DNA of 64,000 bases, taken from positions 9,686 to 73,685 of the forward strand of contig CALVXU010000015.1 in assembly GCA_944371605.1 (NCBI GenBank), given 5' to 3'. Below are positions 1 to 64,000 of the stretch, one piece after another. Below the pieces are notes generated by a model. It saw only the letters and a list, made by a program, of their open reading frames with translations, searched no databases and was not told where the DNA came from. Within the stretch, counting starts at the first letter, position 1, and every line of letters starts with the position of its first letter. The position numbers and the translations under genes are program-made. Origin of the DNA: an uncultured Bacilli bacterium (GTDB lineage: Bacteria; Bacillota_I; Bacilli_A; RFN20; CAG-288).

Positions 1-567
1 GTGCATTTTGCAGCACCGCCATATACTTCACAAAAAGTTATCGACAAGATTCATGATTTATTAAAAGTATTGACTGATTATCAACCTAGCATCAAATTAT
101 ATATCGTTCCATTCACTGAATTAGAAAAAAGCATCTATGAAATTGCAGGCCCTAGCTATTGCGTGACTATCATGCGCCGAATGATGTTAAGAATCGCTGA
201 GAGATTAGCTTATCAACACAATTGCTTAGTCGTCTCTGGCGGTGAATCAATCGGTCAAGTAGCCTCCCAAACTCTTCATTCTATGAAAGTGATTGAAGAA
301 GTTGGTTCTTTGCCATTTATCAGACCGTTAGCCACTTATGATAAAACAGAAATTATCGCATTAGCTAAAAAGATTGGTACTTATGACATCTCCATAAGAC
401 CTTTTGAAGATTGTTGCACAATTTTCACATTGAAAGATCCGGTAACACATCCAAACTCCGAAAAAGTTAAAGAGATTGAAAGCAGATTAGATTATCAAAA
501 AATGATTTTAGATTGTGTAAAAAATGTTGAAGTCCAGTACATCACTGATGAGGAAGAAGAGTTTTAA
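1..567 (+). CDS. thiI: tRNA 4-thiouridine synthase ThiI, C-terminal part (5' end outside the window)
   Basis: The frame is open from position 1, so the leading GTG is only the window edge. The translation contains VVSGGESIGQVASQTLHSM and RPFEDCCTIF, collinear with the C-terminal half of ThiI-family proteins. Confidence 0.85.
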   Translation: MHFAAPPYTSQKVIDKIHDLLKVLTDYQPSIKLYIVPFTELEKSIYEIAGPSYCVTIMRRMMLRIAERLAYQHNCLVVSGGESIGQVASQTLHSMKVIEEVGSLPFIRPLATYDKTEIIALAKKIGTYDISIRPFEDCCTIFTLKDPVTHPNSEKVKEIESRLDYQKMILDCVKNVEVQYITDEEEEF

Positions 568-1213
568 CTAGCCATAAGGGCTTTACTTCAAAACTACTTT
601 TCTGCAATTTAGCTTCTTTAGGAAAAACCAGCTTATAAGCGTTCAGATACATTCTTTTAGCGATATCATCGCTATACTTTTTATCTCCTATGAGAGTTAG
701 TCCTAAAGAACTGATGGCGATTCTTATTTGGTTTCTTCGCCCAGTAAAGATTTCGATATCTAAAGCTGTCCCAATATTTATATAATTATTGGCTTTTATA
801 CTAGTGATCGCTTCTTTTCCAATCTTTTTATCTTTAGTCACAAACACTTGATGACTTTTGTTCATGGCTAAGTACTGTTTAACTAAATATTCTTTACCGA
901 GCGGGACTTTTTCTTTGACAACTGCTTCATAATATCGTTTGACAGCTCTAGATTCAAAAATAGATTGCAAACGTTCTTTGATAGAAAAAGATTTTGCAAA
1001 GATCAAAATACCTGAAGTATCAAAATCTAAGCGATGAACAATGAATAGATTTTCATGTCTAGCCATTTGTCTTTCTTTTAAAAAATGGTAAGCATTATAT
1101 GAAAAAGTCTTCTTATCATCGGTGCGTATGGTCAAAAGATGATAAGGCTTATAAATGACGATGATATCTTTATCTTCATATAAGATAGGGATTTCTAAAC
1201 GTTTTTTACTCAT
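542..1213 (-). CDS. RluA-family pseudouridine synthase
   Basis: Contains HRLDFDTSGILIFAK (RluA-type catalytic Asp motif) and the N-terminal ILYEDKDIIVIYKP. I moved the start from the track position 1252 to the ATG at 1213 (MSKKRLEIP...), because 1228-1250 forms a terminator hairpin for the upstream tRNAs. No clear SD is present, so the start is uncertain. Confidence 0.8.
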   Translation of the reverse strand: MSKKRLEIPILYEDKDIIVIYKPYHLLTIRTDDKKTFSYNAYHFLKERQMARHENLFIVHRLDFDTSGILIFAKSFSIKERLQSIFESRAVKRYYEAVVKEKVPLGKEYLVKQYLAMNKSHQVFVTKDKKIGKEAITSIKANNYINIGTALDIEIFTGRRNQIRIAISSLGLTLIGDKKYSDDIAKRMYLNAYKLVFPKEAKLQKSSFEVKPLWLVKTLLPHQ

Positions 1214-1227
1214 ATTGTTAAAGTAAC

Positions 1228-1250
1228 AAAAAAGCTCGACTTTGTCGAGC
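1228..1250 (-). terminator. Rho-independent terminator after the tRNA pair
   Basis: The minus strand reads GCTCGAC-AAA-GTCGAGC followed by TTTTTTG, a 7-bp GC-rich stem plus a T-run immediately 3' of the tRNA at 1267. Confidence 0.6.
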
Positions 1251-1266
1251 ATATTATCTTGTCAAT

Positions 1267-1340
1267 TGGATCAAACAGGACTTGAACCTGTAACGCCACG
1301 GTTATGGGCCGTGTACTCTAACCAATTGAGCTATTGATCC
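1267..1340 (-). tRNA. tRNA with CAU anticodon, Ile2 (lysidine)-like, with unusual C33
   Basis: The reverse complement GGATCAATAGCTCAATTGGTTAGAGTACACGGCCCATAACCGTGGCGTTACAGGTTCAAGTCCTGTTTGATCCA folds as a cloverleaf. Acceptor is GGATCAA/TTGATCC, D stem GCTC/GAGT, anticodon stem CACGG/CCGTG, loop CCCATAA, T stem ACAGG/CCTGT with loop TTCAAGT. G1-C72 is paired, so it is not an initiator. The anticodon arm resembles Firmicute tRNA-Ile2. The isotype (Ile2 versus Met) cannot be settled from sequence alone. Confidence 0.85.
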
Positions 1341-1349
1341 AAATATTAA

Positions 1350-1423
1350 TGGCTGTGAGGAGATTCGAACTCTTGACATATCGGGTATGAACCGAGCGCT
1401 CTAGCCAACTGAGCTACACAGCC
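1350..1423 (-). tRNA. tRNA-Met (CAU), elongator type
   Basis: The reverse complement GGCTGTGTAGCTCAGTTGGCTAGAGCGCTCGGTTCATACCCGATATGTCAAGAGTTCGAATCTCCTCACAGCCA folds as a cloverleaf. Acceptor is GGCTGTG/CACAGCC, D stem GCTC/GAGC, anticodon loop TTCATAC, T loop TTCGAAT. Confidence 0.85.
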
Positions 1424-1439
1424 AAATAACGCAAAAGAA

Positions 1440-1468
1440 ATATTACAAAATTCACGTTAAAAATGCAA
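1440..1468 (-). promoter_or_regulatory. Sigma-70-type promoter for the tRNA pair
   Basis: The minus strand reads TTGCAT, a 17-nt spacer, then TAATAT. The -10 element ends about 16 nt upstream of the first tRNA 5' end (1423). Confidence 0.5.
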
Positions 1469-1651
1469 GTGTTTTTCTTCTATTTTCAATTCTTACTTGA
1501 TTAAATTATAAAGATATTAGTAATTATCTGCATCTTTTTAAAATAATGCATGCATTATTTTAATATTCAATGGCCAGCTGGATTATTTTGTGTCGTATTT
1601 GATCCTGCCCTGACGAGACCTCATTTAACTATCAGTAGTTAAAACAATATA

Positions 1652-2485
1652 TTAATTGCCTTTTAAGGCCTCATCTTTAGAAATGCCTAAAATATAGTTA
1701 TCAAAAAGATATTTACTTCGAACAGAGATCTCTATAATGCACCCATCTATGCTGAACTCTTGTTCATCATGTTCTATCAATTTATTATCTTTTATTTCGG
1801 TGTAATAAGCAGTTTCATATGTTTTTACTGCGTATGGATCTTTAGTATTAGCTAATGAAGGTGCGTCATAAAATCGTATAAGCATTAAATCAATTGAAGT
1901 ATATCTTGATAATATTAAATCAAAATCAAAATTTTCTAAAACATTCCCAAAATATGATAATGGTATTAAATAGTCATAAGATGAATAATCCGTAAATTCT
2001 GTTGAAATAAATTTCACTTTGCTTTCATCAACAATTGGGACAGTTCGTAAAGCTCTGCCATTTCTAGTAAAGATAAGATATCCGTTGTTAAAATCTGATT
2101 CAGGATATAACATCCCGTCTTCATCTATTGAAAACGCAAAGCGCAAAAGATCTGCATATAACAGATTATCATCAACATCTAATGTCTCTTTTAGTGTATT
2201 ATAAGTTAGTTTTTTAAAGAAAGTATTAATATTATTACCAGTATATAATTCAGTATTATAGATATATTGTTGTTCATATAAATAATTAGAGACAGGGACA
2301 CCAACTCCAACACCTATAGAACTGATGATGACTACAATAACTAGCATCCAATATTTAAGTTTTGGAGAATGATGTGTTTTTTCACAATGTGGAAGATATA
2401 AGTAATGATATAACAAAAATATAACCGCTAATATTCCTATTGTGACTAATGGGAGCGCTATCCAAAAACTAGATGGTACATTCAT
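1652..2485 (-). CDS. Hypothetical membrane protein (two N-terminal TM helices)
   Basis: Long ORF with hydrophobic segments FWIALPLVTIGILAVIFLLY and YWMLVIVVIISSIGVGVGV. I moved the start from the track GTG (2494) to the ATG at 2485, which lies 5 nt downstream of GAGGTGA. I recognised no family. Confidence 0.6.
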   Translation of the reverse strand: MNVPSSFWIALPLVTIGILAVIFLLYHYLYLPHCEKTHHSPKLKYWMLVIVVIISSIGVGVGVPVSNYLYEQQYIYNTELYTGNNINTFFKKLTYNTLKETLDVDDNLLYADLLRFAFSIDEDGMLYPESDFNNGYLIFTRNGRALRTVPIVDESKVKFISTEFTDYSSYDYLIPLSYFGNVLENFDFDLILSRYTSIDLMLIRFYDAPSLANTKDPYAVKTYETAYYTEIKDNKLIEHDEQEFSIDGCIIEISVRSKYLFDNYILGISKDEALKGN

Positions 2486-2490
2486 AAAAT

Positions 2491-2601
2491 TCACCTCATT
2501 AAATTATCAGGCGAATCTACAAAAAACGATACCTGTTTATCAGAAAGACAAGAAAATAAAGATAACAATAATGCAAATAAACAAAAACTTGTTTTGAACA
2601 T
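2491..2601 (-). CDS. Possible 36-aa small ORF with a lipoprotein-like signal peptide (below the track threshold)
   Basis: ATG at 2601 is preceded by AAAGGTGAT 6 nt upstream. It translates to MFKTSFCLFALLLSLFSCLSDKQVSFFVDSPDNLMR, with a lipobox-like LFSC. Its TGA stop (2491-2493) lies inside the GAGGTGA SD of the downstream gene. Confidence 0.35.
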   Translation of the reverse strand: MFKTSFCLFALLLSLFSCLSDKQVSFFVDSPDNLMR

Positions 2602-2711
2602 AATATCACCTTTTCCTTTTCTATTTTAATTATAGAATTTTAATTTTTTTATGTCAAAAAAATATAACATGCCATAATAGACACATATAGAAATAAATAT
2701 AAATATATAAA

Positions 2712-2740
2712 TTGACCTAAAGTTAGGTTTAGGTTATAAA
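2712..2740 (+). promoter_or_regulatory. Sigma-70-type promoter upstream of the alcohol dehydrogenase gene
   Basis: TTGACC (2712-2717), a 17-nt spacer, then TATAAA (2735-2740). Confidence 0.45.
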
Positions 2741-2787
2741 ATATTTAATATAGGGAGGAAGTGTGAAATATCACACTGAAATAGAAC

Positions 2788-3948
2788 ATGAACTTTGATT
2801 TTACATTTTACAATCCGACAATAATTCATTTTGGAAAAAACAGTCTAAATGCCTTGCATGAAGAACTAAAAAAATATGGTCAGAATGTTTTGCTAGTCTA
2901 CGGAGGCGGTTCAATTAAACAAATCGGTGTTTATGATAAAGTTGTCAAAATTCTTAATGATGAAAGAAAAAATATTTTTGAATGCAGTGGAATCACTCCA
3001 AATCCTAAATTGACTGATATGCTCAGAGGAGTAAGAATGATTGAAGATCATCATATCGATTTGATTTTAGCTGTAGGAGGCGGTTCAGTCATCGATTGTG
3101 CTAAGGGCATGAGTGTCTCTGTTGGTATTAAAGATCCTTTTAAAACTCTATGGCTTGATCAAAAAGAAGTTACTAAAAATAACGTTCCTGTCGGCTCTAT
3201 TTTGACGATGGTCGGAACAGGAAGCGAGTTTAATGGTGGCAGTGTCATCACTGATGAAGAACATAAAATAAAGATAGGTCGTGTGTTTCCAAGTCACGTC
3301 AATCCAAAATTTTCAATTTTAAACCCTGAATTCACCTATACAGTAAGTGAATATCAAATGGTCAGTGGCATTTTTGATATCTTCTCACATCTAATGGAAC
3401 AATATTTTTCTGGTCAAGACGATAATGTCAGCGATTATTTGATAGAAGGCTTGATGAAAAGTTTGATAGTTTCTACCAAAAAAGCCTTGATTAATAAAGA
3501 AGATTACGAAGCGAGATCTAATATTATGTGGGCAGCTAGTTTAGCTTTAAATACACTGGTCGGAAAAGGAAAAGAACAAGATTGGGAAGTTCATAACATC
3601 GAACATCAACTCGGAGCATATACTGATTGTGCACATGGCATGGGATTAGCTGCGATTAGTGTTCCTTATTATCGCCATATTTACAAGTATGGTTTAGATA
3701 AATTTGTGAGATTTGCCAAAAACATTTGGAATGTTGACAGCAGCAATAAAACCAAAGAAGAAATTGCTTTAGCGGGAATTAAAGCTTTAGAAGATTTCAT
3801 CAAAGAATCTCATATGATCAGTCATATTAAAGATTTAGGTGCGACTGAAGAGATGCTAAAAGACATCGCTTATAGTTCGGCTGAATGGGGAGGATATAAA
3901 AAATTAACCCATGAAGAGATTTATGAGATATTAAAAGAGGCATACTAA
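2788..3948 (+). CDS. Iron-containing (group III) alcohol dehydrogenase, butanol-dehydrogenase-like
   Basis: 386 aa with LLVYGGGSIK, LAVGGGSVIDCAKG and the His-rich metal region (VHNIEHQLGAYTDCAHGMGLA) typical of Fe-ADH family proteins. Confidence 0.9.
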   Translation: MNFDFTFYNPTIIHFGKNSLNALHEELKKYGQNVLLVYGGGSIKQIGVYDKVVKILNDERKNIFECSGITPNPKLTDMLRGVRMIEDHHIDLILAVGGGSVIDCAKGMSVSVGIKDPFKTLWLDQKEVTKNNVPVGSILTMVGTGSEFNGGSVITDEEHKIKIGRVFPSHVNPKFSILNPEFTYTVSEYQMVSGIFDIFSHLMEQYFSGQDDNVSDYLIEGLMKSLIVSTKKALINKEDYEARSNIMWAASLALNTLVGKGKEQDWEVHNIEHQLGAYTDCAHGMGLAAISVPYYRHIYKYGLDKFVRFAKNIWNVDSSNKTKEEIALAGIKALEDFIKESHMISHIKDLGATEEMLKDIAYSSAEWGGYKKLTHEEIYEILKEAY

Positions 3949-4289
3949 CGAAAGTATTAATTTTGAAAGTGGTTTTTACACGTTCATGCATCTATTCTTT
4001 TATTATCGCGCTAAAATCTATCAACCTAAAAAACATCTATGATGCTTCTACATAGAAATCTTAGTGTGTTTACCTATGACTATTGTGCCATCGATATATT
4101 CGTATTCAAAAAAATAATAATTAGATTTAACTAAAATACTTAATATTGATTTGTTATATCGTTTCTACTTGGAATGATGATATAACAATGAAAACTTCTA
4201 AACAATGCGATCGGCTTATTATCTTCAATACACATATCAAATGCTGTAGTAGAATGACCTCTATTTTGCAAAATCCATACTACACAAAT

Positions 4290-4342
4290 AAAAAGCTGCC
4301 GTTTTTATAAGTTAACGTCAACTTATAAAAGTTGCAGCTTTT
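4290..4342. terminator. Long hairpin, probable bidirectional terminator
   Basis: AAAAGCTGC (4291-4299) pairs with GCAGCTTTT (4334-4342), and an inner palindrome TATAAGTT-AACGTC-AACTTATA lies between them. T-rich sequence follows on both strands. It sits 30 nt 3' of the minus-strand gene ending at 4374. Confidence 0.6.
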
Positions 4343-4373
4343 CTTTTATATATGGATTGTAATAATTAGTTGA

Positions 4374-5852
4374 TTAAAGAGTGATACCTTCGACATCAGA
4401 ACCAGAGATACGACCTTCAGAAATAGCAGTATTGATCAATGTTTTGAGTTCAGCATTCTCTGCTTCAGCGATAATAATAGTGTTTTCACCATAAATAGCT
4501 GTACCAACATTTCCTTCAAAAACGATGTCTTGCCAATCAGTGTCGTCATTTGTCATAGAATCGGTATCAACACAAGCTAAAGATGAACCGCCATCCCAAG
4601 TGCTAGTATTGTAAGTATTATTTAGGAATTTAATGTTATGTAAATCACCACATAAAGTGACTCCGCTGACACCGAAAGTAGTGTTGAATTCACTATTAGA
4701 AATGGTCACATTTGAAACAGGAGAAGATGGATTATCACCAATGCTAGCACCAGTCAAATTGATAGGTCTAGTTGTAGTGATGTGATCGATAGTGATGGAG
4801 CCAGTATTTCCGCCATCAACCCAAATCGAATGACCTAATTGATTTCCAGTACCTTTGAAAGTGACATTAGAAATCTCTACATCGCCAACACCAGGATGAA
4901 TATAAATACCAAGTGGTCTTGAGGAAGCATCAGGTGCATTATCAGTTCCTTCGATGACTACATTCTTAATAGTGACATCAGTGACACCATTAGATAAATC
5001 AAAACTGGTGTGAGTCCCAACAGAAGTCTTGAAAGTAGCACCATTACCATCGATGGTAACACCGCTCTTCATTTGAACAGGCTGATCGACGACAACGCTC
5101 GGAGATAAAGTGATGACATCTCCAGCTTCAGCTTCAGCATAAGCTTCTAAGAACTCTTCTTCAGTAGCGATAGGATATGTCGCTTCCTCAGTAGCTTGCT
5201 TTGCCCTCATGTTGAAGTCAATCTTGAAGTTTTGATTGATGAAATCATTACCTGCAGTAGGGAGCATATGAATACCTAAAGCTAAATAATGAGTCTGATG
5301 AGCCTGTAAAGTGGTATAAGCATTATCAGCTTCTCCTTGAACATAATGTTGTTCACTGAGTGGTAAAACACCCGTGAAGCTATGTAGCTCAGGATATTTA
5401 TCACCATAATCAGCAAAGCCGCTATCATCAGCAGCTGTCCATGAATTGAAGACAGAAGCTTCATCATTGATGCCATATGAATAAATCATTCCGAATTCGA
5501 AGGCTTCTTCTAAAGAAGTAGAACCAGTGAAATCATAGACATTGACATCGATCATATAATTTAAGGCATAGTCACCATTATTGGTGAACGCTAAATAGAC
5601 GATTTCATAATCATCAGGGCCCCAAAGTTTATCAGCATCAAATAATTTCACATCTTCAGCTTCAGCATTGATATATTCGCTAGTAGCGACATCATATTTC
5701 TTTAACTCTAAATCAAAGTTACCAGTTTTAATGTTGTTATCAACATTAGAAGCAGTATCAGTGAACCAAGCATAAGAGGTGCCAATCAAAGCACCAGCAC
5801 ATAAAACTAAACTAGCGGCACAAACGATTAAACCAGACTTTTTACCTTTCAT
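4374..5852 (-). CDS. Secreted TasA/camelysin-like protein with SipW-type signal peptide and C-terminal right-handed beta-helix repeats
   Basis: The N-terminus MKGKKSGLIVCAASLVLCAGALIGTSYAWFTDTASN...GNFDLEL matches the SipW-cognate signal/TasA pattern (GT.A.F.D....G..dL). The C-terminal half carries repeated beta-helix-like strands (TIDGNGATF, VTIKNVVIEG, VEISNVTFKG, VTISNSEF). I chose the start at the third ATG (5852), 8 nt after GGAGGT, which matches the paralog N-terminus. Confidence 0.75.
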   Translation of the reverse strand: MKGKKSGLIVCAASLVLCAGALIGTSYAWFTDTASNVDNNIKTGNFDLELKKYDVATSEYINAEAEDVKLFDADKLWGPDDYEIVYLAFTNNGDYALNYMIDVNVYDFTGSTSLEEAFEFGMIYSYGINDEASVFNSWTAADDSGFADYGDKYPELHSFTGVLPLSEQHYVQGEADNAYTTLQAHQTHYLALGIHMLPTAGNDFINQNFKIDFNMRAKQATEEATYPIATEEEFLEAYAEAEAGDVITLSPSVVVDQPVQMKSGVTIDGNGATFKTSVGTHTSFDLSNGVTDVTIKNVVIEGTDNAPDASSRPLGIYIHPGVGDVEISNVTFKGTGNQLGHSIWVDGGNTGSITIDHITTTRPINLTGASIGDNPSSPVSNVTISNSEFNTTFGVSGVTLCGDLHNIKFLNNTYNTSTWDGGSSLACVDTDSMTNDDTDWQDIVFEGNVGTAIYGENTIIIAEAENAELKTLINTAISEGRISGSDVEGITL

Positions 5853-6573
5853 TTTCATTACCTCCATTTGAATCGTTTTCTTTTTCTATACTTTTATTTT
5901 GTACTCTTTTTAATTCTTCAATTTCATTTTTAAGGCGCTTGTTTTCTTCTAATGCCTTATCTCTAGCATCAGCGATACTTTTTTTATCTGTACCTTTTTC
6001 CTTCCGATATTCTTTCAATAGGACGATAAAATAATAGCCGTTGATACCGATAAGACATACGAGCGGTAACAATATACAAGTGCAGTACCCTGTTGGTGAT
6101 TTCATGAATTCATAGAAATAACCACCTTCCGACCACTTTCCAGAATAAGTTCCTATGACATCACTAGCTAGACACGGATATTCATCATCTACGCCAGTAG
6201 CAAGTCCATAGGTGATATAAGCAGGCTGGTCATTATATGTTGTTTCTTCTCTGATACAATGAGTGATGGTCTCCCCATAAGTATCTGGATCTGAAGAGAT
6301 AAACGTGATGATAGTGCCAGGCATTAACTCCGTCTTTTCATCTTCATCTAAAGTCTTGACAAAGATGATATCTCCAGCATTGAAAGTGCCATGCATAGAA
6401 TCAGTTTGAATCGCATACATTTTATAACCGAATAATGAAGAGTTCTCTTTGCCGACGACAGTTATAGAAACGATGACAAAAACCACCATCAACAAGGTGA
6501 AAGCTAATACTAATCCAGTAAAAACTTTCGATACGATATTCAGAACTTTTTTTACTTTAACCGGGATAGACAT
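5842..6573 (-). CDS. sipW: Signal peptidase I, SipW (ER/archaeal) type, with C-terminal TM and coiled-coil tail
   Basis: QTDSMHGTFNAGDIIFVK (catalytic Ser box) and GETITHCIRE (His box), with one N-terminal TM and a second TM near residue 170. The gene sits between TasA-like genes, as in tapA-sipW-tasA operons. The start is ambiguous between the ATG at 6573 and the track TTG at 6588. Confidence 0.8.
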   Translation of the reverse strand: MSIPVKVKKVLNIVSKVFTGLVLAFTLLMVVFVIVSITVVGKENSSLFGYKMYAIQTDSMHGTFNAGDIIFVKTLDEDEKTELMPGTIITFISSDPDTYGETITHCIREETTYNDQPAYITYGLATGVDDEYPCLASDVIGTYSGKWSEGGYFYEFMKSPTGYCTCILLPLVCLIGINGYYFIVLLKEYRKEKGTDKKSIADARDKALEENKRLKNEIEELKRVQNKSIEKENDSNGGNENER

Positions 6574-6590
6574 CTTTTGACAAAACAAGA

Positions 6591-8015
6591 TTAATCAGTA
6601 GTTGTCTTCAAATATTCAACATCGGAACCAGTGATTTGGCCAGCATCAACAGCAGCGACAACTGCAGTTCTAGCATCATCGTTATAGAAGAAAAGCATTT
6701 CACCACTAGCATCTTCCTTTGATGGTTTATTACCTTCAAAAACAACATTTTCAAAACTCAAAGGATAGTCAGTGCTAAATCTAGCTAAACCAGCACTTGT
6801 GCCTTGATTATAAGTATTGTTTAAAACACTTAAGTTTTTGATATTACCAGTGATAGTCAAGCCGAATACATCCCAATAAGAATTTGTGAACGTATTGTTT
6901 TGGATAATAACATCGCTTAAGACTCCAACATTACCATGAATATTTATCGGTCTTTGGATAGTAGAATTTTGAATGACGACAGGGCCATTGGCAGTTCCAC
7001 CATTGATCCAAATAGAATGAGCCATGCTACTGCTGCTACCAGTAAATGTACAATTGTCAACGATTAATCCATTGGTATTAGATTCAGTAGTGATGGCATA
7101 TTTTTTATTGTTCCCTTGGCCGACAAAATTTATGCCAGAGATAGTCAAACTGCTTCCGGAAGTCATATAGAATCCATTTTCAGCTCCGACTTCAACTGTC
7201 GCACCATTACCAATGATAGTGACATCTTTTTCAATTCTAACTTCGTGAGTCAATTCAGCATCAGGCGATAAAGTTAAAACATCACCATCTTCTAAACTAG
7301 CAAGAGCTTCAGTTAATTCTTCATCACTAGCGATTAAAGATTCATCAGTGACTGGAGGGAATTCACCCTTCTTTTGCTTAGCAGCAACATTCATATCGAT
7401 TTGAATAGCTTCACCAAAATAATTGCTATCTAACTTTTCACCAGGTAAGTGAAGAGCGATAGCAAAGAAAATACGGTCTCCAGCACTTATTTCATAAGAG
7501 CCATTTTGGAAAACATGTCCAAAAGGTAAAGTGAAAGCCTCAGTGGAACCATTCCAACTTAAAAAGCTGTCCCAAGAATACTTAGTATAATTGCCATCTG
7601 CAGTGAGATCATAAGCATAATCCATGTTGATGGAAGATTCTAAGATATCACTCAAATGATATTCATCACCATCATCATTAGGCTCAGTGATGTTAAAATC
7701 TAAACGGAAATCTAAATCGATAGTTCCAGTATTGACTAATGATAAATAGGCGACTTGATATTCATCACCTTGCCAATTGGTTCCCTCAAAAAGATGAACA
7801 CCATCAGTGGAGCCATCAGCATTTTCGGCAGGGACATATTTATCTTGTTCAGAATCATACTTTTCTAATTCGATGCCAAAAGTACCAGCTTGAATGATGT
7901 TACCGTTATTAGAAGCTGAATCAGAAAACCAAGCATAAGAAGTGCCGATTAAAGCACCAGCGCTTAAAACAATAGAAGCAGCACAAGCAATAAGACTAAA
8001 TTTTTTACCTTTCAT
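6591..8015 (-). CDS. Secreted TasA/camelysin-like protein with C-terminal beta-helix repeats (paralog of 4374-5852)
   Basis: MKGKKFSLIACAASIVLSAGALIGTSYAWFSDSASN...GTFGIELEKYD. The C-terminal repeats are VTIIGNGATVEV, LTISGINFVG, LIVDNCTFTG, VIIQNNTFTN. It is collinear with the 4374-5852 product, including the C-terminal G.I(S/T)GSDVE. Confidence 0.75.
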   Translation of the reverse strand: MKGKKFSLIACAASIVLSAGALIGTSYAWFSDSASNNGNIIQAGTFGIELEKYDSEQDKYVPAENADGSTDGVHLFEGTNWQGDEYQVAYLSLVNTGTIDLDFRLDFNITEPNDDGDEYHLSDILESSINMDYAYDLTADGNYTKYSWDSFLSWNGSTEAFTLPFGHVFQNGSYEISAGDRIFFAIALHLPGEKLDSNYFGEAIQIDMNVAAKQKKGEFPPVTDESLIASDEELTEALASLEDGDVLTLSPDAELTHEVRIEKDVTIIGNGATVEVGAENGFYMTSGSSLTISGINFVGQGNNKKYAITTESNTNGLIVDNCTFTGSSSSMAHSIWINGGTANGPVVIQNSTIQRPINIHGNVGVLSDVIIQNNTFTNSYWDVFGLTITGNIKNLSVLNNTYNQGTSAGLARFSTDYPLSFENVVFEGNKPSKEDASGEMLFFYNDDARTAVVAAVDAGQITGSDVEYLKTTTD

Positions 8016-8074
8016 TTTGAATTGCCTCTTTTCTATAAATAATTAAACAACACGATCACCACTGCTTTAATAAT

Positions 8075-8683
8075 TTATTCAGGGATGACTTGAACAGCCG
8101 TCACACTGATATCAAAACTGAGATCTGCATTCATAGCTAGATTATTGCTAGAATCATTGATAAATTCAGCTTTGATAACAAATTCTTGCTCGCTATTAGG
8201 TGCGATTGGCGTCTCAAACGAAAAATCTTTTTCATCTAATGCGAACTTCTCCACTTCTTCTCCAACAGTCAGAGTGATTTCAATCTGCTCTTGTAAAGCT
8301 TGAGCACTAGCTTTGTCTTCACCAAGAACGATATCTAAAAAGCTGATAGAATAAGTGAAGGCGATATCTCCAGTATTTTTTAAAAGAAGAGTTGATTCTT
8401 GATACATCCCTGGTAAATAACCTGTGATGTCAAAAATACTGGATTCATCTTTGGTTAAGTCGACATTCACTTCATCACTATAGGGTACAAAAGCATTATT
8501 TTCGTACTTTAATCCACTGACCTTAGTTTCGTAAAGCTCAGCTTTTAATTCCCCGGCAACCAAATGATTGTTTGTTTCTGTTTGAGAATTAAAAAGAGCA
8601 TAAGTAGCTAAAACTAGTCCACCTGCACTCGCTCCTAAAACCAAAACAGAAGCTACAATGCCTAAGATGAGTCTCTTTTTCAT
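8075..8683 (-). CDS. TasA/camelysin-like secreted protein (short form)
   Basis: MKKRLILGIVASVLVLGASAGGLVLATYALFNSQTETNNHLVAGELKAELYE matches the SipW-type signal/TasA N-terminal pattern. The remainder looks beta-rich. Confidence 0.7.
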   Translation of the reverse strand: MKKRLILGIVASVLVLGASAGGLVLATYALFNSQTETNNHLVAGELKAELYETKVSGLKYENNAFVPYSDEVNVDLTKDESSIFDITGYLPGMYQESTLLLKNTGDIAFTYSISFLDIVLGEDKASAQALQEQIEITLTVGEEVEKFALDEKDFSFETPIAPNSEQEFVIKAEFINDSSNNLAMNADLSFDISVTAVQVIPE

Positions 8684-8829
8684 TTTTGCTCCTTTCTATG
8701 ATGTAATAACTTCTTCGTAAGAATCTTATACAAATCACTCTCTTTGAAAAGAATGATCAGTATCCAAATAAATGTCGCTAATAAGATGACTAAAAGGATT
8801 GGTAAATAAATAATTGCAATCTGTATCAT
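8680..8829 (-). CDS. 49-aa single-pass membrane protein (unannotated small ORF)
   Basis: ATG at 8829 lies 5 nt after GGAG, inside the TTGGAGTGA end of the upstream gene. It translates to MIQIAIIYLPILLVILLATFIWILIILFKESDLYKILTKKLLHHRKEQK. Its TGA overlaps the ATG of the next gene as ATGA (8680-8683), and it fills the otherwise empty 148-nt gap. Confidence 0.5.
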   Translation of the reverse strand: MIQIAIIYLPILLVILLATFIWILIILFKESDLYKILTKKLLHHRKEQK

Positions 8830-8831
8830 GC

Positions 8832-9299
8832 TCACTCCAATTTAAAAACCAAAGCAAAGTCTAACGCTTTCCCCATCGCACTATTATCAGTTTCTAGTGG
8901 TAAAGAATAGGAAATAGAAACTTGCAATTCATCTTCGATAACTGTTTTCAATTTATTATCAGTCAAATCTTTTAGTAAACCATTGTATTCAATCTCATCA
9001 TCAAGTAAGATTTCAGCGTTCAAAAAAGGAAGCAACCCTTGTTCATCTTTATAAATGAACTCGATTATTAAATCACTAGTGATAGAAGTATTTTTAACAT
9101 CATAATCAAATGTTTCTACTTTGCCAGGCACCATTCCTGTCAAAGAAACATCTAAGGATGTCGTATCATCATTTGGATTCAGTTCAATACCAAAGAAATC
9201 CTTTTGGGCCACTCGATAAAGGGCATATCCAGATACCCCACCGATAACTAATATAACAATTGCTGCAGAAACTAATAATGCCTTAATTAATTTTGACAT
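8832..9299 (-). CDS. Small secreted/membrane-anchored protein, first gene of the SipW/TasA-like operon
   Basis: N-terminal TM/signal SKLIKALLVSAAIVILVIGGVSGYALY followed by a beta-rich domain. Its size and position resemble the other TasA-like genes but the motif match is weaker. I moved the start to the ATG at 9299, 6 nt after GAGGTG. Confidence 0.55.
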   Translation of the reverse strand: MSKLIKALLVSAAIVILVIGGVSGYALYRVAQKDFFGIELNPNDDTTSLDVSLTGMVPGKVETFDYDVKNTSITSDLIIEFIYKDEQGLLPFLNAEILLDDEIEYNGLLKDLTDNKLKTVIEDELQVSISYSLPLETDNSAMGKALDFALVFKLE

Positions 9300-9559
9300 T
9301 AATATCACCTCATCTTGTTATGTCAATATTTTATTGACCCTCCCCATTTAATCAATAGTGATGTCGTCAATTAGAACTTTAAATGCATAAATTGTCATTT
9401 CGAGCAATACGTCTATTGATTATTAAATAAATTTACGTTATAATTTAAATAATATAATTTAAGAATAAATATTATATTTTTTATCAAAAAAACGATATAT
9501 AAAATAGCTGCATCATGTTTGAACCAAGCAGCTGGTTATCTATCATCACAAATCTTTGC

Positions 9560-9565
9560 TATAAT
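9560..9565 (+). promoter_or_regulatory. Extended -10 element (TGcTATAAT) upstream of the small FakA-like gene
   Basis: tttGCTATAAT gives a perfect TATAAT at 9560-9565 preceded by TGc, 21 nt upstream of the ATG at 9587. There is no convincing -35. Confidence 0.4.
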
Positions 9566-9586
9566 ATGAAAAAAACGGAGGCACAT

Positions 9587-9838
9587 ATGCTCGAATATCG
9601 TTATGACACTCAATTGCTTATCAATGGTGAAAATTTAGATGAAGAAGCAATCAATGAATACTTCACCAAAAATTTCAAAGGCGATTGTCTTTTAGCAGTT
9701 GGCGATGATAGATTGATCAAAATCCACTACCACACCAATGAACCATGGAAAGTATTAGAATACTGCCGAAGCCTAGGCGAAATATATGATATTGTCGTCG
9801 AAGATATGGACAGACAATCTCGAGGTTTAAAAGGATAA
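9587..9838 (+). CDS. Stand-alone homolog of the central domain of FakA/YloV (DAK2-fusion protein)
   Basis: The start ATG follows ACGGAGG. The product MLEYRYDTQLLINGE...GDCLLAVGDDRLIKIHYHTNEPWKVLEYCRSLGEIYDIVVEDMDRQ is collinear with the segment FGYCTQFLMQL...GNSIVCVSDGDLVKVHIHTLRPGNILTYAQQFGEFKMIKIDNMSEQ of the fakA gene at 62688-64000 in this same window. Confidence 0.7.
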   Translation: MLEYRYDTQLLINGENLDEEAINEYFTKNFKGDCLLAVGDDRLIKIHYHTNEPWKVLEYCRSLGEIYDIVVEDMDRQSRGLKG

Positions 9839-9843
9839 AAAAT

Positions 9844-9879
9844 AGCTAGTGACTTTAGGTCAATCCATCACTAGCTTTT
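9844..9879 (+). terminator. Rho-independent terminator
   Basis: AGCTAGTGA (9844-9852) pairs with TCACTAGCT (9868-9876) and is followed by TTT. Confidence 0.55.
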
Positions 9880-9965
9880 GGAGGTGGCAATAACTGCCTG
9901 TATAGACAAAGAGCTGTTAACTACGGTTAATATTATAAATGTTTTTAAAATCAATGCAAGTTAAA

Positions 9966-11489
9966 TCATTTCGTTTTTGATATGACTTCATTGATTTTTT
10001 TAATCAGTAATTGAACCGCAGGTGTCGAAGATAAGTTTTTATTTGGCAAAGCCCCTAAATAATAACCCAGGTGTCCATCTAATGGTAAAAGTTTATCATC
10101 TGGATATATGATGTAAAGCGAATCTACCGCATTTCTGATCAATTTGTCATTTTTAGTTTTAAAAGCGAATTGCACATAATCATCGATCATATCATCTAGA
10201 TAGCTTATTTTCTTATCATCGATCACCATCGGTAAAACATTCTTGCTGCTTCGATATTTCATCTCTAGAACAAAGGCGTTGATAAACTGATCATTTTCGA
10301 ATAATTCGATTGTGAAGTCTGGCCTATTCTTTCGACTATTGATGGTCACTAACTCATCATTGACATCTTCGCGATAATTTTTGATTATTGCATCATAATT
10401 AACAACAGCTTTGTAAGTTCCCATCAAATAGATAAGCGGCTTCATGCCAGGATGAAAATCCTCTAATCTTATATCAGCACTTCCTTCCATTTGAAAACCA
10501 CATTCTGACAAGACAGCATTGATGATGACAAGACCATATAGTTCATATAGAACAGAGGTTCTTTTTCTTTGATACACTTTAACTGCTTCTTTATTTAATA
10601 AAGCCTTATTAAAATTGTTGACTAAATGATAATCAGTATTATAAGCATATGAATAATTCATTCTCGTTTCTTTAACATTATTAAAAAATGGTTTGTTTCT
10701 AAATTCACATAATCTATCCAATAATTTTCTCATTATAATAAGACACTCAGTATATTCATTTTGCATATATGAATCATTGATATATTCGATAGCATTCTTC
10801 ATAGAAATGATGATATTCCTCAAAGAGTGTTTTAAACGTCTGTTATAACCAGTATCATAAGATAAAACCTTTTTAACTGAATAATATCCTTTGCGACTAG
10901 AGAATCGATTGTTTAAACGCTCAGTCTTATAATCTTGAACAGCTTTGCTTTGTGAGAGATAGTATTTCTTGCAGATGATTTTATCTGGATTTCGTTCTAT
11001 ACGAGATATCGCCTTTTGAATCTTCAAATCATATTCATTCAATATTCTTTTCAATCTGAGCAAATAATCATTTTCAACCCGTGAAAAATTGATTGTCAAA
11101 TGCTTTTGAAATCGTTCTAAAGCGCTGACTAATTCCACTAGATTTTGTTCGTCTTTTATGTTGGTAACAACTGAAAAACTAGAGACTTTGTCTAACGTAG
11201 AAGTCTTTAATTCATATGTTCCCGGCAGATAATAAAGATTGGGATATTGTGATGAAGAAATCAAAAATTTATCACCTGGTTTTAATAACAGAAAACTATC
11301 TTTAGTTTGCTTAACTTCTTTATCAAAGAAAGTTTCTGCTTCTAATAGCAAGTCTTCATCCCCAGTATTAGAGACATAGACTTCTTCGGTATCAGCAAAG
11401 AGGTCATCTTGTTGAAATGGTAAAAGAAATGTTCGCTCAGATAGTACTCTATTCGGAAAAGAAAATGTGATTTTAGCGCAAGAAGCCAT
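9966..11489 (-). CDS. McrC-like PD-(D/E)xK nuclease subunit (DUF2357/DUF524-like)
   Basis: The C-terminal region has RPDFTIELFEN...AFVLEMKYRS, a D...E.K nuclease motif. There is a 17-nt overlap with the upstream McrB-like ATPase gene. The pairing and gene order match McrBC-type systems. Confidence 0.6.
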   Translation of the reverse strand: MASCAKITFSFPNRVLSERTFLLPFQQDDLFADTEEVYVSNTGDEDLLLEAETFFDKEVKQTKDSFLLLKPGDKFLISSSQYPNLYYLPGTYELKTSTLDKVSSFSVVTNIKDEQNLVELVSALERFQKHLTINFSRVENDYLLRLKRILNEYDLKIQKAISRIERNPDKIICKKYYLSQSKAVQDYKTERLNNRFSSRKGYYSVKKVLSYDTGYNRRLKHSLRNIIISMKNAIEYINDSYMQNEYTECLIIMRKLLDRLCEFRNKPFFNNVKETRMNYSYAYNTDYHLVNNFNKALLNKEAVKVYQRKRTSVLYELYGLVIINAVLSECGFQMEGSADIRLEDFHPGMKPLIYLMGTYKAVVNYDAIIKNYREDVNDELVTINSRKNRPDFTIELFENDQFINAFVLEMKYRSSKNVLPMVIDDKKISYLDDMIDDYVQFAFKTKNDKLIRNAVDSLYIIYPDDKLLPLDGHLGYYLGALPNKNLSSTPAVQLLIKKINEVISKTK

Positions 11490-13380
11490 AGGTTAAGAAT
11501 TCCTTCTTCTTATTGGCAATCTCTTTCATAGAGAGTTCAAAATCTGAAATATCACTATATTTTTTTAAAAAAGTAACCAATTCTCCTTCTTTAGCACTAT
11601 AACCTAATAATTCCTTTAGGCTATCACTTTCGCCTCTGATTCTTTCTAAAATAGTTTGCTTGAACGCATAGTCAAAAGCCTGTGAACCAGTGAAATTATC
11701 CGAGTGTTTTGCGCAATTCAAATAGATAGCAATATTTTTTATCGTTCGATAGGATATACCAAAATGATAATCTTTTTGTCTTAATAATTCGTCTAATTCA
11801 TCGAAAAAATCTAATTGCTTATCATCGAAGAAGTTCCAATAATTAAACGTGGTGAAGTCCCGGTCTCCAAGGAGAGTTTTTAGTTCTTGATTATTGCTAT
11901 AAGAGATTTTTTTGTTCTCTCCTTGTTCCAAGATATCTTTTTTTGCTTGTGCGAATTTAGCTTTTGATAGATGGATGATAAAAGAACGATCGATCAGTCT
12001 ATCAGAAAGACTAGTTGTTGTCTCATCGACATTAATAGTTCCGATAAAGATGATATTAGTTCCTAATTTGATGACTGGCGGATAACATTTGCCATTTAAA
12101 CATTTGTTTGGTTCAGTCGTGTCTTCTAGAGAATAAAGTCTCAAATACCTTTCATTTGGATCTCTTTCAAGCACTGATAAAAATGGTGCAAACCAATGTT
12201 CGACTTGAGCTAAGTTCATCTCTTCAAATAACACCAAATGCATCAATTCAGGATGATTGTTAGCATGGATAAGAAAGTCAGTAAAACCAGTTTGTGATGG
12301 ATGGTAAATATGGTCATTTGGACTATAATAGCCCAAAAGATCGGTAGGATCAGTATAGCTAGGATAAATCGGTAAAAACAAAAAAGTCTTATCTCGCTCT
12401 GTCAAATTAAAAAAGTGAGCATATTCTAATGGCAATCTTGTTTTCCCGGTTCCAGACATACCAGCTAAAATCGTCAAAGAACCGCTCTTGATGCAAGAAT
12501 GAAAATTATAAATATCACTCTTTGAGTAATGAAGATTAACTTGTTCTAAATGAGTGCTTAAATCATCTAAAATTTGTTCCTCTTTATCCATCATAGCTTT
12601 CTTAGCTAAGAGTTTTTCAGGATTTTCAGCTATAAAAGAACTACTATTCTGTGAGAAGCATTTGATGACCATCTCTTTTGAAAAAAATCTTCGAGTTTTT
12701 TTGCCAACAGAATAGAGGCCACCATTTTTCTCTAATTGATATGTGATAAATTTAGTCTCGATAATTTTATCGTCAGCTAATTTGACTGTTCGGTAATCGA
12801 CTTTTTGAAGCTCAACTTTAAGAAGCTTATTTCCACCATCCAAATAAACCGGCAAGTCAAAGTAATCATTATTCCAATCATCGATGATGATCGGCTGATG
12901 TTGTTTGAGTAGTTTTTCTTTATTAGGACTGATTTGTGGCAGTAAAAAGAAAGAAGTAAAACGCGAATTATCTAATTTTTCTAAAGTGATACGTGTATTT
13001 ATTTTCTTTGAAATAAGTATTTTATCATTAGAATTCATCAATTCATATTTAGGGATAAAAGCTACAAAAGCATCTTTAAGACTATTATAAATATAGTTAG
13101 CTCTTTCCTCCAAATCAGAATATCTGCTTTTGTTAGTTCCCAAACATTTCAAAATAAAATCATCATAGCAATAATAAAAGGATTCACTATCATTAGAAGT
13201 ACGATAACACAAATCATCGTTTTCTTTGATTAATAACGGTTCATCAGATAACGCAGAAAAATAAACGCTGACAGCTGGCACTTTGATATCATTTTTAATT
13301 TCTACTCTCACTAGCTTAGCCAAAATATGATATTGCTGCTTGTTCAATATCTCTATTTGTTCTTGTAAAGTTTCATTCAT
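11473..13380 (-). CDS. McrB-like AAA+ (AAA_5) NTPase with a long N-terminal domain of unknown specificity
   Basis: Walker A LAGMSGTGKTRL. Walker B and the McrB-type signature LVLFEEMNLAQVEHWFAPFLSVLE (compare DEiNRa...f..ll.llE). Downstream FIGTINVDETT and SDRLIDRSF (sensor/arginine region). Confidence 0.7.
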   Translation of the reverse strand: MNETLQEQIEILNKQQYHILAKLVRVEIKNDIKVPAVSVYFSALSDEPLLIKENDDLCYRTSNDSESFYYCYDDFILKCLGTNKSRYSDLEERANYIYNSLKDAFVAFIPKYELMNSNDKILISKKINTRITLEKLDNSRFTSFFLLPQISPNKEKLLKQHQPIIIDDWNNDYFDLPVYLDGGNKLLKVELQKVDYRTVKLADDKIIETKFITYQLEKNGGLYSVGKKTRRFFSKEMVIKCFSQNSSSFIAENPEKLLAKKAMMDKEEQILDDLSTHLEQVNLHYSKSDIYNFHSCIKSGSLTILAGMSGTGKTRLPLEYAHFFNLTERDKTFLFLPIYPSYTDPTDLLGYYSPNDHIYHPSQTGFTDFLIHANNHPELMHLVLFEEMNLAQVEHWFAPFLSVLERDPNERYLRLYSLEDTTEPNKCLNGKCYPPVIKLGTNIIFIGTINVDETTTSLSDRLIDRSFIIHLSKAKFAQAKKDILEQGENKKISYSNNQELKTLLGDRDFTTFNYWNFFDDKQLDFFDELDELLRQKDYHFGISYRTIKNIAIYLNCAKHSDNFTGSQAFDYAFKQTILERIRGESDSLKELLGYSAKEGELVTFLKKYSDISDFELSMKEIANKKKEFLTYGFLR

Positions 13381-14176
13381 AGTCTTCTTCCTCTAAACTA
13401 GCATATAGATAAATGGAGACTGCAATTTTTTTCATCTTTTCTACATTTTTATCAGCGACTGCTTCTTCGATTTTTTGTATCAAATCCTCTCTTTGAGGTT
13501 GCTTGATCTTAGAAGGGATATCATTCAAAAGTGTTCGTATTTTCTCTTTTAAATTTTCATATTTTGTCTTATATGAATTCAATTGATTAGTCAAATCATT
13601 AATCTTCTGATTGAGAGACGAATTGCTCTTTCTGAGCTCTTCTAGCTTTTTGCTGTCAGCCTCAGTGCTCGTCTCTTTGTTGCTTTCTTCACTGACTTCT
13701 TCTAATCCATCTTCTCGATGGATATAATCATTTTTAACTTTTAAGAAGTCTTCTTCAGAAACCGATAGACTGAAAAGTTTTTTAAGCAAAAATTTTATAT
13801 ACGGATGTGGTGTTTCTAAACGGTCGATATATTCGTACTTACCTTGATTACTAAGCTTAGCAAATTCTTGACCAGGCCTTTCTTTGCGCATTTTAGAGTT
13901 GATTTTATTAGCGAAGATTTCTAATACTTTATCTCTATTTTTAGCATTGGGATCAAATAATATATTTTCACAAAATGAAGTGGCTTTTTTTGAATTATCT
14001 TTTTTATTTTTGTCGATCGTTTCTTGATCTAATTTACAATATGGTATCTTTTTAAATTCTGGCAGTTTATAAAGTTTTCTTATAATACTTTTTAATTTTT
14101 CAATCCCTATATAGTCTGTTAAAGCTGACAAATCGTCTTTATCAAAATTTAATAAATTATCAATCTCTTGCGACAT
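13373..14176 (-). CDS. Hypothetical protein with C-terminal coiled coil, McrBC-like operon gene 2
   Basis: ORF with an 8-nt overlap onto the McrB-like gene. The C-terminal half is heptad-rich (KLEELRKSNSSLNQKINDLTNQLNSYKTKYENLKEKIRTL). I recognised no family. Confidence 0.5.
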   Translation of the reverse strand: MSQEIDNLLNFDKDDLSALTDYIGIEKLKSIIRKLYKLPEFKKIPYCKLDQETIDKNKKDNSKKATSFCENILFDPNAKNRDKVLEIFANKINSKMRKERPGQEFAKLSNQGKYEYIDRLETPHPYIKFLLKKLFSLSVSEEDFLKVKNDYIHREDGLEEVSEESNKETSTEADSKKLEELRKSNSSLNQKINDLTNQLNSYKTKYENLKEKIRTLLNDIPSKIKQPQREDLIQKIEEAVADKNVEKMKKIAVSIYLYASLEEEDYE

Positions 14177-14474
14177 CTTTAAATTCCTCCATTAAATCAT
14201 CTGAAAATACCTTAGTAGATATATATGGAACAGCATTGAATTCCTTGTCGATAAAAAAACATTCATCATTCATCTTTACAAAAAAAGATATGAATTTTCC
14301 TTTTGTCCATTGTGGTAATTTAAACTCAAAATCCTGTTTGACTTCATCATCAAATAAAAGCGATTCATCACATTTTAATATCACATGCAAACTAGGCAAC
14401 TCATTCAAACATGAATAATCTATTTGCGCTAATCCTTTAGTAATAGTAAAAATTCTTTTATTAAAATCATTCAC
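14160..14474 (-). CDS. Hypothetical small protein, McrBC-like operon gene 1
   Basis: GTG start 9 nt after GGAGGG, and a 17-nt overlap with the next gene. I recognised no family. Confidence 0.5.
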   Translation of the reverse strand: MNDFNKRIFTITKGLAQIDYSCLNELPSLHVILKCDESLLFDDEVKQDFEFKLPQWTKGKFISFFVKMNDECFFIDKEFNAVPYISTKVFSDDLMEEFKDVARD

Positions 14475-14497
14475 AATAAGAATCCCTCCATATAAAA

Positions 14498-14506
14498 ATT
14501 ATATCA
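14498..14506 (-). promoter_or_regulatory. Extended -10 promoter element (TGaTATAAT) for the McrBC-like operon
   Basis: The minus strand reads aagTGaTATAATttttatatGGAGGGattcttattGTG. The TATAAT is perfect with an upstream TG, about 24 nt before the start codon. The -35 is weak. Confidence 0.5.
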
Positions 14507-14590
14507 CTTGATTTCAGCTATAACTTAAATACAAACTCAGCTGAATATTCAAAATAATGGAAGATAAAGATTGAATAATTTAAGTAAAAA

Positions 14591-14619
14591 TGTTAAAAAA
14601 CAAATCTTTATGCTACAAT
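14591..14619 (+). promoter_or_regulatory. Promoter of the DUF2188-like gene
   Basis: TGTTAA (14591-14596), a 17-nt spacer, then TGcTACAAT (-10 at 14614-14619), followed by AGAGGTGA and ATG. Confidence 0.45.
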
Positions 14620-14638
14620 TAATAAAAGAGGTGATAAA

Positions 14639-14875
14639 ATGGCAGAAGTGATTGAGGAAGAAAAGAAAAGAGCAGCTAAAAAGATGTACCATATTGCCAA
14701 AAGAGAAGATGGCAAATGGCAAGTAAAGTTTGCTGGTGGAAGCAAAGCTATCAAATTATTTAATACTAAAGCTGAAGCTGTCGCTTATACTGAAAATATG
14801 GCTACTAATCAAGACGCTGGAGTTTTAATTCATCCTTCTAAAGGGAAAAATAAAGGAAGATTTAGTAACAAGTAG
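14639..14875 (+). CDS. DUF2188-like small protein
   Basis: YHIAKREDGKWQVKFAGGSKAIKLFNTKAEAVAYTENMATNQDAGVLIHPSKG follows the DUF2188 pattern (hV.p...gW.vk..g..ra...f.tk.eAi..A...A......l.iH...G). Confidence 0.65.
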   Translation: MAEVIEEEKKRAAKKMYHIAKREDGKWQVKFAGGSKAIKLFNTKAEAVAYTENMATNQDAGVLIHPSKGKNKGRFSNK

Positions 14876-14906
14876 TCATCATTATTTTAGCTTATCTATT
14901 GTACTT

Positions 14907-14946
14907 AAAAAGCCTGATCATCTTTTGAATGTATCAGGCTTTTTTA
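14907..14946 (+). terminator. Rho-independent terminator
   Basis: AGCCTGAT (14911-14918) pairs with ATCAGGCT (14933-14940) and is followed by TTTTT. Confidence 0.65.
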
Positions 14947-14972
14947 ATTGTTTTAAGATAAAGATTACTATC

Positions 14973-15012
14973 AATTCTTGAACTGATATCTTTTATCATC
15001 AGCTCAAGAATT
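14973..15012. terminator. 15-bp stem-loop between convergent genes (possible terminator)
   Basis: AATTCTTGAACTGAT (14973-14987) pairs with ATCAGCTCAAGAATT (14998-15012) at 14 of 15 positions. TT follows on the plus strand, and there is no T-run on the minus strand. Confidence 0.35.
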
Positions 15013-15038
15013 TTAGCATCATGCAATTAACAAATTCG

Positions 15039-15398
15039 TTATTGATCAAGTTTGACGACGACTGTTTCTTTCTTAGTATGTAATACATTATAAAGAATTG
15101 GGACAACAAAAAGAGTGCAGAAAGAAACGACAAGTTTAAATAAGACTAAACTAGCTGGTTTGAACATGTGCCATTTCTTTGTTCTAGTCTTTTTTTGTAA
15201 TGTGGCCTCATTTTCGGTTTTAGATTTAACTTTATAACCATTTCTTTCGTAAACATCAATAACACTTTCAAATTCTGCTAAGCTTTTTGTGACTTTAGTT
15301 GAACTAGACATATCATTATCCTCCGATATAAAAATTTTACTTGCATCCCCCCCCCAATTAAAGTCAATACTATTATTAAAAAACATCGAGTCACTCAT
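15039..15398 (-). CDS. Hypothetical protein with C-terminal TM helix; contains a G8 tract
   Basis: 119-aa ORF with a C-terminal hydrophobic segment ASLVLFKLVVSFCTLFVVPILY. Codons 14-17 (N-W-G-G-D) are encoded by aat-tgg-ggg-ggg-gat. I recognised no family. Confidence 0.45.
   Translation of the reverse strand: MSDSMFFNNSIDFNWGGDASKIFISEDNDMSSSTKVTKSLAEFESVIDVYERNGYKVKSKTENEATLQKKTRTKKWHMFKPASLVLFKLVVSFCTLFVVPILYNVLHTKKETVVVKLDQ
15347..15354 (-). repeat. G8 (C8 on the plus strand) homopolymer inside a coding sequence
   Basis: Direct reading gives ttgcatCCCCCCCCaatt at 15347-15354. Confidence 0.9.
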
Positions 15399-15704
15399 AT
15401 TTTGACTAATTCTATAAACTGCTTTTTAGTCATATAAAACACAAAAAATAAGCAAAAATTGTTGATAAATAACTGTGCATTTATATTCGTTTTAATTCTT
15501 GCTTTTATAAATTCAAAATATAATTGTCTATCATAATAAATGTAAGCAAATATAGATTAGCAGGTGAATAGATTTGGCTTTTCAGCACCGTCAATTCATA
15601 AACAGCAATTAATTTGAGCTATATGTTCTCATCACAAATACGCGATATCATTCAATATCTAAAAACTGCATTTATCACCGCTATAAATATCTCAATCAAA
15701 AGAA

Positions 15705-17528
15705 TCAATTTTTAATTGAGATATAACTGATATTACCATTTGTATGTGTGACTTTATAATAGAACTGAGCTAAATTAGTCCTAGTGAGAAATTCGATATT
15801 TTTAACTGAAGTATCTAAATTTAAGCCACGATTTCTGCTAAAAGAATAGCCGGTATAAAGAATTGTCCCTGTTGTATCCAATAGCAATGAGCACTGGTTG
15901 AAAGCATCCATAAACTTTCTGCTAAAGCGAGCATTTTCAAATTTTTCATTTGTGCTACTCACTTTTGATGTGACTTTGATTTCATCACTACTGGTCTCGA
16001 CTGCAGCTAGTAAATTATCTTTCGAATTATAAGTATCAAAGCGAGTGACACCAACATATCTTGTAGATAAGTCACCTATGATGTCATCAGAAGATTCATT
16101 GACATAATGATAATAACCAATTTTATCCTTATAAACAAAATTTTGTTCTGAATAAGTTTCGATTGAAGCAAAGCCATTACTCAATGGTTTACTTTCTAAA
16201 ATATAATCAGGTCTAGAAAAGAACGATTGTTTTTTACCATTACAATAAAATAAAAGTCCATCACCAGTCACATCATTGATTCCGATCATATTGCCTTCTC
16301 CAGCACAAGAGACCGAATAATAAGTATTCAATGAATTTGGAGATATCTCTTCAGTTTCTCCATCAGTCTCTTCTCCATCTTCAGAAGAAGAATTTAAAAA
16401 TGATTTGATATCTCCTGAACCTGTTATGGTAAAGGTATAAGAATTTTCTTCATCAACAGTTCCATCAGATTTTAATTTGAATCCAATGAATGAACTGCTA
16501 GCTAAAGATTTATGAGCCACGTGCCACCAAGTCGGTTTATGATATGAATAAGAAACATTCGCATCTAAGCTATTAAAAGTGACAGGAACATATTGTCGCA
16601 AATTAGTTTTTCCATCATCATTGAGGACAAACATCTCGCTTCTCACTATTCCTAATTTTGTATCATTACCTGTCGCTAAAACACATAGCGCTTTTTTGGT
16701 CGGAAGAACAAGGTATTGAACATTCTCACAATCTAAAAGTTTTTGTGAGAAACAATCGGTCGAAAGAATTTCATATTCCTTTTTATTGTCGTCGTCATCA
16801 TAAAAGATAGCTACGCCATTTTGATAAACAACACGATTCTGTCTATCAATATTATCCGTGTATGTCATAGATATATAATCATTAGTATATATGAAATCCA
16901 CCAAAGAAGCATCTTCATATGAAGATTTAGTCAATTCGTAATAAATAGGAAAGCCAGAATTACTATTTATGTTTGATTTTGTTTTTAGATAATAATCATC
17001 TTCTGGACCCGGATCATCATGATTGATAATCTGGGCGTTGATGGTATAACTATTAGTTATAGATATGGAAACATCAGAGAGATTTTCAAATGTAACTCCT
17101 AAATCGACACCTGTTGTTGTATAAAGAGCATAGTTATCCCCTAAGTCAATAGCTGCAAATGGCATATCATCATATATGTGAATAGGTTCATCTGAATATG
17201 GAACAGTCGTGAGATAACTTCTGCTTGTAATAGTATCGCCTAACAAGTAAATATCAACCGTATCTCCATGAGCTATATAACAAAAGCGAGAATAATTTAC
17301 ACCATCGTATTTAGGAAATTGTAAATCTTCAAAATATGAGTTGCTGACAATTGTTGGGGCACCTAAATTTGCATTTCCATTAAAGTCGAAGAAAGAGCCA
17401 TAACTATAAGAACTCTCAACTATATCAGTGTAATCTCTATCATGATAAGAATAACCTGGCGAGTCAAACAAACAAGATGTCAATAATAGTACTGATAAAG
17501 CACAAGGAATAATTGCAATTTTTTTCAT
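15705..17528 (-). CDS. Lipoprotein, last gene of the ESCRT-III/Vps4-like operon
   Basis: MKKIAIIPCALSVLLLTSCLF has a signal peptide with lipobox LLTSC. The 607-aa product is Ser/Thr/Tyr/Asp-rich and looks beta-rich and extracytoplasmic. It begins 18 nt after the preceding gene. Confidence 0.7.
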   Translation of the reverse strand: MKKIAIIPCALSVLLLTSCLFDSPGYSYHDRDYTDIVESSYSYGSFFDFNGNANLGAPTIVSNSYFEDLQFPKYDGVNYSRFCYIAHGDTVDIYLLGDTITSRSYLTTVPYSDEPIHIYDDMPFAAIDLGDNYALYTTTGVDLGVTFENLSDVSISITNSYTINAQIINHDDPGPEDDYYLKTKSNINSNSGFPIYYELTKSSYEDASLVDFIYTNDYISMTYTDNIDRQNRVVYQNGVAIFYDDDDNKKEYEILSTDCFSQKLLDCENVQYLVLPTKKALCVLATGNDTKLGIVRSEMFVLNDDGKTNLRQYVPVTFNSLDANVSYSYHKPTWWHVAHKSLASSSFIGFKLKSDGTVDEENSYTFTITGSGDIKSFLNSSSEDGEETDGETEEISPNSLNTYYSVSCAGEGNMIGINDVTGDGLLFYCNGKKQSFFSRPDYILESKPLSNGFASIETYSEQNFVYKDKIGYYHYVNESSDDIIGDLSTRYVGVTRFDTYNSKDNLLAAVETSSDEIKVTSKVSSTNEKFENARFSRKFMDAFNQCSLLLDTTGTILYTGYSFSRNRGLNLDTSVKNIEFLTRTNLAQFYYKVTHTNGNISYISIKN

Positions 17529-17546
17529 CGTTCAATCCCTCCCCCT

Positions 17547-20500
17547 CTATAGTCCTGGATAATAGAAATTATATAGTAGTCCCATATAATCCTCTTTACT
17601 CATCATGAACTCGACTGCTAAAACTATTGGAACAATAATTCCTGCGATAGCAAATACTGAATTGACTGGATTTCTAAATTTGATGATGTGCGGATGATTG
17701 ACTAAATAGACTAATCCCATCAAAATAGTAGCTGCTAAAGGTAAATATTCAATCAATTTATAATCTGTCTGCACCATGAGATCTTCGAATAGATACACAA
17801 ATGGTATAGCTGCAAAAATTATTGTGAATATAATCGGAATAACTTTTGCCTTGATTCCGTTCCCTGAAAAAATCATCCAAGCGATACCTAGTGGTATAAC
17901 AATGAAAAGGTTGATATACGCATTAGCCATGCCGACGTTGACATGATTAAAATTGAGAAGAGTAAAAGCAAAGGAAGCGAGGATAGCAAAAATAGCATAG
18001 ACGATAGAAGAAGCTTTAAAGTAAGTGGCTGAGAGAGAGGACATGCTCTTTTTCTTATACCTGCCTATAACATTATTAGATTTTTGCTCAGTGGCTGTAC
18101 TTATTTTCGTTTTATACTTACTCAAGATATCAAAAAAGACATATTGTAGACTATCAAATTTCTTACCATTATATTTTCCAGAGCTGAGAGAAGCTAAGAA
18201 CTCAAATGACTCTTCTTTTGTGTTCTCGAAGAGAGTGAGATGAATTTTTTGAATCTCTTTCAAAGTTTTAATAATATTCTTTTTCTCATATTTAATACTC
18301 GCGATAGCAATATCTTGCCACACTTTATGAAAGTCTTTATTCAATGCTTGTGAAGAAGTTATTCTATTCGCTTTGATCAAGTCAGCATTCTTCTCATCTT
18401 CCTTTTGGCTCATAGAAATGATGTTATTATATTCATCTTCAGATTTACCAGTAGTATAATCAGCATTTTCTCCTAACAATAATAAGCCGAAATTGGTTTT
18501 GATGTGCAAAGCTGCTTTCAAATTGATCCAATAAGTCTCACTCGTATCTAATTGTAAAGCGATGAGTTTACCTATGAGTTCCTTAGCATTTTCAAACTTG
18601 CCAATCCATAGATTTCTTTCAGCAAAATCAGTGACAATAGTGTAATAATAATCATTAAATACATCATCGTCCATATATTCTTTAGCATTTGGTAAAATAG
18701 CTAAAACGTTGTTGAATAACAAATAAGCATTTTTACTTTTTTCTCTTAAATACTTAGTGCATAATTCAACGATAGTATTGACATAATTACCTTTAGAATT
18801 ATTGATTTTATAGCCACCTTTTAACATCATTTCAATGGTATTATTAACTTCTGATGGTTTATCAAGAATTTTAACTAAATCAGCATTATTAGAGATTTTA
18901 AACTTCACTAAAAGCTTGTTCCATAATGCAGTCGGATCAGCTTGGAATAACTCTAAAGCTTTATTTTGATATTTGATAGACGAATCAAATTTGCTAACTT
19001 TTCTGAATGCTGACGCGACCTGATCATAATAGCCGATGACTTTATTAGCACCACCGATAGTTAAAACATCATAGATAGCATCACTCATCTTATCCACATC
19101 TTCTACCAAATTCGAATATTTATTATTCTTACTATTAGAAGCGGCTATATGAGTCACAATAGCATTTTGTAGACTATAAGTGATATTTAGCTCATCTTTT
19201 TCATCAATATAACTCAATAAAAACTTATAAAGAGGTATCACATGGACAAATTGTTTAGAATCAGCAGAGTATTTAAGCTGTTCTTTTAAAATGTTGAGTT
19301 TTTCTTTGACATATTCCTCTGGTGCAAAAGAGAAGCATTTCCCTAAAACATCATTCAAGGTTTTCTCATTTAAACTAAAGGCAGTAGTAGACAACCCCAT
19401 CGTCGATGAGTTTTCATCTGCGACTCCATTATAAAGCAAATATAAGCACCAATATGCCTCATAATATTTGTTATTTTTTGCTGTTAAATCTCTTAAAGTT
19501 TTTTCAGCTGATTTACGATATTCAGCAGCTCTCTTCAATTTATTTTTGATTGTAAACGTGACCATCGATCGCATTTTTTCTTTAGCAGAGTCTAAAAGAA
19601 CTGCTTCATCAGCTGGGATGACAATCTTTTCTTTTGAGCCACCTAAAATAGTTTTTTCAATCTTTTTTTCGACGACTTGAATCGGTTTAATCTCGACTTT
19701 AATTTCTTTCTTTTTAACTTTAAACCCGACATTTCTTTGAATAGCCGACTTTAAGATTGCTTGCAAATTGTTATAAAATTGAGGATTGTATTGAAGAGCT
19801 TGCAATTTCTTTAGTTTTGCAGGGAATTGACTGATGTCAACCTTATTAGTGATGACTGGAACAAGAGCTAAGGCTGGATCTTCTTCTCTTCTTTTCAAAT
19901 ATCTCGACCACTCATTTTGAACCCATGGCTGAGTGATATAATCAACCTCATCAGTACAGATTAAAAGAAATACAGGAGCTGTCGATAAAGCATGATAAAT
20001 AATCGGTTCATATTCAGCACCGACTTTTTGCTTTAACGTCTCTTCCGAATAAAATACACGATATCCAGCCGCAGTCAAATTTTCATAAATATCTTTAGCT
20101 ACTTTGTCATCGGCAGTATAACCCTTGCCATCTAATGTGCGCACTTTTAATGATATAAAAATGTCATAAGGATCTTCTGAAGATAGCTTTTCATAAGCCA
20201 ATGAACGAATGTCTTCAAGTTCTTCAGCGCTCGCACGATAATTATCTGCTTGCTTACCTTTAGCATAGTTCAATGCTTGAATCAAGTTAGAATCTTCTAA
20301 ACAATTTCTGTCTGAGAGTCTATTTAAAGTTGGCTTATGGGTGGCATTACCATCTTCATCGACATATAAAATGCCATAATCACAAAGGAATTTTTGAAAA
20401 TATAATTCAGCTAAAATGTTTGTGTTATTCTTTTCATCATTTTTATATTTTACAATCAAATCATCAATATATTCTTCGCATTCTTCAAATTGCAATCTAT

Positions 20501-20663
20501 TTCTTTTTTCATACACACGTTGGATTTTTTCAGTCACATCGGCGTCAAAAGATATGACCGGAAATTCTCTATGACAATAGCTGCATTCAACAACACCATT
20601 GCTGACATCAGTGGACTGTATAGGCGCACCACAATAACTACAGGTCAAGTCTAACACTTCCAT
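17547..20663 (-). CDS. Zinc-ribbon / TIR-like domain / helical-repeat / 5-TM membrane protein
   Basis: N-terminal CSYCGAPIQ...CSYCHREF (CxxC...CxxC). The TIR-like block is YDIFISLKVRTLDGKGYTADDKVAKDIYENLTAAGYRVFYSEETL...VFLLICTDEVDYITQPWVQNEWSRYL (compare TIR_2: vFiSy...a..l...L...G..vf.d....G......i..al..a.v.l.l.s....S.Wv..E). About 550 aa of helical sequence follows. The C-terminal approximately 190 aa holds five hydrophobic helices. I set the start at the ATG at 20663, 8 nt after GGGGAGG; the track TTG is at 20669. Confidence 0.65.
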   Translation of the reverse strand: MEVLDLTCSYCGAPIQSTDVSNGVVECSYCHREFPVISFDADVTEKIQRVYEKRNRLQFEECEEYIDDLIVKYKNDEKNNTNILAELYFQKFLCDYGILYVDEDGNATHKPTLNRLSDRNCLEDSNLIQALNYAKGKQADNYRASAEELEDIRSLAYEKLSSEDPYDIFISLKVRTLDGKGYTADDKVAKDIYENLTAAGYRVFYSEETLKQKVGAEYEPIIYHALSTAPVFLLICTDEVDYITQPWVQNEWSRYLKRREEDPALALVPVITNKVDISQFPAKLKKLQALQYNPQFYNNLQAILKSAIQRNVGFKVKKKEIKVEIKPIQVVEKKIEKTILGGSKEKIVIPADEAVLLDSAKEKMRSMVTFTIKNKLKRAAEYRKSAEKTLRDLTAKNNKYYEAYWCLYLLYNGVADENSSTMGLSTTAFSLNEKTLNDVLGKCFSFAPEEYVKEKLNILKEQLKYSADSKQFVHVIPLYKFLLSYIDEKDELNITYSLQNAIVTHIAASNSKNNKYSNLVEDVDKMSDAIYDVLTIGGANKVIGYYDQVASAFRKVSKFDSSIKYQNKALELFQADPTALWNKLLVKFKISNNADLVKILDKPSEVNNTIEMMLKGGYKINNSKGNYVNTIVELCTKYLREKSKNAYLLFNNVLAILPNAKEYMDDDVFNDYYYTIVTDFAERNLWIGKFENAKELIGKLIALQLDTSETYWINLKAALHIKTNFGLLLLGENADYTTGKSEDEYNNIISMSQKEDEKNADLIKANRITSSQALNKDFHKVWQDIAIASIKYEKKNIIKTLKEIQKIHLTLFENTKEESFEFLASLSSGKYNGKKFDSLQYVFFDILSKYKTKISTATEQKSNNVIGRYKKKSMSSLSATYFKASSIVYAIFAILASFAFTLLNFNHVNVGMANAYINLFIVIPLGIAWMIFSGNGIKAKVIPIIFTIIFAAIPFVYLFEDLMVQTDYKLIEYLPLAATILMGLVYLVNHPHIIKFRNPVNSVFAIAGIIVPIVLAVEFMMSKEDYMGLLYNFYYPGL

Positions 20664-20665
20664 TT

Positions 20666-22105
20666 TCAATTCCTCCCCTTCAGTTTAAATTCAGGCATCT
20701 TTACTTTTTTAAACTCACTATCTAATAGGCATAGTTGATTTTTAATATCTTGTCTCATCCTAATAGCTCTCGAGAGACAATATTTATCGAACAAATCCAA
20801 GTCCACATCTGATACTTTGCGATAATGCGGGAATAAGATTTTCAAATACGCTGTCGCTATTCTCTTCACCGCACTGATATCACGAGTGTCACCATCAACT
20901 TCTTCTAAAAGTTCGTCGACCAAATGATCATAAACAGAATCGTTTCTAAAAAGATGTAGCATCTCAGTAAAATACTCACTGTTTAAAGATAAACCAGTCA
21001 CTTTCATCGACTCGCTCATCCGAGGAATGTCCCAACCACGAATGAAGCCATGAATACGATCTAATAAAGCCGAATCTCTAAAAATCATCGGCAGTTCAGA
21101 AAACATATCGACATTAGTATCCATATCAGCTTCTTTGATATTTCCTAAAAAAACCATTCCAGCATCAGCGATAGTCTTTTTAGTGCCAACAGCAAATTCA
21201 CCATTTTCTAGATATCCTTTCAATGCTCCTTGCATCTCATTCATATCTGGAAAACGAATGGTTTTTATCTCATCTAAAGCGACAACATCATAATTACCGA
21301 TGAGTCCGACCATATGATAGCGCATATCATAAAACAGCTTGGCTCTAGTCATCACACCACCAGAATTGAGCCATACATATTTAGATAAGCGAGAAAAAAC
21401 ATATGATTTTCCAGTCCCCTTCGGTGCCAGTTCAATCAGATTAAGACGCTTTTGAGCGAAAGGTAAAAGTCGAGAAATCATTGTCAGTCGTTCTTCTTCA
21501 TCAGCAAAAGAAGAAGCATTATAATCCATCGCACCCAAAACTAATTCAATCCATTCTTCGATAGAAAATTCTTTTCTGATATTACAAAAGTAATTCGCAT
21601 CTAATCTGTATGGCTTAAAGGCAGTAAACTTCTTAAGATTTATCTTTCTTAAAGTTTTTTTGCCTTGCACGTATTCCATTTTATTCAGAGTGACAACTCC
21701 CCAAAATTCACTATCTAAAGAAACTTTTTCTTCCTTGATTTTTTCCCATGCAAAATCAGATACAACAGTCGAATCAAAATCGACATCTAAATCCGGCATA
21801 GCAAAGGAAACATATCCTTCAGTGAGATTGATATTGATTTTTAATTTTGCTAAAAAAGTTATAGTACCAGAATTCAAAATAATCTCATCTAATAACAGCG
21901 GCCACGAAGTTTTATCCGGAATCAATTCCTTGACTTTTTCAGCTATCAAATTGATGTCATAAGTTCCGTCTTGATTAGCGTATTTTTTAACGATGTAATC
22001 ACGGATAAAAGCAGGAAGCGATAAAGAAGCGAAGAGTGAAGAAGCTTCTTTTTTATATAAAGACATCGGTTCAAAAAACTGTTGTAATTTTTCTTGAGTA
22101 CTCAT
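20666..22105 (-). CDS. BrxL-N-terminal / TIGR02688-like P-loop ATPase (no Lon-protease domain)
   Basis: Walker A LIELAPKGTGKSYVFS and Walker B YDVVALDEIK. The N-terminal region (LPAFIRDYIVKKY...KVKELIPDK...FLAKLKININLTEGYVSFAMPDL...FWGVVTL) is collinear with my recollection of the BrxL N-terminus (VPVYVLEYLLGMY...VK.IL..NYVRPDE...VIDKVTVKLNEK.D.YEA.L.NLG...GGIWC). At 479 aa it matches the TIGR02688 size class rather than full BrxL. Confidence 0.6.
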   Translation of the reverse strand: MSTQEKLQQFFEPMSLYKKEASSLFASLSLPAFIRDYIVKKYANQDGTYDINLIAEKVKELIPDKTSWPLLLDEIILNSGTITFLAKLKININLTEGYVSFAMPDLDVDFDSTVVSDFAWEKIKEEKVSLDSEFWGVVTLNKMEYVQGKKTLRKINLKKFTAFKPYRLDANYFCNIRKEFSIEEWIELVLGAMDYNASSFADEEERLTMISRLLPFAQKRLNLIELAPKGTGKSYVFSRLSKYVWLNSGGVMTRAKLFYDMRYHMVGLIGNYDVVALDEIKTIRFPDMNEMQGALKGYLENGEFAVGTKKTIADAGMVFLGNIKEADMDTNVDMFSELPMIFRDSALLDRIHGFIRGWDIPRMSESMKVTGLSLNSEYFTEMLHLFRNDSVYDHLVDELLEEVDGDTRDISAVKRIATAYLKILFPHYRKVSDVDLDLFDKYCLSRAIRMRQDIKNQLCLLDSEFKKVKMPEFKLKGRN

Positions 22106-22106
22106 A

Positions 22107-23576
22107 TTAAATTCCTAAATCATTTTCTTCGATCGGAGAAGAAATCTTAATCATGAATGAACATACTACATTTTTATCGAAAACATCCACTTGATATTCA
22201 CCTGCTTTTTCAATCTTAAAAAGATTGCTCTTATAATTTTTGATATCTTTAGTAGTAGCTACTTTTTGCCCATTCACAGAAATATAAATTGAATCATGTT
22301 GACCGCTTAGATAAAACTCAACCTGATAAAGATTTGTAGGACTATAGTCAAGTTCTCTATTCTTAACTATCAGTTCTTCATCAAGCGGAATATCTTGCTT
22401 AACACGGTTGTTTAGTGATTGTGTAGAAACATCATGAAGAGTCTTTTGAGAGCTATCGACTCCAGCATATTTTTCATATTCTTTAATATCTTTGATGTCG
22501 ATGTGTTTCCTAATTTCATCTGCCTCTCTGATAAAGTCTGCCATAGTGATATTGACAATCGTGTCACCTTTAAACGAAGCTACTAATGCGCGTTCTTTGG
22601 CTTTATCACATAAAAGGAACATATCAGCTCCAGAAAAATTATCAGTTATAGCCGCTAATTGATTAATGTCAACATCAGAATCCAAAGGTAATTTACTTAC
22701 ATTCTTAATAAGCATTCTTTTTCTTTCTTCATAATTTGGTAGTCTGATATAAATCTTTGTAGAAAAGCGGCCACTTCTTAATGCAGCACTATCAATACTC
22801 CAAGGTTTATTAGTAGAACCTAATAACAACAGATTAGGATTCTTTCCTGTGAAGCCATCAATCTGCTGTAAAAATTCATTTACACGGCGATCGTTATGTA
22901 TATCTAGACCGCGTGAGGCGAATAGAGTATCCATCTCATCGATGAAAATGATGCTTCTTTCATCTTTGCCTACAGCCTCAAATAATGAAGCGATATTTTT
23001 TTCAGATTCTCCAACCCACTTAGAAACAATATCAGATGAACGGACTAGATAAAACTTAGCTTTCACTTCATGGGCAACTGCTTTCGCTAACATCGTTTTA
23101 CCAGTGCCAGGCGGGCCATATAACAAAACTCCGCCACCGCTTTGTTTCTGATAAATCTTATATTTTTCTGGATACATCAAAGGATAGATCATGGCGATCT
23201 TTATCTCTTCTTTCGCCTCATCTAAACCGATGATATCATCGAATGAAACGTCTGGTGCTTCAGTGCATTGCCATATTTTTTTATCATCATCGCTATTAGC
23301 TTTATTTTTAATACCATTTGCTTTGTTTGTAGGAGCACGAGATGTATTCATGTTTTCTAATGTTAAATCATCAGCATATTTGACAAGTCTATTGGCTTTT
23401 TCTATCCGGGCTTTTTTTAATTCAGTTGTGGAAGATTTGCTCGCTAAAAGCAACTGCTGAGCAGCTAAATAATAATTGCGCTTAGCAAGATCAAGATTAC
23501 CATTAGCTTCATATTGTTTGGCTAAACGAAGATAATGGTCATATTTGTCCATTAAAAAGCTAACATTATTACCCAT
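22107..23576 (-). CDS. MIT-domain AAA+ ATPase of the Vps4/katanin/spastin (meiotic) clade, with an extra C-terminal beta-rich domain
   Basis: The N-terminus YLRLAKQYEANGNLDLAKRNYYLAAQQLLLASK...KARIEKANRLVKYADDL is MIT-like. The AAA core is VLLYGPPGTGKTMLAKAVAHE, SSDIVSKWVGESEK (compare Vps4 SSDLVSKWMGESEK), IIFIDEMD, GSTNKPWSIDSAALRSGRFSTKIYIRLP (compare Vps4 [25 protein letters not shown]). Confidence 0.8.
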   Translation of the reverse strand: MGNNVSFLMDKYDHYLRLAKQYEANGNLDLAKRNYYLAAQQLLLASKSSTTELKKARIEKANRLVKYADDLTLENMNTSRAPTNKANGIKNKANSDDDKKIWQCTEAPDVSFDDIIGLDEAKEEIKIAMIYPLMYPEKYKIYQKQSGGGVLLYGPPGTGKTMLAKAVAHEVKAKFYLVRSSDIVSKWVGESEKNIASLFEAVGKDERSIIFIDEMDTLFASRGLDIHNDRRVNEFLQQIDGFTGKNPNLLLLGSTNKPWSIDSAALRSGRFSTKIYIRLPNYEERKRMLIKNVSKLPLDSDVDINQLAAITDNFSGADMFLLCDKAKERALVASFKGDTIVNITMADFIREADEIRKHIDIKDIKEYEKYAGVDSSQKTLHDVSTQSLNNRVKQDIPLDEELIVKNRELDYSPTNLYQVEFYLSGQHDSIYISVNGQKVATTKDIKNYKSNLFKIEKAGEYQVDVFDKNVVCSFMIKISSPIEENDLGI

Positions 23577-24156
23577 TGAGTTTTTCCTGTAGTTTCTTAT
23601 CTAAATCAGCAAGAGATGCCTCGACATCATCCTTTTTGCCGTCTTGATTAATTTCTTCATTTATTAAAGACATGATTTCATCATTAGAAATATTACTGGC
23701 TTCAGAGACATTAGAGAATGAATCTTTAGAATCATCTAAAAACAGTTCCATTCTCTCTTGTTGTTTTTCAGTAGAAGCCATCGCTAAGCTGAATTGCTTA
23801 GAGACTTGTGCGAATTGCTTGTCATCTGTGAGTTTGACCATATCCTTAGAAAGAGAAGACATTCCATTCAAAAATTCAGACGTGGTTTGCAACATATCTT
23901 TCAAAGAGACCATGATTTCAAAATTGATTTTCATCTCACGAATCTTTTTCTCTTGTGCTAATGCACTTTTTAAAGCAGAAATCGCTAAAGATAGCTCATT
24001 ATCTAAGCCATGCAGCTTAGCTTCTTTAGCTTTTTCAATATAAATCTGTTTTTGCTCTTCTAACTTCTTCAATTGTTTCGTCATTTGAGCGATAGTTTTC
24101 TTCAAGGTTAACTTTTTTTCAAATTCTTTTTCTTCCTTACTTTTAAATATTGACAT
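23569..24156 (-). CDS. ESCRT-III (CHMP/Snf7)-like coiled-coil protein with C-terminal MIM-like helix
   Basis: 195 aa with a basic N-terminal half, an acidic C-terminal half and a long helical hairpin pattern. It is collinear with CHMP2-type proteins; for example, FAQVSKQFSLAMASTEKQQERMELFLDD aligns with LPQIQKIMMEFERQAEIMDMKEEMMNDAIDD. The C-terminus ASLADLDKKLQEKLNG resembles the MIM1 motif (CHMP2A ADLEERLKNLRR). Confidence 0.6.
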   Translation of the reverse strand: MSIFKSKEEKEFEKKLTLKKTIAQMTKQLKKLEEQKQIYIEKAKEAKLHGLDNELSLAISALKSALAQEKKIREMKINFEIMVSLKDMLQTTSEFLNGMSSLSKDMVKLTDDKQFAQVSKQFSLAMASTEKQQERMELFLDDSKDSFSNVSEASNISNDEIMSLINEEINQDGKKDDVEASLADLDKKLQEKLNG

Positions 24157-24727
24157 CTTGAGACTCCTCTTTCATATCTGATGAACTATTAGGTAAATCA
24201 TCACTTTCTTCAAACATCGCTAAAAGTTGATCATCGCTTTCATTGACCCCGTATATCTTATCATCTGGAGTATAAGACGCATTGACTTCATTAAAGACAT
24301 CATCAGCACTAGTCATAATCTCTTCACTCTTCACTTTAGTCTGCAATGCGCCATTCAAAAATTTAGCAAGGTTCTTTTGATCTGATAATAAATCCTGCAA
24401 AGATACATCTGAAGCAGCTTTAATAAAATCTTTATCGTCTAAAGCATCTTTAAGCTTTTTCAAAAGTTGTAAATTATAGAGCAAGTATAATGAACGTTGG
24501 ACTAAAGTTTGACGATCTTTTTTTAACGCTTCTATCTTCTTTGCATATAGAAGTCTAATATCACGATTCTTCTCTACTTTGCCTTTTTCTAATAGAGCTT
24601 GTTCTTCACGTGATTTTTGAATTATCTGCTCTTCAAGTGCTTGTTCACGATTATCTAATTCGATGATAGCATCAACAACTTCTTCACGTTTAAGCTTTTT
24701 AAATTTATTCTTCTTAAACGGCCACAT
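24143..24727 (-). CDS. ESCRT-III (Snf7)-like coiled-coil protein
   Basis: 194 aa with a basic N-terminus (MWPFKKNKFKKLKREE). It follows a Snf7-like pattern: ai.eL...e.LE....k.eee...L...G.....r....aKk.e.Lkk....l......l.n.q. The C-terminal tail is acidic (DDQLLAMFEESDDLPNSSSDMKEESQD). Its start overlaps the upstream stop in TGATG. Confidence 0.55.
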   Translation of the reverse strand: MWPFKKNKFKKLKREEVVDAIIELDNREQALEEQIIQKSREEQALLEKGKVEKNRDIRLLYAKKIEALKKDRQTLVQRSLYLLYNLQLLKKLKDALDDKDFIKAASDVSLQDLLSDQKNLAKFLNGALQTKVKSEEIMTSADDVFNEVNASYTPDDKIYGVNESDDQLLAMFEESDDLPNSSSDMKEESQDVNI

Positions 24728-25095
24728 CAGAATTTTTCCTCTTTAGTATCAATAGTAGTGACCAAGTTCTTTCTTTTCGTGATTGCTAATTTTAAATCAT
24801 TGATGCAGGAGATCAGCTTTTCACTAGCAAAATCAGTTTTTTTCAAGCACTTATTAACTTCAATCATCAAATCACCAATAGTGTTTTGGATATTTCTATC
24901 TGCCTTTTCACTATCAGCACGTGGGATGAGATATTTGATTTCCTCTCTCAAAGTTTTTAATTCCTTAGAAAGGTTGTCGTCTTTTCCTTCGACTAAATCA
25001 ACTAAAATATTCATCGAAGAAAGCATCTCAGAGATGCGATTCTTTGACTTAACCTCATCTTTATATGCAGAATTTTTATTTTTAAAAAAGAACAT
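24727..25095 (-). CDS. Small helical protein of unknown family (operon gene 2)
   Basis: An ORF of about 122 aa, predicted helical by composition. I moved the start to the ATG at 25095, 8 nt after GGAGG; the track start at 25110 contains the SD itself. Confidence 0.5.
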   Translation of the reverse strand: MFFFKNKNSAYKDEVKSKNRISEMLSSMNILVDLVEGKDDNLSKELKTLREEIKYLIPRADSEKADRNIQNTIGDLMIEVNKCLKKTDFASEKLISCINDLKLAITKRKNLVTTIDTKEEKF

Positions 25096-25119
25096 TTCCT
25101 TTTCCTCCAATCAATTCAA

Positions 25120-26235
25120 TCATCGAAGTTTTTGTCCACAATTAGGACAGAAGAGAGCATTTTCTGGAACACGAGCATGACAAGAAGGACACACACCATC
25201 TTCGATCAACTTAGTACCATCATTAGGACAGAACTTCATATTCCCACCAAATTTATTATGACAAGTGGGACAGACCATAGTGATAGAATGGGAACCAGAA
25301 ACAGGTTTAGCATTAGGAACTGATTTATTTCCATCTGTAGGCCATCCTAAAATTTTTAAAACATCATAATACTTATCAATATCTGAACTTTGTAAATCAT
25401 GTAAAATTTTCTCTCTTTCAAAGTTCTTATCATCTAATCTTTCTAATTCGGCGGCTATTTCCTTTGCATCTTTTTTCTCTTGCTCTTTATCTTTTAATTC
25501 TTTACGTCGTTTTTCGAGAGCTTGAATTTCAACCTCACTCGGAGAGATATTGCCGATAGTGAATGAGCAAACTTCTAAGCCATAATCATCACTGAACATC
25601 TGATTGATCTGTGTCTTAATATTTTCTGCGATATCTAATTTATATAAAGTTATTTCTTCAAAAGGAATATGTTTTTCCTTGAGCGTTTTATAAATATTAG
25701 GTTCAATGATAGATAAAAGTCTTTGCAATAAACGGATTTGTAAATCAGAGATTGTAAAATTCTTATCTGCTCCAACTAATTCTTGATAGAATTTTTGAGA
25801 ATTCTTTACACGTACTTCAAATTCACCAAATGCTCTCACATGAACCAAAATATCAGTAGCTTCATCGCGGAATGCGAAAGGCGTGCTAGTTCCCCATTTC
25901 ACAAGCAATCTAGCTGTTTTAGAAATAAAAACTAAATCAACTGAACAAGCACCTACTTTTCTAGCACTGAAAATTCCTTTTTTATAGTCAAATATCGGAT
26001 ATCTTCCGCCTTGTAAAACGTTCATCAGCATCCCGTCTTTCACAAACACCACTTCATGCGTTTGTGGAACAATAATTTCAGCTTCTGGATTTAAAACATC
26101 TGCTTGAAATCTCCAGAAAAGTGAATTGTTATCACCTTCAAATTTGATTTCTTTTAGATTTTTTAAATCCTTCTTATTCTTCTCATTGATCGAATCATCA
26201 TTGTTATTCAAATTAAACACACTTCTTTTTGCCAT
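25120..26235 (-). CDS. SPFH/Band-7-like protein with C-terminal double zinc ribbon (YdjI / COG4260-like)
   Basis: SLFWRFQADVLNPEAEIIVPQTHEVVFVKDGMLMNVLQGGRYPIF and LVFISKTARLLVKWGT fit the YdjI/virion-core-like SPFH family. The C-terminus CPTCHNKFGGNMKFCPNDG...CPSCHARVPENALFCPNCG holds two zinc ribbons. I moved the start to the ATG at 26235, 6 nt after GGGGGT. Confidence 0.7.
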   Translation of the reverse strand: MAKRSVFNLNNNDDSINEKNKKDLKNLKEIKFEGDNNSLFWRFQADVLNPEAEIIVPQTHEVVFVKDGMLMNVLQGGRYPIFDYKKGIFSARKVGACSVDLVFISKTARLLVKWGTSTPFAFRDEATDILVHVRAFGEFEVRVKNSQKFYQELVGADKNFTISDLQIRLLQRLLSIIEPNIYKTLKEKHIPFEEITLYKLDIAENIKTQINQMFSDDYGLEVCSFTIGNISPSEVEIQALEKRRKELKDKEQEKKDAKEIAAELERLDDKNFEREKILHDLQSSDIDKYYDVLKILGWPTDGNKSVPNAKPVSGSHSITMVCPTCHNKFGGNMKFCPNDGTKLIEDGVCPSCHARVPENALFCPNCGQKLR

Positions 26236-26520
26236 AGTGTACCCCCATACACACATATTTTATTTATTATATTAGAAAAAAAGTATACACACAATTAAAA
26301 ATATGTAACTTTAGTAGAATCCTAGTATAAAAATTCTCATTTTCAAATTTTACTAACTAAATGTTCCTAATGCTAAAATTAAATACTAAAAAACATAACC
26401 CATGTTGAATAAAATCTGAAAATTTGCATATATGATTGTGTGCCTACATATTACGTTTCGACATAGTAATCACTGTAATTATTTTTATCATGTAAAGTTT
26501 TAGAAGCTTACTGCTTAATT

Positions 26521-28218
26521 TTACAAAAGTTTGAGTACTGACAAAAAATCATCTAACTTAATAAAATTGACATCATGTTTGATTTTTTCTTTTAAGAAAC
26601 GACTTTCATCTTCATCTTTACAAATTAAAATATCAACATCTTTAGTTTCCAAAGCCAAAATATACCCTTGAGATTCAATTCTCTTACAAAGATCAATACA
26701 ATCTAAATCAGATTTTTGAACATCATTAGAAAAGGCGAATCTTTTACCTATAAATTTTGGATCGGATAATATTGTCTTATATTTTTCATCGCTCTTTCTT
26801 TCTCTTCTCAACTTGTCAAAAGGCTTTTCGATTACTCCTTTAAGCCTCGAAATATATTCCCTTAGTTTTCTTTCATCTGCGTTTAATTTTGTGACTTCAA
26901 TATCCCACTTGCTAGTAATTATGCATTCTAGACCAGCTTGCCTAATTAAATCCCCTAGCAACAACTTAGAATTAAAATGCTTCTCAATTAAATACTTTAA
27001 AGCAAGCATCGTAGCCATGGCATCATAAGAGGCTTCATGAAAATTGATATTTTTTGTTTCATCCTCAGGAAGATATTTTTTAACTATTGCTTCAAGTCCT
27101 CCACTCTCTTTTAATAACTGTTTAAAGAGAATATGAACATCTATAGCAAAAATATCCAATGGATTATTTCCATATCTCCTATAAGAATAATCAAGATAAT
27201 CAAAATCGTTTTTGACATCAAATCCAAAAATCAATATATCTTTTTGATTAAAAAGATAGTTAATATAATCGATATAATAATCAAACTCAGGGGCTTTTCT
27301 ATATATTTCGTAGTTATCTTTTTCGTACCTTAAATGAAGGTCTTTTTGATTTTTTCTACCAATGAGAGCAAAATTATAATTTCTCCCATTGCCAGGATTG
27401 ATTATGTATTCACCTCTCATTGGTCTCTGAAAATTTGATGTGACTATAGTCCAACCAAACTCACATATTTTACCTTCGTCGTTAAAACAGTTAGCACATT
27501 CCGTATCAAAAAAGATATATCGTTTTACATTATTCCAATTAGTATTATTAAAAATGTTCTCCTTTACTTGTTTTGACTTGAGCTTTACATATTCTTTTTT
27601 AAAGCTATTAGACGAAGTTGTATAGCACCATGATGAAAAGATATCCTTTGATAAGCATTCACTTAACGTAAATCTGTATTCATTACATATTTTTTCAAAA
27701 ACTTTAAAAGCTAATAAAGCATTAGTCTTTGAATAATGTTCTTTAATCTTAATAACATCATCATTTTTCGGAAAAAGATTATTTATTGCGTTACTTAAAG
27801 ATGGTATGACAAGTTTCTTCTTAGTAATTCTATAGAAAGTTTGTACATCAAAAGCTTTTATATTAATGTCGATTAACTCATATCTTTTACAATCAGATGA
27901 TATGTAAAATAAATCATTCTTAATATCCCAACCCATTACTTGGTTTTCAGGGTTAGTGAGCAACGACTTAATTTTTTCATAATAGTAGGGGAATTTATTT
28001 TGTTTCCTATAAAACTCATAATCATTTTCAAAGTGAGCAAGTTCAATTTTTCTTTCAACAACATCAGAAAAATCTTCATTTTCACCAGGATTGATGAAAA
28101 AATTGCCTTCTTCAATAATCTGAAAAGAATCATTAACAAGTACATAGCCAAATTGAGCAATTTTAGGTTGAATGTTATGTTTATTAGCCACTTCACAATC
28201 TATAAATAATAAATTCAT
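26521..28218 (-). CDS. Tandem DEDDh (DnaQ-like) 3'-5' exonuclease domains plus a C-terminal BRCT-like region
   Basis: Domain 1 has LLFIDCEVAN (ExoI), MGWDIKNDLFYI (ExoII) and EHYSKTNALLAF, where ExoIII has N in place of the usual D. Domain 2 has IFFDTECANC, FGFDVKNDFDYL and FHEASYDAMATMLAL, an intact H-x4-D. The tail is FIGKRFAFSNDVQKSDLDCIDLCKRIESQGYILALETKDVDILIC. Confidence 0.65.
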   Translation of the reverse strand: MNLLFIDCEVANKHNIQPKIAQFGYVLVNDSFQIIEEGNFFINPGENEDFSDVVERKIELAHFENDYEFYRKQNKFPYYYEKIKSLLTNPENQVMGWDIKNDLFYISSDCKRYELIDINIKAFDVQTFYRITKKKLVIPSLSNAINNLFPKNDDVIKIKEHYSKTNALLAFKVFEKICNEYRFTLSECLSKDIFSSWCYTTSSNSFKKEYVKLKSKQVKENIFNNTNWNNVKRYIFFDTECANCFNDEGKICEFGWTIVTSNFQRPMRGEYIINPGNGRNYNFALIGRKNQKDLHLRYEKDNYEIYRKAPEFDYYIDYINYLFNQKDILIFGFDVKNDFDYLDYSYRRYGNNPLDIFAIDVHILFKQLLKESGGLEAIVKKYLPEDETKNINFHEASYDAMATMLALKYLIEKHFNSKLLLGDLIRQAGLECIITSKWDIEVTKLNADERKLREYISRLKGVIEKPFDKLRRERKSDEKYKTILSDPKFIGKRFAFSNDVQKSDLDCIDLCKRIESQGYILALETKDVDILICKDEDESRFLKEKIKHDVNFIKLDDFLSVLKLL

Positions 28219-28221
28219 TAT

Positions 28222-28986
28222 TTAATTTCTATTTTCCTTATAATCTTTGTTCTTTTTTATAACAGCTTCTAGTAATTTAGGAGTTACACATTTTTCTTTT
28301 GCTTGCTTTACAATTGACGAAATATCTTTTGGAAGACAGCTTCCTCCATATCCTCTATTATTCTTATAGACAAAAGTATGACTTGAACCAATTCTAGGAT
28401 CTGCAATCCAAATTTCTCTAGCTTTGTTATATGAAACTCCTAGTTTTTGACAAATATCATACATCTCATTGCAAAAAATCACTTTAGTTGCTAAATATGC
28501 ATTTTCCATGTACTTAGCCATTTCGACAGTATCACTATCTCCTTGATATATTTTTACATTTGAATTAATAACACTTTGGTAAACTTCAATAGCCATATCA
28601 ATTGCATCTTGTTCGCCACCAAAAGATAGCCAAGAACGATCAGATAAATTGGCAAAAGGATGCGCAACAGTTTCACCATAATATTCAGGTTGAAAAACTA
28701 TCTTCTTATGGTATTTATTGACCATCTCTTTTGTAAAACCAACTTTAACAGTTGAACGTAAAATAAGCACTGGACATGAGCACATAGAAATTACTTCTTC
28801 AACTGCTGAAGTATCACAACTCCCATCCTCATTCATAGGCGTAGGAACACAAATAAAAGCAGCATCGCATTTATTAATTTCTTCCATACTTCCTATGTTT
28901 TTGAATTTATCATATAACACTGCTTCTTTAAAAAGATTACTCATTGCAGTTCCAACATGTCCCACTCCAACAATTCCAACTTTCAT
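28222..28986 (-). CDS. UDP-glucose/GDP-mannose dehydrogenase-family protein lacking the C-terminal UDP-binding domain
   Basis: MKVGIVGVGHVGTAM (Rossmann GxGxxG), FICVPTP and the catalytic Cys box GYGGSCLPKD. At only about 254 aa it is short. The start ATG at 28986 overlaps the TAA of the upstream giant gene in TAATG; the track start at 29001 contains the GGAGG. Confidence 0.7.
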   Translation of the reverse strand: MKVGIVGVGHVGTAMSNLFKEAVLYDKFKNIGSMEEINKCDAAFICVPTPMNEDGSCDTSAVEEVISMCSCPVLILRSTVKVGFTKEMVNKYHKKIVFQPEYYGETVAHPFANLSDRSWLSFGGEQDAIDMAIEVYQSVINSNVKIYQGDSDTVEMAKYMENAYLATKVIFCNEMYDICQKLGVSYNKAREIWIADPRIGSSHTFVYKNNRGYGGSCLPKDISSIVKQAKEKCVTPKLLEAVIKKNKDYKENRN

Positions 28987-31900
28987 TATTTTTTCCTCCA
29001 TTTAATTCCATGATATTTTTTTGTATACAAGTTAAGATATTTAGATAATAAATTGATAACTTCATCCACATTATTAGCTGAGTAAATACAATCTTCTAGT
29101 ATGGCTGGATATCTAATTCTGTCATCTAGTTTTCGACCTGCTAGTTTCTTTCCATATCCATCAACATTATTAAATGCAATTATCAATTTATACTTTTGCC
29201 AAGCCATAGCCATTTCAGATAAAGTGCCAGCACCACCACCAATAACAACTACAGCATTTGCATCAACTACTAGACCATTTCGTAATAAATCAAGCCCAGT
29301 TGGCACGACAACATCAGCGAAATTATTCGCTTCTTCAGTATTAGTTGATGGAATAATAGCTATCGTTGAACCTTTTCTATATTTTGGAGATGATCTAGCT
29401 CCTTTAAAGACTGCTTCCATTACTCCACCTAAGCCGCCAGTTTGAATGTTATATCCTAGTTCTGCCAATTTTTTACCTAGTTCAAAAGCGGTTTTGTATT
29501 TTGTTGAATTATCTAAAACTGATCCGTCTCCTATTACAGCAACAGTTGGATATTGGCTTAATATTTCAGCTCTACTTAATAACCATTTTTGCATTTTTTG
29601 TTGAAAATTATCTTTATAAATGCCTAGTTTATTTTTACTTTCATCAGGCAAATCAAATAGATAAATTTGTTCTTTTATAAAAGCTGGTGAATAAGCGTGT
29701 TCAATTATTGGAAGCATCATTGCATAATCAGTTCTAATATCTATATATTGGCTGTCTTTCATTAAATTATCTTGAATAAATTCACATAGATAGCGCCTAA
29801 AACATTTAGGACGGAGCCATATATTATCTCCATTCCTTTCCCAACTATTTTTAAATGAAACTAAATCATATTTTTTTAATGGCTTATCTAGTCTAAAGCA
29901 GTTACCAATAGTAACATCATTACCACTATCAAATTTTTCTTTAATAATACTCAAAGCATCGTTTCTAATGAGAGCATCATCACTATCAATGTTGATAATT
30001 ATACTTTTTGGATTAATGCAAATATGCTTATAAAAGAATTCAAAGTTTGCCAAAGAGCCAACTCTGGTCTCGTTTTTAATATAAATAATTTTATCTTTCC
30101 AAATAGGTGAATAAGTTGCTAGCATTCTAATATATTCACTTGATGAAATATTAGTTGAATTATCATCTATATATACAATTTGAAAATTACTAAAACTTTG
30201 CATTTCTAAAGAATCAAATAATCTTTTTAGTTTAATTGTTGGTGTATTTCTTCCCCTAATGAAAACAACTACTTCTTTTGTTGTTTGAGGTATCCATTGA
30301 TAAGACTCGCATAAGTTAACATTATCTAATTGAATTAATGGAACAAACCTATTTTCAACTTGTCTTCTAACTATACTTATAAAATTCTTAACTTTCTTAG
30401 TTTCATTTTCTGGATGTATGAAAAATAAATGATTTGAAATTAGTCTTAGTGATTCCACTTTATTTAAAGATTTATCTAAAGCACGATTCCAACTATCTTT
30501 TAGAACACCATCTATAAGTTCATTATCTAATGGTAACTTTGTGCTTAACCTCTTTAAATCAATAAATGACGATCTAACTTCAGTTCTATTTGAAAGTATA
30601 GGGCTTCCATTTCTGTTATGAGCTATGCTTAAGGATAAAGTTAAAGCATTATTCTTTTTCAGAATATTTAAAGCCTCAGATAGACTTTCCTTACCATCAT
30701 TAAAATAAATTATGTCAGAATCTGTTTGGAAAGCGTATCTTGTTTTGCAAGATTCAAAACCATTTAAGATTGCTAATAGATTTTGTCCGTTTACACTATG
30801 TGCATCAATTGATTTTAATGAAAAATACTTTTTATAAAGTAAATAATCTTTAGGCAAATCTAATGATACAACTCTATCAATATAGCCATCATCTTTAAGA
30901 CGGCTAATTTCAGCTTTAAACTTTTCTATATTATCTTCATCATATCTACGTACTCTTTTCACATTTTCAATATCAATAGTCAAAATTCTTTCGGCAAATA
31001 CATCTTTTCTTTCTAATTGGGAAACAATATGCTTAACATTATCATAAATAGTATTAGCTTCCATTGAATTAGCTTTAACTATTAAAGTGCAATCAGTTAA
31101 AATATTTTTATTAGATTTATAACAATCAAAAATCAAATGTTCTCCGATAAAAGAGAGCGAAGATGTGTCTATTCCCTTATCTTCATATACCGCTTCAATA
31201 TTAAAGCCATATTTATTTAATAATCTTTCATAATAAGCTAGCGGTCGATGATATTCCTCTCTTTTTCCATAAATAGTAACTTTTTTATACAAAGAGCTTT
31301 TTTCATATTTACCATCATAATTTTTAATTGAAGTTACAGTATGATTTACATTATCAAAAAAAGGATTACAAATACTTAAAATAAATCTCCCATCATTTAA
31401 AACTAATTGATTAATTTTACTTAAAATAAAGTCATTGGTTTTATTATCAGTACAGCAAAGCACTTTATTGCAATTTACAAAATCAAAAATACGCTCTACA
31501 TTATTAATATCATCAATAACAGTAACTTTATTAGACGCTCTTTCATTTATTGTTTTTTTATCTATATCAAAAACATATGTGTTAAATTTATCAGCGATGG
31601 CATTAGCTATTCTACATTTTCCTGCACCATAATCTAAAACGCTGCTAGGATGATGACTATTTATTAAACTTAAAATGATTGGGTCATGAGTCTGTTCTTT
31701 TCTTTTATCATTTATTAAATCGTAAAATACATCTAGAGCATAATTAAATGCTTTATTTTCTTCTTGATAACTTTTAGAAATTAGAATTCTAAATTGATGT
31801 TTGTTGAGATTTGAAAACTTAATCATTTGATAGCAACGCTCAACACTCTTTTTATAATCTTTTTCGCTATAAGATACGATATCTCTTCCTAAATCTACAT

Positions 31901-34409
31901 AGATAAACTCATTATTAGATATTAATATATTTTCTTTTTTAAAGTTGTTTATCACTAATCCATGAAGCCTAAGTTCATTTAAAAAATGAGCTAATTCTTT
32001 AGCATATCCACCTTCATATTTTTTAAAATTAATAATCGTGTCATAAGAACAATACGCATAATCTAGTGCATCATTGAACCTTATATTCTTAGGAAGCTCA
32101 GTGATATCATTTAGTTTGCTAATTATTGATTTGAAAAAGTTCAAATTATCTTTTTTAAAAAACACTTTATATGTTCTATTAGTGGAACTATAAACGGCTC
32201 CTTCTAATCCATACCCAAGTAAAATAGGATTATCACAGCCACATTTATTACTAAGAAAGTTTTGTATCTTTTCTAATTCGTCTTTTTTCTCATCTAAAGC
32301 GATATATGATCTCAATTCCTCAAAACCAGTATTAACAAATGAAATATCACTTAGTTCTTTTATTTTTCTTATAAAATTATAAACAAGTTCATCATTTTCT
32401 AAGTGCTTAAAACCTTCTTCATTTAGTATTTCTAGTAAGCCAATAACTCTAAAGTAACTAATAGCAAATTTAATTGTTCTATTCTTTATTGATTTAATAA
32501 ATTCAGAATAAAAATTCGTTCTTGATAAAAAATCCTCTTTTGTAATAGCTGATATCATTGAATAACCTAAAATATCTAGGGCTTCTTTTTTAATTTCTTT
32601 ATCTAAATCAAAGTCATAAGTAAATCTATTTTGAAACAAACTAAAAGTTGAGCCTATTATTTTATATCCTTTTTTCTTAGCTAAAATTATCCAAAGACTA
32701 TCTCCACGTCTTGAAATACAATCATTAATCTTTATTGAAAAATTAGGAACAAGAAGTAAATTTCTATTTAAGAAAAGTGTATTTCCACCCCTTCTAATAG
32801 GTTTAAAATCGCTAATGGGACATTCAAATAACGGTCTACTAACTGCTTTGCCACCTAAAACATCTTTTAAAGAACAATTTTCAATTAATGGAAATGGAGT
32901 TTCGTTACATGTATTTCCTTCATTTGAAAATGAATAATAATAGTCTTTTTTGTAGTAAAGTTGTTCTTGCGATAGTTTGTTTTTACCAAGCTTTTTTGAA
33001 TAAACATAATCTAATAAAGTGTTTCTTATAGTAGATAAAGCAGGTATTGGTGCATCTCCTGAATAGCTTCCAACAACTGCATCAGCCTTATTAAAATAAC
33101 TAGAAACAAATCCTTTTATATCAGCTTTCTTAATCTTAAATTTACCATTTTCTCTATAAATAGAAGATAATTGCATATCTTCATCTAAAACATAAACAAT
33201 GTCGCCATTTTGAGTATTTTTATATGCAAAATATTGAAGAATACTTCTAGCAACAGATATCTCATTTACCATTCCTTTTTTAGGAAAATTATCAGAAACG
33301 AATTTATCAAAATAATTAGTTTCTACAAGCTTTTTTGCTTTTTTTAATGATAATATAGAAAATTCAATGCCTGTTTCACTTAAAATATTGTTTATTTCAT
33401 CTAAGTCAGAACCTCTTTCAAAATTAGCAAAGACAATTATCTTTTTACTTGGATAATCTGCTTCACAAATATCATTAATTAGTCTTTTTGCATAATTAAT
33501 ATCCGTTGTAATAAATGAAAAACATAATCTTGGAAAATAATCTAAATATGTATATTTAATATTACTATCTAATTCATTAAAACTTGTGTTTTTTTCTAAC
33601 AAATTTAAAAGCTCTGCTTCATTTGTTATACCTGACAAAAGTTTAACTCTGTTGAAAAATGCTCTCTTAACATCATCAATCATAAGAGAACCGTATTTAT
33701 AATAAAATTTAGCCAAAGATATCTTTTTGCTTTCTTTATTATTTGTTAACCTTTCTCTTGAGTTTGATGCATCAATTTCAACTAAATATTTATCTACTAC
33801 GCTTATGTTTGGGTTAAGCATTAATAGTCTAGTAAATAAATCACGATCAGTAGTTGAATCCATATTCTCATCAAAGCATCCAGCTTTCAGCAATATCGAA
33901 AATTTAACAAAAGTGTTAGAACCTTGAATATGTGGATTACCTTTTAGAAAAGAATAAATGCTCAATTCATGAGGGATAGTAAGCTGAAAACATTTCTCAT
34001 CAGTATGATAGTTTAAGCCACATACAACAATATCAGTTTTGTTAGTCTTTGAATTCCAACATTCTCTTAAATAGTCTTTATGCCAAATATCATCATCATC
34101 TAAAAATGCAATAAATAGATTATTTAGATTATATTGATTATCAAAAGCATATTTAGCAAAAACTTCTTCTATAGCCGAATTTAAATTACCAGCATAATTA
34201 TGAGAGTATTTATCTTTTAAAAAATGAAAACCAAATTTAGAGCAAAGAGTTCTTTCAATACTTTCATTCTCATTAGAAGAATCACTAGCGACAAAAACAT
34301 CTAATGGTTTTTTTGTTTGTAATGATATAGATTCTAATGCATTGTTTAAAAGCTCGACTCTGTTCTTAGTAGCAACAACAACAATAATCCCTTCTTTTTC
34401 GGTTAGCAT
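28986..34409 (-). CDS. 1807-aa multidomain protein: GT-A glycosyltransferases, kinase-like domain, class I methyltransferase, C-terminal LOG/TIGR00725-like domain
   Basis: The N-terminal GT2 has IIVVVATKNRVELLNNALESISLQT...FLDDDDIW. A second GT-A-like region has IVYVLDEDMQ. The kinase-like block is at about nt 31800-32260 (LLGYGLEGAVYSS, YKVFFKK, HGLVINNFKKENILI, YVDLGRD). The SAM methyltransferase motif I is VLDYGAGKCRIA (about nt 31613-31640). A further GT2 has VVVFIRGRN...IVYIDDNS...NIDSDDAL (about nt 29700-30275). The LOG-like domain has VAVIGDGS...TGGLGGVMEA...VVIGGGAGTLSEMAMAW (about nt 28989-29560). Confidence 0.7.
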   Translation of the reverse strand: MLTEKEGIIVVVATKNRVELLNNALESISLQTKKPLDVFVASDSSNENESIERTLCSKFGFHFLKDKYSHNYAGNLNSAIEEVFAKYAFDNQYNLNNLFIAFLDDDDIWHKDYLRECWNSKTNKTDIVVCGLNYHTDEKCFQLTIPHELSIYSFLKGNPHIQGSNTFVKFSILLKAGCFDENMDSTTDRDLFTRLLMLNPNISVVDKYLVEIDASNSRERLTNNKESKKISLAKFYYKYGSLMIDDVKRAFFNRVKLLSGITNEAELLNLLEKNTSFNELDSNIKYTYLDYFPRLCFSFITTDINYAKRLINDICEADYPSKKIIVFANFERGSDLDEINNILSETGIEFSILSLKKAKKLVETNYFDKFVSDNFPKKGMVNEISVARSILQYFAYKNTQNGDIVYVLDEDMQLSSIYRENGKFKIKKADIKGFVSSYFNKADAVVGSYSGDAPIPALSTIRNTLLDYVYSKKLGKNKLSQEQLYYKKDYYYSFSNEGNTCNETPFPLIENCSLKDVLGGKAVSRPLFECPISDFKPIRRGGNTLFLNRNLLLVPNFSIKINDCISRRGDSLWIILAKKKGYKIIGSTFSLFQNRFTYDFDLDKEIKKEALDILGYSMISAITKEDFLSRTNFYSEFIKSIKNRTIKFAISYFRVIGLLEILNEEGFKHLENDELVYNFIRKIKELSDISFVNTGFEELRSYIALDEKKDELEKIQNFLSNKCGCDNPILLGYGLEGAVYSSTNRTYKVFFKKDNLNFFKSIISKLNDITELPKNIRFNDALDYAYCSYDTIINFKKYEGGYAKELAHFLNELRLHGLVINNFKKENILISNNEFIYVDLGRDIVSYSEKDYKKSVERCYQMIKFSNLNKHQFRILISKSYQEENKAFNYALDVFYDLINDKRKEQTHDPIILSLINSHHPSSVLDYGAGKCRIANAIADKFNTYVFDIDKKTINERASNKVTVIDDINNVERIFDFVNCNKVLCCTDNKTNDFILSKINQLVLNDGRFILSICNPFFDNVNHTVTSIKNYDGKYEKSSLYKKVTIYGKREEYHRPLAYYERLLNKYGFNIEAVYEDKGIDTSSLSFIGEHLIFDCYKSNKNILTDCTLIVKANSMEANTIYDNVKHIVSQLERKDVFAERILTIDIENVKRVRRYDEDNIEKFKAEISRLKDDGYIDRVVSLDLPKDYLLYKKYFSLKSIDAHSVNGQNLLAILNGFESCKTRYAFQTDSDIIYFNDGKESLSEALNILKKNNALTLSLSIAHNRNGSPILSNRTEVRSSFIDLKRLSTKLPLDNELIDGVLKDSWNRALDKSLNKVESLRLISNHLFFIHPENETKKVKNFISIVRRQVENRFVPLIQLDNVNLCESYQWIPQTTKEVVVFIRGRNTPTIKLKRLFDSLEMQSFSNFQIVYIDDNSTNISSSEYIRMLATYSPIWKDKIIYIKNETRVGSLANFEFFYKHICINPKSIIINIDSDDALIRNDALSIIKEKFDSGNDVTIGNCFRLDKPLKKYDLVSFKNSWERNGDNIWLRPKCFRRYLCEFIQDNLMKDSQYIDIRTDYAMMLPIIEHAYSPAFIKEQIYLFDLPDESKNKLGIYKDNFQQKMQKWLLSRAEILSQYPTVAVIGDGSVLDNSTKYKTAFELGKKLAELGYNIQTGGLGGVMEAVFKGARSSPKYRKGSTIAIIPSTNTEEANNFADVVVPTGLDLLRNGLVVDANAVVVIGGGAGTLSEMAMAWQKYKLIIAFNNVDGYGKKLAGRKLDDRIRYPAILEDCIYSANNVDEVINLLSKYLNLYTKKYHGIKWRKK

Positions 34410-34563
34410 AATAAAACCTCTAGCTTGATAAGTGTAGAATAATAATGTACTTATTCACCTCTACTTAAAAATAGAGCAAAATAACACGCCGTTTTGCCCT
34501 AAATAAAAATCATAATTTTGTCCTAATCATTATCACAAAGTAACAAAATTCCACCTACTAAGC

Positions 34564-34716
34564 TTACAAAACTTTAAAACCAACACTAAGAGTTTTCTCA
34601 CCTTTATAAGCTTTATACACGCTTACTGTCATCGGAATACACCAACATAATGGAATAAGTAACCATCCCATTCCAATAGTACATAACAAGCATAAAATAA
34701 ATGCTGCTAATTTCAT
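34564..34716 (-). CDS. 50-aa small membrane protein (unannotated, below the track threshold)
   Basis: ATG at 34716 lies 7 nt after GGGAGAG. It translates to MKLAAFILCLLCTIGMGWLLIPLCWCIPMTVSVYKAYKGEKTLSVGFKVL. It sits directly downstream of the G8-containing promoter and upstream of the giant gene on the same strand. Confidence 0.5.
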   Translation of the reverse strand: MKLAAFILCLLCTIGMGWLLIPLCWCIPMTVSVYKAYKGEKTLSVGFKVL

Positions 34717-34751
34717 TGTTTCAACTCTCCCTATAAATAAAATTCGTTTTT

Positions 34752-34778
34752 ATTTTACCCCCCCCTAGGAAAAGTCAA
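34752..34778 (-). promoter_or_regulatory. Sigma-70-type promoter with a G8 homopolymer in the spacer
   Basis: The minus strand reads TTGACT (34778-34773), tttcctaGGGGGGGG as a 15-nt spacer, then TAAAAT (34757-34752). The ATG at 34716 lies 35 nt downstream of the -10. Confidence 0.5.
34758..34765 (-). repeat. G8 (C8 on the plus strand) homopolymer in an intergenic promoter spacer
   Basis: Direct reading gives attttaCCCCCCCCtagga at 34758-34765. Confidence 0.9.
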
Positions 34779-35083
34779 GAGTTTTCGATGATCATAGCAC
34801 TATTTCGTCATCATCTTATAGTCAAGTTTATATCTAGTAAACGTTGCATAGCCAATAATAGTAGCTGCTATATCGTTTATTCTTTTTAAGCTATAATTCT
34901 GTTTTGATAGTTGAATACTAATAAATATTCTAATAATAAAAGCAATAAAAAATTCGTATTTATTAGAGACGTTCAAAAACACTTATATCATTTAAATAAC
35001 ATCAATAATTAGATAAGTCTACTCTTTCATCTTTAGGCAGATACAAGACGTAATCTTACAAAGTGCCAATTTATCATATAAAT

Positions 35084-35114
35084 AAAAAGTCTGAGCACTA
35101 TTTGAGTGTCAGAC
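35084..35114 (-). terminator. Rho-independent terminator after rpoC and tRNA-Gly
   Basis: The minus strand reads GTCTGACAC-tcaaata-GTGCTCAGAC (9 bp with one bulge) followed by TTTTTATTTAT. Confidence 0.6.
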
Positions 35115-35129
35115 ATGTTTTTGTAAACA

Positions 35130-35200
35130 AGCAGCCAACGGGAATCGAACCCGCATATACAGCTTGGGAAGCTATCGTTCTACCACTGAACTATGGCTGC
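35130..35200 (-). tRNA. tRNA-Gly (CCC anticodon)
   Basis: The reverse complement GCAGCCATAGTTCAGTGGTAGAACGATAGCTTCCCAAGCTGTATATGCGGGTTCGATTCCCGTTGGCTGCT folds as a cloverleaf. Acceptor is GCAGCCA/TGGCTGC, D stem GTTC/GAAC, anticodon stem ATAGC/GCTGT, loop TTCCCAA, T stem GCGGG/CCCGT with loop TTCGATT. The discriminator U is typical of bacterial Gly. No CCA is encoded. Confidence 0.8.
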
Positions 35201-35238
35201 AAGAAGGGCTATAGCCTAATGGCTATAACCCATATGTT

Positions 35239-38200
35239 TTACTTAAAGAGCTGATTGACGTCTTTTTCTTCCTCTGGCTCATCAAAACCGGGAAGAGGAA
35301 CGATACCAGTACCAGCCGGAATAAGCTTACCGATCATAACGTTTTCTTTCAAGCCCTTGAGATAATCAACCTTTCCTTTGATAGCAGCGTCGGTGAGAAC
35401 ACGAGTGGTCTCCTGGAAGGAAGCAGAGCTTAAGAAACTCTCAGTATCTAAAGCAGCTTTAGTGATGCCCATGACGATCGGACGTCCGACAGCAGGATTA
35501 CCAGCGTGAGCTAAGATCTTTCTATTCTTCTCAGTGAATTCGATCAAAGAAACCTTTTGGCCAGGAAGCATATCAGTATTGCCAGAGTTGATGATCAATA
35601 AGCGATTAGTCATCTGTTTGACGATGATCTCAAGATGCTTATCAGCGATTGAGATACCGTTAGAAGAATACACAGCCTCAACTTCTTTGATCAAATAGTT
35701 TCTGACAGTAGCTAAGTCTGTGCAATCTAACAAGTCTTTCGGGTTGATATGGCCCTTAGTTAAGGCTTGACCAGCACGAACTTCTTGGCCTTCAGTGACA
35801 GCAGGAACGGAGTTCGGATAAGAAGTAAAAGTCTTTTCTTCTAATTCATTAGTGATGACAAAGACATGTCTTAATCCTTGTTCAGTTATCTTGCTGACGA
35901 CACCTCTAATAGTGGTGATCAAAGCTAAGTCTTTTGCCTTAGGATTTCTGACTTCCAAAAGCTCTTGGACACGTGGTAAACCGGTAGTGATATCTTTCTG
36001 ACCAGCAACACCACCAGTGTGGAAGTTCTTCAAAGTGAGCTGAGTACCAGGTTCACCGATAGATTGAGCAGCCATGATACCGACAGTATCACCGATAGTA
36101 GCGAGCTTGCCAGTAGCCAAATTACGGCCGTAGCAATGGACACAAACACCATCAGTAGATTCACAGGTGAGAACCGAACGAATCTCAACTTCAGTGATGC
36201 CAGCTTTGATGATCTTGCTAGCGATATCTTCATCGATGAGTTTGTTGCCTTCGATGATGACTTCACCAGTCTGCGGATCGATGACATCTCTCATGGAGAA
36301 ACGTCCGACTAAACGATCATACAAGGATGCGATGAGCTCATTATTGTCATCGCGTAATTCCTTAACGATGATTCCTCTATCACAATGGCAATCTTCTTCA
36401 CGGATGACCATGTTGTGAGAAACATCGACTAATCTTCTAGTCAAATAGCCAGAATCAGCAGTCTTCAAAGCAGTATCTGAACCATTCTTTCTCGTACCAT
36501 GAGTAGAAGTGAAGTATTCCGAGACAGAAAGACCATCAGCATAGCAAGAAGTGACAGGAACTTCGATAGCTCTACCAGTAGAGTCAAGCATACATCCTTT
36601 CATACCGATGAGCTGCATATAGTTATCTTTCGAGCCTCTAGCACCTGATTCCATCATCATAAACATCGGGTTTCTAGGAGCGGATTTCATACGTGAAGCT
36701 AAGAGATCGGCAATAGGTCCATCTTTTAACTTGTTCCAATAGTCGATAACGGCATTATGTCTTTCTTCTTCAGTATAGAAACCTAATTCGAAGTCATTAG
36801 AAATTTGAGCAATTCTTTGACGGCCTTGCTCGTAGAGCTTGTTTCGGCCATCCAAAGGTTTCATATCATCTAATGAGATAGTCAAACCAGATTTAGTACA
36901 GTAGTCGAATCCTTGGTTCTTGAAGAGATCCATGATATGAGCGGTTTCGACAGCTCCGTACTTACGGAAGACGAAATCCATCATGGTTTGGATGCCCTTC
37001 TTATCGATAGGTGAACGCAAAGGTCTAGTATGAGCATATTCTTTCATCGGATCGAAATCATCACCTTCGTGGAATTTACCAGAAGCGATGCAAGCATCAT
37101 AAGCTTGCTTGACAGTGACAAAGAAAGAATCTGGAGTTTTGACAAAATTATCTGAATATTCTTTCTTAGCGTTTTTATCGCCGATGATAGAGAAATTGAT
37201 ATATGGGAAATCTGAAGGGAAGATAGAGTTGAAAATCAACTTACCGACAGTCGTGAACAGATACGCTTTCTCTTGTTCAGGAGTTAAGCATGTCTTGCCT
37301 AAAGATCTTCCAGGAACATAAATTCTGGTTCTCAAAGACAATAATCCATTTTGATAAGCGAGGATAGCAGTGTTAGGATCAGAAAACACTTTTCCTTCAT
37401 ATTTCTTATAGCTGCGGAATTTCTCAGCCATCTCAAAATCATTGCGCTTTTCATAATAGGTGGCATACATCTCATCGATGCTCCAGTTGTCCTCAAGAGT
37501 CAAGTAATAGTTACCGAAGATCATATCTTGTGAAGGAACACAGATCGGTTTACCATCAGAAGGCTTCAAGATGTTACGATTAGCTAACATCAAAGACATG
37601 GCTTCAGCCTGCGCCTGACGAGAAAGCGGCACGTGAACAGCCATCTGGTCACCATCAAAGTCCGCATTAAAACCAGGGCAAACTAATGGGTGTAAGCGGA
37701 TAGCTTTACCATCGATAAGAATCGGACGGAAAGCTTGAATACCTAAGCGGTGCAAAGTAGGAGCACGGTTTAACAAAACCGGATGATTTTTGGCGATGAC
37801 ATCGATAGCATCATAAACACGAGGATCTTCTCTAGCGATGAGTTCATCGGCTTGGCGTTGAGAAGTGACACCCGAGTCTTTATCGGTGAGCAAATAATGA
37901 GCGATGAAAGGACGGAAGAGTTGAACAGCCATCTCACGAGGCAAACCGCACTCATCCATATTGAGCTCAGGGCCGACAGCGATGACAGAACGACCAGAAT
38001 AGTCGACTCTCTTACCTAAAAGGTTTTGATGGAAACGACCTTGTTTACCTTTTAATGTAGAAGATAAAGATTTAAGAACGTTACCAGAAGAAGAAGCAGA
38101 AGGCTTATTACGACGATCATTATCAATCAATGCATCGACAGCTTCTTGAAGCATACGTTTTTCATTGATCATGATGACGTTAGGAGCATGCTCCTCTTGT

Positions 38201-39162
38201 TCACGTTTCAAACGATTATTCTTGATGATGACTTGACGATATAAATCGTTCAAATCAGAAGTGGCATATCTACCACCATCGAGTTGCATCATCGGACGTA
38301 AATCCGGTGGGATGACAGGTAAAACAGTCAAAACCATCCATTCGGGTTTGATATTGGAATTCTTAAAAGATTCCAAAACCTCTAAACGTTTGATGGCTTT
38401 GATTCTCTTTTGATTCTTATCACCGCTAGATTCTTTCAAATCAGCAGTGACATCTTTGATTTCTTTATCAAGATCGATTTCTTTCAAAAGTTTCAAAACT
38501 GCTTCAGCACCAATTCCAAAACTAGCGCCTAAATAACGGCTGACAAATTTTGAAATAGTGAAGAAGTCAAAAGGTTGATTACGCTTTTTACTCAAGGCGA
38601 TGAAGGTCTGGGCTTTGACATAATCAGACTCGCCTTCTTGTACTAAGCCAGCTTCCAAAATTTCTTTTTCAATGACAGAAGATAACACTTCACGGCCAGC
38701 TTTTTCATCTAAAACTTGGCGATAGGTCAAAATCTTGGAAATACCAGGATTGGTGACGATATGGGAAACGAAGTAGACGACTTCTTCTAATTGTTTAGGA
38801 GCGATGCCTAAAACCAATCCCATCTTCGAAGGAGCGCCTTTGACATACCAAATATGAGTGCATGGAAAAGCTAAGTTGATATAGCCCATTCGTTCACGTC
38901 TAACAGCTTTCATCGTCACTTCCACACCGCATTTTTCACAGACTTTACCGATGTAAGAAGCTTTCTTATAGCGTCCGCAATGACATTCATAGTCTTTGAC
39001 AGGACCAAAAATCTTTTCGCAGAAAAGGCCATCTGGTTCAGGTTTTTGAGAACGATAGTTGATGGTTTCAGGCTTAGTGACTTCTCCTCGGCCCCAAGAA
39101 CGAATCTCTTCTGGGCTAGCTAATCCGATTTTAATGGATTTTAATTTATTGAGATCAAACAT
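35239..39162 (-). CDS. rpoC: DNA-directed RNA polymerase subunit beta'
   Basis: 1307 aa with NADFDGDQMAVHVPL (catalytic Mg site), the zinc-binding CHCGRYKK...CEKCGVEV, and an overall collinear beta' sequence. Confidence 0.98.
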   Translation of the reverse strand: MFDLNKLKSIKIGLASPEEIRSWGRGEVTKPETINYRSQKPEPDGLFCEKIFGPVKDYECHCGRYKKASYIGKVCEKCGVEVTMKAVRRERMGYINLAFPCTHIWYVKGAPSKMGLVLGIAPKQLEEVVYFVSHIVTNPGISKILTYRQVLDEKAGREVLSSVIEKEILEAGLVQEGESDYVKAQTFIALSKKRNQPFDFFTISKFVSRYLGASFGIGAEAVLKLLKEIDLDKEIKDVTADLKESSGDKNQKRIKAIKRLEVLESFKNSNIKPEWMVLTVLPVIPPDLRPMMQLDGGRYATSDLNDLYRQVIIKNNRLKREQEEHAPNVIMINEKRMLQEAVDALIDNDRRNKPSASSSGNVLKSLSSTLKGKQGRFHQNLLGKRVDYSGRSVIAVGPELNMDECGLPREMAVQLFRPFIAHYLLTDKDSGVTSQRQADELIAREDPRVYDAIDVIAKNHPVLLNRAPTLHRLGIQAFRPILIDGKAIRLHPLVCPGFNADFDGDQMAVHVPLSRQAQAEAMSLMLANRNILKPSDGKPICVPSQDMIFGNYYLTLEDNWSIDEMYATYYEKRNDFEMAEKFRSYKKYEGKVFSDPNTAILAYQNGLLSLRTRIYVPGRSLGKTCLTPEQEKAYLFTTVGKLIFNSIFPSDFPYINFSIIGDKNAKKEYSDNFVKTPDSFFVTVKQAYDACIASGKFHEGDDFDPMKEYAHTRPLRSPIDKKGIQTMMDFVFRKYGAVETAHIMDLFKNQGFDYCTKSGLTISLDDMKPLDGRNKLYEQGRQRIAQISNDFELGFYTEEERHNAVIDYWNKLKDGPIADLLASRMKSAPRNPMFMMMESGARGSKDNYMQLIGMKGCMLDSTGRAIEVPVTSCYADGLSVSEYFTSTHGTRKNGSDTALKTADSGYLTRRLVDVSHNMVIREEDCHCDRGIIVKELRDDNNELIASLYDRLVGRFSMRDVIDPQTGEVIIEGNKLIDEDIASKIIKAGITEVEIRSVLTCESTDGVCVHCYGRNLATGKLATIGDTVGIMAAQSIGEPGTQLTLKNFHTGGVAGQKDITTGLPRVQELLEVRNPKAKDLALITTIRGVVSKITEQGLRHVFVITNELEEKTFTSYPNSVPAVTEGQEVRAGQALTKGHINPKDLLDCTDLATVRNYLIKEVEAVYSSNGISIADKHLEIIVKQMTNRLLIINSGNTDMLPGQKVSLIEFTEKNRKILAHAGNPAVGRPIVMGITKAALDTESFLSSASFQETTRVLTDAAIKGKVDYLKGLKENVMIGKLIPAGTGIVPLPGFDEPEEEKDVNQLFK

Positions 39163-39177
39163 TCTATCCTGACCTCC

Positions 39178-42100
39178 TTAGTTGTTCTCATCTTCGTCAT
39201 CATAACTATCTTCAGTTTCATAATGACTCTCTTCCTCTTCGATGAGAGGTTCTTCATCTAAATGAGCGTTTCTAGCTCTTTCCATCTCTAATTGTTCTTC
39301 GTGCTTTGTATCATAGTTAGCGATGTCGTGATGAATCTTGCGAGAGCTGCGCTCAGCTTCTTCGGCAATAGTGTTCATATTGATCTCTTGATTCTTATCA
39401 TCGAAGAGAGTGACATCGATAGCTAAGCCTTGTAATTCTTTGATCAAAACTCGAGTGGATTCTGGCATATTTGGCTTGGGTATCGGATTGCCCTTTAAGA
39501 TAGCTTCATAGGTTTGGTTACGTCCGACCATATCATCAGATTTGATGGTGAGCATCTCTTGTAAAGTATGAGCAGCGCCATAAGCTTCTAAGGCCCAAAC
39601 TTCCATTTCACCGAATCTCTGACCACCATTTTGAGCTTTTCCACCCAAAGGTTGTTGAGTGACTAAAGAATAAGGACCGATAGCACGGGCATGTAATTTA
39701 TCTTCGACCATGTGATCGAGTTTAATCATATACATGACACCGACAGCGATACGAGAATCGAATCTTTCACCGGTCTGACCATCATATAAAACAGTCTTAC
39801 CATCCGCATCGATGTGAGCTTTATCCATGAATTGAGCAATCTCTTCATTGGTAGCACCATCAAAGACCGGAGTGGATACTTTGATACCTAACTTTTGGCA
39901 AGCCAAACCTAATTGGACTTCCAAAACTTGACCGATATTCATACGTGATGGGACACCCATCGGAGAGAGAAGAATATCAATCGGTGTGCCATCTGGCATA
40001 TATGGCATATCTTCAACAGGTAAAATCTTAGATATGACGCCTTTGTTACCATGACGACCAGACATCTTATCACCGATTTGAATCTTTCTCTTTTGAACGA
40101 CGTACACTTTGATGCTCTCTAAAACATCAGGTGGTAATTCATCACCTTTAGAACGGCTGAAAGTCTTGACATCTAAGACGATACCTTCACCACCATGAGG
40201 AACTCTCAAAGAAGAATCTTTATCTTCATCGCTCTTAGAAGAGAAGATAGATTTGAGCAAATGATCATTGTTGGTTTCAGTGACTTCACCTTTAGGAGTG
40301 ACTTTGCCGACTAAGATATCGCCTTCTTTGACTTCAGCGCCAGGGATGACGACACCGCGTTCATCTAAATAGGCTTTTCTTTCCTCAGAAAGATTGGGGA
40401 CATCACGAGTGAATTCTTCATCACCGAGTTTAGTCTTTCTTCTATCGACTGAATATTCTTCGATGATGATATTAGTGAACAAATCTTTAGAAACGCATCT
40501 TTCAGAAATCAAAATAGCGTCTTCATAGTTATAACCATGCCAAGTGGTGAAAGCGATGAGAACATTTTGCCCTAAAGCGAGTTCACCATTTTCCATCGAA
40601 GGACCATCGGCGATGATCGCATCTCTCTTAACATGTTCTCCGACTTTGACAATCGGAGTTTGATTGATGCAAGTTCTCTTATTAGAACGGATATATTTTC
40701 TTAAATTATAAGTGTGTTCTTGATTATCATCGTCATGCTTGAGAATGATCTTTTTAGAATCGACATAAGTGACGATACCATCAGCAACAGCTAATAAAGC
40801 ATCGCCTGAATCGTGAGCGATCTTGTCTTCTAAACCGGTTCCGACATAAGGAGCATGAGGAGATAATAATGGCAAAGCTTGTCTTTGCATGTTAGATCCC
40901 ATCAAAGCTCTCTTACCATCATCATTTTCAAGGAACGGAATACAAGCAGCAGCGATAGAAACGATCTGTTTTGGTGATGCATCGATCAAATCGATCTCAT
41001 CTCTTTTAGCAGTGATATATTCACCGTTTTGACGAGCTGAAACAATCTCATCAAGAATCTCACCATCGTGACTGATATTTAAAGCAGCTTGAGCGATGAT
41101 GTGATTTCTCTCGCCATCAGCTGTGAGCCATTGGACATGTTCAGGATTATTGTCGATGATATGTTTGTGAACAGGACGATAAGGAGTCTCGATAAATCCG
41201 TATTCATTGATACGAGCATAGCAGGCTAAATTGCTGATAAGACCGATGTTTTGACCTTCAGGAGTCTCGATAGGACAGATACGTCCATAGTGAGTAGGAT
41301 GAACGTCACGAACAGCTGAAGAAGCTCTATCTCTAGTGAGACCGCCTCTTCCTAAAGCGGAAAGACGACGCTTATTTGTCAGCTCAGCTAAAGGATTAGT
41401 CTGATCCATAAATTGAGCTAAAGAATCAGAGTTGAAGAATTGGTTCACAGCGCTCGTCAAGGATTTGATATTGATCAAAGAAGGGATGGTCAGCTGAGTG
41501 AGATCAGATGTAGACATACGATCATGAATGGTTCTCTTCATCTTAGCTAAACCGACTCTGAACTTGTCTTGAATGAGTTCACCGACGCAACGAACACGTT
41601 TGTTGCCTAAATGATCAGTATCATCAACTTCACCGATACCATCAGTGAGATTTAACATATATGAAAGAGAAGCGACGATATCAGGGATGGTGATATAAGT
41701 CTCGGTGATATTTAAATCAGTTCCGATGATATGGATGATTTTATCTGACCCATTCGGATCTTTAACTTTAACAATATTTACTTTGTTATGAGTGTCCAAT
41801 TGAGTGTTGCAAGACAGATAGATAGTATGGGTGTCATTATCCTCGAAGAAATGTTCATTTTTGAGTTTGAGAACATCATCGATAGAGAGACGATGTCCCT
41901 CGGGATAGACCACTTCTCCATCTTTGCTGATCAAATCTTCAGCTAATATTTGATATGGTAAACGATTATAAATGCCTAATTTTTCATGAATCTTAAAACG
42001 TCCTGCTCTAGCTAAATCATAATGTTCATTTTCAAAGAAACGTTGCTTGAGCAAGTTAGTAGCCGAATCGATAGTATATGGTTCTCCAGGACGAAGCTTA

Positions 42101-42963
42101 GTGAAGATTTCACCGATAGCTTTAGACGAACGTCTAGAAGCAGTAAATCTAGTATCGATAGGTGTCTTTTCAATCGCTTTGTTCAAGAAATCATTGTCAC
42201 CAAAAAGACCTTTGATGCCAGTCACACTAGCGACATTACCATCTTCATCAAATGCGACTTGATCTTCTAGCTCTTCGCCATCAGAAACAAGACCGATAGC
42301 GCGGAGAAGAGTGAGCGCAGAAACTTTCTTTTGTTTATCGATACGAACTGATAAGAAATCACGAGAATCAGTTAAAAACTCTAACCAGATACCGCGAGAA
42401 GGAATGATATCAGAGCCATAAACGATGGTGCTATCATTCTTCAAATCATTATCGGTTTTCTTTAAAACAGCTTCATCAATTTTTTTGGAGACATAAGCAC
42501 CAGGCGAACGGACTAATTGAGAAGCGATGCATTTTTCAGATCCGTTGACGATGAAAGTTCCTGATGGAGTCATCCAAGGAAAATCACCCATAAAAATCTT
42601 ATCTTCGATGATTGTTCCATCTGGATGCTTTAATAAAAGTTTGACATGTAATGGTGCGCAATAAGTCAAAGCTGATACTTTGCACTCAAAATAATCATGC
42701 TTCGGTTTGCCCCATTCACAAGAGACATAGTCCAATTCAGCGACTTGATCAGTGTCGATCAAATGTGCGCGGGAGTCCTTATTACTAAAGACTGGGAATA
42801 CGTCTTTAAAGACTTCATTGACACCTTCTTCAACAAACCACTTGAAAGACTTTAATTGAATATCACAAAGATTAGGAAGTGGAACAGAAGAAAAGGTTTT
42901 AGAAAGGTCAATACGACCATTCTCAGTAAGTTTGTATTGGCTCAAATCTAAAGTTTCGCCCAT
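39178..42963 (-). CDS. rpoB: DNA-directed RNA polymerase subunit beta
   Basis: 1261 aa with GRHGNKGVISKILPVEDMPY and FGEMEVWALEAYGAA, located immediately upstream of rpoC. The C-terminal tail is acidic (EEESHYETEDSYDDEDENN). Confidence 0.98.
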   Translation of the reverse strand: MGETLDLSQYKLTENGRIDLSKTFSSVPLPNLCDIQLKSFKWFVEEGVNEVFKDVFPVFSNKDSRAHLIDTDQVAELDYVSCEWGKPKHDYFECKVSALTYCAPLHVKLLLKHPDGTIIEDKIFMGDFPWMTPSGTFIVNGSEKCIASQLVRSPGAYVSKKIDEAVLKKTDNDLKNDSTIVYGSDIIPSRGIWLEFLTDSRDFLSVRIDKQKKVSALTLLRAIGLVSDGEELEDQVAFDEDGNVASVTGIKGLFGDNDFLNKAIEKTPIDTRFTASRRSSKAIGEIFTKLRPGEPYTIDSATNLLKQRFFENEHYDLARAGRFKIHEKLGIYNRLPYQILAEDLISKDGEVVYPEGHRLSIDDVLKLKNEHFFEDNDTHTIYLSCNTQLDTHNKVNIVKVKDPNGSDKIIHIIGTDLNITETYITIPDIVASLSYMLNLTDGIGEVDDTDHLGNKRVRCVGELIQDKFRVGLAKMKRTIHDRMSTSDLTQLTIPSLINIKSLTSAVNQFFNSDSLAQFMDQTNPLAELTNKRRLSALGRGGLTRDRASSAVRDVHPTHYGRICPIETPEGQNIGLISNLACYARINEYGFIETPYRPVHKHIIDNNPEHVQWLTADGERNHIIAQAALNISHDGEILDEIVSARQNGEYITAKRDEIDLIDASPKQIVSIAAACIPFLENDDGKRALMGSNMQRQALPLLSPHAPYVGTGLEDKIAHDSGDALLAVADGIVTYVDSKKIILKHDDDNQEHTYNLRKYIRSNKRTCINQTPIVKVGEHVKRDAIIADGPSMENGELALGQNVLIAFTTWHGYNYEDAILISERCVSKDLFTNIIIEEYSVDRRKTKLGDEEFTRDVPNLSEERKAYLDERGVVIPGAEVKEGDILVGKVTPKGEVTETNNDHLLKSIFSSKSDEDKDSSLRVPHGGEGIVLDVKTFSRSKGDELPPDVLESIKVYVVQKRKIQIGDKMSGRHGNKGVISKILPVEDMPYMPDGTPIDILLSPMGVPSRMNIGQVLEVQLGLACQKLGIKVSTPVFDGATNEEIAQFMDKAHIDADGKTVLYDGQTGERFDSRIAVGVMYMIKLDHMVEDKLHARAIGPYSLVTQQPLGGKAQNGGQRFGEMEVWALEAYGAAHTLQEMLTIKSDDMVGRNQTYEAILKGNPIPKPNMPESTRVLIKELQGLAIDVTLFDDKNQEINMNTIAEEAERSSRKIHHDIANYDTKHEEQLEMERARNAHLDEEPLIEEEESHYETEDSYDDEDENN

Positions 42964-43062
42964 ATTATTACCTCTGTCGTTTTCTTCCGCAAAAAGCGCG
43001 GACTTCTAGCGTTGTTTAAGGATTTAAATAAAGTTTTTATAAACTCCTTATAGACAACTAAT

Positions 43063-43089
43063 CCCACCCCATCAAAATGACAGGGTGGG
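43063..43089 (-). promoter_or_regulatory. GC-rich stem-loop in the rplL-rpoB intergenic region (possible attenuator or processing site)
   Basis: CCCACCC (43063-43069) pairs with GGGTGGG (43083-43089) around a 13-nt loop, and no T-run follows. Partial terminators or processing sites at this position are known in other bacteria. Confidence 0.35.
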
Positions 43090-43118
43090 TGATGAAATTC
43101 TAAAAAGCAATACTACGG

Positions 43119-43490
43119 TTATTTGATTTCGACTTCGGCGCCAGCAGCTTCAAGTTGCTTTTTGATGTCTTCAGCAGCGGCAGGAGAAATCTTCTCTTTG
43201 ATAGGAGCTGGAGCACCATCAACGATCTTCTTAGCATCCATTAAGCTTAAGCCAGTGATAGCGACGACAGCCTTGATGACAGGGATCTTAGCAGAACCGA
43301 AGGACTTGAGAATAACGGAGACTTCAGAAGGTCCTTCAGCAGCTTTAGCACCGCCAGCGGCAGGAGCAGCAACAGCGGCAGCAGCCTTGACACCAAATTC
43401 TTCTTCAATAGCATGGACAAGATCCATGATTTCAACTAAGTTCATCTCCTTAAGACCGGCGATGACATCTTCTTTAACGAGTTTAGCCAT
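43119..43490 (-). CDS. rplL: 50S ribosomal protein L7/L12
   Basis: MAKLVKEDVIAGLKEMNLVEIMDLVHAIEEEFGV, an Ala-rich hinge, and a C-terminal KIPVIKAVVAITGLSLMDAKKIVDGAP. Confidence 0.97.
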   Translation of the reverse strand: MAKLVKEDVIAGLKEMNLVEIMDLVHAIEEEFGVKAAAAVAAPAAGGAKAAEGPSEVSVILKSFGSAKIPVIKAVVAITGLSLMDAKKIVDGAPAPIKEKISPAAAEDIKKQLEAAGAEVEIK

Positions 43491-43532
43491 TTTAATTTTC
43501 CTCCAATTAATGGTATTTGACGACAGACGACA

Positions 43533-44024
43533 TTAAGCTGAGGCTTTTTCGCCAGCAGCCTTAAGGGTAAGAGCGAACATAACGAGTGGTGATTGTAATG
43601 TGGAAAGTAAGCTTGCAAGAGCGTTGCTCTTGGTTCCGATAGGAGCCAATTCAGCTAACTTAGCTTCATCGCAATAGCTTCCACCGATCATACCGCCTTT
43701 GATGACGAATTGCTTATGAGCTTCTTTGAAGTCATTGAGAACCTTTAAGCCAGCTCCTTCTTCAGCAGAAGTGACTAAAGCGCTAGGTCCTTTTAAGCAA
43801 GCGTCTAATTCAGAAAGGCCATCTTCATCGATAGCTTTCTTCATGAGTGCATTCTTTTGCACTGTGAGCTTAGCTCCAGCCTCTTTAAGGCTCTTGCGTA
43901 AGCTGTTGATCTCAGCGACAGGTAAGCCAGAGTAAGAAACGATGATAGCGGAATGAGAAGCCTTTAAAATCTCGTTGAGTTTGCTAACAGTTTCTTTCTT
44001 TTGGGCTAAGATCTGTTGATTCAT
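43533..44024 (-). CDS. rplJ: 50S ribosomal protein L10
   Basis: MNQQILAQKKETV...IVSYSGLPVAEINSLRKSLKEAGAKLTVQKNALMKKA. I moved the start to the ATG at 44024, preceded by AAAGGAGGTGA. Confidence 0.95.
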   Translation of the reverse strand: MNQQILAQKKETVSKLNEILKASHSAIIVSYSGLPVAEINSLRKSLKEAGAKLTVQKNALMKKAIDEDGLSELDACLKGPSALVTSAEEGAGLKVLNDFKEAHKQFVIKGGMIGGSYCDEAKLAELAPIGTKSNALASLLSTLQSPLVMFALTLKAAGEKASA

Positions 44025-44187
44025 GCTTTCACCTCCTTTTTTGTGAATAAGTATGGTGTATGTTAACAATATACGTTCAGATTACTTCATAACCTCGGTA
44101 ACAAATTGAGCTTGAAATTATATGTTATTAAGCAGTTACTGTCTTAGGTATATTGGAACACCTTAAATAGATAGGAAATAGATGGGA
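44025..44187 (-). promoter_or_regulatory. Candidate L10 (rplJ) autoregulatory leader
   Basis: A 163-nt untranslated gap between rplA and rplJ on the same strand. Firmicutes carry a structured L10 leader at this position. I did not verify the fold. Confidence 0.3.
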
Positions 44188-44871
44188 TTAAAGAGAAACT
44201 TTGATACCAGGACCATAAGTAGAAGCGATGGTGCAAGAGATGATGAAGGTACCTTTAACAGAAGCCGGACGGACTCTATTGACAGCTTCAATGATAGCTT
44301 TGAGGTTATCAGCTAAAGTTTTAGCATCAAAACTAGCTTTACCAAAATTGATAGCTAAATTGCCGTCTTTATCATTACGATAAGAAATCTTACCGTTTTT
44401 AATCTCTTTGATAGCAGAAGCGATATCAGGGGTGACTGTACCAGTCTTAGGGTTAGGCATCAAGCCTTTAGGACCTAAAACTCTACCCATTCTACCTAAT
44501 AATCCCATCATATTAGGGGTAGCGACAATCACATCGAAATCAAACCAGTTTTCTTTAGAGATTTTGTCGAGCATATCTTGTTGACCGACATAATCTGCTC
44601 CAGCGCTCTTAGCAGCTTCAACTTTATCAGTGATAGCTAAGATTCTCTTGGTTTTTCCATTTCCATGAGGGAGAACAATAGTTCCTCTTAATTGTTGATC
44701 AGCTTGTTTAGGATCGATATTGAGATTAAAACTGACATCGATAGATTCATCAAATTTAGCAGTGGCAGTCTTTTTAACTAATTCACAAGCTTCGTCAATA
44801 GAATATTTTTTAGTTTTATCAACTAGCTTTAAGCTAGCAGCGTATTTTTTTGCTAATTTCTTCATGGTCAT
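44188..44871 (-). CDS. rplA: 50S ribosomal protein L1
   Basis: LRGTIVLPHGNGKTKRILAI and GPKGLMPNPKTGTVT. The start may instead be the ATG at 44865 (MKKLAKKY), 8-9 nt after AAGGAGA. Confidence 0.96.
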   Translation of the reverse strand: MTMKKLAKKYAASLKLVDKTKKYSIDEACELVKKTATAKFDESIDVSFNLNIDPKQADQQLRGTIVLPHGNGKTKRILAITDKVEAAKSAGADYVGQQDMLDKISKENWFDFDVIVATPNMMGLLGRMGRVLGPKGLMPNPKTGTVTPDIASAIKEIKNGKISYRNDKDGNLAINFGKASFDAKTLADNLKAIIEAVNRVRPASVKGTFIISCTIASTYGPGIKVSL

Positions 44872-44879
44872 TCTCTCCT

Positions 44880-45311
44880 TTAGTCATCGATGGCGATGCC
44901 CATAGATTTAGCAGAACCTTCGATACATCTCATAGCAGCTTCAATTGAATCAACGTTAAGGTCTTTGAGCTTATATTCAGCGATCTTTCTGACTTCATCT
45001 CTCTTGACATGACCAACGATCTGCTTTGGAGTGCCTCCGTGATCAGGACCTTTACGACCTTTTTCAATACCAGCAGCCTTCAAAAGAAGATAAGTGACAG
45101 GAGTGGTTTTAAACTCCATATCAAAAGTGCGATCTTCATAAATGGTAAGAACGCATGGGACAATTTCGCCTTTGCGATCAGCAGTCTTCATGTTAAATTC
45201 TTGACAGAATTTACCGCCGATACCAAAAGGACCGAGTTTTTGTCCTAATTTCGCGGGGTTAGCACCTCCGCCTTCAGCTCTGATGATCAGAACTCTAGTG
45301 ACTTTTTTCAC
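44880..45311 (-). CDS. rplK: 50S ribosomal protein L11
   Basis: GTG start 8 nt after GGAGG. The product has FCQEFNMKTADRKGEIVPCVLTIYEDRTFDMEFKTTPVTYLLLKAAG. The gene lies upstream of rplA. Confidence 0.93.
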   Translation of the reverse strand: MKKVTRVLIIRAEGGGANPAKLGQKLGPFGIGGKFCQEFNMKTADRKGEIVPCVLTIYEDRTFDMEFKTTPVTYLLLKAAGIEKGRKGPDHGGTPKQIVGHVKRDEVRKIAEYKLKDLNVDSIEAAMRCIEGSAKSMGIAIDD

Positions 45312-45416
45312 GATGAATTCCTCCTTTATTGAATTCCGTGTGTGGTTTTACCAGTTGTCAAGGCTTCCCACATCTTGTTAGAGCATAAAAAATGCATAAT
45401 ATGCCTAACCTAAGAA

Positions 45417-45445
45417 ATTATAATGATAGGATGAATAAGTTGCAA
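45417..45445 (-). promoter_or_regulatory. Sigma-70 promoter of rplK-rplA
   Basis: The minus strand reads TTGCAA (45445-45440), a 17-nt spacer, then TATAAT (45422-45417). A leader of about 100 nt follows, containing GTGGGAAGCC...CCAC, a possible L1-binding mimic that I did not verify. Confidence 0.55.
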
Positions 45446-45462
45446 GGTTTTTTAAAACTTTC

Positions 45463-45491
45463 TTGAAAAACATATTATCTAGTGGTATATT
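45463..45491 (+). promoter_or_regulatory. Sigma-70 promoter of rplS (divergent from the rplK promoter)
   Basis: TTGAAA (45463-45468), a 17-nt spacer, then TGgTATATT (-10 at 45486-45491, with an extended TG). Confidence 0.55.
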
Positions 45492-45497
45492 AACCAA

Positions 45498-45586
45498 TGC
45501 TTTAAAAGCTTACCTGTGGTCCGCTAGGGGCGTCACTACCTATGAACATAGGGACAACACAATTATTTCCAAAGGAGAAAGCACTT
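45498..45586 (+). promoter_or_regulatory. Candidate L19 (rplS) leader
   Basis: About 90 nt of 5' UTR between the promoter and the AAAGGAGA SD, with local hairpins such as CCTATG-AA-CATAGG. An L19 leader is known in Bacilli. I did not verify the fold. Confidence 0.3.
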
Positions 45587-46057
45587 ATGAACAAAAACTT
45601 AGTTCAAGAGATCACTGCTACTCAGATCAGACACGACATCCCTGATTTCATCACTGGTGATACCATCAGAGTCATGGTCACCATCCGTGAAGGAAACAAA
45701 GAAAGACAACAAGCTTTTGAAGGCGTTGTCATCTCTACTAAAGGCAGTGGCTCAAATAAGACCTTCATCGTCAGAAAAGATTCTGCTGGTGTTGGCGTTG
45801 AAAGAAACTTCTTTGTCAACTCCCCCATCATCTCTTCTATCTCAGTCATCAAGCATGGTAAAGTCAGAAGAAAGAAGCTTTATTATTTAAGAGACAGAAA
45901 AGGTAAAGCTGCTCGTCTTGAAGAAATTATCCGCAAAGACAAAATCGCTGCTAATTTAGCTGCGACTAAGACCAATGCTGACAAGAAAAAAGCTGCCAAT
46001 AGAGAAAAAGCTAAAGCAGCAAAAGAAGCTAAGGCTGAAGAAGTCAAAGCTGACTAA
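45587..46057 (+). CDS. rplS: 50S ribosomal protein L19 with a Lys/Ala-rich C-terminal extension
   Basis: MNKNLVQEITATQIRHDIPDFITGDTIRVMVTIREGNKERQQAFEGVVIS. I moved the start to 45587, after AAAGGAGA. About 40 extra C-terminal residues are present (KKKAANREKAKAAKEAKAEEVKAD). Confidence 0.95.
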   Translation: MNKNLVQEITATQIRHDIPDFITGDTIRVMVTIREGNKERQQAFEGVVISTKGSGSNKTFIVRKDSAGVGVERNFFVNSPIISSISVIKHGKVRRKKLYYLRDRKGKAARLEEIIRKDKIAANLAATKTNADKKKAANREKAKAAKEAKAEEVKAD

Positions 46058-46107
46058 TAACTAAATCGTTTTCTTATTTATACTTGAATTTAAAAAAAGT
46101 GACAAAC

Positions 46108-46142
46108 TAAAGCTGAACCCTAAAAATGGTTCAGCTTTTTTT
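46108..46142 (+). terminator. Rho-independent terminator of rplS
   Basis: AGCTGAACC (46111-46119) pairs with GGTTCAGCT (46128-46136) and is followed by TTTTTT. Confidence 0.7.
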
Positions 46143-46164
46143 CATAATCTAATATCTGAGCAAT

Positions 46165-46192
46165 AAAAAACTGCTATCGACATCGATAGCAG
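46165..46192 (-). terminator. Rho-independent terminator of the lipoprotein cluster
   Basis: The minus strand reads CTGCTATCGA-TG-TCGATAGCAG followed by TTTTTTATTG, 28 nt 3' of the stop at 46220. Confidence 0.6.
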
Positions 46193-46219
46193 TTCTCAGT
46201 TCAATAAAATAGAATATTT

Positions 46220-47653
46220 TTAATCGAAGGTGGCCTCTGATATAGCTTCTAAAGCAAATTCAGGAATTTCAGTAGAATTTATATCAGAAAGAGTATAAGT
46301 TATGACAGTTTCACCAGTTCCGATGTCAGCGCCGACTTCAACTTTATCAATCGCCTTTTTATCTGATGTCAAATAAACTACGCAAGAAAGAGTAGAAGTG
46401 CTTAAAACATCAGAATGGACACCATCAAACCCATTGTCAAAATATTGACCGATCCAAGAAGTGATGCTCGGCTCGACTTCATAAGTCAAATCACCAGTTT
46501 TTCTAAAGAGAGCCGCAGATAATTGACCAAAGCTAGGCCCATTATCAATGAAAGAATCTTTGACTAATTGTTGAGTATCAGAAAGCATAGCCGGGACAAA
46601 ACCTAATTCGATCAAATCATACATAAATCCGTAATATTTTCCATCTCTAGGATTCTTCTTGGAGAGATAATCATAGTCATCTCCATCAGTGTAAAATTCA
46701 TTCGGATGTTTATCAGCTCTTTGATGGAAGAAAATAGCATCTTGAGTGAAATAACCGGTCGTATCGCTCGGCTCAAAGGCAGAAAATGAATCCCCAAACT
46801 GCTTTCTATAAGTAAAGGAAGTAGCATTATCTAAACATTTGAACGCTTCCGCCAATTCAGGATTGTCATTTTCAAACGGGGTCAAATGTTCGATTTTAGT
46901 CAGTTCACCAAAATCAGAATATGTGATTGTGACAGAGGTCTTACGAACGTAAGAACTCGTCTCATAATCTGGCATCACAAATTTGATTTCTTTAAGCGCA
47001 TCTTGTTCATCAGTAGTAATGATAGCGTCTGTAACCATATTGGTTCCGCTCAATGCATAAGACTCTAATAAGAATTCAGCCTTGTCACTACTCAAATGGA
47101 AATTGCCATCATCTCCGAGTGTCAAATCGCTCTCTTCGATATAGTCCCATGGATTAGAGAAATTATTAGCGAATGAGAGAGGAGTGTAAATAGCAGTGGT
47201 CTCATCATAATCAGAGGCATAAGCAGTAGTGACGGTATTATCTGGATTCATCGATTCAATCAAAGCTAAACCAGTGCCTTCTTCTTCAAAAACTCTCGAA
47301 GTTTGAACATTATATTCAGTGATAGTAGATTCGATGATTTCGCCAGTTTGGTTATCGACGTTAAAATGAGTAGAATAGCCGCTAGTAGAATATGCTCTTT
47401 CACCATTATCATAAGAATAAGCGAAATCTAAAGAGTGATCGATTCCTAATCCGACAGCACCAGTACTAGTATTTCTGGGATATGTTGTTCTATTAGTCTG
47501 TTCGACATGAGCACGATGATTGACATGTTTTACGCTAGCTAATAATCTGCTTTGAGCGGTTTGAGGTCCGCCAGAAGAATTAGCATTTTCATCACAAGAA
47601 ATTAAAGTTGAAGATAATAATAAAGGTATGATCAATACTATTTTTTTGTTCAT
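46220..47653 (-). CDS. Lipoprotein (paralog family with 47676-48968)
   Basis: MNKKIVLIIPLLLSSTLISCDEN has lipobox LISC. It shares the block F.NPW.YI...D......L....KA.FLLE.Y with the next gene. Confidence 0.7.
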   Translation of the reverse strand: MNKKIVLIIPLLLSSTLISCDENANSSGGPQTAQSRLLASVKHVNHRAHVEQTNRTTYPRNTSTGAVGLGIDHSLDFAYSYDNGERAYSTSGYSTHFNVDNQTGEIIESTITEYNVQTSRVFEEEGTGLALIESMNPDNTVTTAYASDYDETTAIYTPLSFANNFSNPWDYIEESDLTLGDDGNFHLSSDKAEFLLESYALSGTNMVTDAIITTDEQDALKEIKFVMPDYETSSYVRKTSVTITYSDFGELTKIEHLTPFENDNPELAEAFKCLDNATSFTYRKQFGDSFSAFEPSDTTGYFTQDAIFFHQRADKHPNEFYTDGDDYDYLSKKNPRDGKYYGFMYDLIELGFVPAMLSDTQQLVKDSFIDNGPSFGQLSAALFRKTGDLTYEVEPSITSWIGQYFDNGFDGVHSDVLSTSTLSCVVYLTSDKKAIDKVEVGADIGTGETVITYTLSDINSTEIPEFALEAISEATFD

Positions 47654-47675
47654 AAGCGCTCCTTTCTATAAGCTC

Positions 47676-48968
47676 TCAATATTCAACATAACTGGGTAAA
47701 ACAGTGCTTGTATAATCAGTGACAGAAACGGTTAAGGTAACCGGTGTGACTGAATAGTCATAAGTGCTAGATAAAGCAGTAACACGACCATCTTGCACCT
47801 TGACATAGCCTGATAAACCGATTGTGTCAAAGCCTTGTAAGACTGGAATCATAAGCTCACAAGCACCAGTGCCAACACTATCAGGAATCAATGAATAAAT
47901 TCCGTCGGAGACTTCACCAAATAAGGCAGTGTTGATTGAGCCGCTGAATACACCTGGCAAAAGAGCACTGATATCTTCTAAATAACCGCTGCGAGTCCAA
48001 CTATTTGTGGATTCATTATAAGTGAAAGCTGAATAACGAGCCATGGCTGTTTCATATCTGAGAAGCATATCACCAGTCGCAACAGACTTTTGTATACCAC
48101 TGTGAACAAACACATAATCATCAGTCGAATAGATTGTGAAAGGCACCGCTAAGGCAGATGAAGTCATGGTCATAGTGAAATTACTGCCTAAATTACCAAT
48201 AGCAGTCTCTAACTCTGGGTTAGAATTAGTGCTAGGAGATAAATGACGTAAATCAGTCTCACCATATTTATACGAAAGAGTCATGTCGATATGGGATGTG
48301 CTTTCGATAAAAGATCCATCAGATGAACCTTGTCCTCTGACTAAATCAGCTACTGTGATATCGATGCCAGTCGGTAATCCTTGTTCGTCAATAATTAGTC
48401 TCGCCTCAGCAACACCTCTTTCAATTCCAAAGTATGTCTCTAAAAGGAAAGAAGCCTTATGAGTATCTAATATCAAATCATCAGAAATATCATCAGCACT
48501 GATATAATTCCAAGGATTTCTAAAATATTTCGAATAAGCAATCGGCAAACCGACACCAGTATCTATAATCGTATGAGTTTCAACAGTATTATCAGCTTTT
48601 AATGTTTCATAATAGGCATAATTATCATCGCCTTTGTAATAAATAGTAGAAGAGGTATCATCAAAAAATCTGACAGCTTCCACATGTGAACCATCTTCCT
48701 CAACAATATAGCCATAGTCTCTTGTCACTTCATAGGTATCAGTCGAATTCAAATACTGCATATCTTGGCTATCATAAGTGATAGTTTCAGTATATGAGGC
48801 ATCGACTGTGACTAATCCTCTCAATGCTTCAATAATTGTTTCTTGGGAAGTGGTAGAAGCAGCAGCTTTAGAAGCAGCATAAACTGTTTGTGTGCTATCA
48901 GCACCATGGAACACCGATAAGCCTAATGCTACTAAGCTCAAAGAAATAAACGAATAATTCAATCTCAT
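47676..48968 (-). CDS. Secreted surface protein (paralog of 46220-47653)
   Basis: Signal peptide MRLNYSFISLSLVALGLSVFHG. The block YFRNPWNYISADDISDDLILDTHKASFLLETYFG parallels NFSNPWDYIEESDLTLGDDGNFHLSSDKAEFLLESYAL. I moved the start to the ATG at 48968, 8 nt after AAGGAGG. Confidence 0.65.
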   Translation of the reverse strand: MRLNYSFISLSLVALGLSVFHGADSTQTVYAASKAAASTTSQETIIEALRGLVTVDASYTETITYDSQDMQYLNSTDTYEVTRDYGYIVEEDGSHVEAVRFFDDTSSTIYYKGDDNYAYYETLKADNTVETHTIIDTGVGLPIAYSKYFRNPWNYISADDISDDLILDTHKASFLLETYFGIERGVAEARLIIDEQGLPTGIDITVADLVRGQGSSDGSFIESTSHIDMTLSYKYGETDLRHLSPSTNSNPELETAIGNLGSNFTMTMTSSALAVPFTIYSTDDYVFVHSGIQKSVATGDMLLRYETAMARYSAFTYNESTNSWTRSGYLEDISALLPGVFSGSINTALFGEVSDGIYSLIPDSVGTGACELMIPVLQGFDTIGLSGYVKVQDGRVTALSSTYDYSVTPVTLTVSVTDYTSTVLPSYVEY

Positions 48969-48981
48969 ATGTCGTTCCTCC

Positions 48982-50481
48982 TTAGACACCTATACGATCT
49001 AAGACGTCTAAACATTCAGCGATATTTTCATCGGCTCTCAAATCAGTCGTGCCAAACGCATCAAAATAAGTAGTTGTAGTATTGATATCGCCTGATTGTG
49101 TTTGATAAGTCAAAGCAAAGACAGGTTTATCAGGATCATTCAAATCAATTGTCAATGATGAGAAACCAAAATTATAGCTGCTATCACTAGTATAGGTTGG
49201 TTGCACATGCGATAAATAATCACCTACACCAAAGAGAACATCTAAAACTGAAAAACCAAATCTATAATCAAGATAAGGGAAATTAGCTAAGTCAAAAGTA
49301 TAGACTTTGCTATTCGAATCATAAGTAAAGAATGCTGGGCTGAGCATATCCATACGTGGTAAAGCGCTAGTTAATGTCTCATAATAATCAGCTCCGATGA
49401 TACCAGAAAATTCTGAATCTGGTGACACAGCATATCCATAATAGGCATCTAGGCTTGTTTGATCTTCATCATTCAAATAGATAGTTCCGAATTTTAGACC
49501 AGTATATGTGCGTCCTTGATCAGCATCTGTCAATTCATAATTAGAGAACATGTAATTGAGATGTTCGGTGTCTTCCAATGCTCCAGCAGCATCAAAGTCA
49601 TAATAATTGTTATAAGTTGTTTGTTTAGTTTGAACACCATGTTCTCCCATATCAATGCTTTGAGTAAAATTACCACCTAATAACTTAGTCTCTAAATTGT
49701 CTAATGCGTTAGACAATGCCAAATACTCTTCGCTTTCTTCGCCTAAAGATGATGTCATCGGGGCTAGATCAGCAACAGAATCAAGATGAGAAAACTCAGC
49801 ATCTATCTTTTCATACACACCACCAAATTTATCAGCAGTCACCAAATAAAAGGACATCGATAAAGGTGTACCTGTCATATCAGTTACAACATTTAAATCT
49901 TTTATATATTGTTGTTTAGTGGTGATATCCCAGCTAAACGAATCAAAAGATTGGAAATTATTTAAAAAGTCATTTAAAACATAACCGAGACCGATGTCAT
50001 TAGCAGTATAAACCAATTGTCCTTCCGACTCGGTGACATCAAAGGAAGAGGCGATGCGACTAGCAGTTGTCATCGTCGCAAAAGGACCAGAAAAATAATT
50101 TCTAAAATTGACTGGTGATTGTTCAGTATCAACAACGCTCGTTGAAGTGACTTCATTACTGATGGTCAAAGTATCTAAAATTGTATAATTGTTTTGATTG
50201 CGATAATGATTCGAAGACACCAATGCTCCTGTCGAAGTGTAAATTGAAATATTGAGATGTGAATCGTCAGTTTCGGTCACCATGCGATATTCAGCATCTG
50301 AATAGCTTGAAGTGATTGAACTTTCTAATGAATATGCTCCAGAAAAGAATTCAGCGAGAGCAGAATTTTGACTAGCATAATCACTAGCAGCATTTAAGCT
50401 TGGTGAAGCGAGTGTAACATTTTGTCCACTAACGCCGAGAAGCAAAGGGACAAATAAAGAAATAAATTTTACTTTTTTCAT
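48982..50481 (-). CDS. Secreted protein, distantly related to the two downstream paralogs
   Basis: Signal peptide MKKVKFISLFVPLLLGVSG. The composition is Ser/Thr/Asp/Tyr-rich and the gene is part of the operon. I recognised no catalytic motif. Confidence 0.6.
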   Translation of the reverse strand: MKKVKFISLFVPLLLGVSGQNVTLASPSLNAASDYASQNSALAEFFSGAYSLESSITSSYSDAEYRMVTETDDSHLNISIYTSTGALVSSNHYRNQNNYTILDTLTISNEVTSTSVVDTEQSPVNFRNYFSGPFATMTTASRIASSFDVTESEGQLVYTANDIGLGYVLNDFLNNFQSFDSFSWDITTKQQYIKDLNVVTDMTGTPLSMSFYLVTADKFGGVYEKIDAEFSHLDSVADLAPMTSSLGEESEEYLALSNALDNLETKLLGGNFTQSIDMGEHGVQTKQTTYNNYYDFDAAGALEDTEHLNYMFSNYELTDADQGRTYTGLKFGTIYLNDEDQTSLDAYYGYAVSPDSEFSGIIGADYYETLTSALPRMDMLSPAFFTYDSNSKVYTFDLANFPYLDYRFGFSVLDVLFGVGDYLSHVQPTYTSDSSYNFGFSSLTIDLNDPDKPVFALTYQTQSGDINTTTTYFDAFGTTDLRADENIAECLDVLDRIGV

Positions 50482-50482
50482 A

Positions 50483-51985
50483 TTATGCCGCTCTCCTTAA
50501 TGTGATTTTTGCACTATTGTTCTCGATAGAATCAATGGTGAAGATGATTCCTAATTTAGGTCCATTGGAGCCATCACCATCAAAACGGAAATCTTCGTAA
50601 AAGCCTTCGATGATGCTTTCAGTACCGAATGAATCTCCCGCCTTAAACAAGTCATCATCTGTAAAACTGATGGCTGAATCAGTCATATATCGATTATCAG
50701 CCTTTTGACTGAGTAATGAAACTAAAGCGTAATTTTGATCTATTCCATATGTATATAAAGGATTAGTAGAAGAGTTCGAATACGCATAAGTGTACTGAGA
50801 ATCAGTATATTCTGTCTCGCCAATAAACGGATAATAATATCCATCATTTCTTCTGGCTAAACGAGAATCGACTTTATAAACTTTAACTCCAGCAGAATCA
50901 GTTAATTCTAACATTAAGTATTCACCAAAAATACCTGTTTGCGCATATGAAAGAATCACTGAATCACCACGTTCTAAAGTTATTTCTTTATCTGTGGTCA
51001 AATCAGATGGAGTATAAATCTCTGGATTTATCCATCCTAACTGATATTTGCTGAAAGGATTGTGGTCTTCGCCTTCGGCTCCTTCCATGATATCTGTGCC
51101 ACCTAAAGGAGCTCGATATTTTGCCTCTCCATCTTCATCGCTATATCCGGTTTGATCAAAGTAATAATCTAAACCTAGAGCACGTCCTACTTCTTTAATA
51201 TATTGTTTTTGATCATGTTCATCATCAACTTTAGCAGTGGTCCAAGTCATAGAATTAACTTCTGAGATAGGACTGAGATAGGTGCTTTCACTGAAGAAAC
51301 TCGATAGAACATCATCATAAGAGGAATTTAAAATCCAAGAATTGTAACTCCAAGAATAAGCGATTACTAAATTATCGATTTTTCCATCATCATCAGAATC
51401 AAAATCGTGTGAATAATACGTCTCTGTTTCCACAAACAAATACTGATAAATATAATCAGTGATTTCACTGATGACTGCATCATTTCCTTGATTAGCGGCA
51501 GCTAAAACATAAGTTGCAAAATCTTTTGGTAATCTCACTACTGGTGAAACAACTCCATCGAGTGATAATTGCTCATCAGAAGAAGTGTCATAAAAAGATT
51601 TAACACTATCGCTTGCGCCAAAATAAGCTTGCTCGAGCTCCTCTCTCTGCTCGCTAGTGATGAGCTCATTTTCAGTAGCACTCCCTTCATCAGCGATTAA
51701 AAACTCAACAGGTACAACTAAGATATTAGCTTGTCCTTTTTGAGGTAAAGCGTTTTGGCCAGAAGACTTTCTCATCATCCCCAATTCCGTCAGTTCTCCA
51801 GCAGGATTTTTTACGCTTGGTTGTTTAGCATCAGCCAATGCATTATCTCCAGGCTGCCAATTGGGATCATATGGTTTAGCACTTGAATTAGAAGAATTTG
51901 ATGTCGAAGAAGTACCTGTACATCCTGACACTAAAGTCAAAAGTAATAAAAATGAGGTGAAACCTACATATTTAATATTTTTCAT
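50483..51985 (-). CDS. Lipoprotein with an M6 (immune inhibitor A)-like fold but no HExxH motif
   Basis: Lipobox LVSGC. NILVVPVEFLIADEG, SVKSFYDTSSDEQLSLDGVV and DSDDDGKIDNLVIAYSW are collinear with M6 peptidases. At the position of the zinc motif (HEfGH.LGLpDlYd) the sequence is KEVGRALGLDYYFD. Confidence 0.55.
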   Translation of the reverse strand: MKNIKYVGFTSFLLLLTLVSGCTGTSSTSNSSNSSAKPYDPNWQPGDNALADAKQPSVKNPAGELTELGMMRKSSGQNALPQKGQANILVVPVEFLIADEGSATENELITSEQREELEQAYFGASDSVKSFYDTSSDEQLSLDGVVSPVVRLPKDFATYVLAAANQGNDAVISEITDYIYQYLFVETETYYSHDFDSDDDGKIDNLVIAYSWSYNSWILNSSYDDVLSSFFSESTYLSPISEVNSMTWTTAKVDDEHDQKQYIKEVGRALGLDYYFDQTGYSDEDGEAKYRAPLGGTDIMEGAEGEDHNPFSKYQLGWINPEIYTPSDLTTDKEITLERGDSVILSYAQTGIFGEYLMLELTDSAGVKVYKVDSRLARRNDGYYYPFIGETEYTDSQYTYAYSNSSTNPLYTYGIDQNYALVSLLSQKADNRYMTDSAISFTDDDLFKAGDSFGTESIIEGFYEDFRFDGDGSNGPKLGIIFTIDSIENNSAKITLRRAA

Positions 51986-52176
51986 GTCTCCTCCTTATAA
52001 AAACTCATATAGTTAAAGTCTTTATTAATAAAATATCAAGAGAATAAAGAGGATAGATGCTAAGAAAGAATAATGTTAGGGCTTTCATATATCAAAATAA
52101 AATATTTTTTTAAAAAAGCAGTAAACAAAATCAGTAAAAACTTTTATACTTTCCACATATCCACGGGAGGTGTTTT

Positions 52177-53742
52177 ATGAAAAAACTAATATGTTTATTG
52201 TCAATCGTATCACTTGTCTCGTTAGTAGCTTGTGATACCGATTCAAGTTCTAATTCGGTAAGTCAGCCATCGTCTCCTATAAGCACTACTGATCCAGATA
52301 ACCCTAGCTCGTCAACAAGTGAACCTGATGTTCCGACAACATATCCGGATGAATTAAAAGATTTGCACGCATTATTAAATGCTAGTTATGAATCATTGCA
52401 ATCCTCTATCACTTCTCTTTCTTATACAATAACAGCGCCTAGCATATCTGATGGTGAAACAACTGACACGACTCATTATAGCTTCGCCTTAAATCAAAGA
52501 CTCGAAGAAAGATATGATGAAAATCAAGAATTAGAAGAGTCGAGATATTATGCTATCAATAATGATTTATTTTATGATGTGACTGCCGATGCTTCTGGAA
52601 ATATATCAGAGGCGAGTCGCAAAAAACTCACTGATGAAGCTGTCAGTCCTAACGATATTTTTTATAATCAATCGATTGATAGAGATAGTGCAGAGAATAG
52701 CGTATCCCCAGACTTGCTAAATACTTTATATGAATTCCAAGCATTATTGCTCCCAGAAAATAATAAAGATTTGCTAACATCTTCTTATGAATTGTTTGAA
52801 ACAGATGGCGGTTATACTGTATTAGCAAACGCTTATGTCTCAAGAACAGAAACAACTTATAATTATTGGGATATCACCGCTGAATTAGATGATCAATTTC
52901 ATTTAACATATTTTCTTGTCTATCGCTATAATTCTATCTCTTCAGAAAACTGGGACTCCGATGAGAATAAGCCATTAGATACCAGCTCTTTATCTCAAAC
53001 AAGTTTAACTCTAGAAAACATAACATATGGGGAATTAACAGAAAAAAGTCCTTTGTTAGAAAATTATGACACAGGTTTTATTTCTCAAGTCAATGAAGCG
53101 AATGTTCAATTCGGTCCTTTAAATGACATGGGAACAGGAATTGGACAAGTTCATACAGAACCACAAATCGGTGACATCGTTGTAGTCGATCAAAGTTCTT
53201 TAGACGTTTTACCTGCTGATGCTATTGATATGGATACTTTGGTGATAACTGATTCTTCTAATGAAGAGGTCATCGCTTTTACAAATGATGATATGAGTGG
53301 AAGATGTTTTTGGACAGTGCTTGCTAATGGCGACACAACCTTGACCATCGGTAACGCGGCTGATGAAAATTTATATACATTGGATTTGACTGTTGAAGCG
53401 GTTGCTGAACAATCTTCTTATGAACTATTTAACTTAACTGATGGTGGTATGACATTTACAATTACTGCTAATAAAAATGAAATCGCAACTGCATCTGCCG
53501 CAGTGACTAATGAAAATGGTGAGCCGGTAAATGGTCCTTTTGTACTCGATGAATGGGGATATATTTCCGCCGGATTCAACTACACAATTTCAAACACACA
53601 AGTGGTTTCAATGTTCTCTATTATGGAAGATGACAATCCTGACGACTATATGGTTACTATAGAAGTATTGGCTGGTAGTCAAGAAGGTATGGCTACAATC
53701 ACAGTAGGACAATTTACAAACATATATGTAATCGTTCAATAA
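52177..53742 (+). CDS. Lipoprotein
   Basis: MKKLICLLSIVSLVSLVACDTDSS has lipobox LVAC, followed by a Ser/Pro/Thr-rich linker. I recognised no family. Confidence 0.7.
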   Translation: MKKLICLLSIVSLVSLVACDTDSSSNSVSQPSSPISTTDPDNPSSSTSEPDVPTTYPDELKDLHALLNASYESLQSSITSLSYTITAPSISDGETTDTTHYSFALNQRLEERYDENQELEESRYYAINNDLFYDVTADASGNISEASRKKLTDEAVSPNDIFYNQSIDRDSAENSVSPDLLNTLYEFQALLLPENNKDLLTSSYELFETDGGYTVLANAYVSRTETTYNYWDITAELDDQFHLTYFLVYRYNSISSENWDSDENKPLDTSSLSQTSLTLENITYGELTEKSPLLENYDTGFISQVNEANVQFGPLNDMGTGIGQVHTEPQIGDIVVVDQSSLDVLPADAIDMDTLVITDSSNEEVIAFTNDDMSGRCFWTVLANGDTTLTIGNAADENLYTLDLTVEAVAEQSSYELFNLTDGGMTFTITANKNEIATASAAVTNENGEPVNGPFVLDEWGYISAGFNYTISNTQVVSMFSIMEDDNPDDYMVTIEVLAGSQEGMATITVGQFTNIYVIVQ

Positions 53743-53754
53743 TCAAATTCGCAT

Positions 53755-53790
53755 AAGCCTGTTAAGTAAAAAAGCTTGACAGGCTTTTTT
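53755..53790 (+). terminator. Rho-independent terminator
   Basis: AAGCCTGT (53755-53762) pairs with ACAGGCTT (53779-53786) and is followed by TTTT. Confidence 0.65.
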
Positions 53791-53804
53791 CTTTCATCTA
53801 TACT
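53776..53804 (+). promoter_or_regulatory. Sigma-70 promoter of rpsP, overlapping the preceding terminator
   Basis: TTGACA (53776-53781), a 17-nt spacer, then TATACT (53799-53804). AGGAGG lies at 53821-53826 and the ATG at 53835. Confidence 0.55.
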
Positions 53805-53834
53805 TTAAAAGCTACAATTTAGGAGGCAATAAAA

Positions 53835-54110
53835 ATGGTTAAAATTAGATTAGCTAGAATCGGTAGAACTAGCCTTCCCACTTATAGAATCGTCGTCAGC
53901 GACTCTCGCAGAACTCCTAGCTCTGAATGCTTAGCTGATTTAGGACACTTTGATCCAAATAGTGAGAAATTAGTCGTCAATGAAGAAGAAGCTCTCAAAT
54001 GGTTAGGCTATGGTGCTGTTCCTTCTGATTCAGTCAAAACTCTTTTAAAGAAATCTGGCGTTTACGAAAAATTCTTAGCTAGTAAAACTAAGAAAACTGG
54101 AGCAAAGTAA
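53835..54110 (+). CDS. rpsP: 30S ribosomal protein S16
   Basis: MVKIRLARIGRTSLPTYRIVVSDSRR. Confidence 0.96.
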   Translation: MVKIRLARIGRTSLPTYRIVVSDSRRTPSSECLADLGHFDPNSEKLVVNEEEALKWLGYGAVPSDSVKTLLKKSGVYEKFLASKTKKTGAK

Positions 54111-54112
54111 AC

Positions 54113-54409
54113 ATGGAATACGGAACTAACCTCGACCTCACTGAGGACATCCGCTCACTTGTTGAGCCCTTGGTTAGCAATCCTGAAGTTCTCACCATTG
54201 AGAGAATGGATAAACCAGAGAATCTCAACAAGAAAGAACAAAATTATCTTATCCTTTGTGAAAAGCAAGATTTAGGAAAGTTGATCGGCCGTCATGGCGT
54301 CATTTCTGATTCCATTAGAACGCTTCTCAATGTTTCCACAAAAAATATGAGAAAAAAGATTCACCTTCGTTTTGAATCTTTAGAAGATTTCAAAAAGACT
54401 GAGGAATAA
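54113..54409 (+). CDS. KH-domain RNA-binding protein (YlqC/UPF0109-like)
   Basis: LVEPLVSNPEVLTIE...DLGKLIGRHGVISDSIRTLL (KH GxxG-like loop), in the conserved position between rpsP and rimM. Confidence 0.8.
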   Translation: MEYGTNLDLTEDIRSLVEPLVSNPEVLTIERMDKPENLNKKEQNYLILCEKQDLGKLIGRHGVISDSIRTLLNVSTKNMRKKIHLRFESLEDFKKTEE

Positions 54410-54456
54410 AATGTGGGGAGCATCAGCTCCCCTCTTTTTCTCTAAAGGAGAATAAT

Positions 54457-54951
54457 ATGGCAGTTAAAAAAATCGGACATATCGTAAACACATTTGGAAT
54501 AAAAGGCCAACTGAAAGTATCTGTATCATCTTCTACTCCAGATAAAAGATTTGCTGTTGGCAAAGAAATTTTAATCAAAGACACAAATGGTGTAGAACAA
54601 ACATATAAAATTAAATCTTTTTTCTTAAAAAATCCCAAAATTGCCATCATAGGCTTAGAGGGATTTGATGATATCAATCAAATAGAATGGATGGTTGATC
54701 ATGATATTCTAGCAACTGTGAGAGCACCTAAAGGCACTTTCTTTTATGATGACTTAGTCGGTATGAAAGTATTCGATAATGACAACAAGGAGATTGGCAT
54801 AGTGTCAAATGTTGTTAAAATGCCGGCTGGCGACTACTTACTGGTCGATAAATACTATATTCCTTTCCAATTAGATCGATTTATCGAAAGTGTAGATAAA
54901 ATAAAAAAGTGTATCAAATTAACTGCGCTCGGCACTGAAACCTGCAAATGA
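54457..54951 (+). CDS. rimM: 16S rRNA processing protein RimM
   Basis: IGHIVNTFGIKGQLKV... plus a PRC-barrel C-terminus. The start follows AAAGGAGA. The TGA stop overlaps the trmD ATG. Confidence 0.9.
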   Translation: MAVKKIGHIVNTFGIKGQLKVSVSSSTPDKRFAVGKEILIKDTNGVEQTYKIKSFFLKNPKIAIIGLEGFDDINQIEWMVDHDILATVRAPKGTFFYDDLVGMKVFDNDNKEIGIVSNVVKMPAGDYLLVDKYYIPFQLDRFIESVDKIKKCIKLTALGTETCK

Positions 54952-55730
54952 TGATAATCAAGATATTGACTCTTTTTCCTGACTTTTATGCTAATTTTTT
55001 GTCATCATCGATAATTGGACGAGCTATCTCTAAAAAAATAGTCAAATTTCAAATCATTAATATTCGAGATTATTCTTTAGATAAAAATCATCGTGTTGAT
55101 GATCATCCAATCGGTGGTGGAGCTGGGCTTATCATGAGATTAGAACCATTAGTGGATTGCTTAAGAAACAACACTTCTTCATCTACACATAAAATATTTT
55201 TAGGTCCTAAAGGAAAAACATATAAACAGGAAGATGCGGTCAGATTAGCTAAACTAAAAGAAATCTGTCTGATTTGCGGACATTATGAAGGTGTTGATAG
55301 CCGTTTTGAAAAGTATTACGATGAAGAGATTTCATTAGGTGATTTCATCATGACTGGTGGCGAAATCGCCAGCCTTGCTATCGCTGATAGTGTAGTCCGT
55401 TTATTAGAAGGTGCGATAAATCACGATTCCATCTCTGAAGAAAGTTTTAATGATGGCTTATTAGAATATCCACAATACACTTATCCTAAAGAATATGAAG
55501 GAATGAAAGTCCCTCCTATTCTATTTTGTGGAAATCACGAAATAATTAAAGAGTATCGTCATAAAGAAGCTTTAAAAGAAACATTTAAAAAGCGTCCCGA
55601 TTTATTAAAAACATATCGTTATGATAAAAAAGATCAAGAAATCATCCAAAAACTGAAAGATGGAAAAGAACTTGATCTGAGTAAAAAAGAAGAAAAAGCC
55701 TTACAAGCCGGGCATAAATTTATCAAATAA
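54948..55730 (+). CDS. trmD: tRNA (guanine37-N1)-methyltransferase
   Basis: IKILTLFPDFY, DDHPIGGGAGLIMR, LICGHYEGVDSR, GDFIMTGGEIASLAIADSVVRL. Confidence 0.95.
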   Translation: MMIIKILTLFPDFYANFLSSSIIGRAISKKIVKFQIINIRDYSLDKNHRVDDHPIGGGAGLIMRLEPLVDCLRNNTSSSTHKIFLGPKGKTYKQEDAVRLAKLKEICLICGHYEGVDSRFEKYYDEEISLGDFIMTGGEIASLAIADSVVRLLEGAINHDSISEESFNDGLLEYPQYTYPKEYEGMKVPPILFCGNHEIIKEYRHKEALKETFKKRPDLLKTYRYDKKDQEIIQKLKDGKELDLSKKEEKALQAGHKFIK

Positions 55731-55770
55731 ATGCTATATCAGTGCTAGATACACTGATATAGCATTTTTT
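55730..55770. terminator. Bidirectional terminator between the convergent trmD and ffh genes
   Basis: AATGCTATATCAGTG (55730-55744) pairs with CACTGATATAGCATT (55752-55766). TTTT follows on the plus strand and A-run/T-rich sequence on the minus strand. Confidence 0.7.
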
Positions 55771-57106
55771 ATTTACGCCCAAATCTTGACATCAACATCG
55801 GATTATTTTTCATCATCGTCATTTGCTTTTTCATATTTTCAAATGATTCAATCAGTTTAGTGACTTCACTAGGCGTCGATCCGGAGCCATGAGCGATTCT
55901 CAATTTACGACTCGATTTGATGATATTCGGGCTTCTTCTCTCTTCTCTAGTCATCGAATTGATGATCACTTCTGTCTTTTTTAATAACGCCTGAGCCTGC
56001 TCCATCTGTTCTTCTGACAGTTTTGGAACTCCAGGCAGCATGCGCATGATTTTTCCAAGCGGGCCCAATTTATTCATCTGTTTCATGATAGATAGCATAT
56101 CTGTGAGATCAAATTGACCATTCATCATTCGGCGAGAAGTCTTTTCAGCTTGTTTTTCGTCCAATTTTGCTTGGACTTCTTCAACAAGTGAAACGATGTC
56201 TCCCATTCCGAGAATTCTAGACGCCATTCGATCAGGATGGAAGTTTTCCAAATCTTCCATTTTTTCACCAACACCAGCATATTTGATTGGCAAACCCGTC
56301 ATCTTCTTGATAGATAAAGCGGCGCCACCACGAGAATCACCATCTAGCTTAGTCATAATCAAGCCGGTGATTTTAATTGTTTGTGAAAAAGTCAAAGCGA
56401 CATTTGTGGCATTTTGACCGACCATCGCATCAACAGTCAACAAAGTTTCATCAACATGAACAGTCGATTGAATATCTTTTAATTCCTGCATCAATTTTTC
56501 ATCGATTTCCAAACGACCTGCTGTATCCAAAATCAAAATATCATATTTTTCTTTAACAGCTTTTTCATAAGCGGCTTTTGCAATCTGTGGCGGCAAAGTT
56601 CCAGATCTATCAAAATAAGTGTCAATCGCAGGATCACATTTCAATCCCAAATTGATCAATTGATCAATAGCAGCTGGACGATAGATATCTAAAGCGCCTA
56701 ATAAGATTCTCTTATGATTTTTTCGCTCAAATAAATTTCCTAATTTAGCAGCAGAAGTGGTTTTACCAGTTCCTTGCAAACCTACCATCATAATCACCGT
56801 CGGTTTGCCATCCAAACGAAAACAAATATCATTGTCCCCTGCGCCGAGCAATGTTTCCATTTTATCATGGACAATTTTAACGACCATATCACCTGGAGAG
56901 ACTTTATTCAAAACCTTTTGACCGATGGCCTCTTCTTTAACTTCAGAAATAAAACCACTGACAACACTATAATTAACATCAGCTTCAAGAAGAGCTCTTC
57001 TCACTTCTTGGAGCATATCATCCATATTTTTTTCAGTTAATGTCGCTTGCCCGCGTATTTTTTTTATAATTCCAGATAAGCGATCTCCAAGTGCCTCAAA
57101 TGCCAT
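55769..57106 (-). CDS. ffh: Signal recognition particle protein Ffh
   Basis: MAFEALGDRL, GLQGTGKTTSAAKL, DTAGRL, TKLDGDSRGGAALS, and a Met-rich M domain. I moved the start to the ATG at 57106, 8 nt after AAAGGAGA. Confidence 0.96.
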   Translation of the reverse strand: MAFEALGDRLSGIIKKIRGQATLTEKNMDDMLQEVRRALLEADVNYSVVSGFISEVKEEAIGQKVLNKVSPGDMVVKIVHDKMETLLGAGDNDICFRLDGKPTVIMMVGLQGTGKTTSAAKLGNLFERKNHKRILLGALDIYRPAAIDQLINLGLKCDPAIDTYFDRSGTLPPQIAKAAYEKAVKEKYDILILDTAGRLEIDEKLMQELKDIQSTVHVDETLLTVDAMVGQNATNVALTFSQTIKITGLIMTKLDGDSRGGAALSIKKMTGLPIKYAGVGEKMEDLENFHPDRMASRILGMGDIVSLVEEVQAKLDEKQAEKTSRRMMNGQFDLTDMLSIMKQMNKLGPLGKIMRMLPGVPKLSEEQMEQAQALLKKTEVIINSMTREERRSPNIIKSSRKLRIAHGSGSTPSEVTKLIESFENMKKQMTMMKNNPMLMSRFGRK

Positions 57107-57431
57107 ATTCAATTTCTCCTTTTATTTCTTCTAATATTTTCTTTTGAACATCAGTGATATTATCATCGTCTAATTCACTGAATAAATATCTCAGTTTTTT
57201 TAATCTCTGATATAGTTGTAATTTATTTTCATATTCGATGAGAGCCTTTTCTCCATCATGTAAAGAATCATAAATAGCGGTTTTGGAAACACACTCATTT
57301 TTAGCGATTTCACTATATGATAAATCATCTAAATAAAAAGATTCCATACGTCTATAAACTACTTCGGTGAGTAATTTTCCATATATGACTAATAAATTTC
57401 CGATATCTTCTTTAGTGAGGTTCTCTGCCAT
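57096..57431 (-). CDS. ylxM: YlxM/UPF0122 helix-turn-helix protein
   Basis: YLDDLSYSEIAKNECVSKTAIYDSL (sigma-70 region-4-like HTH), in the conserved position upstream of ffh. Confidence 0.85.
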   Translation of the reverse strand: MAENLTKEDIGNLLVIYGKLLTEVVYRRMESFYLDDLSYSEIAKNECVSKTAIYDSLHDGEKALIEYENKLQLYQRLKKLRYLFSELDDDNITDVQKKILEEIKGEIEYGI

Positions 57432-57433
57432 AA

Positions 57434-57685
57434 TTAAAAAATCAAAAAACTAAAACAATCTATCAATAATAAAATTATTGCTGAAGATAAAAACCTTTGC
57501 CAAAATTCCTTAGTGACAAAACAGCGCTTTTTATCATTAGCTAAAAGAATGGCAAATATAAAAGCGATGACCAAACTAGAAATGATCTGTGCCAAATAAT
57601 AATTAGGAAAAATGGCGCTGATAACAAAAGAGACAACCATATTGATAAAAAAGCAAATAACAAAAGAAATTATAAAAAAGCTCAT
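57434..57685 (-). CDS. Small membrane protein (3 predicted TM helices)
   Basis: An 83-aa hydrophobic ORF lying between ftsY (4-nt overlap) and ylxM (2-nt gap). Confidence 0.5.
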   Translation of the reverse strand: MSFFIISFVICFFINMVVSFVISAIFPNYYLAQIISSLVIAFIFAILLANDKKRCFVTKEFWQRFLSSAIILLLIDCFSFLIF

Positions 57686-58920
57686 TTATCATTCTCCTTT
57701 CCAATCAATAAGCCATACAAGTATTTGTCTAAATCAAATTCTTCTAAATCATCCATTTTTTCTCCGAGACCGATAAAGCGCACAGGAAGACCCAATCTAT
57801 GTCGGATTGATAAGATTATACCACCTTTACTAGTACCATCCATTTTTGTGACAACAATGCCAGTGAGAGGAGCACTAGTCAAGAATACCAAAGCTTGATC
57901 AATTCCATTTTGACCGGTATTAGCATCAAGAACTAAAAGAGCTTCGTGCGGAGCATCCGGTATCACTTTATGAATGACTCTAACCATCTTGCTCAACTCA
58001 TCCATCAATGCTTTTTTATTTTGCAAGCGGCCAGCAGTGTCGATAAATATCAAATCATATTTATCTTCAAGACCCTTTTTTAATGCATCATAGCAAAGTG
58101 AAGCGGGATCAGACTGCGGTTTAGATATGATATCTACACCAACACGTTTTGCCCAAATCTCTAATTGCTCAACTGCACCTGATCTAAAAGTATCAGCGGC
58201 AACTAATAAAATCTTCTTTCCACGATTTTTATATTTATATGCCAATTTAGCGATAGTAGTAGTTTTACCAGAGCCATTGACTCCACAAATAAAAACTACT
58301 GTCGGACCATTTTTAGCGAAGTTTAAATCAGTAGAAAAGCTATCTCCATCGTTAGCATAGCTGATGAATAATTTATCGATTAATATATCATTGACTTCAT
58401 CTGGCGGAACATCTTTGTCAGTTGCTATTTGTGAGATTTCTTTTAAAACATCAACTATGATGTCATAGCTGACATCAGCTTCAAACAAAATAGCTTCTAA
58501 CGCATCTAAATACTCTTTATTAACTTTTCGATGAGAATGAGCTAATCTATTCAACTTATCAGTAAAACCTAAACGAGATTTATCTAAGCCAGCGACATAT
58601 TTAGTGACTGCTTTTTTAGTCTCTTCCGTCTCAACTACAACTTCTTTTTTGATTTCTTCATGAGATTTTATTTCGATTTGTTTAGGACGATTTTTTATAG
58701 CTTCCTCTTCCGCTTTTTTTAAATCATCAGGACAGGGGTTTTTAACCACTTGTCCAAAATCTCCGATCACTTGAACAGGCTTGTCAATTTGTTGCTGGAT
58801 TTTTTCAGCTTTCTTTTGCTGGATTTGTTCACGTCTATCAGTTTCTGCATCGATTATTTTTTGTTCTTCTTCAGCAGAATGTTTACCGAATTTTCTCTTT
58901 AAAAAAGAAATGAGCCCCAT
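57682..58920 (-). CDS. ftsY: Signal recognition particle receptor FtsY
   Basis: GVNGSGKTTTIAKLA, DTAGRLQNK, TKMDGTSKGG. I moved the start to the ATG at 58920, 5 nt after AGGTGA. Confidence 0.95.
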   Translation of the reverse strand: MGLISFLKRKFGKHSAEEEQKIIDAETDRREQIQQKKAEKIQQQIDKPVQVIGDFGQVVKNPCPDDLKKAEEEAIKNRPKQIEIKSHEEIKKEVVVETEETKKAVTKYVAGLDKSRLGFTDKLNRLAHSHRKVNKEYLDALEAILFEADVSYDIIVDVLKEISQIATDKDVPPDEVNDILIDKLFISYANDGDSFSTDLNFAKNGPTVVFICGVNGSGKTTTIAKLAYKYKNRGKKILLVAADTFRSGAVEQLEIWAKRVGVDIISKPQSDPASLCYDALKKGLEDKYDLIFIDTAGRLQNKKALMDELSKMVRVIHKVIPDAPHEALLVLDANTGQNGIDQALVFLTSAPLTGIVVTKMDGTSKGGIILSIRHRLGLPVRFIGLGEKMDDLEEFDLDKYLYGLLIGKENDK

Positions 58921-58921
58921 A

Positions 58922-59617
58922 TCAATCACCTACCTTCTTTCTCAAAGCATCATTAGCCGCATTGATTTCAGCTTCTTTGATTGTTCTTCCTTCACCAATA
59001 CCTAAAATTTGATCAGACACCTTAGCATGGACTTGAAACTTAACATCAAAGGAATTCAAGTTTTTTTGGGAGACAACCACGTAATTGATTTTAGTTCCCA
59101 ATAATTCTTGCAAAGCTCCTTTGCTATCTAAATGTTTTGCATGATCAGCTGCAGTTTTTAAAAGCGGCTTATATATTTCAAATAACACTTGACGGCATTT
59201 CTCATATCCTTGATCGAGATAAATAGCGCCTAGAAAAGCTTCAAAGACGTCTTCATCAATATGCTTATGAAATCTTATATTATCTTTTTCACCTATAGAG
59301 TATCGCACATGTTCTGCTAAGTGAAATGTCTGTTCTGAAAAATAAGTCAGTGTTTCACCATTGACAAGTGCTGAACGCATTTTTGATAATTGACCTGAGT
59401 TAGCTTGAGGATATTCCTCAAACAAAAAGTCAGCAATAACCATGTCTAGAATCGAATCACCTAAAAACTCCAAACGATCATAATTAGAAGAATTTTTATG
59501 TTCATTAGTATATGATGCATGTGTTAAAGCTTCTTGATATAATTCAATTTTTTGTGGGATAAGATGAAATTGACTTAAAATTTTAACAATTTCCTCATTG
59601 AAGGATTTATTCGACAT
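58922..59617 (-). CDS. rnc: Ribonuclease III
   Basis: YDRLEFLGDSILD (RNase III signature), plus a C-terminal dsRBD (KGALQELL...GEGRTIKEAEINAANDAL). Confidence 0.95.
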   Translation of the reverse strand: MSNKSFNEEIVKILSQFHLIPQKIELYQEALTHASYTNEHKNSSNYDRLEFLGDSILDMVIADFLFEEYPQANSGQLSKMRSALVNGETLTYFSEQTFHLAEHVRYSIGEKDNIRFHKHIDEDVFEAFLGAIYLDQGYEKCRQVLFEIYKPLLKTAADHAKHLDSKGALQELLGTKINYVVVSQKNLNSFDVKFQVHAKVSDQILGIGEGRTIKEAEINAANDALRKKVGD

Positions 59618-60593
59618 AAAAAGCCTCAGTTATTTTCTTAACAATGTTACTATCTACCATTTTCTTAGCAACTTTTATAGCGTTATAAAATGCATATGCA
59701 TTTGAATTTCCATGTGCTTTAACTACTACGCCATTAATTCCTAATAAGATAGATCCACCATACTTACGATAATCCATGGTGTCTTTAATTAGTTTAAAAC
59801 CAGATCTAGCAAACAAATAACCTATCTTGGTAAATAAGCTATGTTTAAATGCGTCCTTAATCATTTGATTCATCATACTAGCGACGCCTTCAGTCGCTTT
59901 CAAAAAAACATTGCCAGTAAAGCCGCTGGTGATAATGATGTCATGACTGCCATCTAAAACATTTCTAGCTTCGCAGTTTCCTTCAAAGCCTGGGAAACTT
60001 CTTTCTTTTAATAAATTATATGCTTGAACTATTTCTTCAGTGCCCTTACCTTCCTCAACACCATTTGATAAAAGATAAGTTTTAGGGTTTGATACCTTTA
60101 GCACCTCTTGTGAGTAAATTCTTCCAAGTTTAGCAAAAGTGTATAAATCTTCAGGAGTATTAACATTATTAGCACCGATATCAAGAATCACGCAAGCTTT
60201 ATCTTTAATACGAGTCGGGAAAGGCGCACAAATACCTGCACGGGTGACACCAGGAATGTTTCTCAATAAGAAAGTAGATCCGATGATAGCACCGCCAGTA
60301 GAACCAGCTGTGACAACACAATCCGCCTTTTGATCTTTGACTGCACTTAATGCCTTATATAATGACGAATCCTTTCGACGCAAAAAATCTAATGGTTTTA
60401 TTTCCATAGGAATAACATCAGAAGTCTCAACAATCGTAACTCTATCAAGCCCATCAAATAAGCTCTCAAGTCTAGTTTTATCTCCAAAAGCAAGAATCTT
60501 ATCTGTGCTTTCAGATAAATATTGTTTTACTGACTTGGCAAGTTCTTCACAGCCAAAGTCTGACCCCATCATATCAATAGCAATTATCGCCAT
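59607..60593 (-). CDS. plsX: Phosphate acyltransferase PlsX
   Basis: MAIIAIDMMGSDFG, VVTAGSTGG, GNCEARN, GSILLGINGVVVKAHG. Confidence 0.93.
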   Translation of the reverse strand: MAIIAIDMMGSDFGCEELAKSVKQYLSESTDKILAFGDKTRLESLFDGLDRVTIVETSDVIPMEIKPLDFLRRKDSSLYKALSAVKDQKADCVVTAGSTGGAIIGSTFLLRNIPGVTRAGICAPFPTRIKDKACVILDIGANNVNTPEDLYTFAKLGRIYSQEVLKVSNPKTYLLSNGVEEGKGTEEIVQAYNLLKERSFPGFEGNCEARNVLDGSHDIIITSGFTGNVFLKATEGVASMMNQMIKDAFKHSLFTKIGYLFARSGFKLIKDTMDYRKYGGSILLGINGVVVKAHGNSNAYAFYNAIKVAKKMVDSNIVKKITEAFYVE

Positions 60594-60673
60594 ATAAAAC
60601 CTCGTTTTTTCACTAAAATATCATACCAAATTACAGCCATAGATAAAATCAAAATAAGCAGCAATAAACACGA

Positions 60674-62650
60674 TTATACTAAGTAAGTCGTTTTTTTCTT
60701 GGCTATATCTTCTAATAATAGAGCATTTTCTTTCTCATTAGGATTTTCTATGATTTCTATCGCATCATTCTTAGCACACTTAAATATCTCAATGTCTTTG
60801 ACAAAATTACAAACTTTTAGCTCACTTTTTCCAGATTGATTTTCTCCACCATATGAGCCAGTTCCTCTTTGTTCCATATCAAATTGAGCAATTGTCAGCC
60901 CATCTAAATTATCACAAAGAAATTGTAATTTTGCTTTGCTATCCTTATCGTCGCCATCATAAATCATAAGAGCTAATGCAAACTCACCCGAACGACCTAT
61001 TCTACCTCGCAATTGATGCAATGTAGATAGTCCAAAATAATTAGCATCATATACAATGAGGAGGCAAGCCTTTGAAACATCAATACCAACTTCAATGACT
61101 GTAGTAGAGACTAATATTGGCTTCTGTCCTGATAAAAAAGTTTGATATATTTTGTCTTGTTCTTCTTTTTTTATTTTTCCATGTAATAATTGGCATTTAT
61201 CTCTACCATAACGTAATGCCATATCTTCATAGATAGCATTGACATTAGAACTATTGTTGTTTCCGGTTTCTATTTTTGGAGCAACAATAAAAATCTGACG
61301 ACCAACAGCTAAAGCTTTTTTTATTGCCTTATCAATGATTACATCAGTAGATCTTACTAATAATGTCTTAACATTTCTTATGCCTTGTGGAAAAGTTTCT
61401 AGCAAAGAGACATCAATATCTGAATTGATTATTTGAGAAAGTGTTCGCGGTATAGGAGTGGCTGACATCATCAGCAAATCAGCTCCTTGTCCTTTTTTTA
61501 GCAACTCAGCACGTTGATCAACACCAAATAATTGCTGCTCATCAATAATCACGAGTCCTAATCGAGCAAAATGAATATAACTAGATAAAGAAGCATGAGT
61601 GCTAAACAAAAGATCTATTGTTCCTTTAGATAAATCAACCATAATCTGCTTCTTATCTTTAGCAGAAGTACTTCCAGCCAAAAAAGAAATATTAATCGGA
61701 ATATTTTTAAATATTTTTTGAGCATTTTCAAAATGCTGTCGCGCAAGTTCATAAGTAGGAGCAACATATACAGTTTGTTTTTTTCTTAGAAAATTTCCAT
61801 AGCATGCTAAAAAACTAACGATTGTTTTACCAGTCCCAACATCTCCTTGTAACAATCGATACATAACACGATCTCGTTCTAAATCTAAAATAATATCTTT
61901 AATCGCTGTATTTTGATCCTTTGTCAATTTATATGGCAGTTTTGATACAAAATCATTAATTTTTTTATGATCAATCGAGGTCGCTTGGCGTTTTATATTA
62001 TTAGCCTTCTTTTTAATAAGCAATGCATTAATGCAATATTCTAATGCTTCTTTATATTTAAAAGTTTTTAACCCTTGTTTTAACACTTCACCATTCATTG
62101 GAAAATGAACATGTTTCAAAGAAGTATATTCATCCAATAAATGATATTTAGCTACATATTTATGAGGAATTAAAGATTTAAAGCCGATTGACTTAGAAAA
62201 AGGAGAGCATAGCTCTCTTTTCAAAAAATTGACAAAATAAGAATTAGAAACTCCTTTGGGAAGTGAATATACCGGCTTGATTCCCGAAATAGCAGCTATC
62301 GAATCTAAATCATAAATCGAGTTCACAACATAAACATGTCTTGCAGATGAATAATATAATACAAATAACAGGGATTCATTTTTAATAAGCTTATTTAAAT
62401 AAAATACCTGATTAATAATTAAGCACGAAACATTTTTATTAGATGTAAAAAGATTGAATCTAATTAAGCCATTACCTCTATTAATTCGTTGAATCTTTGA
62501 TGGTACACCGATATAGACTAATCGTTGACCATCAACAGGATTCAAACAAAAAGGAGTAACTTCTATTTTTTCATATTTAGATGGAAAATTGTATAGTATT
62601 TCTTCCATAGATGAAGCATGAAACGCTTCTTTAAATTCATTGATATTCAT
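60674..62650 (-). CDS. recG: ATP-dependent DNA helicase RecG
   Basis: LQGDVGTGKT, VIIDEQQLFG, MSATPIPRTL, QLRGRIGRS, and an N-terminal wedge region. Confidence 0.93.
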   Translation of the reverse strand: MNINEFKEAFHASSMEEILYNFPSKYEKIEVTPFCLNPVDGQRLVYIGVPSKIQRINRGNGLIRFNLFTSNKNVSCLIINQVFYLNKLIKNESLLFVLYYSSARHVYVVNSIYDLDSIAAISGIKPVYSLPKGVSNSYFVNFLKRELCSPFSKSIGFKSLIPHKYVAKYHLLDEYTSLKHVHFPMNGEVLKQGLKTFKYKEALEYCINALLIKKKANNIKRQATSIDHKKINDFVSKLPYKLTKDQNTAIKDIILDLERDRVMYRLLQGDVGTGKTIVSFLACYGNFLRKKQTVYVAPTYELARQHFENAQKIFKNIPINISFLAGSTSAKDKKQIMVDLSKGTIDLLFSTHASLSSYIHFARLGLVIIDEQQLFGVDQRAELLKKGQGADLLMMSATPIPRTLSQIINSDIDVSLLETFPQGIRNVKTLLVRSTDVIIDKAIKKALAVGRQIFIVAPKIETGNNNSSNVNAIYEDMALRYGRDKCQLLHGKIKKEEQDKIYQTFLSGQKPILVSTTVIEVGIDVSKACLLIVYDANYFGLSTLHQLRGRIGRSGEFALALMIYDGDDKDSKAKLQFLCDNLDGLTIAQFDMEQRGTGSYGGENQSGKSELKVCNFVKDIEIFKCAKNDAIEIIENPNEKENALLLEDIAKKKTTYLV

Positions 62651-62687
62651 AAAAATAAAAGGCTAGATATAATCTAACCCTAAAAAT

Positions 62688-64000
62688 TTACTCAACGGAA
62701 ACAAAGAAACTATAGACAGGCTGTTGTCCATCTTCAATAGATATATCACAAGAATCACTATATCTCGCTTTAACTAGGTCAGTTACCATTGTTCGCTCAT
62801 CATCAGTGATATCTTGACCACAAATAATAGTGATAATAGAAGTGTCATCATCAATCATTTTAGATAATAGATCCATCAAGGTATTAATTTTATGTTTATG
62901 GCAGCAGACTATTTTCTTACCAGTGATGCCCATGAATTTATCTTTTTCAACAGTGACTCCATCAATGGTTGTATCTTTTATTGCATAAGTTATTTCGCCA
63001 GACTTAACAGCTGAAATATTATCTAACATAGAAGACTCATTTTCAGAAACTGTGGATGTTGGATTAAAGACCATGCAAGCAACCAATCCTTCAGGAATAG
63101 TTTTTGTCGGTATAACTTTTATATTGTATTCATCTTGTAATAGCTCAGCTGCTTGATTAGCTGCCATAATAATATTGCCATTATTAGGGAATAAAAAAAC
63201 ATTTTTGGCATTGGCATGTTTTATTGCTTCAACAAAATCAGCGGTAGAAGGATTCATAGTTTGACCGCCACTAACAATAAGACAATCAGAAGATAATGAA
63301 GTAAACAGCTTCTCTATTCCGCTTCCAACAGCAACAGTTATTAAAGCATATTCTCTTTTTTCTTTTGGCGCAGCTGTTAATACCTTAATTTTATCTTCTT
63401 CTGAAGAATATGATTCACTTTGTTTGTTATTCTTTTGATCTTCTAGAAGAAGTTCTTCATGTTGCTCAGACATATTATCGATTTTAATCATCTTAAACTC
63501 ACCAAATTGTTGAGCATATGTCAAAATATTTCCTGGGCGAAGCGTATGGATATGGACCTTAACTAAGTCTCCATCAGAAACACAAACAATAGAGTTGCCA
63601 TGAGCTTCTAAAACAGCTTTAAATTTCTTTTCATTATATGATTTTTTATCTTCTGGCAAATGCTTTTGATCAGGTAATTGCATCAAAAATTGTGTGCAAT
63701 AGCCAAATTCCTCGTGTTTAAATTTAGCTTGAACAGAGCCATGCTCAGCAGAAGGCTTGCTAGGGATATATGGTTCAGTATTCTCAGTAACTGAAGGCAT
63801 GTTTTTTTCTACTATTTCATTATGTAAAGCTTTAGCAAAGCCCTCAAGAATCTTACATAAACCTGCACCACCACTATCGACAACACCAACCTCTTTTAAA
63901 ACAGGTAACAAATCTGGCGTATGAGCAAGGGATTTTTGAGCTTCATCAAAAATAATATCCAAACATTGATCGATTGGCATATCTTTTTCAACTACATCGT
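62688..64000 (-). CDS. fakA: Fatty-acid kinase subunit FakA / DAK2-domain protein YloV (N-terminus outside the window)
   Basis: The frame is open to the window end. It contains GVVDSGGAGL (DAK2 domain), the central EFGYCTQF...VKVHIHT segment and a C-terminal DegV-like half. The gene sits upstream of recG, as in Bacillus (yloV-recG). Confidence 0.88.
   Translation of the reverse strand, partial: DVVEKDMPIDQCLDIIFDEAQKSLAHTPDLLPVLKEVGVVDSGGAGLCKILEGFAKALHNEIVEKNMPSVTENTEPYIPSKPSAEHGSVQAKFKHEEFGYCTQFLMQLPDQKHLPEDKKSYNEKKFKAVLEAHGNSIVCVSDGDLVKVHIHTLRPGNILTYAQQFGEFKMIKIDNMSEQHEELLLEDQKNNKQSESYSSEEDKIKVLTAAPKEKREYALITVAVGSGIEKLFTSLSSDCLIVSGGQTMNPSTADFVEAIKHANAKNVFLFPNNGNIIMAANQAAELLQDEYNIKVIPTKTIPEGLVACMVFNPTSTVSENESSMLDNISAVKSGEITYAIKDTTIDGVTVEKDKFMGITGKKIVCCHKHKINTLMDLLSKMIDDDTSIITIICGQDITDDERTMVTDLVKARYSDSCDISIEDGQQPVYSFFVSVE

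What the first reader, a model, noticed from the sequence alone, without database searches (positions are those of the whole stretch)
9966..14474. Four-gene McrBC-like restriction operon with two extra upstream genes of unknown function
Seen in sequence:
- A McrB-type AAA_5 NTPase has GMSGTGKT at about nt 12439-12463 and LVLFEEMNLAQVEHWFAPFLSVLE.
- It overlaps by 17 nt a 507-aa protein with a PD-(D/E)xK motif (PDFTIELFEN...VLEMKYR, about nt 10255-10325).
- Two upstream ORFs of 104 aa and 267 aa (the latter with a C-terminal coiled coil) are chained to it by 17-nt and 8-nt overlaps.
- All four follow an extended -10 promoter (TGaTATAAT at 14498-14506).

Established knowledge: McrBC and the related DUF2357/DUF524 plus AAA_5 pairs are type IV (modification-dependent) restriction systems. 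The McrB N-terminal domain determines specificity.

Inference: the 300-residue N-terminal region here is not recognisable as a known reader domain. The two extra coupled genes may supply specificity or regulation, which would make this a four-component variant.
Basis: partly seen in the sequence, partly recalled or inferred. Interest (0 to 1): 0.6.

Follow-up and report, generated by a model that had tools for sequence, protein, structure and literature searches.

The report
Four-gene CoCoNuT-type McrBC-like operon
This is a real, intact four-gene operon from the "Type I-B CoCoNuT" branch of McrBC-like bacterial immune systems, which was described by computation in 2024 and is still untested; this copy has a shortened coiled-coil subunit and one extra small gene, so it is a new variant of a known kind.

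Summary
Four overlapping minus-strand genes (104, 267, 635 and 507 aa) follow an exact TGnTATAAT box and end at a hairpin plus T-run.

- **635-aa protein:** a McrB-type AAA+ NTPase. It carries the shortened "NxD" signature (GTINVDETT) that Bell et al. (eLife 2024) use to define the CoCoNuT/NxD branch.
- **507-aa protein:** a McrC-like partner with an intact E…PD…(E/D)xK nuclease site, conserved in 47 of 47 relatives.
- **267-aa protein:** occupies the place of CnuA, the separate coiled-coil subunit of Type I-B CoCoNuTs, but has no room for CnuA's REC-like C-terminal domain.
- **The NTPase's "unrecognisable" N-terminus:** folds confidently (pLDDT 90.7). Its only structural matches, all weak, are OB-fold proteins that bind single-stranded nucleic acid.
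- **104-aa protein:** the part I did not find described in that paper. It is a predicted Ig-like beta-sandwich with a C-terminal helix, and it occurs only as a stand-alone protein (28 credible clusters among 1.84 billion representatives).

All 12 loci with this four-gene layout form one clade (support 100/98). That clade is nested among three-gene CnuA-CnuB-CnuC systems of Bacillota.

Verdict: a new four-gene variant of a published, experimentally untested kind. Restriction of modified DNA is unproven, and one "extra" gene is already known. Interest is moderate.

The parts
14498..14506 (-). Extended -10 promoter box TGATATAAT. There is no good -35 hexamer.
   Evidence: Read directly. The consensus scan requires a -35 hexamer, so it did not list this site.
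14485..14489 (-). Shine-Dalgarno GGAGG, 10 nt upstream of the GTG start of the first gene
14160..14474 (-). Gene 1, called 'S' here (104 aa): a small stand-alone protein predicted to be a 7-strand Ig-like beta-sandwich (residues 9-80) plus a C-terminal helix (87-103). This is the novel accessory component.
   Evidence: - ORF listed.
- No match in Pfam, PADLOC or NCBIfam.
- AF2 model: pLDDT 84 overall and at least 93 in the core.
- Foldseek gives only generic Ig/FN3/C2 matches, E >= 0.03.
- A profile search of 1.84 billion representatives gives 29 hits, 28 of them stand-alone proteins of 91-139 aa.
- Found only in four-gene loci.
13373..14176 (-). Gene 2, called 'M' here (267 aa): a CnuA-like coiled-coil protein. 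It has an N-terminal helical region, a coiled coil at about residues 135-250 and a short helical C-terminus. It has no REC-like domain.
   Evidence: - Coiled-coil family matches at residues 135-250.
- The profile hits only coiled-coil chains in the PDB.
- A coherent family across 12 loci.
- It sits in the CnuA position, immediately upstream of the NTPase and overlapping it.
- Sequence similarity to canonical CnuA is weak and dominated by compositional bias.
11473..13380 (-). Gene 3 (635 aa): CnuB, a McrB-like AAA+ NTPase of the NxD branch
   Evidence: - Pfam AAA_5.
- PADLOC PDC-M26A, 1.6e-38, over the AAA+ core only.
- Only PDB sequence hits are E. coli McrB.
- 478 or more homologs; distant ones are named 'McrB family protein'.
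- Tree placement.
12595..13380 (-). CnuB N-terminal sensor region (residues 1-262): a beta-rich module containing OB-fold(s)
   Evidence: - AF2 pLDDT 90.7, pTM 0.85.
- The Foldseek PDB list (50 shown) is dominated by OB-fold binders of single-stranded nucleic acid such as RPA, SSB, Teb1, Stn1 and Cdc13. E-values run from 3.8e-3 to 0.2, with probability up to 0.99. No YTH or EVE match is listed.
- The sequence profile matches the N-termini of six three-gene relatives, E 3e-14 to 7e-8.
12439..12462 (-). Walker A motif GMSGTGKT (residues 307-314)
12214..12234 (-). Walker B region LFEEMNL (residues 383-389; E387, M388 and N389 are invariant)
12025..12033 (-). N450-V-D452 within GTINVDETT: the 'NxD' sensor-1 signature, followed by Glu
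   Evidence: - N450 and D452 are invariant in alignment A1.
- GT[IV]NxD[ED][ST]T is present in essentially all 89 relatives examined.
- The motif is defined in PMC11090510.
9966..11489 (-). Gene 4 (507 aa): CnuC, a McrC-like partner with a DUF2357-type region and a PD-(D/E)xK nuclease
   Evidence: - No direct Pfam match.
- Matches a profile of 35 partners from three-gene systems at E = 1.5e-38 over residues 41-466.
- Four of 8 aligned partners hit DUF2357 (best 4.4e-12) and four hit PDDEXK_7 (best 5.5e-7).
10257..10322 (-). Nuclease active-site motif P390-D391 ... E409-x-K411. The upstream acidic residue E316 lies at nt 10542-10544.
   Evidence: E316, P390, D391, [E/D]409 and K411 are conserved in 47 of 47 partners: 12 from four-gene loci and 35 from three-gene loci.
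9836..9876 (-). Terminator-like hairpin AGCUAGUGAC...GUCACUAGCU followed by AUUUUUUAU. It is shared with the convergent FakA-like_M gene.
   Evidence: Sequence and fold. The strict terminator scan did not list it.

Best explanation
The locus is one operon encoding a four-subunit relative of McrBC. It belongs to the NxD-motif 'CoCoNuT' branch and is closest to Type I-B (CnuA-CnuB-CnuC).

**Shown**
- The four genes are co-directional and overlapping, and the layout is conserved as a unit in 12 loci with unrelated flanks.
- Gene 3 is a McrB-family AAA+ NTPase with intact Walker A and B motifs and the NxD-E signature.
- Gene 4 is a McrC-family partner with a fully conserved PD-(D/E)xK site.
- Gene 2 is a coiled-coil protein in the CnuA position.
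- Gene 1 is a small beta-sandwich protein confined to this clade.

**Inferred mechanism**
1. CnuB forms a McrB-like hexameric GTPase ring, and the DUF2357 region of CnuC plugs into the ring and stimulates it, as in E. coli McrBC.
2. The OB-fold N-terminal module of CnuB recognises a foreign or aberrant nucleic acid. The fold argues for a single-stranded ligand, RNA or ssDNA.
3. NTP hydrolysis couples that recognition to cleavage by the CnuC nuclease.
4. The coiled-coil protein bridges or spaces CnuBC assemblies. Canonical McrBC likewise needs two complexes to cut.
5. The 104-aa beta-sandwich protein is an accessory regulator or adaptor, perhaps docked through its C-terminal helix onto the coiled-coil subunit. 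In this clade it appeared together with loss of CnuA's REC-like domain.

The biological role is most likely defence against phages or plasmids.
For: **Operon anatomy:**

**Conserved cassette**
- The same four-gene order appears in L001, L002, L003, L005, L009, L010, L011, L013, L089, L090 and L091, with S-M overlaps of 1-29 nt.
- A 17-nt CnuB/CnuC overlap occurs in 42 of 56 family loci.

**McrB identity**
- PDB hits are McrB only.
- Source names are 'McrB family protein'.
- NxD followed by E or D is found throughout, matching the definition in PMC11090510.

**McrC identity and active site:**

**Type I-B layout** (separate coiled-coil CnuA, no coiled coil on CnuB, OB fold at the CnuB N-terminus, mostly Bacillota): described in the paper.

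**Tree**
- The four-gene group is monophyletic (100/98).
- It sits inside a 57-sequence Bacillota clade (100/99) made of three-gene CnuA-CnuB-CnuC loci plus a CnuA-less Bacillus/Gottfriedia group that resembles 'Pseudo-Type I-B'.

**Other support**
- Sensor fold. The sensor profile is shared with three-gene relatives.
- In the sister lineage (L015, L029) a helical/coiled-coil module is fused to the NTPase. This argues that the coiled-coil part and the NTPase act in one complex.
- S is a real folded protein.
- A Type II CoCoNuT gave phage defence experimentally (preprint 10.64898/2026.04.06.716636).
- The neighbouring operon encodes a TIR-domain protein. Earlier notes from this scan, not tested here, read that operon as immunity-type.
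Against: - No function of any Type I-B system has been tested, and the target (RNA, ssDNA or modified dsDNA) is unknown.
- Sequence similarity between the 267-aa protein and canonical CnuA is weak and dominated by coiled-coil bias. N- and C-terminal profile comparisons are null. Its equivalence to CnuA therefore rests on position, size and architecture.
- Its REC-like domain is missing, and its PYD/CARD-like N-terminus was not tested.
- The Foldseek matches of the sensor are weak (best E = 3.8e-3, low TM-scores). They show an OB-type fold, not specifically a cold-shock domain, and no YTH-like domain was detected.
- The roles proposed for S and for the coiled coil are inference only.
- No RNA-seq data could be found to confirm co-transcription.
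- I could not check whether the authors already binned this four-gene branch under Type I-B, because the supplementary sheet is truncated in the held copy.
Confidence: 0.78

Rival explanations
1. It is a conventional modification-dependent Type IV DNA restriction enzyme. The N-terminal domain of the NTPase reads a modified base in double-stranded phage DNA. The complex translocates and cuts DNA like E. coli McrBC. The two upstream proteins only tune specificity.
For: - McrB and McrC homology, with an intact PD-(D/E)xK DNA-nuclease-type site.
- Bell et al. note that many CoCoNuTs may also target DNA through McrC (abstract).
- OB folds can bind DNA.
Against: - The sensor matches no known modified-DNA reader (DUF3578/McrB-N, SRA, EVE, YTH) by sequence or by fold.
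- Its fold matches are binders of single-stranded nucleic acid.
- The NxD branch is the one whose describers predict RNA involvement.
- No methyltransferase or other DNA-modification gene lies beside the cassette in the window.
Confidence: 0.2
2. The 104-aa gene is not a subunit of the system. It is an independent small gene, such as a regulator, an immunity or antitoxin-like factor, or a hitch-hiking ORF, that merely sits at the head of the operon.
For: - Its sequence evolves very fast. Only subgroups are recognisably similar by phmmer, and hhalign between subgroups gives probability below 1%.
- It has no detectable similarity to any part of CnuA, CnuB or CnuC.
- Three-gene relatives work without it.
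Against: - It is present in all 12 four-gene loci and always at the same place. In all eight loci with gene calls its stop overlaps the start of the coiled-coil gene, and in the other four the ORF scan gives 4-17 nt overlaps.
- Its length (102-134 aa) and strand/helix pattern are conserved.
- It was found nowhere else among 89 loci.
- In 1.84 billion representatives it occurs only as a rare stand-alone protein.
- The clade that has it is monophyletic.
Confidence: 0.15
3. The cassette is not an antiviral system. [quoted passage not shown]
For: - The cassette is 98.7% identical in a second strain from another study, while the left flank is only 82.6% identical.
- It sits at the same site (DUF2188 ... 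FakA-like_M) in a relative with 60% identity in the NTPase. This suggests vertical inheritance rather than rapid turnover.
Against: - The same cassette sits in quite different genomic contexts in other loci, which is the behaviour of mobile defence cassettes.
- Its sensor and accessory proteins evolve fast.
- It neighbours an operon that encodes a TIR-domain protein.
- A Type II CoCoNuT defends against phages.
Confidence: 0.1

Closest known systems
Type I-B CoCoNuT (CnuA-CnuB-CnuC); Bell, Sahakyan, Makarova, Wolf & Koonin, eLife 2024 (PMC11090510)
   Same: - A separate coiled-coil protein is encoded immediately upstream of the NTPase.
- The McrB-like NTPase has the NxD(E/D) signature, no fused coiled coil and an OB-fold-containing N-terminus.
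- The McrC-like partner has a DUF2357 region and an active PD-(D/E)xK site.
- Reading frames overlap, and the hosts are Bacillota-type.
- In the tree the window's NTPase is nested among three-gene loci of this layout.
   Different: - The coiled-coil protein is about 100 residues shorter and lacks the REC-like C-terminal domain.
- An additional 104-aa beta-sandwich gene heads the operon. It is not mentioned in the paper's text that I read.
- No YTH-like domain was detected in the sensor.
- The PYD/CARD-like N-terminus of CnuA and the Ig-like N-terminus of CnuC were not tested here.
E. coli McrBC (canonical Type IV restriction; PDB 6HZ4, 6UT6, 7VSR)
   Same: - An AAA+ NTPase with Walker A and B motifs and an Asn/Asp sensor-1 signature.
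- A partner protein with a PD-(D/E)xK nuclease, encoded downstream with overlapping frames.
   Different: - NxD instead of NxxD.
- An N-terminal OB-type module instead of the McrB-N (DUF3578) reader of methylcytosine DNA.
- Two additional subunits.
- Sequence similarity is limited to about 100 residues of the AAA+ core (E = 0.01).
PADLOC candidate system PDC-M26 (two genes, A and B)
   Same: The NTPase core matches model PDC-M26A (1.6e-38).
   Different: - Only positions 285-445 of the 724-position model are matched.
- The partner does not match PDC-M26B.
- More distant two-gene relatives such as L067 fit the model better (2.9e-60).
- PDC-M26 has no coiled-coil gene and no small gene.
Three-gene McrBC relatives LlaI and BsuMI (R1 DNA-binding module, R2 AAA+ motor, R3 nuclease; preprint 10.64898/2026.08.31.748284)
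   Same: McrBC-derived systems in Bacillota in which functions are split over more than two genes.
   Different: - There the extra gene is a separate, site-specific DNA-binding module.
- Here the sensor stays fused to the NTPase, and the extra genes encode a coiled-coil protein and a beta-sandwich protein.
- This comparison rests on that paper's abstract only. It was not tested by sequence.

Membership tests
McrBC family (broad sense) | McrB-type AAA+ NTPase with Walker A, Walker B and the Nx(x)D sensor-1 signature | tested here: met
   - GMSGTGKT, FEEMN and GTINVDE are present; N450 and D452 are invariant.
- The only PDB sequence hits are E. coli McrB.
- Pfam AAA_5 is at threshold.
McrBC family (broad sense) | McrC-type partner (DUF2357 plus PD-(D/E)xK nuclease) encoded next to the NTPase | tested here: met
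   - The protein itself has no Pfam hit.
- It matches a profile of 35 partners at E = 1.5e-38.
- Aligned partners hit DUF2357 (4.4e-12) and PDDEXK_7 (5.5e-7).
- The catalytic residues are conserved in 47 of 47.
McrBC family (canonical, E. coli type) | N-terminal reader domain for modified dsDNA (McrB-N/DUF3578 or another known reader) | tested here: not met
   No reader family is found by sequence. The predicted fold matches OB-fold binders of single-stranded nucleic acid only.
McrBC family (canonical, E. coli type) | GTP-dependent cleavage of modified DNA | not testable with these tools
   This needs biochemistry or phage assays.
CoCoNuT / NxD branch (Bell et al. 2024) | NxD in place of NxxD in the NTPase signature, usually followed by E or D | tested here: met
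   The window has N-V-D-E. The pattern GT[IV]NxD[ED] is found in essentially all 89 relatives.
Type I-B CoCoNuT | Separate coiled-coil protein (CnuA) encoded with CnuB and CnuC, and no coiled coil fused to CnuB | tested here: met
   - The 267-aa protein gives coiled-coil matches at residues 135-250.
- It overlaps the NTPase gene by 8 nt.
- The CnuB N-terminus is beta-rich, not coiled coil.
Type I-B CoCoNuT | CnuA carries a C-terminal REC-like domain | tested here: not met
   - Only about 50 helical residues follow the coiled coil.
- Canonical CnuA proteins have a C-terminal alpha/beta-patterned domain of about 110 aa.
- Profile comparison of the two C-termini is null.
Type I-B CoCoNuT | CnuA carries an N-terminal PYD/CARD-like helical domain | not tested
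Type I-B CoCoNuT | CnuB has an N-terminal CSD-like OB fold | tested here: met
   - The model is confident (pLDDT 90.7).
- The listed Foldseek hits are dominated by OB-fold proteins, with probability up to 0.99 but weak E-values from 3.8e-3.
- An OB-type fold is supported; a cold-shock-domain subtype specifically is not shown.
Type I-B CoCoNuT | YTH-like (EVE superfamily) domain between the OB fold and the NTPase. The paper says 'often', so this is not obligatory. | tested here: inconclusive
   No YTH or EVE structure appears among the 50 listed Foldseek matches. The second beta-rich half (about residues 104-234) remains unassigned.
Type I-B CoCoNuT | CnuC has an N-terminal Ig-like beta-sandwich | not tested
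Residues 1-110 look beta-rich by eye, which is inference only.
Type I-B CoCoNuT | Phylogenetic placement of the NTPase with Type I-B / Pseudo-Type I-B sequences | tested here: inconclusive
   - The window's NTPase is nested in a 57-row Bacillota clade of CnuA-CnuB-CnuC-type loci and a CnuA-less Bacillus group.
- The authors' reference sequences (GED20858.1 and others) could not be retrieved for direct comparison.
PADLOC PDC-M26 | Both components A and B match | tested here: not met
   A matches only over the AAA+ core. B is not matched by the window's partner or by its relatives. One search shows that PDC-M26 fits a more distant two-gene group.

The most novel reading that the evidence does not exclude
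The gut-Bacillota four-gene branch is a distinct CoCoNuT subtype. In it, the phospho-receiver (REC) input of CnuA has been replaced by a dedicated small Ig-like subunit (S). S would bind the coiled-coil protein through its C-terminal helix, and act as the trigger sensor or the brake of the NxD GTPase-nuclease complex. That would make it an obligatory four-subunit McrBC-derived machine whose sensor reads single-stranded nucleic acid rather than modified duplex DNA.
Probability: 0.35. Interest if true: 0.6.

Novelty: new variant of a known kind. Interest (0 to 1): 0.45.

Why it matters
CoCoNuTs are a large, computationally defined branch of McrBC-like systems with almost no experimental data. 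The only test I found is one preprint on a Type II system.

This locus is compact (4.5 kb) and complete. All catalytic motifs are intact, and a confident model exists for its sensor domain. That makes it a convenient candidate for the first functional test of the Type I-B group, and for asking three questions:
- What does an NxD McrB do?
- Does the OB-type sensor read RNA or DNA?
- What is the separate coiled-coil subunit for?

The extra beta-sandwich gene appears in the same clade that lacks the REC-like domain. This gives a natural experiment on how these machines are regulated.

If the system proves to be ordinary DNA restriction, the finding still adds a catalogued four-gene variant that PADLOC 2.0 models do not fully match: only the NTPase core scored, and none of the other three proteins did.

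Tried and rejected
- **Homolog searches for the small proteins.** Word-indexed searches for the 104-aa and 267-aa proteins returned only near-identical copies.
- **S as a detached CnuA REC domain or a copy of the CnuC N-terminal domain.** HMM and hhalign comparisons were null (probability 1% or less). This is rejected at sequence level and not excluded at fold level.
- **S in three-gene loci.** Small ORFs upstream of CnuA in L014, L026 and L045 do not match the S profile.
- **REC detection by Pfam.** None of the 36 canonical CnuA proteins hits Response_reg. Pfam silence on REC is therefore uninformative.
- **PDB sequence searches.** They gave nothing useful for CnuC, its profile or the S profile, and only coiled-coil chains for the M profile.
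- **Filing under PADLOC PDC-M26.** Rejected.
- **Paper's Type I-B sequence table.** It is truncated in the held copy.
- **RNA-seq support for co-transcription.** No run could be listed.
- **Presence/absence polymorphism of the cassette.** No joint skipping the whole cassette was seen in four metagenome runs. One low-support joint (9486 to 12668, 20-letter side) in X6 was disregarded as unreliable.
- **Foldseek of S against viral structures.** Only generic Ig-like hits.

Full report
**Observation**

One search lists four minus-strand ORFs at 14474-14160 (104 aa, GTG start), 14176-13373 (267 aa), 13380-11473 (635 aa) and 11489-9966 (507 aa). They overlap by 17, 8 and 17 nt. The quoted motifs are all present:
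- GMSGTGKT at nt 12439-12462.
- LVLFEEMNLAQVEHWF... in the 635-aa protein.
- RPDFTIELF...VLEMKYR in the 507-aa protein.

TGATATAAT lies at 14506-14498, and GGAGG sits 10 nt before the GTG. A 10-bp hairpin followed by a T-run sits after the last stop codon, between the operon and a convergent gene. Generic promoter-like matches are at chance level in this AT-rich DNA, so the promoter call rests on the exact extended -10 box and its position.

**The two core proteins**

The 635-aa protein reaches Pfam AAA_5 only at threshold. Other evidence is clearer:
- Its only sequence matches among solved structures are the AAA+ domain of E. coli McrB (E = 0.01).
- PADLOC model PDC-M26A matches its core at 1.6e-38.
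- It has at least 478 homologs, and NCBI or UniRef name the distant ones 'McrB family protein'.
- An alignment of 28 homologs shows invariant G307, G310-K313, E387-M388-N389, N450 and D452.

The sensor-1 segment reads GTINVDETT. This is N-x-D followed by Glu, where E. coli McrB has N-x-x-D. The pattern GT[IV]NxD[ED][ST]T is present in essentially all 89 relatives I extracted.

The 507-aa protein has no direct family match. It does align with the genes that follow the NTPase in related loci, and four of eight of those hit DUF2357 (best 4.4e-12) and PDDEXK_7 (best 5.5e-7). A profile built from 35 such partners matches the window's protein at E = 1.5e-38 over residues 41-466. E316, P390, D391, [E/D]409 and K411 are conserved in 47 of 47 partners.

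The ATPase groups with McrB, and the nuclease motif is conserved.

**What is known**

Bell, Sahakyan, Makarova, Wolf and Koonin (eLife 2024, PMC11090510) surveyed about 34,000 McrBC systems. They defined a major branch by the shortening of NxxD to NxD, 'usually followed by a glutamate or a second aspartate'. Within it they defined the coiled-coil nuclease tandems (CoCoNuTs). Their Type I-B has three components:
- A separate coiled-coil protein, CnuA, built as PYD/CARD-like, coiled coil, REC.
- CnuB, which has no fused coiled coil. It has an N-terminal cold-shock-like OB fold and often a YTH-like domain.
- CnuC, built as Ig-like, DUF2357, PD-(D/E)xK.

Type I-B is found 'mainly in Bacillota'. 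A 'Pseudo-Type I-B' form in Bacillus has lost CnuA. The authors predict RNA targeting for CoCoNuTs, possibly with DNA cleavage through McrC as well. All of this is computational.

The only experiment I found is a 2026 preprint. [quoted passage not shown]

**Comparative genomics**

I collected 91 loci that encode relatives of the NTPase and called the neighbouring ORFs. Four layouts recur:
- **Four genes.** Twelve independent loci, the window included, have S (102-134 aa), M (263-316 aa), NTPase (635-662 aa; one copy, L013, shorter at 559 aa) and partner (507-590 aa). The flanking genes are unrelated: ABC transporters and CysS, trigger factor and sugar genes, SmpB, EF-Ts and others. L001 is the exception and is syntenic with the window (DUF2188 ... 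FakA-like_M).
- **Three genes.** Thirty-six loci from named Bacillota have a 292-469-aa coiled-coil protein, the NTPase and the partner. The hosts include Brevibacillus, Paenibacillus, Peribacillus, Sporosarcina, Desulfosporosinus and Lachnospiraceae. This is the Type I-B layout.
- **No upstream gene.** A Bacillus/Gottfriedia/Rossellomorea group lacks the upstream gene, as in Pseudo-Type I-B.
- **Fused.** Three loci (L015, L029, L020) have NTPases of about 870-886 aa with a helical/coiled-coil module fused to the N-terminus.

The NTPase/partner overlap is 17 nt in 42 of 56 family loci. In all eight four-gene loci with gene calls, the stop of S overlaps the start of M by 1-29 nt. In the other four, the ORF scan gives overlaps of 4-17 nt.

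A maximum-likelihood tree of the AAA+ and C-terminal region gives three results:
- The four-gene group is monophyletic (100/98).
- It is sister to the fused L015/L029 pair.
- It is nested in a 57-sequence clade (100/99) that is otherwise made of three-gene and CnuA-less Bacillota loci.

**The 267-aa protein (M)**

Residues 135-250 match many coiled-coil families. A 12-sequence profile hits only coiled-coil chains in the PDB, such as myosin rod, ZapB, Lpp and bZIPs. The family shares four features:
- A conserved N-terminal helical region.
- A second helical region.
- A coiled coil of variable length.
- A helical C-terminus of about 50 residues with a nearly invariant Tyr.

Profile matches to canonical CnuA proteins exist (E down to 4e-9) but carry large compositional bias and fall in the coiled coil. 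Comparisons restricted to the N- or C-terminal parts are null. Canonical CnuA proteins end in an alpha/beta-patterned domain of about 110 residues, presumably the REC-like domain. Pfam does not detect that domain in any of the 36. M has no room for it.

I therefore call M CnuA-like by position and architecture, REC-less, and unproven in sequence homology. The fused relatives give Rosetta-stone-type support that the coiled-coil part and the NTPase belong to one complex.

**The N-terminal 262 residues of the NTPase**

With a 33-sequence alignment, AlphaFold2 gives pLDDT 90.7 and pTM 0.85, with a beta-rich architecture.

Foldseek against the PDB returns no hit below E = 1e-3. The 50 listed matches are dominated by OB-fold proteins that bind single-stranded nucleic acid: RPA70, RPA32, bacterial SSBs, Teb1, Stn1, Cdc13 and the RecJ OB domain. 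E-values run from 3.8e-3 to 0.2, with probability up to 0.99. No YTH or EVE structure is listed.

The sequence profile of this region also matches the N-termini of six three-gene relatives (E 3e-14 to 7e-8). The sensor is therefore shared with canonical systems. This agrees with the OB fold reported for CnuB. Whether a second, YTH-like module is present stays open.

**The 104-aa protein (S)**

S has no family match. Its sequence diverges fast:
- Only the sets window/L001 and L003/L009/L010 are mutually recognisable by phmmer.
- Profile-profile comparison between subgroups gives probability below 1%.
- A 12-sequence alignment nevertheless shows a common strand pattern and a C-terminal helix.

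AlphaFold2 gives pLDDT 84, and at least 93 over residues 9-80. The model is a seven-strand beta-sandwich plus a lower-confidence helix at 87-103. Foldseek finds only generic Ig-like, FN3 and C2 sandwiches, with E >= 0.05 in the PDB and >= 0.03 in BFVD.

A profile search of 1.84 billion representative proteins finds 29 hits. Twenty-eight are stand-alone proteins of 91-139 aa, and one 697-aa hit (E = 3.8e-4) matches on a 43-residue stretch only. Among all ORFs of 89 loci, S occurs only in the four-gene loci. It shows no similarity to the REC-like end of CnuA or to the N-terminus of CnuC.

S is thus a real, rare, clade-restricted accessory protein. It appears on the same branch on which the coiled-coil protein is short and REC-less.

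**Mechanism**

These points are shown:
- One compact operon.
- Intact NTPase and nuclease sites.
- Conserved translational coupling.
- Conserved co-occurrence of the four genes.

The mechanism below is inferred by analogy with the E. coli McrBC structures as summarised:
1. CnuB forms a hexamer that is activated by insertion of CnuC.
2. The OB-type module binds a single-stranded nucleic-acid cue.
3. NTP hydrolysis licenses cleavage by CnuC.
4. The coiled-coil subunit bridges or spaces complexes.
5. S regulates or adapts, possibly replacing REC-mediated control.

The target (RNA, ssDNA or modified DNA) is not decided by anything here.

**Context**

The window comes from an uncultured gut Firmicute. 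Chicken-gut and other metagenome runs hold it. The neighbours are:
- Upstream: a divergent DUF2188 gene, then an operon with a TIR-domain membrane protein (TIR_2, 1.1e-10). Earlier notes from this scan describe that operon as an ESCRT-III/Vps4-like plus TIR cassette.
- Downstream: a convergent FakA-like_M fragment and a camelysin/TasA-like operon.

In another study's metagenome, a 24.7-kb contig carries 9550-16000 at 98.7% identity. There, 8500-9314 is only 82.6% identical, and 9314-9550 is replaced by other sequence.

**Earlier notes of this scan**

Earlier notes describe Type I-B CoCoNuT variants in other genomes. One of them is a four-gene form 'with a shortened coiled-coil protein and one extra small gene' (e1-4813038). 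They agree with my reading. I reached each point with my own calls, and I do not count those notes as independent evidence.

**Limits**

- Only two structure predictions were allowed, so M and the CnuC N-terminus were not modelled.
- The authors' reference sequences and their full Type I-B table were not available.
- No RNA-seq run was available.

**Verdict**

The locus is a new four-gene variant of a published but experimentally untested kind (Type I-B-like CoCoNuT). Interest is moderate, at 0.45.

Noticed in passing
window 15705-26256 (TIR protein at 17547-20669): About 1.2 kb beyond the cassette's promoter lies an operon with a 1040-aa membrane protein carrying a TIR domain (Pfam TIR_2, 1.1e-10). 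Earlier notes from this scan describe the operon as an ESCRT-III/Vps4-like plus TIR cassette. If that reading holds, the McrBC-like operon sits in a defence-island-like stretch.
   Followed up: partly
window 9515-9838 (+) and L001 10578-10829: A stand-alone ORF of 107 aa (83 aa in L001) consists only of the FakA-like middle domain (PF21645, 3.6e-19). It is convergent with the cassette and conserved at the same place in the syntenic relative L001. It could be a gene fragment or a small domain protein.
   Followed up: no
window 14639-14875 (+) and L001 5453-5722: A DUF2188 small protein (78 aa, 1.3e-14) is transcribed divergently from the cassette promoter region. It is also conserved next to the cassette in L001.
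   Followed up: no
window 8500-9550: In metagenome run X1, a 24.7-kb contig matches 9550-16000 at 98.7% identity but 8500-9314 at only 82.6%. It replaces 9314-9550 with 237 other letters. This marks a sharp divergence or recombination boundary at the end of the TasA/camelysin-like operon.
   Followed up: partly
L015 139-2799, L029 3441-6089, L020 20-2629: Relatives of the NTPase, 869-886 aa long, carry a helical plus coiled-coil module of about 250 aa fused in front of the sensor and NTPase. L015 and L029 are the sister group of the four-gene clade. This is a natural fusion of the CnuA-like part to CnuB.
   Followed up: partly
NTPase/partner junction, window 11473-11489 and 41 other loci: The overlap between the NTPase and nuclease genes is exactly 17 nt in 42 of 56 family loci spanning many Bacillota families. 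This is an unusually rigid translational-coupling geometry.
   Followed up: partly
L009, L010: Four-gene cassettes lie on contigs binned as Bacteroides uniformis (L009) and Alistipes onderdonkii (L010). L009's NTPase is nearly identical to L003's (tree branch lengths about 0.03), while L010 is a more distant member of the same sub-clade (0.4). Every other member of the clade looks Bacillota-like. This is either mis-binning or horizontal transfer.
   Followed up: no
L007 9739-10143: In the Bhargavaea three-gene system, an extra, very acidic 134-aa ORF overlaps the end of the nuclease gene by 4 nt. It does not match the S profile. It may be a different accessory gene.
   Followed up: partly
L091 7745-9736: A 663-aa MethyltransfD12-family protein (a DNA adenine methyltransferase family) is encoded convergently, just downstream of one four-gene cassette.
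   Followed up: no

Follow-up and report, generated by a model that had tools for sequence, protein, structure and literature searches.

An operon of a gut bacterium that joins ESCRT-III-like and Vps4-like proteins to a membrane-embedded TIR protein

Can a bacterium possess an ESCRT-III/Vps4-like machine and, if so, what is a TIR protein doing in its company? The question is raised by a locus of an uncultured Bacilli bacterium (contig CALVXU010000015.1), analysed here within a window of 64,000 nucleotides. Eight ORFs, all on the minus strand, run head to tail through positions 15705-26256, as the preliminary description had it; they are numbered g1 to g8 in their direction of reading. The junctions are also as described there: a 9-nt gap between g1 and g2 (25111-25119), a 1-nt overlap in TGATG between g2 and g3 (at 24727), overlaps of 14 nt between g3 and g4 (24143-24156) and 8 nt between g4 and g5 (23569-23576), a single-nucleotide gap between g5 and g6 (22106), and an 18-nt gap between g7 and g8 (17529-17546). 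The g6/g7 junction depends on where g7 starts: an ATG at 20663 leaves a 2-nt gap (20664-20665), while an upstream TTG generates a 4-nt overlap. The arrangement is not due to chance, since the order g1-g7 is repeated in the related loci L006, L009 and L011 and, with one extra gene inserted, in L003. The 264-nt gap ahead of g1 (26257-26520) probably holds the operon's promoter; three σ70-like hexamer pairs lie on its minus strand, upstream of g1 (26282-26376), among a total of such sites that does not exceed chance over the whole scanned region, and no Rfam family matches in 26257-26520.

The first gene, g1 (25120-26256, minus strand), encodes an SPFH protein of the YdjI type (Pfam Band_7_1, 87.7 bits; cut-off 24) with a C-terminal double zinc ribbon (DZR, 32.1 bits, cut-off 27.3; Zn_Ribbon_1, 35.9 bits, cut-off 25); a search for hydrophobic segments found no TM helix in it. 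Its true start is more likely the ATG at 26235, which is preceded by a GGGGG Shine-Dalgarno-like run, than 26256; some members of its cluster are 371 aa long. The small helical protein g2 (24727-25110, minus strand) matches no family in domain and profile searches. Its likelier start is the ATG at 25095 (in identical contigs its product is called as 122 aa), and the protein is probably membrane-anchored, judging by its relatives, which have either a genuine TM helix or a hydrophobic-basic N-terminus (M[CG]xFFKK).

What are the two proteins that follow? Both had been called Snf7/CHMP-like coiled coils; that stands for g4 by sequence and by fold, and for g3 by fold but not by sequence. Three lines of evidence support g4, subunit B (23569-24156, minus strand), as a divergent Snf7 protein: 1) Snf7 is the most recurrent single Pfam family among g4 relatives, matched by 23 of 46, all below threshold (best E=4.6e-5; fused relatives reach 24.5 bits, cut-off 27.3). 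2) The g4 profile retrieves CHMP2A first from the PDB (E=0.037), collinear over 17-149. 3) The AF2 model (five helices, pLDDT 72.4) places CdvB, CHMP2A (probability 0.97) and CHMP1B at the top of a Foldseek search. Subunit A, g3 (24143-24727, minus strand), is ESCRT-III-like by predicted fold only: its model (pLDDT 66.7, with a long hairpin, 14-51/55-96) has CdvB2 filaments as its best 8 Foldseek matches (probability <=0.96, E 0.15, TM 0.44), sequence methods yield no ESCRT-III signal, and comparison of the g3 and g4 profiles is not significant. Conserved motifs mark both ends of g3, MWPFK at the N-terminus and IYG...DDxLLAMFE at the C-terminus; its family comprises 621 clusters at 90% identity, every one unnamed. 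Membership of unrelated families had been the alternative raised in advance; the g3 and g4 models instead retrieve ESCRT-III structures first. Model confidence is moderate (pLDDT 67-72) and the Foldseek E-values of the two models lie at 0.15-0.3, which, with the lack of sequence support for g3, tells against the reading favoured below. At the C-end of g4 is an amphipathic helix (23581-23628, minus strand; DVEASLADLDKKLQEK) that we take, from established knowledge, to resemble the consensus of the type-1 MIT-interacting motif (MIM1); the pattern E[LIM]xx[LIMV][KR]x[KRQ][LIM] lies near the C-terminus in 71 relatives out of 84, or in 81 when a looser form is allowed.

The ATPase of the set is g5 (22107-23576, minus strand), a Vps4/CdvC-like protein with an MIT-like N-domain, a single classical AAA+ domain and a C-terminal DUF7862 beta domain (22146-22325, minus strand; Pfam 28.1 bits, cut-off 27). 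It contains the two ATPase motifs quoted in the preliminary description, SSDIVSKWVGESEK and TNKPWSIDSAALRSGRF, and its Walker A (GPPGTGKT) and Walker B (IIFIDEMD) are intact. Pfam AAA matches at 1.5e-38 and AAA_lid_3 matches too; CdvC is the best NCBIfam model whether one scores the entire protein or just its AAA region (201 bits vs 192 for CDC48), and the segment from Walker A to the pore loop scores 72.6 bits with yeast Vps4 vs 62 with the best Cdc48 domain. The AAA region nevertheless scores nearly as high with Cdc48-D2 as with CdvC/Vps4, another point against the favoured reading, and the claim of an MIT plus "meiotic-clade" ATPase survives in part: the N-domain is MIT-like and the best scores are CdvC/Vps4, but g5 stands at the Vps4/Cdc48-D2 boundary rather than unambiguously in that clade. 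For the three-helix N-domain (23352-23549, minus strand; about residues 10-75), MIT is the sole Pfam match within residues 1-100 (E=0.0059, 17.1 bits; cut-off 30); in the PDB the family profile matches best a chain of chitin synthase 1 (2mpk, E=0.0015) that we take to be an MIT domain, and next the MIT domain of Vps4B (E=0.33). No ESCRT-III or MIT sequence signal in the cassette exceeds curated thresholds, which also counts against that reading. Among 78 cassette ATPases, 76 have retained the MIT-like domain, even those of a ~700-aa double-AAA type that in some relatives replaces the single-AAA form; this retention beside differing AAA parts, together with that of the g4 tail, argues for MIT/MIM coupling, in which the tail of g4 would bind the MIT domain of g5.

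Two further genes bring in parts of a different kind. The short BrxL-type ATPase g6 (20666-22105, minus strand; BrxL_N and BrxL_ATPase domains) resembles the BrxL of BREX in passing the TIGR02688 cut-off (388.3 bits vs 329.3) and in matching Pfam BrxL_ATPase (2.4e-105) and the PADLOC BrxL model PDLC02505 (2.7e-174); it differs in having no Lon protease domain, and a PADLOC scan of ten neighbouring ORFs matched no BREX model. Next comes g7 (17547-20669, minus strand): an N-terminal zinc ribbon (two CxxC pairs), a TIR domain (TIR_2, 42.5 bits, cut-off 28, residues 186-295), a region of TPR/ARM-like helices and, at the C-terminus, five TM helices (889-1023). In alignments its putative catalytic residue, Glu253 (codon 19911-19913, minus strand; WVQNEW motif), coincides with the Glu of two other TIR domains, that of flax L6 and a bacterial one (7uxr); it is conserved in 41 of 47 BLAST-detected g7-type proteins; g7 is the putative effector of the cassette. 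It shares a membrane-anchored TIR with conserved catalytic Glu with TIR anti-phage systems (Thoeris ThsB; Pycsar-type TIR-TM effectors), but matches no PADLOC TIR model, and its partner is the ESCRT-like module rather than ThsA, SAVED or a cyclase. Indeed no PADLOC model of any kind matches g7, nor does any match g1-g4, a further observation against the favoured reading. The preliminary assignments of g1 (SPFH plus zinc ribbon), g6 (BrxL-N/TIGR02688-like) and g7 (zinc ribbon, TIR, helical region, five TM segments) are thus borne out above curated cut-offs, with the CxxC pairs and TM segments of g7 also found. The last gene, g8 (15705-17528, minus strand), encodes a putative lipoprotein of 607 aa (an N-terminal hydrophobic segment, then LLTSC) that matches no family in domain and profile searches.

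Related loci (85, in gut Clostridia and Bacilli MAGs) permit a glance at what belongs together. Present are g3 in 84 of the 85, the ATPase in 81, g1 in 73 and the g2 family (cluster 5) in 74; a g7-type protein is encoded at 59 of 86 loci overall and at 40 of the 49 with enough flanking sequence. The conserved unit is g1-g2-g3-g4-ATPase, usually with a g7-type protein. BrxL (11 of 85 loci, in 10 of them with the long, DUF7862-bearing form of g5) is by this count an accessory, as is g8, whose one homologue is in L007 and which is a lineage-specific last gene outside the conserved system. The gene combination does recur in other genomes, and the eight-gene unit as first proposed holds for g1-g5 and usually the g7 type. 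Relatives fall into four or more sub-types by gene content, with BrxL, trypsin-like proteases (27 loci) or TIR-TPR-LRR proteins as partners. Among the 40 well-covered loci with a g7-type protein the TIR Glu motif is kept in 22; a Glu-less paralogue (18 of 49) or no g7-type protein at all (9 of 49) is found in the rest of the 49, so that NAD cleavage is not the universal output, and this too speaks against the favoured reading.

The locus, then, encodes a bacterial ESCRT-III/Vps4-like membrane module (g1-g5) that is genetically tied to a membrane-embedded zinc-ribbon-TIR protein, g7, and to which this sub-type has added a short BrxL-type ATPase. Composition and recurrence elsewhere uphold the original notion of such a module joined to immune-type components. 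The composition is well supported; as to function, we infer, at about even chances, that the ESCRT-like module controls the TIR effector in a defence or envelope-damage response. One can picture the following: g1, as SPFH/zinc-ribbon scaffold, and g2 would bring g3 and g4 to the membrane's inner face, where the two would co-polymerise; the ATPase, gripping the MIM-like C-terminal helix of g4 with its MIT domain, would pull out subunits and turn the polymer over in the manner of Vps4. Polymer formation at a membrane perturbed, possibly, by phage entry or lysis or by damage to the envelope might cluster or release the TIR-TM protein, whose NAD-cleaving activity would arrest the cell or send a signal; the ATPase would hold the system off, or reset it. 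The membrane link is drawn from the TM helices of g7, the N-termini of the g2 relatives and the role of YdjI-type SPFH proteins.

Might the module simply mend membranes? A pure envelope-stress or repair system, Psp-like with ATP-driven recycling and no role in immunity, in which g7-type proteins are membrane sensors or scaffolds instead of death effectors, is unlikely in our judgement, yet it deserves a hearing. The g1-g5 core is far better conserved than an active TIR, its neighbours often include ABC exporters (39 loci) and MacB/FtsX proteins, and collections of phages, plasmids and viral contigs contain no g3 relatives, which gives no sign of carriage on mobile elements and also weighs against the favoured reading. 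In B. subtilis a YdjI-type SPFH protein is reported to be needed to link PspA to the membrane, and the pair to protect it (PMC8581546; cited in PMC10936438). Against repair stand the catalytic Glu of most BLAST-detected g7-type proteins, the highly variable accessory genes, which include such typical parts of conflict systems as BrxL, a trypsin-like protease and LRR/TPR partners, the unrelated neighbourhoods in which related genomes carry the cassette, and a gene adjoining the operon that matches the PADLOC defence candidate PDC-M26A (1.6e-38); it is these that suggest a conflict-type context.

Or is the ESCRT likeness skin-deep? It is improbable, we think, that the helical proteins are coiled coils of a generic sort with no relation to ESCRT-III, and that g5 is just another Cdc48/IetA-like unfoldase at work in a defence system built on a protease or a TIR. 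Such proteins are prone to spurious fold matches, every Snf7 and MIT match is sub-threshold, trypsin-like proteases are common partners, the Cdc48 score of g5 is near that of CdvC, and g5 matches PADLOC IetA (5.4e-37). The IetA match, however, is confined to the common AAA core; Snf7 recurs among g4 relatives, the CHMP2A alignment is collinear across the entire core, MIT comes out on top for the N-domain in independent libraries, and Foldseek puts ESCRT-III first for two unrelated-looking proteins. About as improbable is a housekeeping machine for membrane remodelling, with a task such as vesicle budding, cytokinesis or spore engulfment, analogous to archaeal Cdv/ESCRT, which the ESCRT-III-like pair with its Vps4-like ATPase, the SPFH, coiled-coil and zinc-ribbon protein of the archaeal Meth_adaptin ESCRT type (PMC10936438) and the size of the family (624 clusters at 50% identity) might suggest, but which fits poorly with at least four sub-types of gene content, flanking synteny that is not conserved, linkage to TIR, BrxL and protease genes, and the lack of division or sporulation genes next to the cassette.

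The cassette resembles several known systems and coincides with none. With archaeal and eukaryotic ESCRT-III and Vps4/CdvC (CdvB/CdvC; CHMP2A-CHMP3-VPS4) it shares paralogous ESCRT-III-like subunits directly upstream of an MIT-AAA ATPase, a MIM1-like helix (on g4) and a Vps4-like pore-loop motif, SKWxGESEK. It differs in its bacterial host, in similarity below curated thresholds, in Pfam matches that include no ESCRT-I/ESCRT-II winged-helix proteins or CdvA, in its TIR-TM, BrxL and trypsin-like protease additions, and in the double-AAA ATPases of some relatives. B. subtilis ydjFGHI is likewise a Firmicute combination of Band_7_1 SPFH protein with C-terminal zinc ribbons and ESCRT-III-superfamily proteins; the cassette's helical subunits, however, match Snf7 and not PspA_IM30, it has its own AAA ATPase and TIR and BrxL partners, and Pfam scans find none of the YdjG/YdjH domains (TPM, NTF2-like, as reported in PMC11237479).

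A literature search found no published description of this cassette, and the claim of novelty holds to that extent; partial bacterial precedents are tabulated in one supplement (PMC11237479, from its accessible portion). "MIT+Vps4-AAA -> TPR+TM" operons listed there similarly place an MIT-AAA ATPase beside a large TPR plus multi-TM protein, and some cassette variants share double-AAA ATPases and ABC transporter neighbours with the tabulated operons, which include "PspA or divergent TM-Snf7 + inactive-AAA+AAA" operons, compared by description only; as described in that portion, the operons have no TIR domain, SPFH protein or BrxL. Recent ESCRT papers and reviews hold that Vps4 plus ESCRT-III systems are absent from bacteria. 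Here, a gut bacterium has a conserved pairing of ESCRT-III-like and Vps4-like proteins of just the sort said to be missing, and has it together with a membrane-anchored TIR.

The operon is best described as a bacterial ESCRT-III/Vps4-type module coupled to a TIR effector. The underlying observation is real, and the interpretation first put on it is supported, with refinements. Eight minus-strand ORFs run head to tail (ORF table), with exactly the junctions listed in the preliminary description: g1 (25120-26256), an SPFH protein with a zinc ribbon; g2 (24727-25110), a small helical protein; g3 (24143-24727) and g4 (23569-24156), the ESCRT-III-like subunits; g5 (22107-23576), a MIT-AAA ATPase in which both of the ATPase motifs quoted earlier are found; g6 (20666-22105), a short BrxL; g7 (17547-20669), which joins zinc-ribbon, TIR, helical and transmembrane parts; and g8 (15705-17528), a putative lipoprotein. 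The composition of this unit and the tight packing of its genes are direct observations. The true start of g1 is likely to be the ATG at 26235, which is preceded by a GGGGG run (certain members of its cluster are 371 aa long), and that of g2 is likely to be the ATG at 25095; identical contigs have a 122-aa g2 product called. A 264-nt gap lies ahead of g1, and within the operon the minus strand has few terminator-like matches, all of them weak and in coding sequence. (A technical note: the scan for promoters and terminators returned fewer promoter-like matches than the shuffled mean, and its terminator-like matches differed from that mean by less than two SD; the Rfam scan of the window returned tRNAs only, and no leader RNA.)

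What kind of ATPase is g5? Pfam recognizes an intact classical AAA domain, and CdvC is the best NCBIfam family whether the whole protein (residues 13-370) or just the AAA region is compared. The AAA scores (CdvC 201 bits, CDC48 192, PAN 190) are all far below the equivalog cut-offs, that of CdvC being 650 bits. Among PDB entries an archaeal Vps4 (178 bits) gives the best single-domain match, in a near tie with the D2 domain of p97 (179.5); the segment from Walker A to the pore loop scores 72.6 bits to yeast Vps4 versus 62 to the best Cdc48 domain. By these profile and segment scores, the safe placement of g5 would be at the Vps4/Cdc48-D2 boundary. At the N-terminus, MIT is the sole Pfam match to residues 1-100 (E=0.0059, below the cut-off), and a profile of 27 N-termini compared with the PDB places chain 2mpk of chitin synthase 1, which we take to be a MIT domain, first (E=0.0015) and the Vps4B MIT domain next: matches that are statistically weak but specific, and that point to a MIT-like domain. 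For a C-terminal Vps4_C helix there is a Pfam match of E=0.17 at residues 342-370, and what comes next is instead a DUF7862 domain. Operational criteria for Vps4 have been used: a MIT domain, or ESCRT-III genes in the immediate neighborhood (PMC10936438). Both are found with g5, which has a MIT-like domain and is overlapped by 8 nt by g4, a divergent Snf7 gene. The claim of a Vps4-like MIT+AAA ATPase is supported, with a MIT-like N-domain and with CdvC as the best-scoring AAA family, close to CDC48.

The MIT-like domain is kept in 76 of 78 ATPases of the cassette (the conserved g1-g5 core with its partners), including a two-AAA type of about 700 aa. The latter takes the place of the single-AAA ATPase at L023:10575-12668, a related locus, and at about 25 similar loci; it consists of a MIT-like N-domain, two AAA modules and AAA_lid_6, an arrangement reminiscent of the descent from Cdc48 that has been proposed for Vps4. 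Separately, g5 matches PADLOC IetA at 5.4e-37 over the shared AAA core, and NCBIfam IteA with 107 bits, far below the cut-off of 510; no protease gene that might serve as an IetS-type partner was recognized in the operon or its scanned neighbors. Membership in IetAS is rejected because the match covers the AAA core only.

Evidence for the ESCRT-III nature of g4 is found in its family, g4 of the window itself having no Pfam match. Snf7 is matched by 23 of 46 relatives (best E=4.6e-5) and is by far the most recurrent Pfam family among them; longer proteins with a g4-type N-domain reach 24.5 bits for Snf7, where the cut-off is 27.3. CHMP2A heads the PDB matches of the g4 family profile (E=0.037), collinear over residues 17-149. 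The AF2 model (pLDDT 72; the alignments for structure prediction were built from window and database proteins) has helices at residues 7-48, 52-107, 112-146, 158-171 and 175-194, in the order of ESCRT-III: a long alpha1-alpha2/3 hairpin, alpha4, alpha5 and a C-terminal tail helix. Its top Foldseek matches are CdvB, CHMP2A (probability 0.97) and CHMP1B, at E values of only about 0.3. The tail itself is an amphipathic helix of the IEKELEELKKKM type, at most 8 residues from the C-terminus, and the pattern E[LIM]xx[LIMV][KR]x[KRQ][LIM] is present there in 71 of 84 relatives (81 of 84 if a looser form is counted). We take its spacing to be MIM1-like on established knowledge, but the Arg is missing; a MIT-interacting role is predicted. 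The tail motif and the MIT-like domain of the ATPase are co-conserved. At the opposite end, g3 begins with MWPFK and g4 with a conserved MxxFKSK, N-termini that are hydrophobic and basic as in Snf7 and CHMP proteins, and the conserved end motifs of both proteins fit an ESCRT-III reading.

The sequence of g3 is less forthcoming: none of 44 relatives matches Snf7 or PspA, comparison of its profile with the PDB yields nothing relevant, and the comparison of g3 and g4 profiles (hhalign, E=0.089, probability 0.6%) is not significant, so that paralogy of the two cannot be claimed from sequence. The AF2 model (pLDDT 66.7) is another matter, its top 8 Foldseek matches all being CdvB2 filaments (probability at most 0.96, E 0.15, TM 0.44). 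A PspA-type reading of g3 and g4 is rejected because no PspA_IM30 match appeared: Pfam finds none in g2, g3 or g4, and the family is not among the 25 listed for g3 and g4 relatives.

Neither comparison of the g2 profile with the PDB nor hhalign of g2 with g4 is informative. Its relatives either begin with M[CG]xFFKK or possess a genuine TM helix, and g2 is therefore probably located at the membrane. Many of them open with MC.. or MG.. and then FF[KR]KK, and others span the membrane with a complete TM helix, which suggests alternative membrane anchors for one small protein.

The g4-type Snf7-like domain also occurs outside the window, as an N-terminal fusion in the database proteins P0191, P0194, P0202, P0209, P0213, P0222, P0244, P0258 and P0304 (the representative search lists its best 150 matches). 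Part of these proteins continue with a RuvB-like AAA+ module and then a NERD or TnsA-like nuclease; others join the domain to an FtsK/SpoIIIE ATPase. Such architectures resemble conflict systems, and they may represent a wider family of Snf7-anchored enzymes.

Other proteins of the operon are more readily assigned, and the families anticipated for three of them all score above curated cut-offs: Band_7 and DZR for g1, TIGR02688/BrxL for g6 and TIR_2 for g7. Band_7_1 scores 87.7 bits in g1 against a cut-off of 24, and the C-terminal double zinc ribbon is matched by DZR and Zn_Ribbon_1, each above cut-off (Pfam); by this domain make-up g1 is a YdjI-type SPFH protein. TIGR02688 gives g6 388.3 bits against a cut-off of 329.3, which makes it a BrxL family match; it has the BrxL_N and BrxL_ATPase domains, and the Lon domain is missing. 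(Does the operon then belong to BREX? Among the eight operon proteins only g6 matches a PADLOC BREX model, and ten neighboring ORFs match none, whether for PglX, PglZ or BrxA-C; membership is rejected because the scanned proteins include no BREX partners.) Following a CxxC...CxxC ribbon at its N-terminus, g7 has a TIR_2 domain at residues 186-295 (Pfam, 42.5 bits; cut-off 28) and, at its C-terminus, five TM helices (889-1023). The putative catalytic glutamate is E253, part of WVQNEW, which in alignment coincides with the Glu that the flax L6 TIR and the bacterial TIR 7uxr have; its equivalent is kept in 41 of 47 g7 relatives. In g8 a signal-like segment ends in LLTSC, and a search for a family match found none.

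How far does this arrangement extend beyond the window? Eighty related loci came from scanning genomes, one for each species, and 5 from metagenome contigs. The 80 all lie in gut-origin Bacillota MAGs (Christensenellales, other Clostridia, and Bacilli/Anaeroplasmataceae), and among gut Clostridia the sequence clusters of the cassette family number in the hundreds. By tblastn, 84 of the 85 loci have g3, 81 have the ATPase and 73 have g1; when called ORFs are clustered, the g2 family turns up in 74 loci. Proteins of the g7 type, which join a zinc ribbon, a TIR or TIR-like domain and a helical region to a variable C-terminus, are present in 59 of 86 loci, and in 40 of the 49 that have enough flanking DNA; 22 of these 40 have the W-x-x-N-E-W motif and 18 have a Glu-less paralogue of about 1260 aa. 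BrxL occurs in 11 loci, 10 of which have the long form of g5 with its DUF7862 tail, and a g8 homologue in L007 only. Other genes that recur alongside encode a trypsin-like protease (in 27 loci), a pair of ABC exporter proteins (in 39), MacB/FtsX and TIR-TPR-LRR proteins. The complete g1-g7 order is also found in loci L006, L009 and L011 and, interrupted by a protease gene, in L003. From these counts the conserved unit is five to six genes, not eight: the system proposed in the preliminary description does recur in other genomes, but not as a conserved set of eight. Relatives of g3 were not found in IMG/VR contigs, PLSDB plasmids or INPHARED phages. Loci L031, L036, L058 and others, which belong to the sub-type whose large protein (~1260 aa) is Glu-less, have an extra 117-120-aa ORF (119 aa) between the g2-like gene and g3; it clusters with the g7-type family and is apparently a detached piece, or a paralogue, of part of the larger protein.

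Downstream of the operon lies a minus-strand two-gene unit (9966-13380; Pfam and PADLOC) that fits the earlier remark about a "McrBC-like" neighbor: it encodes a 635-aa AAA_5 protein (11473-13380) that matches the PADLOC defense candidate PDC-M26A at 1.6e-38, and a 507-aa partner with no family match. Directly upstream, also on the minus strand, is the gene for a 565-aa double DEDDh-like exonuclease (26521-28218; PADLOC DEDDh 1.3e-11, weak Pfam DEDDh_C). In the related loci, the genes that flank the operon in the window are never found in the vicinity of the cassette. The surroundings form a block of about 34 kb, mostly of lower G+C content (26-37% versus 36-43% beyond 36 kb), bounded by two tRNA-Met and one tRNA-Gly (boundaries at 1266-1424 and 35130-35200); the block may be a genomic island. 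It adjoins two ORFs of 1307 and 1261 aa (35239-42963) that we take, from size and position, to be putative rpoC and rpoB. A 1807-aa multidomain ORF (28986-34409, minus strand) ends, as read in translation, with a LOG/Rossmann-like TGGLGGVMEA...GGGAGTLSE motif.

What might such a module do? Proteins g1 and g2 would bring a g3/g4 co-polymer to the membrane; g5 would bind the g4 tail and turn the polymer over; the state of the polymer would control the membrane-embedded TIR protein, g7, whose predicted NAD-cleaving activity would lead to cell arrest or a signal. A role in defense or in the response to damage is favored because most g7-type proteins retain the TIR glutamate, because the partners are of conflict type, because sub-types vary and because a defense candidate lies in the neighborhood. 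It is given about an even chance because an active TIR is not universal, because the cassette shows no link to mobile elements and because its core matches no known defense model. The main rival, a pure envelope-stress or repair function, has the retained glutamate and conflict-type partners to account for; we consider it unlikely. Housekeeping membrane remodeling, confronted by the same partners and by the variation in sub-types, is less likely. Less likely, too, is that the proteins are not really ESCRT. The claim that g3 and g4 are Snf7/CHMP-like has support for g4 from family Snf7 matches, CHMP2A and predicted fold, and for g3 from a predicted fold that suggests it but not from sequence.

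Partial precedents exist. The supplement to PMC11237479 describes operons of the form "MIT+Vps4-AAA -> TPR+TM" in several Gram-negative phyla, there said to be without Snf7, and others in which an inactive-AAA+AAA protein and ABC transporters accompany PspA or a divergent TM-Snf7; both kinds would be precedents in part. One archaeal ESCRT type includes a protein that combines SPFH, coiled-coil and zinc-ribbon parts (PMC10936438). The cassette may have been acquired from archaea whose ESCRT system likewise has an SPFH + zinc-ribbon protein. The combination of SPFH, double ESCRT-III, MIT-AAA and TIR proteins is not described in the full-text literature searched; coverage is incomplete, and the absence of a description is therefore no proof of novelty.

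Bacteria appear to lack a Vps4-like ATPase, according to PMC7619361; a conserved cassette that brings ESCRT-III and such an ATPase together in bacteria would revise that picture. It would also provide a compact, clonable system for studies of ESCRT-III turnover, and its recurrent link to a membrane-anchored TIR protein suggests an unrecognized coupling of membrane state to an immune-type effector; whether ESCRT and cell death were already connected before eukaryotes thereby becomes directly testable. That this is the first bacterial Vps4 plus ESCRT-III system, widespread in gut Clostridia and Bacilli, with a polymer that gates a TIR immune effector, is a possibility that we advance tentatively and with some doubt. 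If true, it would give prokaryotes a counterpart of the way in which eukaryotes link membrane repair by ESCRT to programmed cell death.

Follow-up and report, generated by a model that had tools for sequence, protein, structure and literature searches.

TIR domains from bacteria, plants, and SARM1 have to be gathered into higher-order arrays before they cleave NAD+. Thoeris ThsB and the plant TIRs serve as signal generators. C-terminal multi-TM modules are common among abortive-infection effectors. In the neighbourhoods of bacterial VPS4-like ATPases, a 'TPR + 6TM' protein lies adjacent to the ATPase gene and the Snf7 gene is displaced (PMC11237479). The archaeal ESCRT loci termed 'Meth_adaptin' include an SPFH-coiled-coil-zinc-ribbon protein (PMC10936438). 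In Bacillus subtilis, PspA, which is ESCRT-III-like, is brought to membranes by the SPFH protein YdjI (also cited in PMC10936438).

The gene considered here lies within a window of 64,000 nucleotides (the whole stretch of DNA that was analysed) and encodes a TIR protein that can, with its operon, be compared with known systems. With bacterial TIR NADases and effectors (Thoeris ThsB, the AbTir-type proteins, SPARTA TIR-APAZ, TIR-STING, and TIR-SAVED) it has in common a TIR_2 domain with a W-x-x-x-E motif. Unlike theirs, its TIR domain is preceded by a zinc ribbon and adaptor and followed by a TPR solenoid of ~510 residues and 5 TM helices, and it is partnered by an SPFH protein and by putatively ESCRT-III-like and Vps4-like proteins. 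Assignment to Thoeris was rejected: the protein has no PADLOC match to ThsB, no neighbour matches ThsA, SIR2, or Macro in Pfam or PADLOC, and a SLOG protein at 28986-34409 lies outside the conserved cassette. A TIR effector of the CBASS or Pycsar type was also discarded, since Pfam and PADLOC gave no match to a CD-NTase, pyrimidine cyclase, STING, SAVED, or cNMP-binding domain in the protein or its operon. Of SPARTA and the short pAgo systems, only the TIR fold is matched (8qlp_E); neither Argonaute nor APAZ is found in the operon by Pfam or PADLOC.

The resemblance to the bacterial VPS4-like neighbourhoods of PMC11237479, which is a likeness by description, consists of a Vps4-like classical AAA ATPase beside a TPR and multi-TM protein. 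The present operon differs in that it contains two helical proteins of ~195 residues, at least one of them putatively ESCRT-III-like, a zinc ribbon and a TIR domain are part of its TPR-TM protein, and it is headed by an SPFH gene. With the archaeal ESCRT/Cdv systems it would share ESCRT-III-like subunit(s) and a Vps4/CdvC-like ATPase, both putative here, and it does share an SPFH-coiled-coil-zinc-ribbon protein. Its host, however, is bacterial, and the TIR protein and a BrxL-like ATPase are added, at times together with a trypsin-like protease; CdvA, an ESCRT-II winged-helix protein, and an adaptin-like component were not detected in the operon. The B. subtilis pspA-ydjGHI operon combines a Band_7_1 SPFH protein bearing a C-terminal zinc ribbon with a protein of the ESCRT-III superfamily, as the present operon putatively does, and both would act at the membrane. 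The present operon differs in having its own dedicated AAA ATPase and in encoding a TIR protein. Despite the Band_7_1 and zinc-ribbon partner, a Psp/YdjI-type assignment fails because the operon has no Pfam match to PspA_IM30, YdjG, or YdjH (TPM). BREX was also rejected, as the BrxL-like neighbour is its sole representative; PglX, PglZ, BrxA, BrxB, and BrxC were not detected in the scanned genes of the window or in the related loci examined. Furthermore, unlike in BREX, the BrxL-like gene is optional in this family and has no detected Lon protease domain.

Domain architecture of the TIR protein

The gene and its features, all on the minus strand, are as follows:

17547-20663, minus strand: whole gene, encoding a 1038-residue zinc ribbon / adaptor / TIR / TPR-like solenoid / 5-TM protein (ORF and translation)
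20574-20642, minus strand: zinc ribbon, C8-x2-C11 ... C27-x2-C30 (direct translation; conserved Cys pairs)
20184-20543, minus strand: helical and beta-hairpin adaptor, residues 41-160 (conserved; alignment and AF2 model)
19743-20174, minus strand: TIR_2 domain, residues 164-307 (Pfam PF13676, Foldseek, phmmer)
19911-19913, minus strand: codon of E251, candidate catalytic glutamate, within W247-V-Q-N-E251-W (alignment to L6 and 7uxr)
19608-19733, minus strand: linker, residues 311-352, a candidate docking motif (low pLDDT yet conserved sequence)
18072-19607, minus strand: TPR-like alpha-solenoid, residues 353-864, ~510 residues (AF2, Foldseek, sequence matches)
17598-18020, minus strand: five predicted TM helices, residues 882-1022 (hydropathy)

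The ORF begins with an ATG at 20663, which is preceded 8 nt upstream by GGGGAGG, and ends with a stop codon at 17547-17549. Full-length homologues (P0002-P0007) with 24-52% identity are present in independent metagenomes, so the gene is real. A sequence-only reading had proposed a zinc ribbon, a TIR domain, a helical array, and five TM helices; each of these lies where that reading had put it, and its domain calls are borne out by Pfam, the AF2 model (mean pLDDT 80.7), Foldseek, and hydropathy. It had also failed to recognise the domain order from described systems, and indeed no model in PADLOC or NCBIfam matches this architecture.

The zinc ribbon, CSYCGAPIQSTDVSNGVVECSYC (nt 20574-20642), gives weak profile matches to the zinc ribbons of ribosomal L37ae, RpoP, and LysW. 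All seven full-length homologues (7/7) keep its CxxC...CxxC pair, as do most members of the wider family. The adaptor that follows is modelled with high pLDDT (helices 41-55, 59-74, 81-95, 125-133, and 137-160; strands 98-101 and 110-113), contains a TPR-like helix pair and an invariant YVDEDG...PT.NRL motif, and accompanies this type of TIR in every case. Residues R54, G97, P111, T112, and R115 do not vary among 32 sequences. At least 111 other proteins align with residues ~6-300 as a single block, sharing 30-40% identity.

Multiple lines of evidence identify the TIR domain. Pfam TIR_2 (PF13676) matches residues 184-293 with E=1.1e-10 and 42.5 bits, above the gathering cut-off of 28, and TIR_2 is also detected in 12 of 16 distant relatives scanned. 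In the AF2 model, residues 166-307 form a flavodoxin-like fold of alternating beta and alpha elements with pLDDT >90 (strands 168-171, 203-205, 231-236, and 266-271; helices 184-198, 215-228, 246-261, and 296-307). The best structural TIR match by Foldseek is SPARTA TIR-APAZ 8qlp_E (probability 1.0, rmsd 3.5 A over 151 columns), and the L7 TIR 7vu8 is matched with a TMt of 0.51. Thus, the TIR fold forecast for residues ~165-300 is upheld by the model and by both structures. At the sequence level, phmmer matches the domain to the L6 and L7 TIRs and to the bacterial TIR 7uxr; these matches are weak, the best E-value among solved TIRs being 0.025.

In NADase-competent TIRs, the conserved catalytic Glu opens helix alphaC and usually follows a Trp (W-x-x-x-E). 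The stretch WVQNEWSR (nt 19902-19925) contains the candidate active site. W247 and E251 align with the Trp and Glu of flax L6 'SKWCLMEL' and of 7uxr 'KNWTEYEL', and both are invariant in the two alignments made (A1 and A2), including 32 aligned family members. Of 137 relatives checked, 134 carry the motif (7/7, 113/113, and 14/17). The expectation of a conserved Glu at the catalytic position of NADase TIRs is thereby realised in E251, and this near-universal retention argues for a retained active site. Judged from these residues, the TIR domain is apparently of the NAD-cleaving type and putatively active; by analogy with other TIR domains, it probably needs oligomerisation for activity.

The linker that follows has a pLDDT <50 at residues 311-349, and residues 311-352 are probably disordered according to the model. 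Nevertheless, its sequence is conserved: the linker carries the motif IKPIxVxExKIEKTxFGxxKEKIVI, its identity is 47-78% among the five homologues that are closer, and neither V330 nor I335 varies. The solenoid is modelled as all-helical, with ~25 helices and pLDDT mostly >85. Its best PDB folds by Foldseek are the TPR superhelices of Ctr9, TTC7B, P58IPK, CTPR, OGT, and IFIT, and consensus TPR proteins match its sequence at residues ~545-590.

The C-terminal region contains five hydrophobic segments (residues 882-900, 910-928, 941-959, 970-988, and 1003-1021; hydropathy peaks 1.74-2.57), which the AF2 model renders as helical with pLDDT ~50. Relatives retain 4-5 C-terminal TM segments. The charges of the loops suggest that the topology is probably N-in/C-out, and the protein is best explained as an inner-membrane-anchored TIR protein with a cytoplasmic part followed by TM helices. 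Across homologues, the TIR domain is the most conserved region (42-75% identity) and the TM region the least (10-45%). The earlier suggestion that the TM part executes abortive infection does not sit well with this pattern, since so poorly conserved a region is probably a membrane anchor and not a pore.

The operon and its conservation

The partners, in the order of transcription, are the following:

25120-26256, minus strand: first operon gene, SPFH (Band_7_1) protein with coiled coil and double zinc ribbon (Pfam)
24727-25095, minus strand: helical protein of ~122 residues (position after the SPFH gene conserved)
24143-24727, minus strand: A194, helical protein of 194 residues whose N-terminus is basic and whose C-terminal motif, DDxLLAMFE, is acidic and conserved
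23569-24156, minus strand: B195, putatively ESCRT-III-like, 195 residues (profile, hhalign, AF2, Foldseek)
22107-23576, minus strand: classical AAA ATPase, putatively Vps4/CdvC-like; its N-terminus is weakly MIT-like and its C-terminus contains DUF7862
20666-22105, minus strand: short BrxL-like AAA+ protein (479 residues), optional in the family (Pfam, TIGR02688, PADLOC)
15705-17528, minus strand: predicted lipoprotein of 607 residues, last gene of the cluster, with a signal peptide ending LLLTSC and no known family

Pfam assigns the SPFH partner to Band_7_1 (E=1.1e-24) as well as to DZR and Zn_Ribbon_1, and its orthologues adjoin every relative of the TIR protein for which flanks are available. 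The helical protein of ~122 residues, for which no family was found in Pfam, is related to the C-terminal part of a TM protein in other variants. A194 has 621 homologous clusters and no match in a sequence search of the PDB; by hhalign it is colinear with the B195 family across 145 columns, an alignment that is not significant.

Subunits of the ESCRT-III fold are expected to have a long alpha1-alpha2 hairpin plus alpha3-5, a basic N-terminus, and an acidic C-terminus. For B195, a profile search of the PDB places CHMP2A on top (E=0.037, colinear over 17-149 versus 14-142), and an hhalign comparison with the CHMP2A core yields E=8.5e-4 across 120 columns, at only 24% probability. AF2 models the protein with five helices arranged in this manner, and the top Foldseek matches of the model are CdvB, CHMP2A (prob 0.97, TMt 0.64), CdvB2, and CHMP1B, with weak E-values of 0.3-0.6. 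Profile and predicted fold together suggest, with moderate confidence, that B195 is ESCRT-III-like. Such a status had been proposed for the neighbours at the outset, and CHMP2A profile, hhalign, and Foldseek favour it for one of the two ~195-residue partners, B195.

A Vps4-type ATPase would combine an N-terminal MIT domain, one classical AAA domain, and a Vps4_C helix. The AAA partner has a single AAA domain (Pfam AAA, E=1.5e-38) and a clear lid (AAA_lid_3). Its best NCBIfam model is CdvC NF041006 (E=1.4e-60, residues 13-370), at a score under the model cut-off, and its core is about equally similar to Cdc48 D2. Residues 16-65 match MIT PF04212 weakly (E=0.0059), with weak PDB matches to the CdvC MIT 2w2u and the MIT 2mpk (E~0.35); a faint Vps4_C match occurs in one orthologue only, at locus L101. 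The BrxL-like partner matches Pfam BrxL_N and BrxL_ATPase (E=2.4e-105), PADLOC BrxL (E=2.7e-174), and TIGR02688 with 388 bits against a cut-off of 329; a Lon protease domain was not detected in it. Its gene is missing from loci L001/L002 and L015. The lipoprotein gene starts 18 nt past the stop codon of the TIR gene, and an orthologue in this position is found at L001/L002 only. A trypsin-like protease is an optional member of the cassette in some loci.

The TIR gene belongs invariably to a conserved cassette whose genes run in one direction. Its conserved neighbours are the SPFH-zinc-ribbon gene, a helical protein of ~110 residues, two helical proteins of ~195 residues, and the AAA ATPase, with the BrxL-like protein or the trypsin-like protease present sometimes; the lipoprotein is optional as well. 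This neighbourhood is kept even where the identity of the TIR protein drops to 24%, and the linkage recurs across independent lineages and gene orders (L001, L003, L006, L007, L008, L013, L015, and L100). Hence the association with SPFH and ESCRT-III-like neighbours, which had been seen in this one stretch, is real and evolutionarily conserved. The hosts are Bacilli and Clostridia metagenome-assembled genomes. Proteins of the same size and layout are rare, with about 20 clusters among 1.84 billion representatives. Flanking genes vary from locus to locus, as those of an accessory cassette would. A PADLOC scan of the operon gave no defence-model match beyond the BrxL-like and AAA proteins.

Models for the function of the TIR protein

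We favour, with moderate confidence, the view that the protein is a TIR effector which consumes NAD+ once it is clustered and which is docked to a membrane machine of SPFH and ESCRT-III-like proteins. The TM helices would keep the protein in the membrane, and the TPR solenoid and linker motif may dock it onto an SPFH/ESCRT-III-like lattice. Perturbation of the membrane, by phage attack or envelope damage, would lead to assembly of the lattice, which would gather the TIR domains into the ordered arrays required for activity. These arrays would then cleave NAD+, resulting in cell arrest or death, and the Vps4-like ATPase would take the polymer apart, so that the response is reset or restrained. 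The protein may be the sensor or effector of the operon, linking membrane state to NAD+ chemistry. The retained catalytic-type residues, the operon linkage in independent lineages, the SPFH link of the wider family, and the proximity of PDC-M26A in the window and of GmrSD, HTH/Gp49, and DUF87-nuclease genes at one other locus speak for this model. The weak sequence similarity to solved TIRs, the housekeeping surroundings of several loci, and the absence of PADLOC defence-model matches other than those of the BrxL-like and AAA proteins speak against it.

A housekeeping role is unlikely but is the most substantial of the alternatives. Here the protein would be a membrane adaptor, a site-specific TPR-5TM receptor or nucleator of ESCRT-III-like polymers acting with the Vps4-like ATPase in membrane repair, vesicle release, or division, and the TIR domain, instead of being an enzyme that kills, would serve regulation by sensing NAD(H) or would be a scaffold for oligomerisation. 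The 'TPR + 6TM' protein next to surveyed bacterial VPS4-like ATPases is like the C-terminal two thirds of the TIR protein (PMC11237479), and SPFH-coiled-coil-zinc-ribbon proteins occur in archaeal ESCRT loci, too (PMC10936438). The cassette is also widespread in gut Firmicutes (the 621 A194 clusters; P0268 in 428 collection blocks), and several loci lie amid housekeeping genes, including those for ribosomal proteins S6/S18, SSB, tRNA synthetases, and a division cluster, surroundings that are equally compatible with a cell-biological role. However, a pure scaffold would not need the near-universal catalytic-type Glu and Trp, and the TIR domain is the very region that is most conserved. In addition, the cassette is patchy in its distribution, with different flanks in each lineage, and it is in conflict systems that association with a BrxL-like ATPase and a protease is more typically seen.

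It is quite improbable that the TIR domain works as a Thoeris-like signal generator. In that case it would make a second messenger derived from ADP-ribose, such as a cADPR isomer, by which some other component would be activated as the true effector, for instance the BrxL-like ATPase, the trypsin-like protease, or the ESCRT-III-like proteins. The intact catalytic motif and a multi-gene operon holding enzymes able to serve as effectors would fit such a scheme. Against it, SLOG, Macro, SAVED, STING, and SIR2 sensor domains were not detected in any conserved operon member, the SLOG protein found in the window does not adjoin the cassette in other loci, and the core of the wider family, which comprises only the SPFH, TM, and TIR proteins, leaves no obvious receiver. 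Finally, a pore-forming or membrane-disrupting effector, whose five TM helices kill when opened by a TIR/TPR sensor, is very improbable: 4-5 TM helices are kept across the family, and multi-TM modules are common as abortive-infection effectors, but the region is the least conserved and aligns poorly between subfamilies, and relatives have from 1 to 8 TM segments, many carrying extracellular repeat domains instead. Such a pattern suits a part that anchors the protein or sets its topology better than it suits a conserved channel.

The wider SPFH-associated family

The wider zinc-ribbon-TIR-TPR-TM family comprises at least 572 metagenomic loci. A same-strand SPFH gene is present in 57 of 80 metagenomic loci, and in 37 of the 43 with at least 2.5 kb of upstream sequence. 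Many relatives consist of a cytoplasmic TIR domain, a single TM segment, and surface-type repeats (LRR, Listeria-Bacteroides, DUF6273), an arrangement analogous to that of animal Toll-like receptors and SARM1. The order is inverted, however, with the TIR domain at the N-terminus, the protein studied here has no ectodomain, and the zinc ribbon, TPR modules, and SPFH partner have no counterpart there; the analogy does not imply homology outside the TIR fold.

No bacterial description of a membrane TIR protein combined with SPFH, ESCRT-III-like, and Vps4-like proteins was found in the literature or libraries searched. We propose, tentatively, that gut and rumen Firmicutes may possess a true ESCRT-type machine, in which a Vps4-like ATPase drives ESCRT-III-like polymers on an SPFH scaffold, wired to a membrane-anchored TIR NADase. 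This would be a new membrane-surveillance immune or stress system, and an elaborated form of a larger undescribed SPFH-associated TM-TIR family, many members of which are receptor-like in topology.

Relatives of the TIR protein occur on only 3 of 2.9 million viral contigs, a count that is uninformative on defence either way. PDC-M26A, a candidate for defence according to PADLOC, is encoded in the window at a distance of 2.3 kb downstream from the cluster. Elsewhere, one SPFH-linked locus of the wider family is surrounded by GmrSD, HTH/Gp49, and DUF87-nuclease genes.

Domain architecture and the candidate catalytic residue

The TIR protein is encoded on the minus strand by an ORF of 1038 codons (17547-20663), which starts with ATG preceded by GGGGAGG and whose start region shares a few bases with the end of the gene before it. 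A sequence-only reading had placed a protein of about 1040 residues here, and the gene is real, since full-length homologues of 1002-1044 aa with 24-52% identity are present in independent metagenomes. An AlphaFold2 model made from a 32-sequence alignment (mean pLDDT 80.7) has high confidence at aa 1-310 and 350-860; residues 311-349 form a low-confidence linker, and the final 160 residues have a pLDDT of about 50. Two motifs flank the TIR domain:

Conserved motifs of the TIR protein
20574-20642, minus strand: zinc ribbon CSYC-x15-CSYC, read from the translation and conserved among homologues, as had been predicted for the N-terminus
19608-19733 (aa 311-352), minus strand: conserved linker motif IKPIxVxExKIEKTxFGxxKEKIVI, in the model's only low-confidence linker, probably disordered

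The linker motif resembles a short site at which a partner would dock.

The TIR-like domain proposed earlier is a member of the TIR_2 family by all of the features tested. Pfam TIR_2 covers aa 184-293 (E=1.1e-10; 42.5 bits against a gathering score of 28), and a Foldseek comparison with the PDB, the check suggested at the time, matches the region to the SPARTA TIR-APAZ protein 8qlp_E (probability 1.0, 3.5 A over 151 columns) and to the flax L7 TIR. These matches stand only at ranks 36 and 49 in the Foldseek list for the whole model because TPR proteins dominate that list. In sequence searches of the PDB with the whole protein and the 32-sequence profile, TIR matches are marginal and designed TPR proteins dominate; the alignments with L6, L7 and 7uxr were obtained only with the TIR region alone as query. 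With phmmer, 'ITQPWVQNEWSRYL' of this region aligns with 'ADSKWCLMELAEIV' of L6 and with 'VKKNWTEYELNGMV' of the bacterial TIR 7uxr, so that W247 and E251 fall on the Trp and Glu of both. A Glu at this position is the catalytic residue in plant TIRs.

All 32 aligned family members have W247, N250, E251, W252, and R254, and E251 is the candidate for the catalytic Glu that the earlier reading had asked to be located. The W-x-x-x-E motif is present in 7/7 close, 113/113 wider, and 14/17 distant homologues. The TIR domain is the best-conserved part of the protein (42-75% identity) and the TM region the worst (10-45%). A possible abortive-infection effector role for the TM part, raised earlier, is not supported: the TM region is rejected as an effector because it is so poorly conserved.

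The long helical array between these regions is TPR-like, as anticipated; its closest Foldseek matches in the PDB are TPR superhelices (Ctr9, TTC7B, P58IPK, consensus TPRs, OGT, IFIT). Hydropathy likewise bears out the five C-terminal helices, with five segments between aa 882 and 1021. The loop charges would fit an N-in/C-out topology: Lys/Arg precede TM1 and follow TM2 and TM4, and TM3 is followed by acidic residues. Overall, the observation made from sequence is confirmed, and its interpretation is supported in part.

A small family within a larger one

The roughly 300 N-terminal residues (zinc ribbon, a helical/beta-hairpin module with an invariant YVDEDG...PT.NRL motif, and TIR) behave as a single unit, which is common to hundreds of gut Clostridia proteins at 30-40% identity. 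A profile of the C-terminal 714 residues, run exhaustively against 1.84 billion representatives, finds only 30 proteins at E<=0.001. About 20 of these are ~900-1100 aa long with 4-5 C-terminal TM segments, and TIR_2 is present in 12 of the 16 that were scanned with Pfam. The exact zinc ribbon-TIR-TPR-multi-TM architecture therefore defines a family that is small and coherent.

In other relatives, a single TM helix precedes BspA-type LRRs, Listeria-Bacteroides repeats, DUF6273 or RCC1 repeats. The wider zinc-ribbon-TIR-TPR-TM family, with at least 572 metagenomic matches or loci, often occurs as tandem paralogues (loci L017-L099, e.g. L017:3894-9791), and many of its members carry LRR, Listeria-Bacteroides-repeat, DUF6273 or RCC1 domains beyond the single TM helix. 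Read from sequence, this layout would give a receptor-like topology with a cytoplasmic TIR. A description of this wider, SPFH-linked family was not found in the searchable literature. Two database proteins, P0304 (556 aa) and P0310 (461 aa), lie on the same 279-kb NCBI contig and represent a near-identical gene apparently split into two ORFs; a frameshift, a pseudogene or an error of assembly may lie behind the split.

The conserved gene neighbourhood and its products

The strongest result of the analysis is the conserved gene neighbourhood. The cassette genes from 26256 to 15705 are all co-directional, with overlaps or gaps of 18 nt or less:

Gene order of the cassette and its last gene
26256-15705, minus strand: SPFH (Band_7_1) protein with double zinc ribbon; ~122-aa helical protein; A194 (194 aa) and B195 (195 aa), two helical proteins; classical AAA ATPase; short BrxL-like AAA+ protein; TIR protein; 607-aa lipoprotein
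15705-17528, minus strand: the 607-aa predicted lipoprotein, with lipobox LLLTSC and no known family, 18 nt after the TIR gene

A promoter scan of the cluster did no better than shuffles and a terminator scan found none at its 3' end, and thus the operon ends are not set by these scans. The set of SPFH, small, two ~195-aa, AAA, and TIR proteins recurs near homologues of 40-52% identity in differing chromosomal settings. It also surrounds members found by profile alone, with an added trypsin-like protease at one locus (L013) and an altered gene order at another (L015). The contig of the 24%-identity homologue P0007 is short and shows no more than the TIR protein, SPFH, the small protein, and a trypsin-like protease. 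A lipoprotein orthologue follows the homologue in L001/L002 only.

In a very common Clostridia variant (L100-L102), there are two paralogous zinc-ribbon-TIR-TPR-TM proteins (e.g. L100:5779-14535) and a trypsin-like protease that shares their kind of zinc ribbon at its N-terminus. One paralogue has WVKNEW and the other a degenerate R...Q (Arg and Gln for Trp and Glu); the variant splits the function between them. A RelA_SpoT small alarmone synthetase gene lies directly upstream of an L100-type cassette.

Among 80 fetched wider-family metagenomic loci, a Band_7_1 homologue (an SPFH-zinc-ribbon gene) is present in 57, on the same strand every time; where the upstream sequence extends for 2.5 kb or more, the figure is 37/43. 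A 228-aa TM protein, also conserved, is found in 53/80, and the AAA and ~195-aa genes in 0/80. Since the SPFH link persists and these genes do not, the conserved core is SPFH, a small/TM protein, and the TIR-TPR-TM protein, and the window carries an elaborated version.

B195, which is without a Pfam family, is ESCRT-III-like with moderate confidence. The top PDB match of its 16-sequence profile is CHMP2A (E=0.037), colinear across the whole ESCRT-III core, and hhalign gives E=8.5e-4 over 120 columns of that core. Of the five helices in its AF2 model, two are very long, and the best Foldseek matches are CdvB, CHMP2A (probability 0.97, TM 0.64), CdvB2, and CHMP1B, with weak E-values. A194 is of the same size; its N-terminus is basic, and an acidic motif at its C-terminus is strongly conserved. 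No tie between A194 and ESCRT-III could be made: neither of two profile searches of the PDB gave a relevant match, and hhalign comparisons with B195 and CHMP2A were not significant.

The best NCBIfam model for the AAA protein is archaeal CdvC (E=1.4e-60, aa 13-370, below the equivalog cut-off). Its N-terminus has a weak MIT match (Pfam E=0.0059; PDB MIT domains 2w2u and 2mpk at E~0.35), and Vps4_C matches faintly in one orthologue. The AAA core is about equally close to the Cdc48 D2 domain; a phmmer search of the PDB does not discriminate Vps4 from Cdc48, and Cdc48/p97 ranks first only because the scores of its two domains add up. The BrxL-like protein exceeds the TIGR02688 cut-off; its gene is optional across the family, and no other BREX gene lies alongside.

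A possible membrane-linked system and its surroundings

PADLOC and NCBIfam scans of the TIR protein gave no match, and membership in Thoeris, CBASS, Pycsar, SPARTA or BREX is rejected because the defining partners are absent. The closest descriptions concern archaeal ESCRT loci that encode SPFH-coiled-coil-zinc-ribbon proteins (PMC10936438), the link between PspA and YdjI in B. subtilis, and, in a note, VPS4-like ATPases and TPR-6TM proteins (PMC11237479), all of which lack a TIR protein. In full-text literature, with subscription papers mostly outside its scope and a description elsewhere possible, no SPFH+TIR or bacterial ESCRT+TIR system was found; the sole co-mention was a reference-list artefact. 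The domain order had seemed unfamiliar at first, and for this TIR protein both the architecture and the set of partners are undescribed in that literature. A Vps4-like ATPase has been said to appear absent in bacteria (PMC7619361). There is a substantial, though less than even, chance that the cassette as a whole forms a membrane-linked system of a new kind, one that includes a bacterial ESCRT-III/Vps4 pair.

Given that the TIR protein's architecture, its conserved motif of catalytic type, and its conserved linkage to the neighbouring genes are established, a mechanism can be proposed that seems to us evenly poised between right and wrong. The TM helices would anchor the protein in the membrane, and the TPR solenoid and/or the linker motif would dock it to an SPFH/ESCRT-III-like assembly. 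When the membrane is perturbed, this lattice would assemble and gather the TIR domains into active, NAD+-consuming arrays, and the Vps4-like ATPase would reset the system.

In the main rival reading, a remodelling machine with a housekeeping role uses the protein as its membrane adaptor, and the TIR acts as scaffold or regulator. This reading is favoured by the housekeeping genes that flank several loci and by the reported pairing of bacterial VPS4-like ATPases with 'TPR + 6TM' proteins (PMC11237479), and we consider it unlikely but serious. A Thoeris-like signalling role for the TIR is improbable, as there is no recognisable receiver domain. That the TM part forms a pore is very improbable indeed, since its poor conservation contradicts this.

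The TIR protein marks a conserved bacterial cassette that seems to combine ESCRT-III-like and Vps4-like parts with an SPFH scaffold and a TIR whose catalytic motif is intact. Should these components act in concert, ATP-driven ESCRT-III dynamics would have a bacterial model, membrane state would be linked directly to NAD+ chemistry, and TIR immunity would gain a new branch, based at the membrane and common in the microbiota of the human gut and the rumen.

The window is bacterial chromosome (34% GC; rpoB and rpoC at 35239-42963). The species-representative genomes carrying the gene are uncultured Bacilli metagenome-assembled genomes, and relatives are almost absent from viral contigs (3 loci). 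Three genes lie upstream of the operon:

Genes upstream of the cassette
28986-34409, minus strand: 1807-aa protein with family-2 glycosyltransferase, methyltransferase, and C-terminal SLOG cluster-4 domains, 2.7 kb upstream of the operon
28222-29001, minus strand: 259-aa ORF with only the N-terminal and central domains of a UDP-glucose/GDP-mannose dehydrogenase, overlapping the end of the 1807-aa ORF; probably a truncated gene
26521-28218, minus strand: 565-aa protein with a DEDDh 3'-5' exonuclease-like region (PADLOC DEDDh E=1.3e-11)

A link between the SLOG protein and the TIR is rejected because the former is not conserved beside the cassette at other loci. The DEDDh-like gene, immediately upstream across a 264-nt gap, is also not conserved with it. 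Downstream of the cluster, at a distance of 2.3 kb, a 635-aa AAA_5 (McrB-like) protein in the region 9966-14176 on the minus strand matches the PADLOC candidate defence protein PDC-M26A (E=1.6e-38); it is flanked by overlapping ORFs of 507 and 267 aa with no Pfam family. This region may be a separate defence system beside the cassette. Further along, two proteins with weak N-terminal camelysin (Peptidase_M73) matches lie at 6591-8683 on the minus strand, and the plus strand at 9515-9838 has a 107-aa ORF, probably a gene fragment, that contains just the middle domain of a FakA-like protein.
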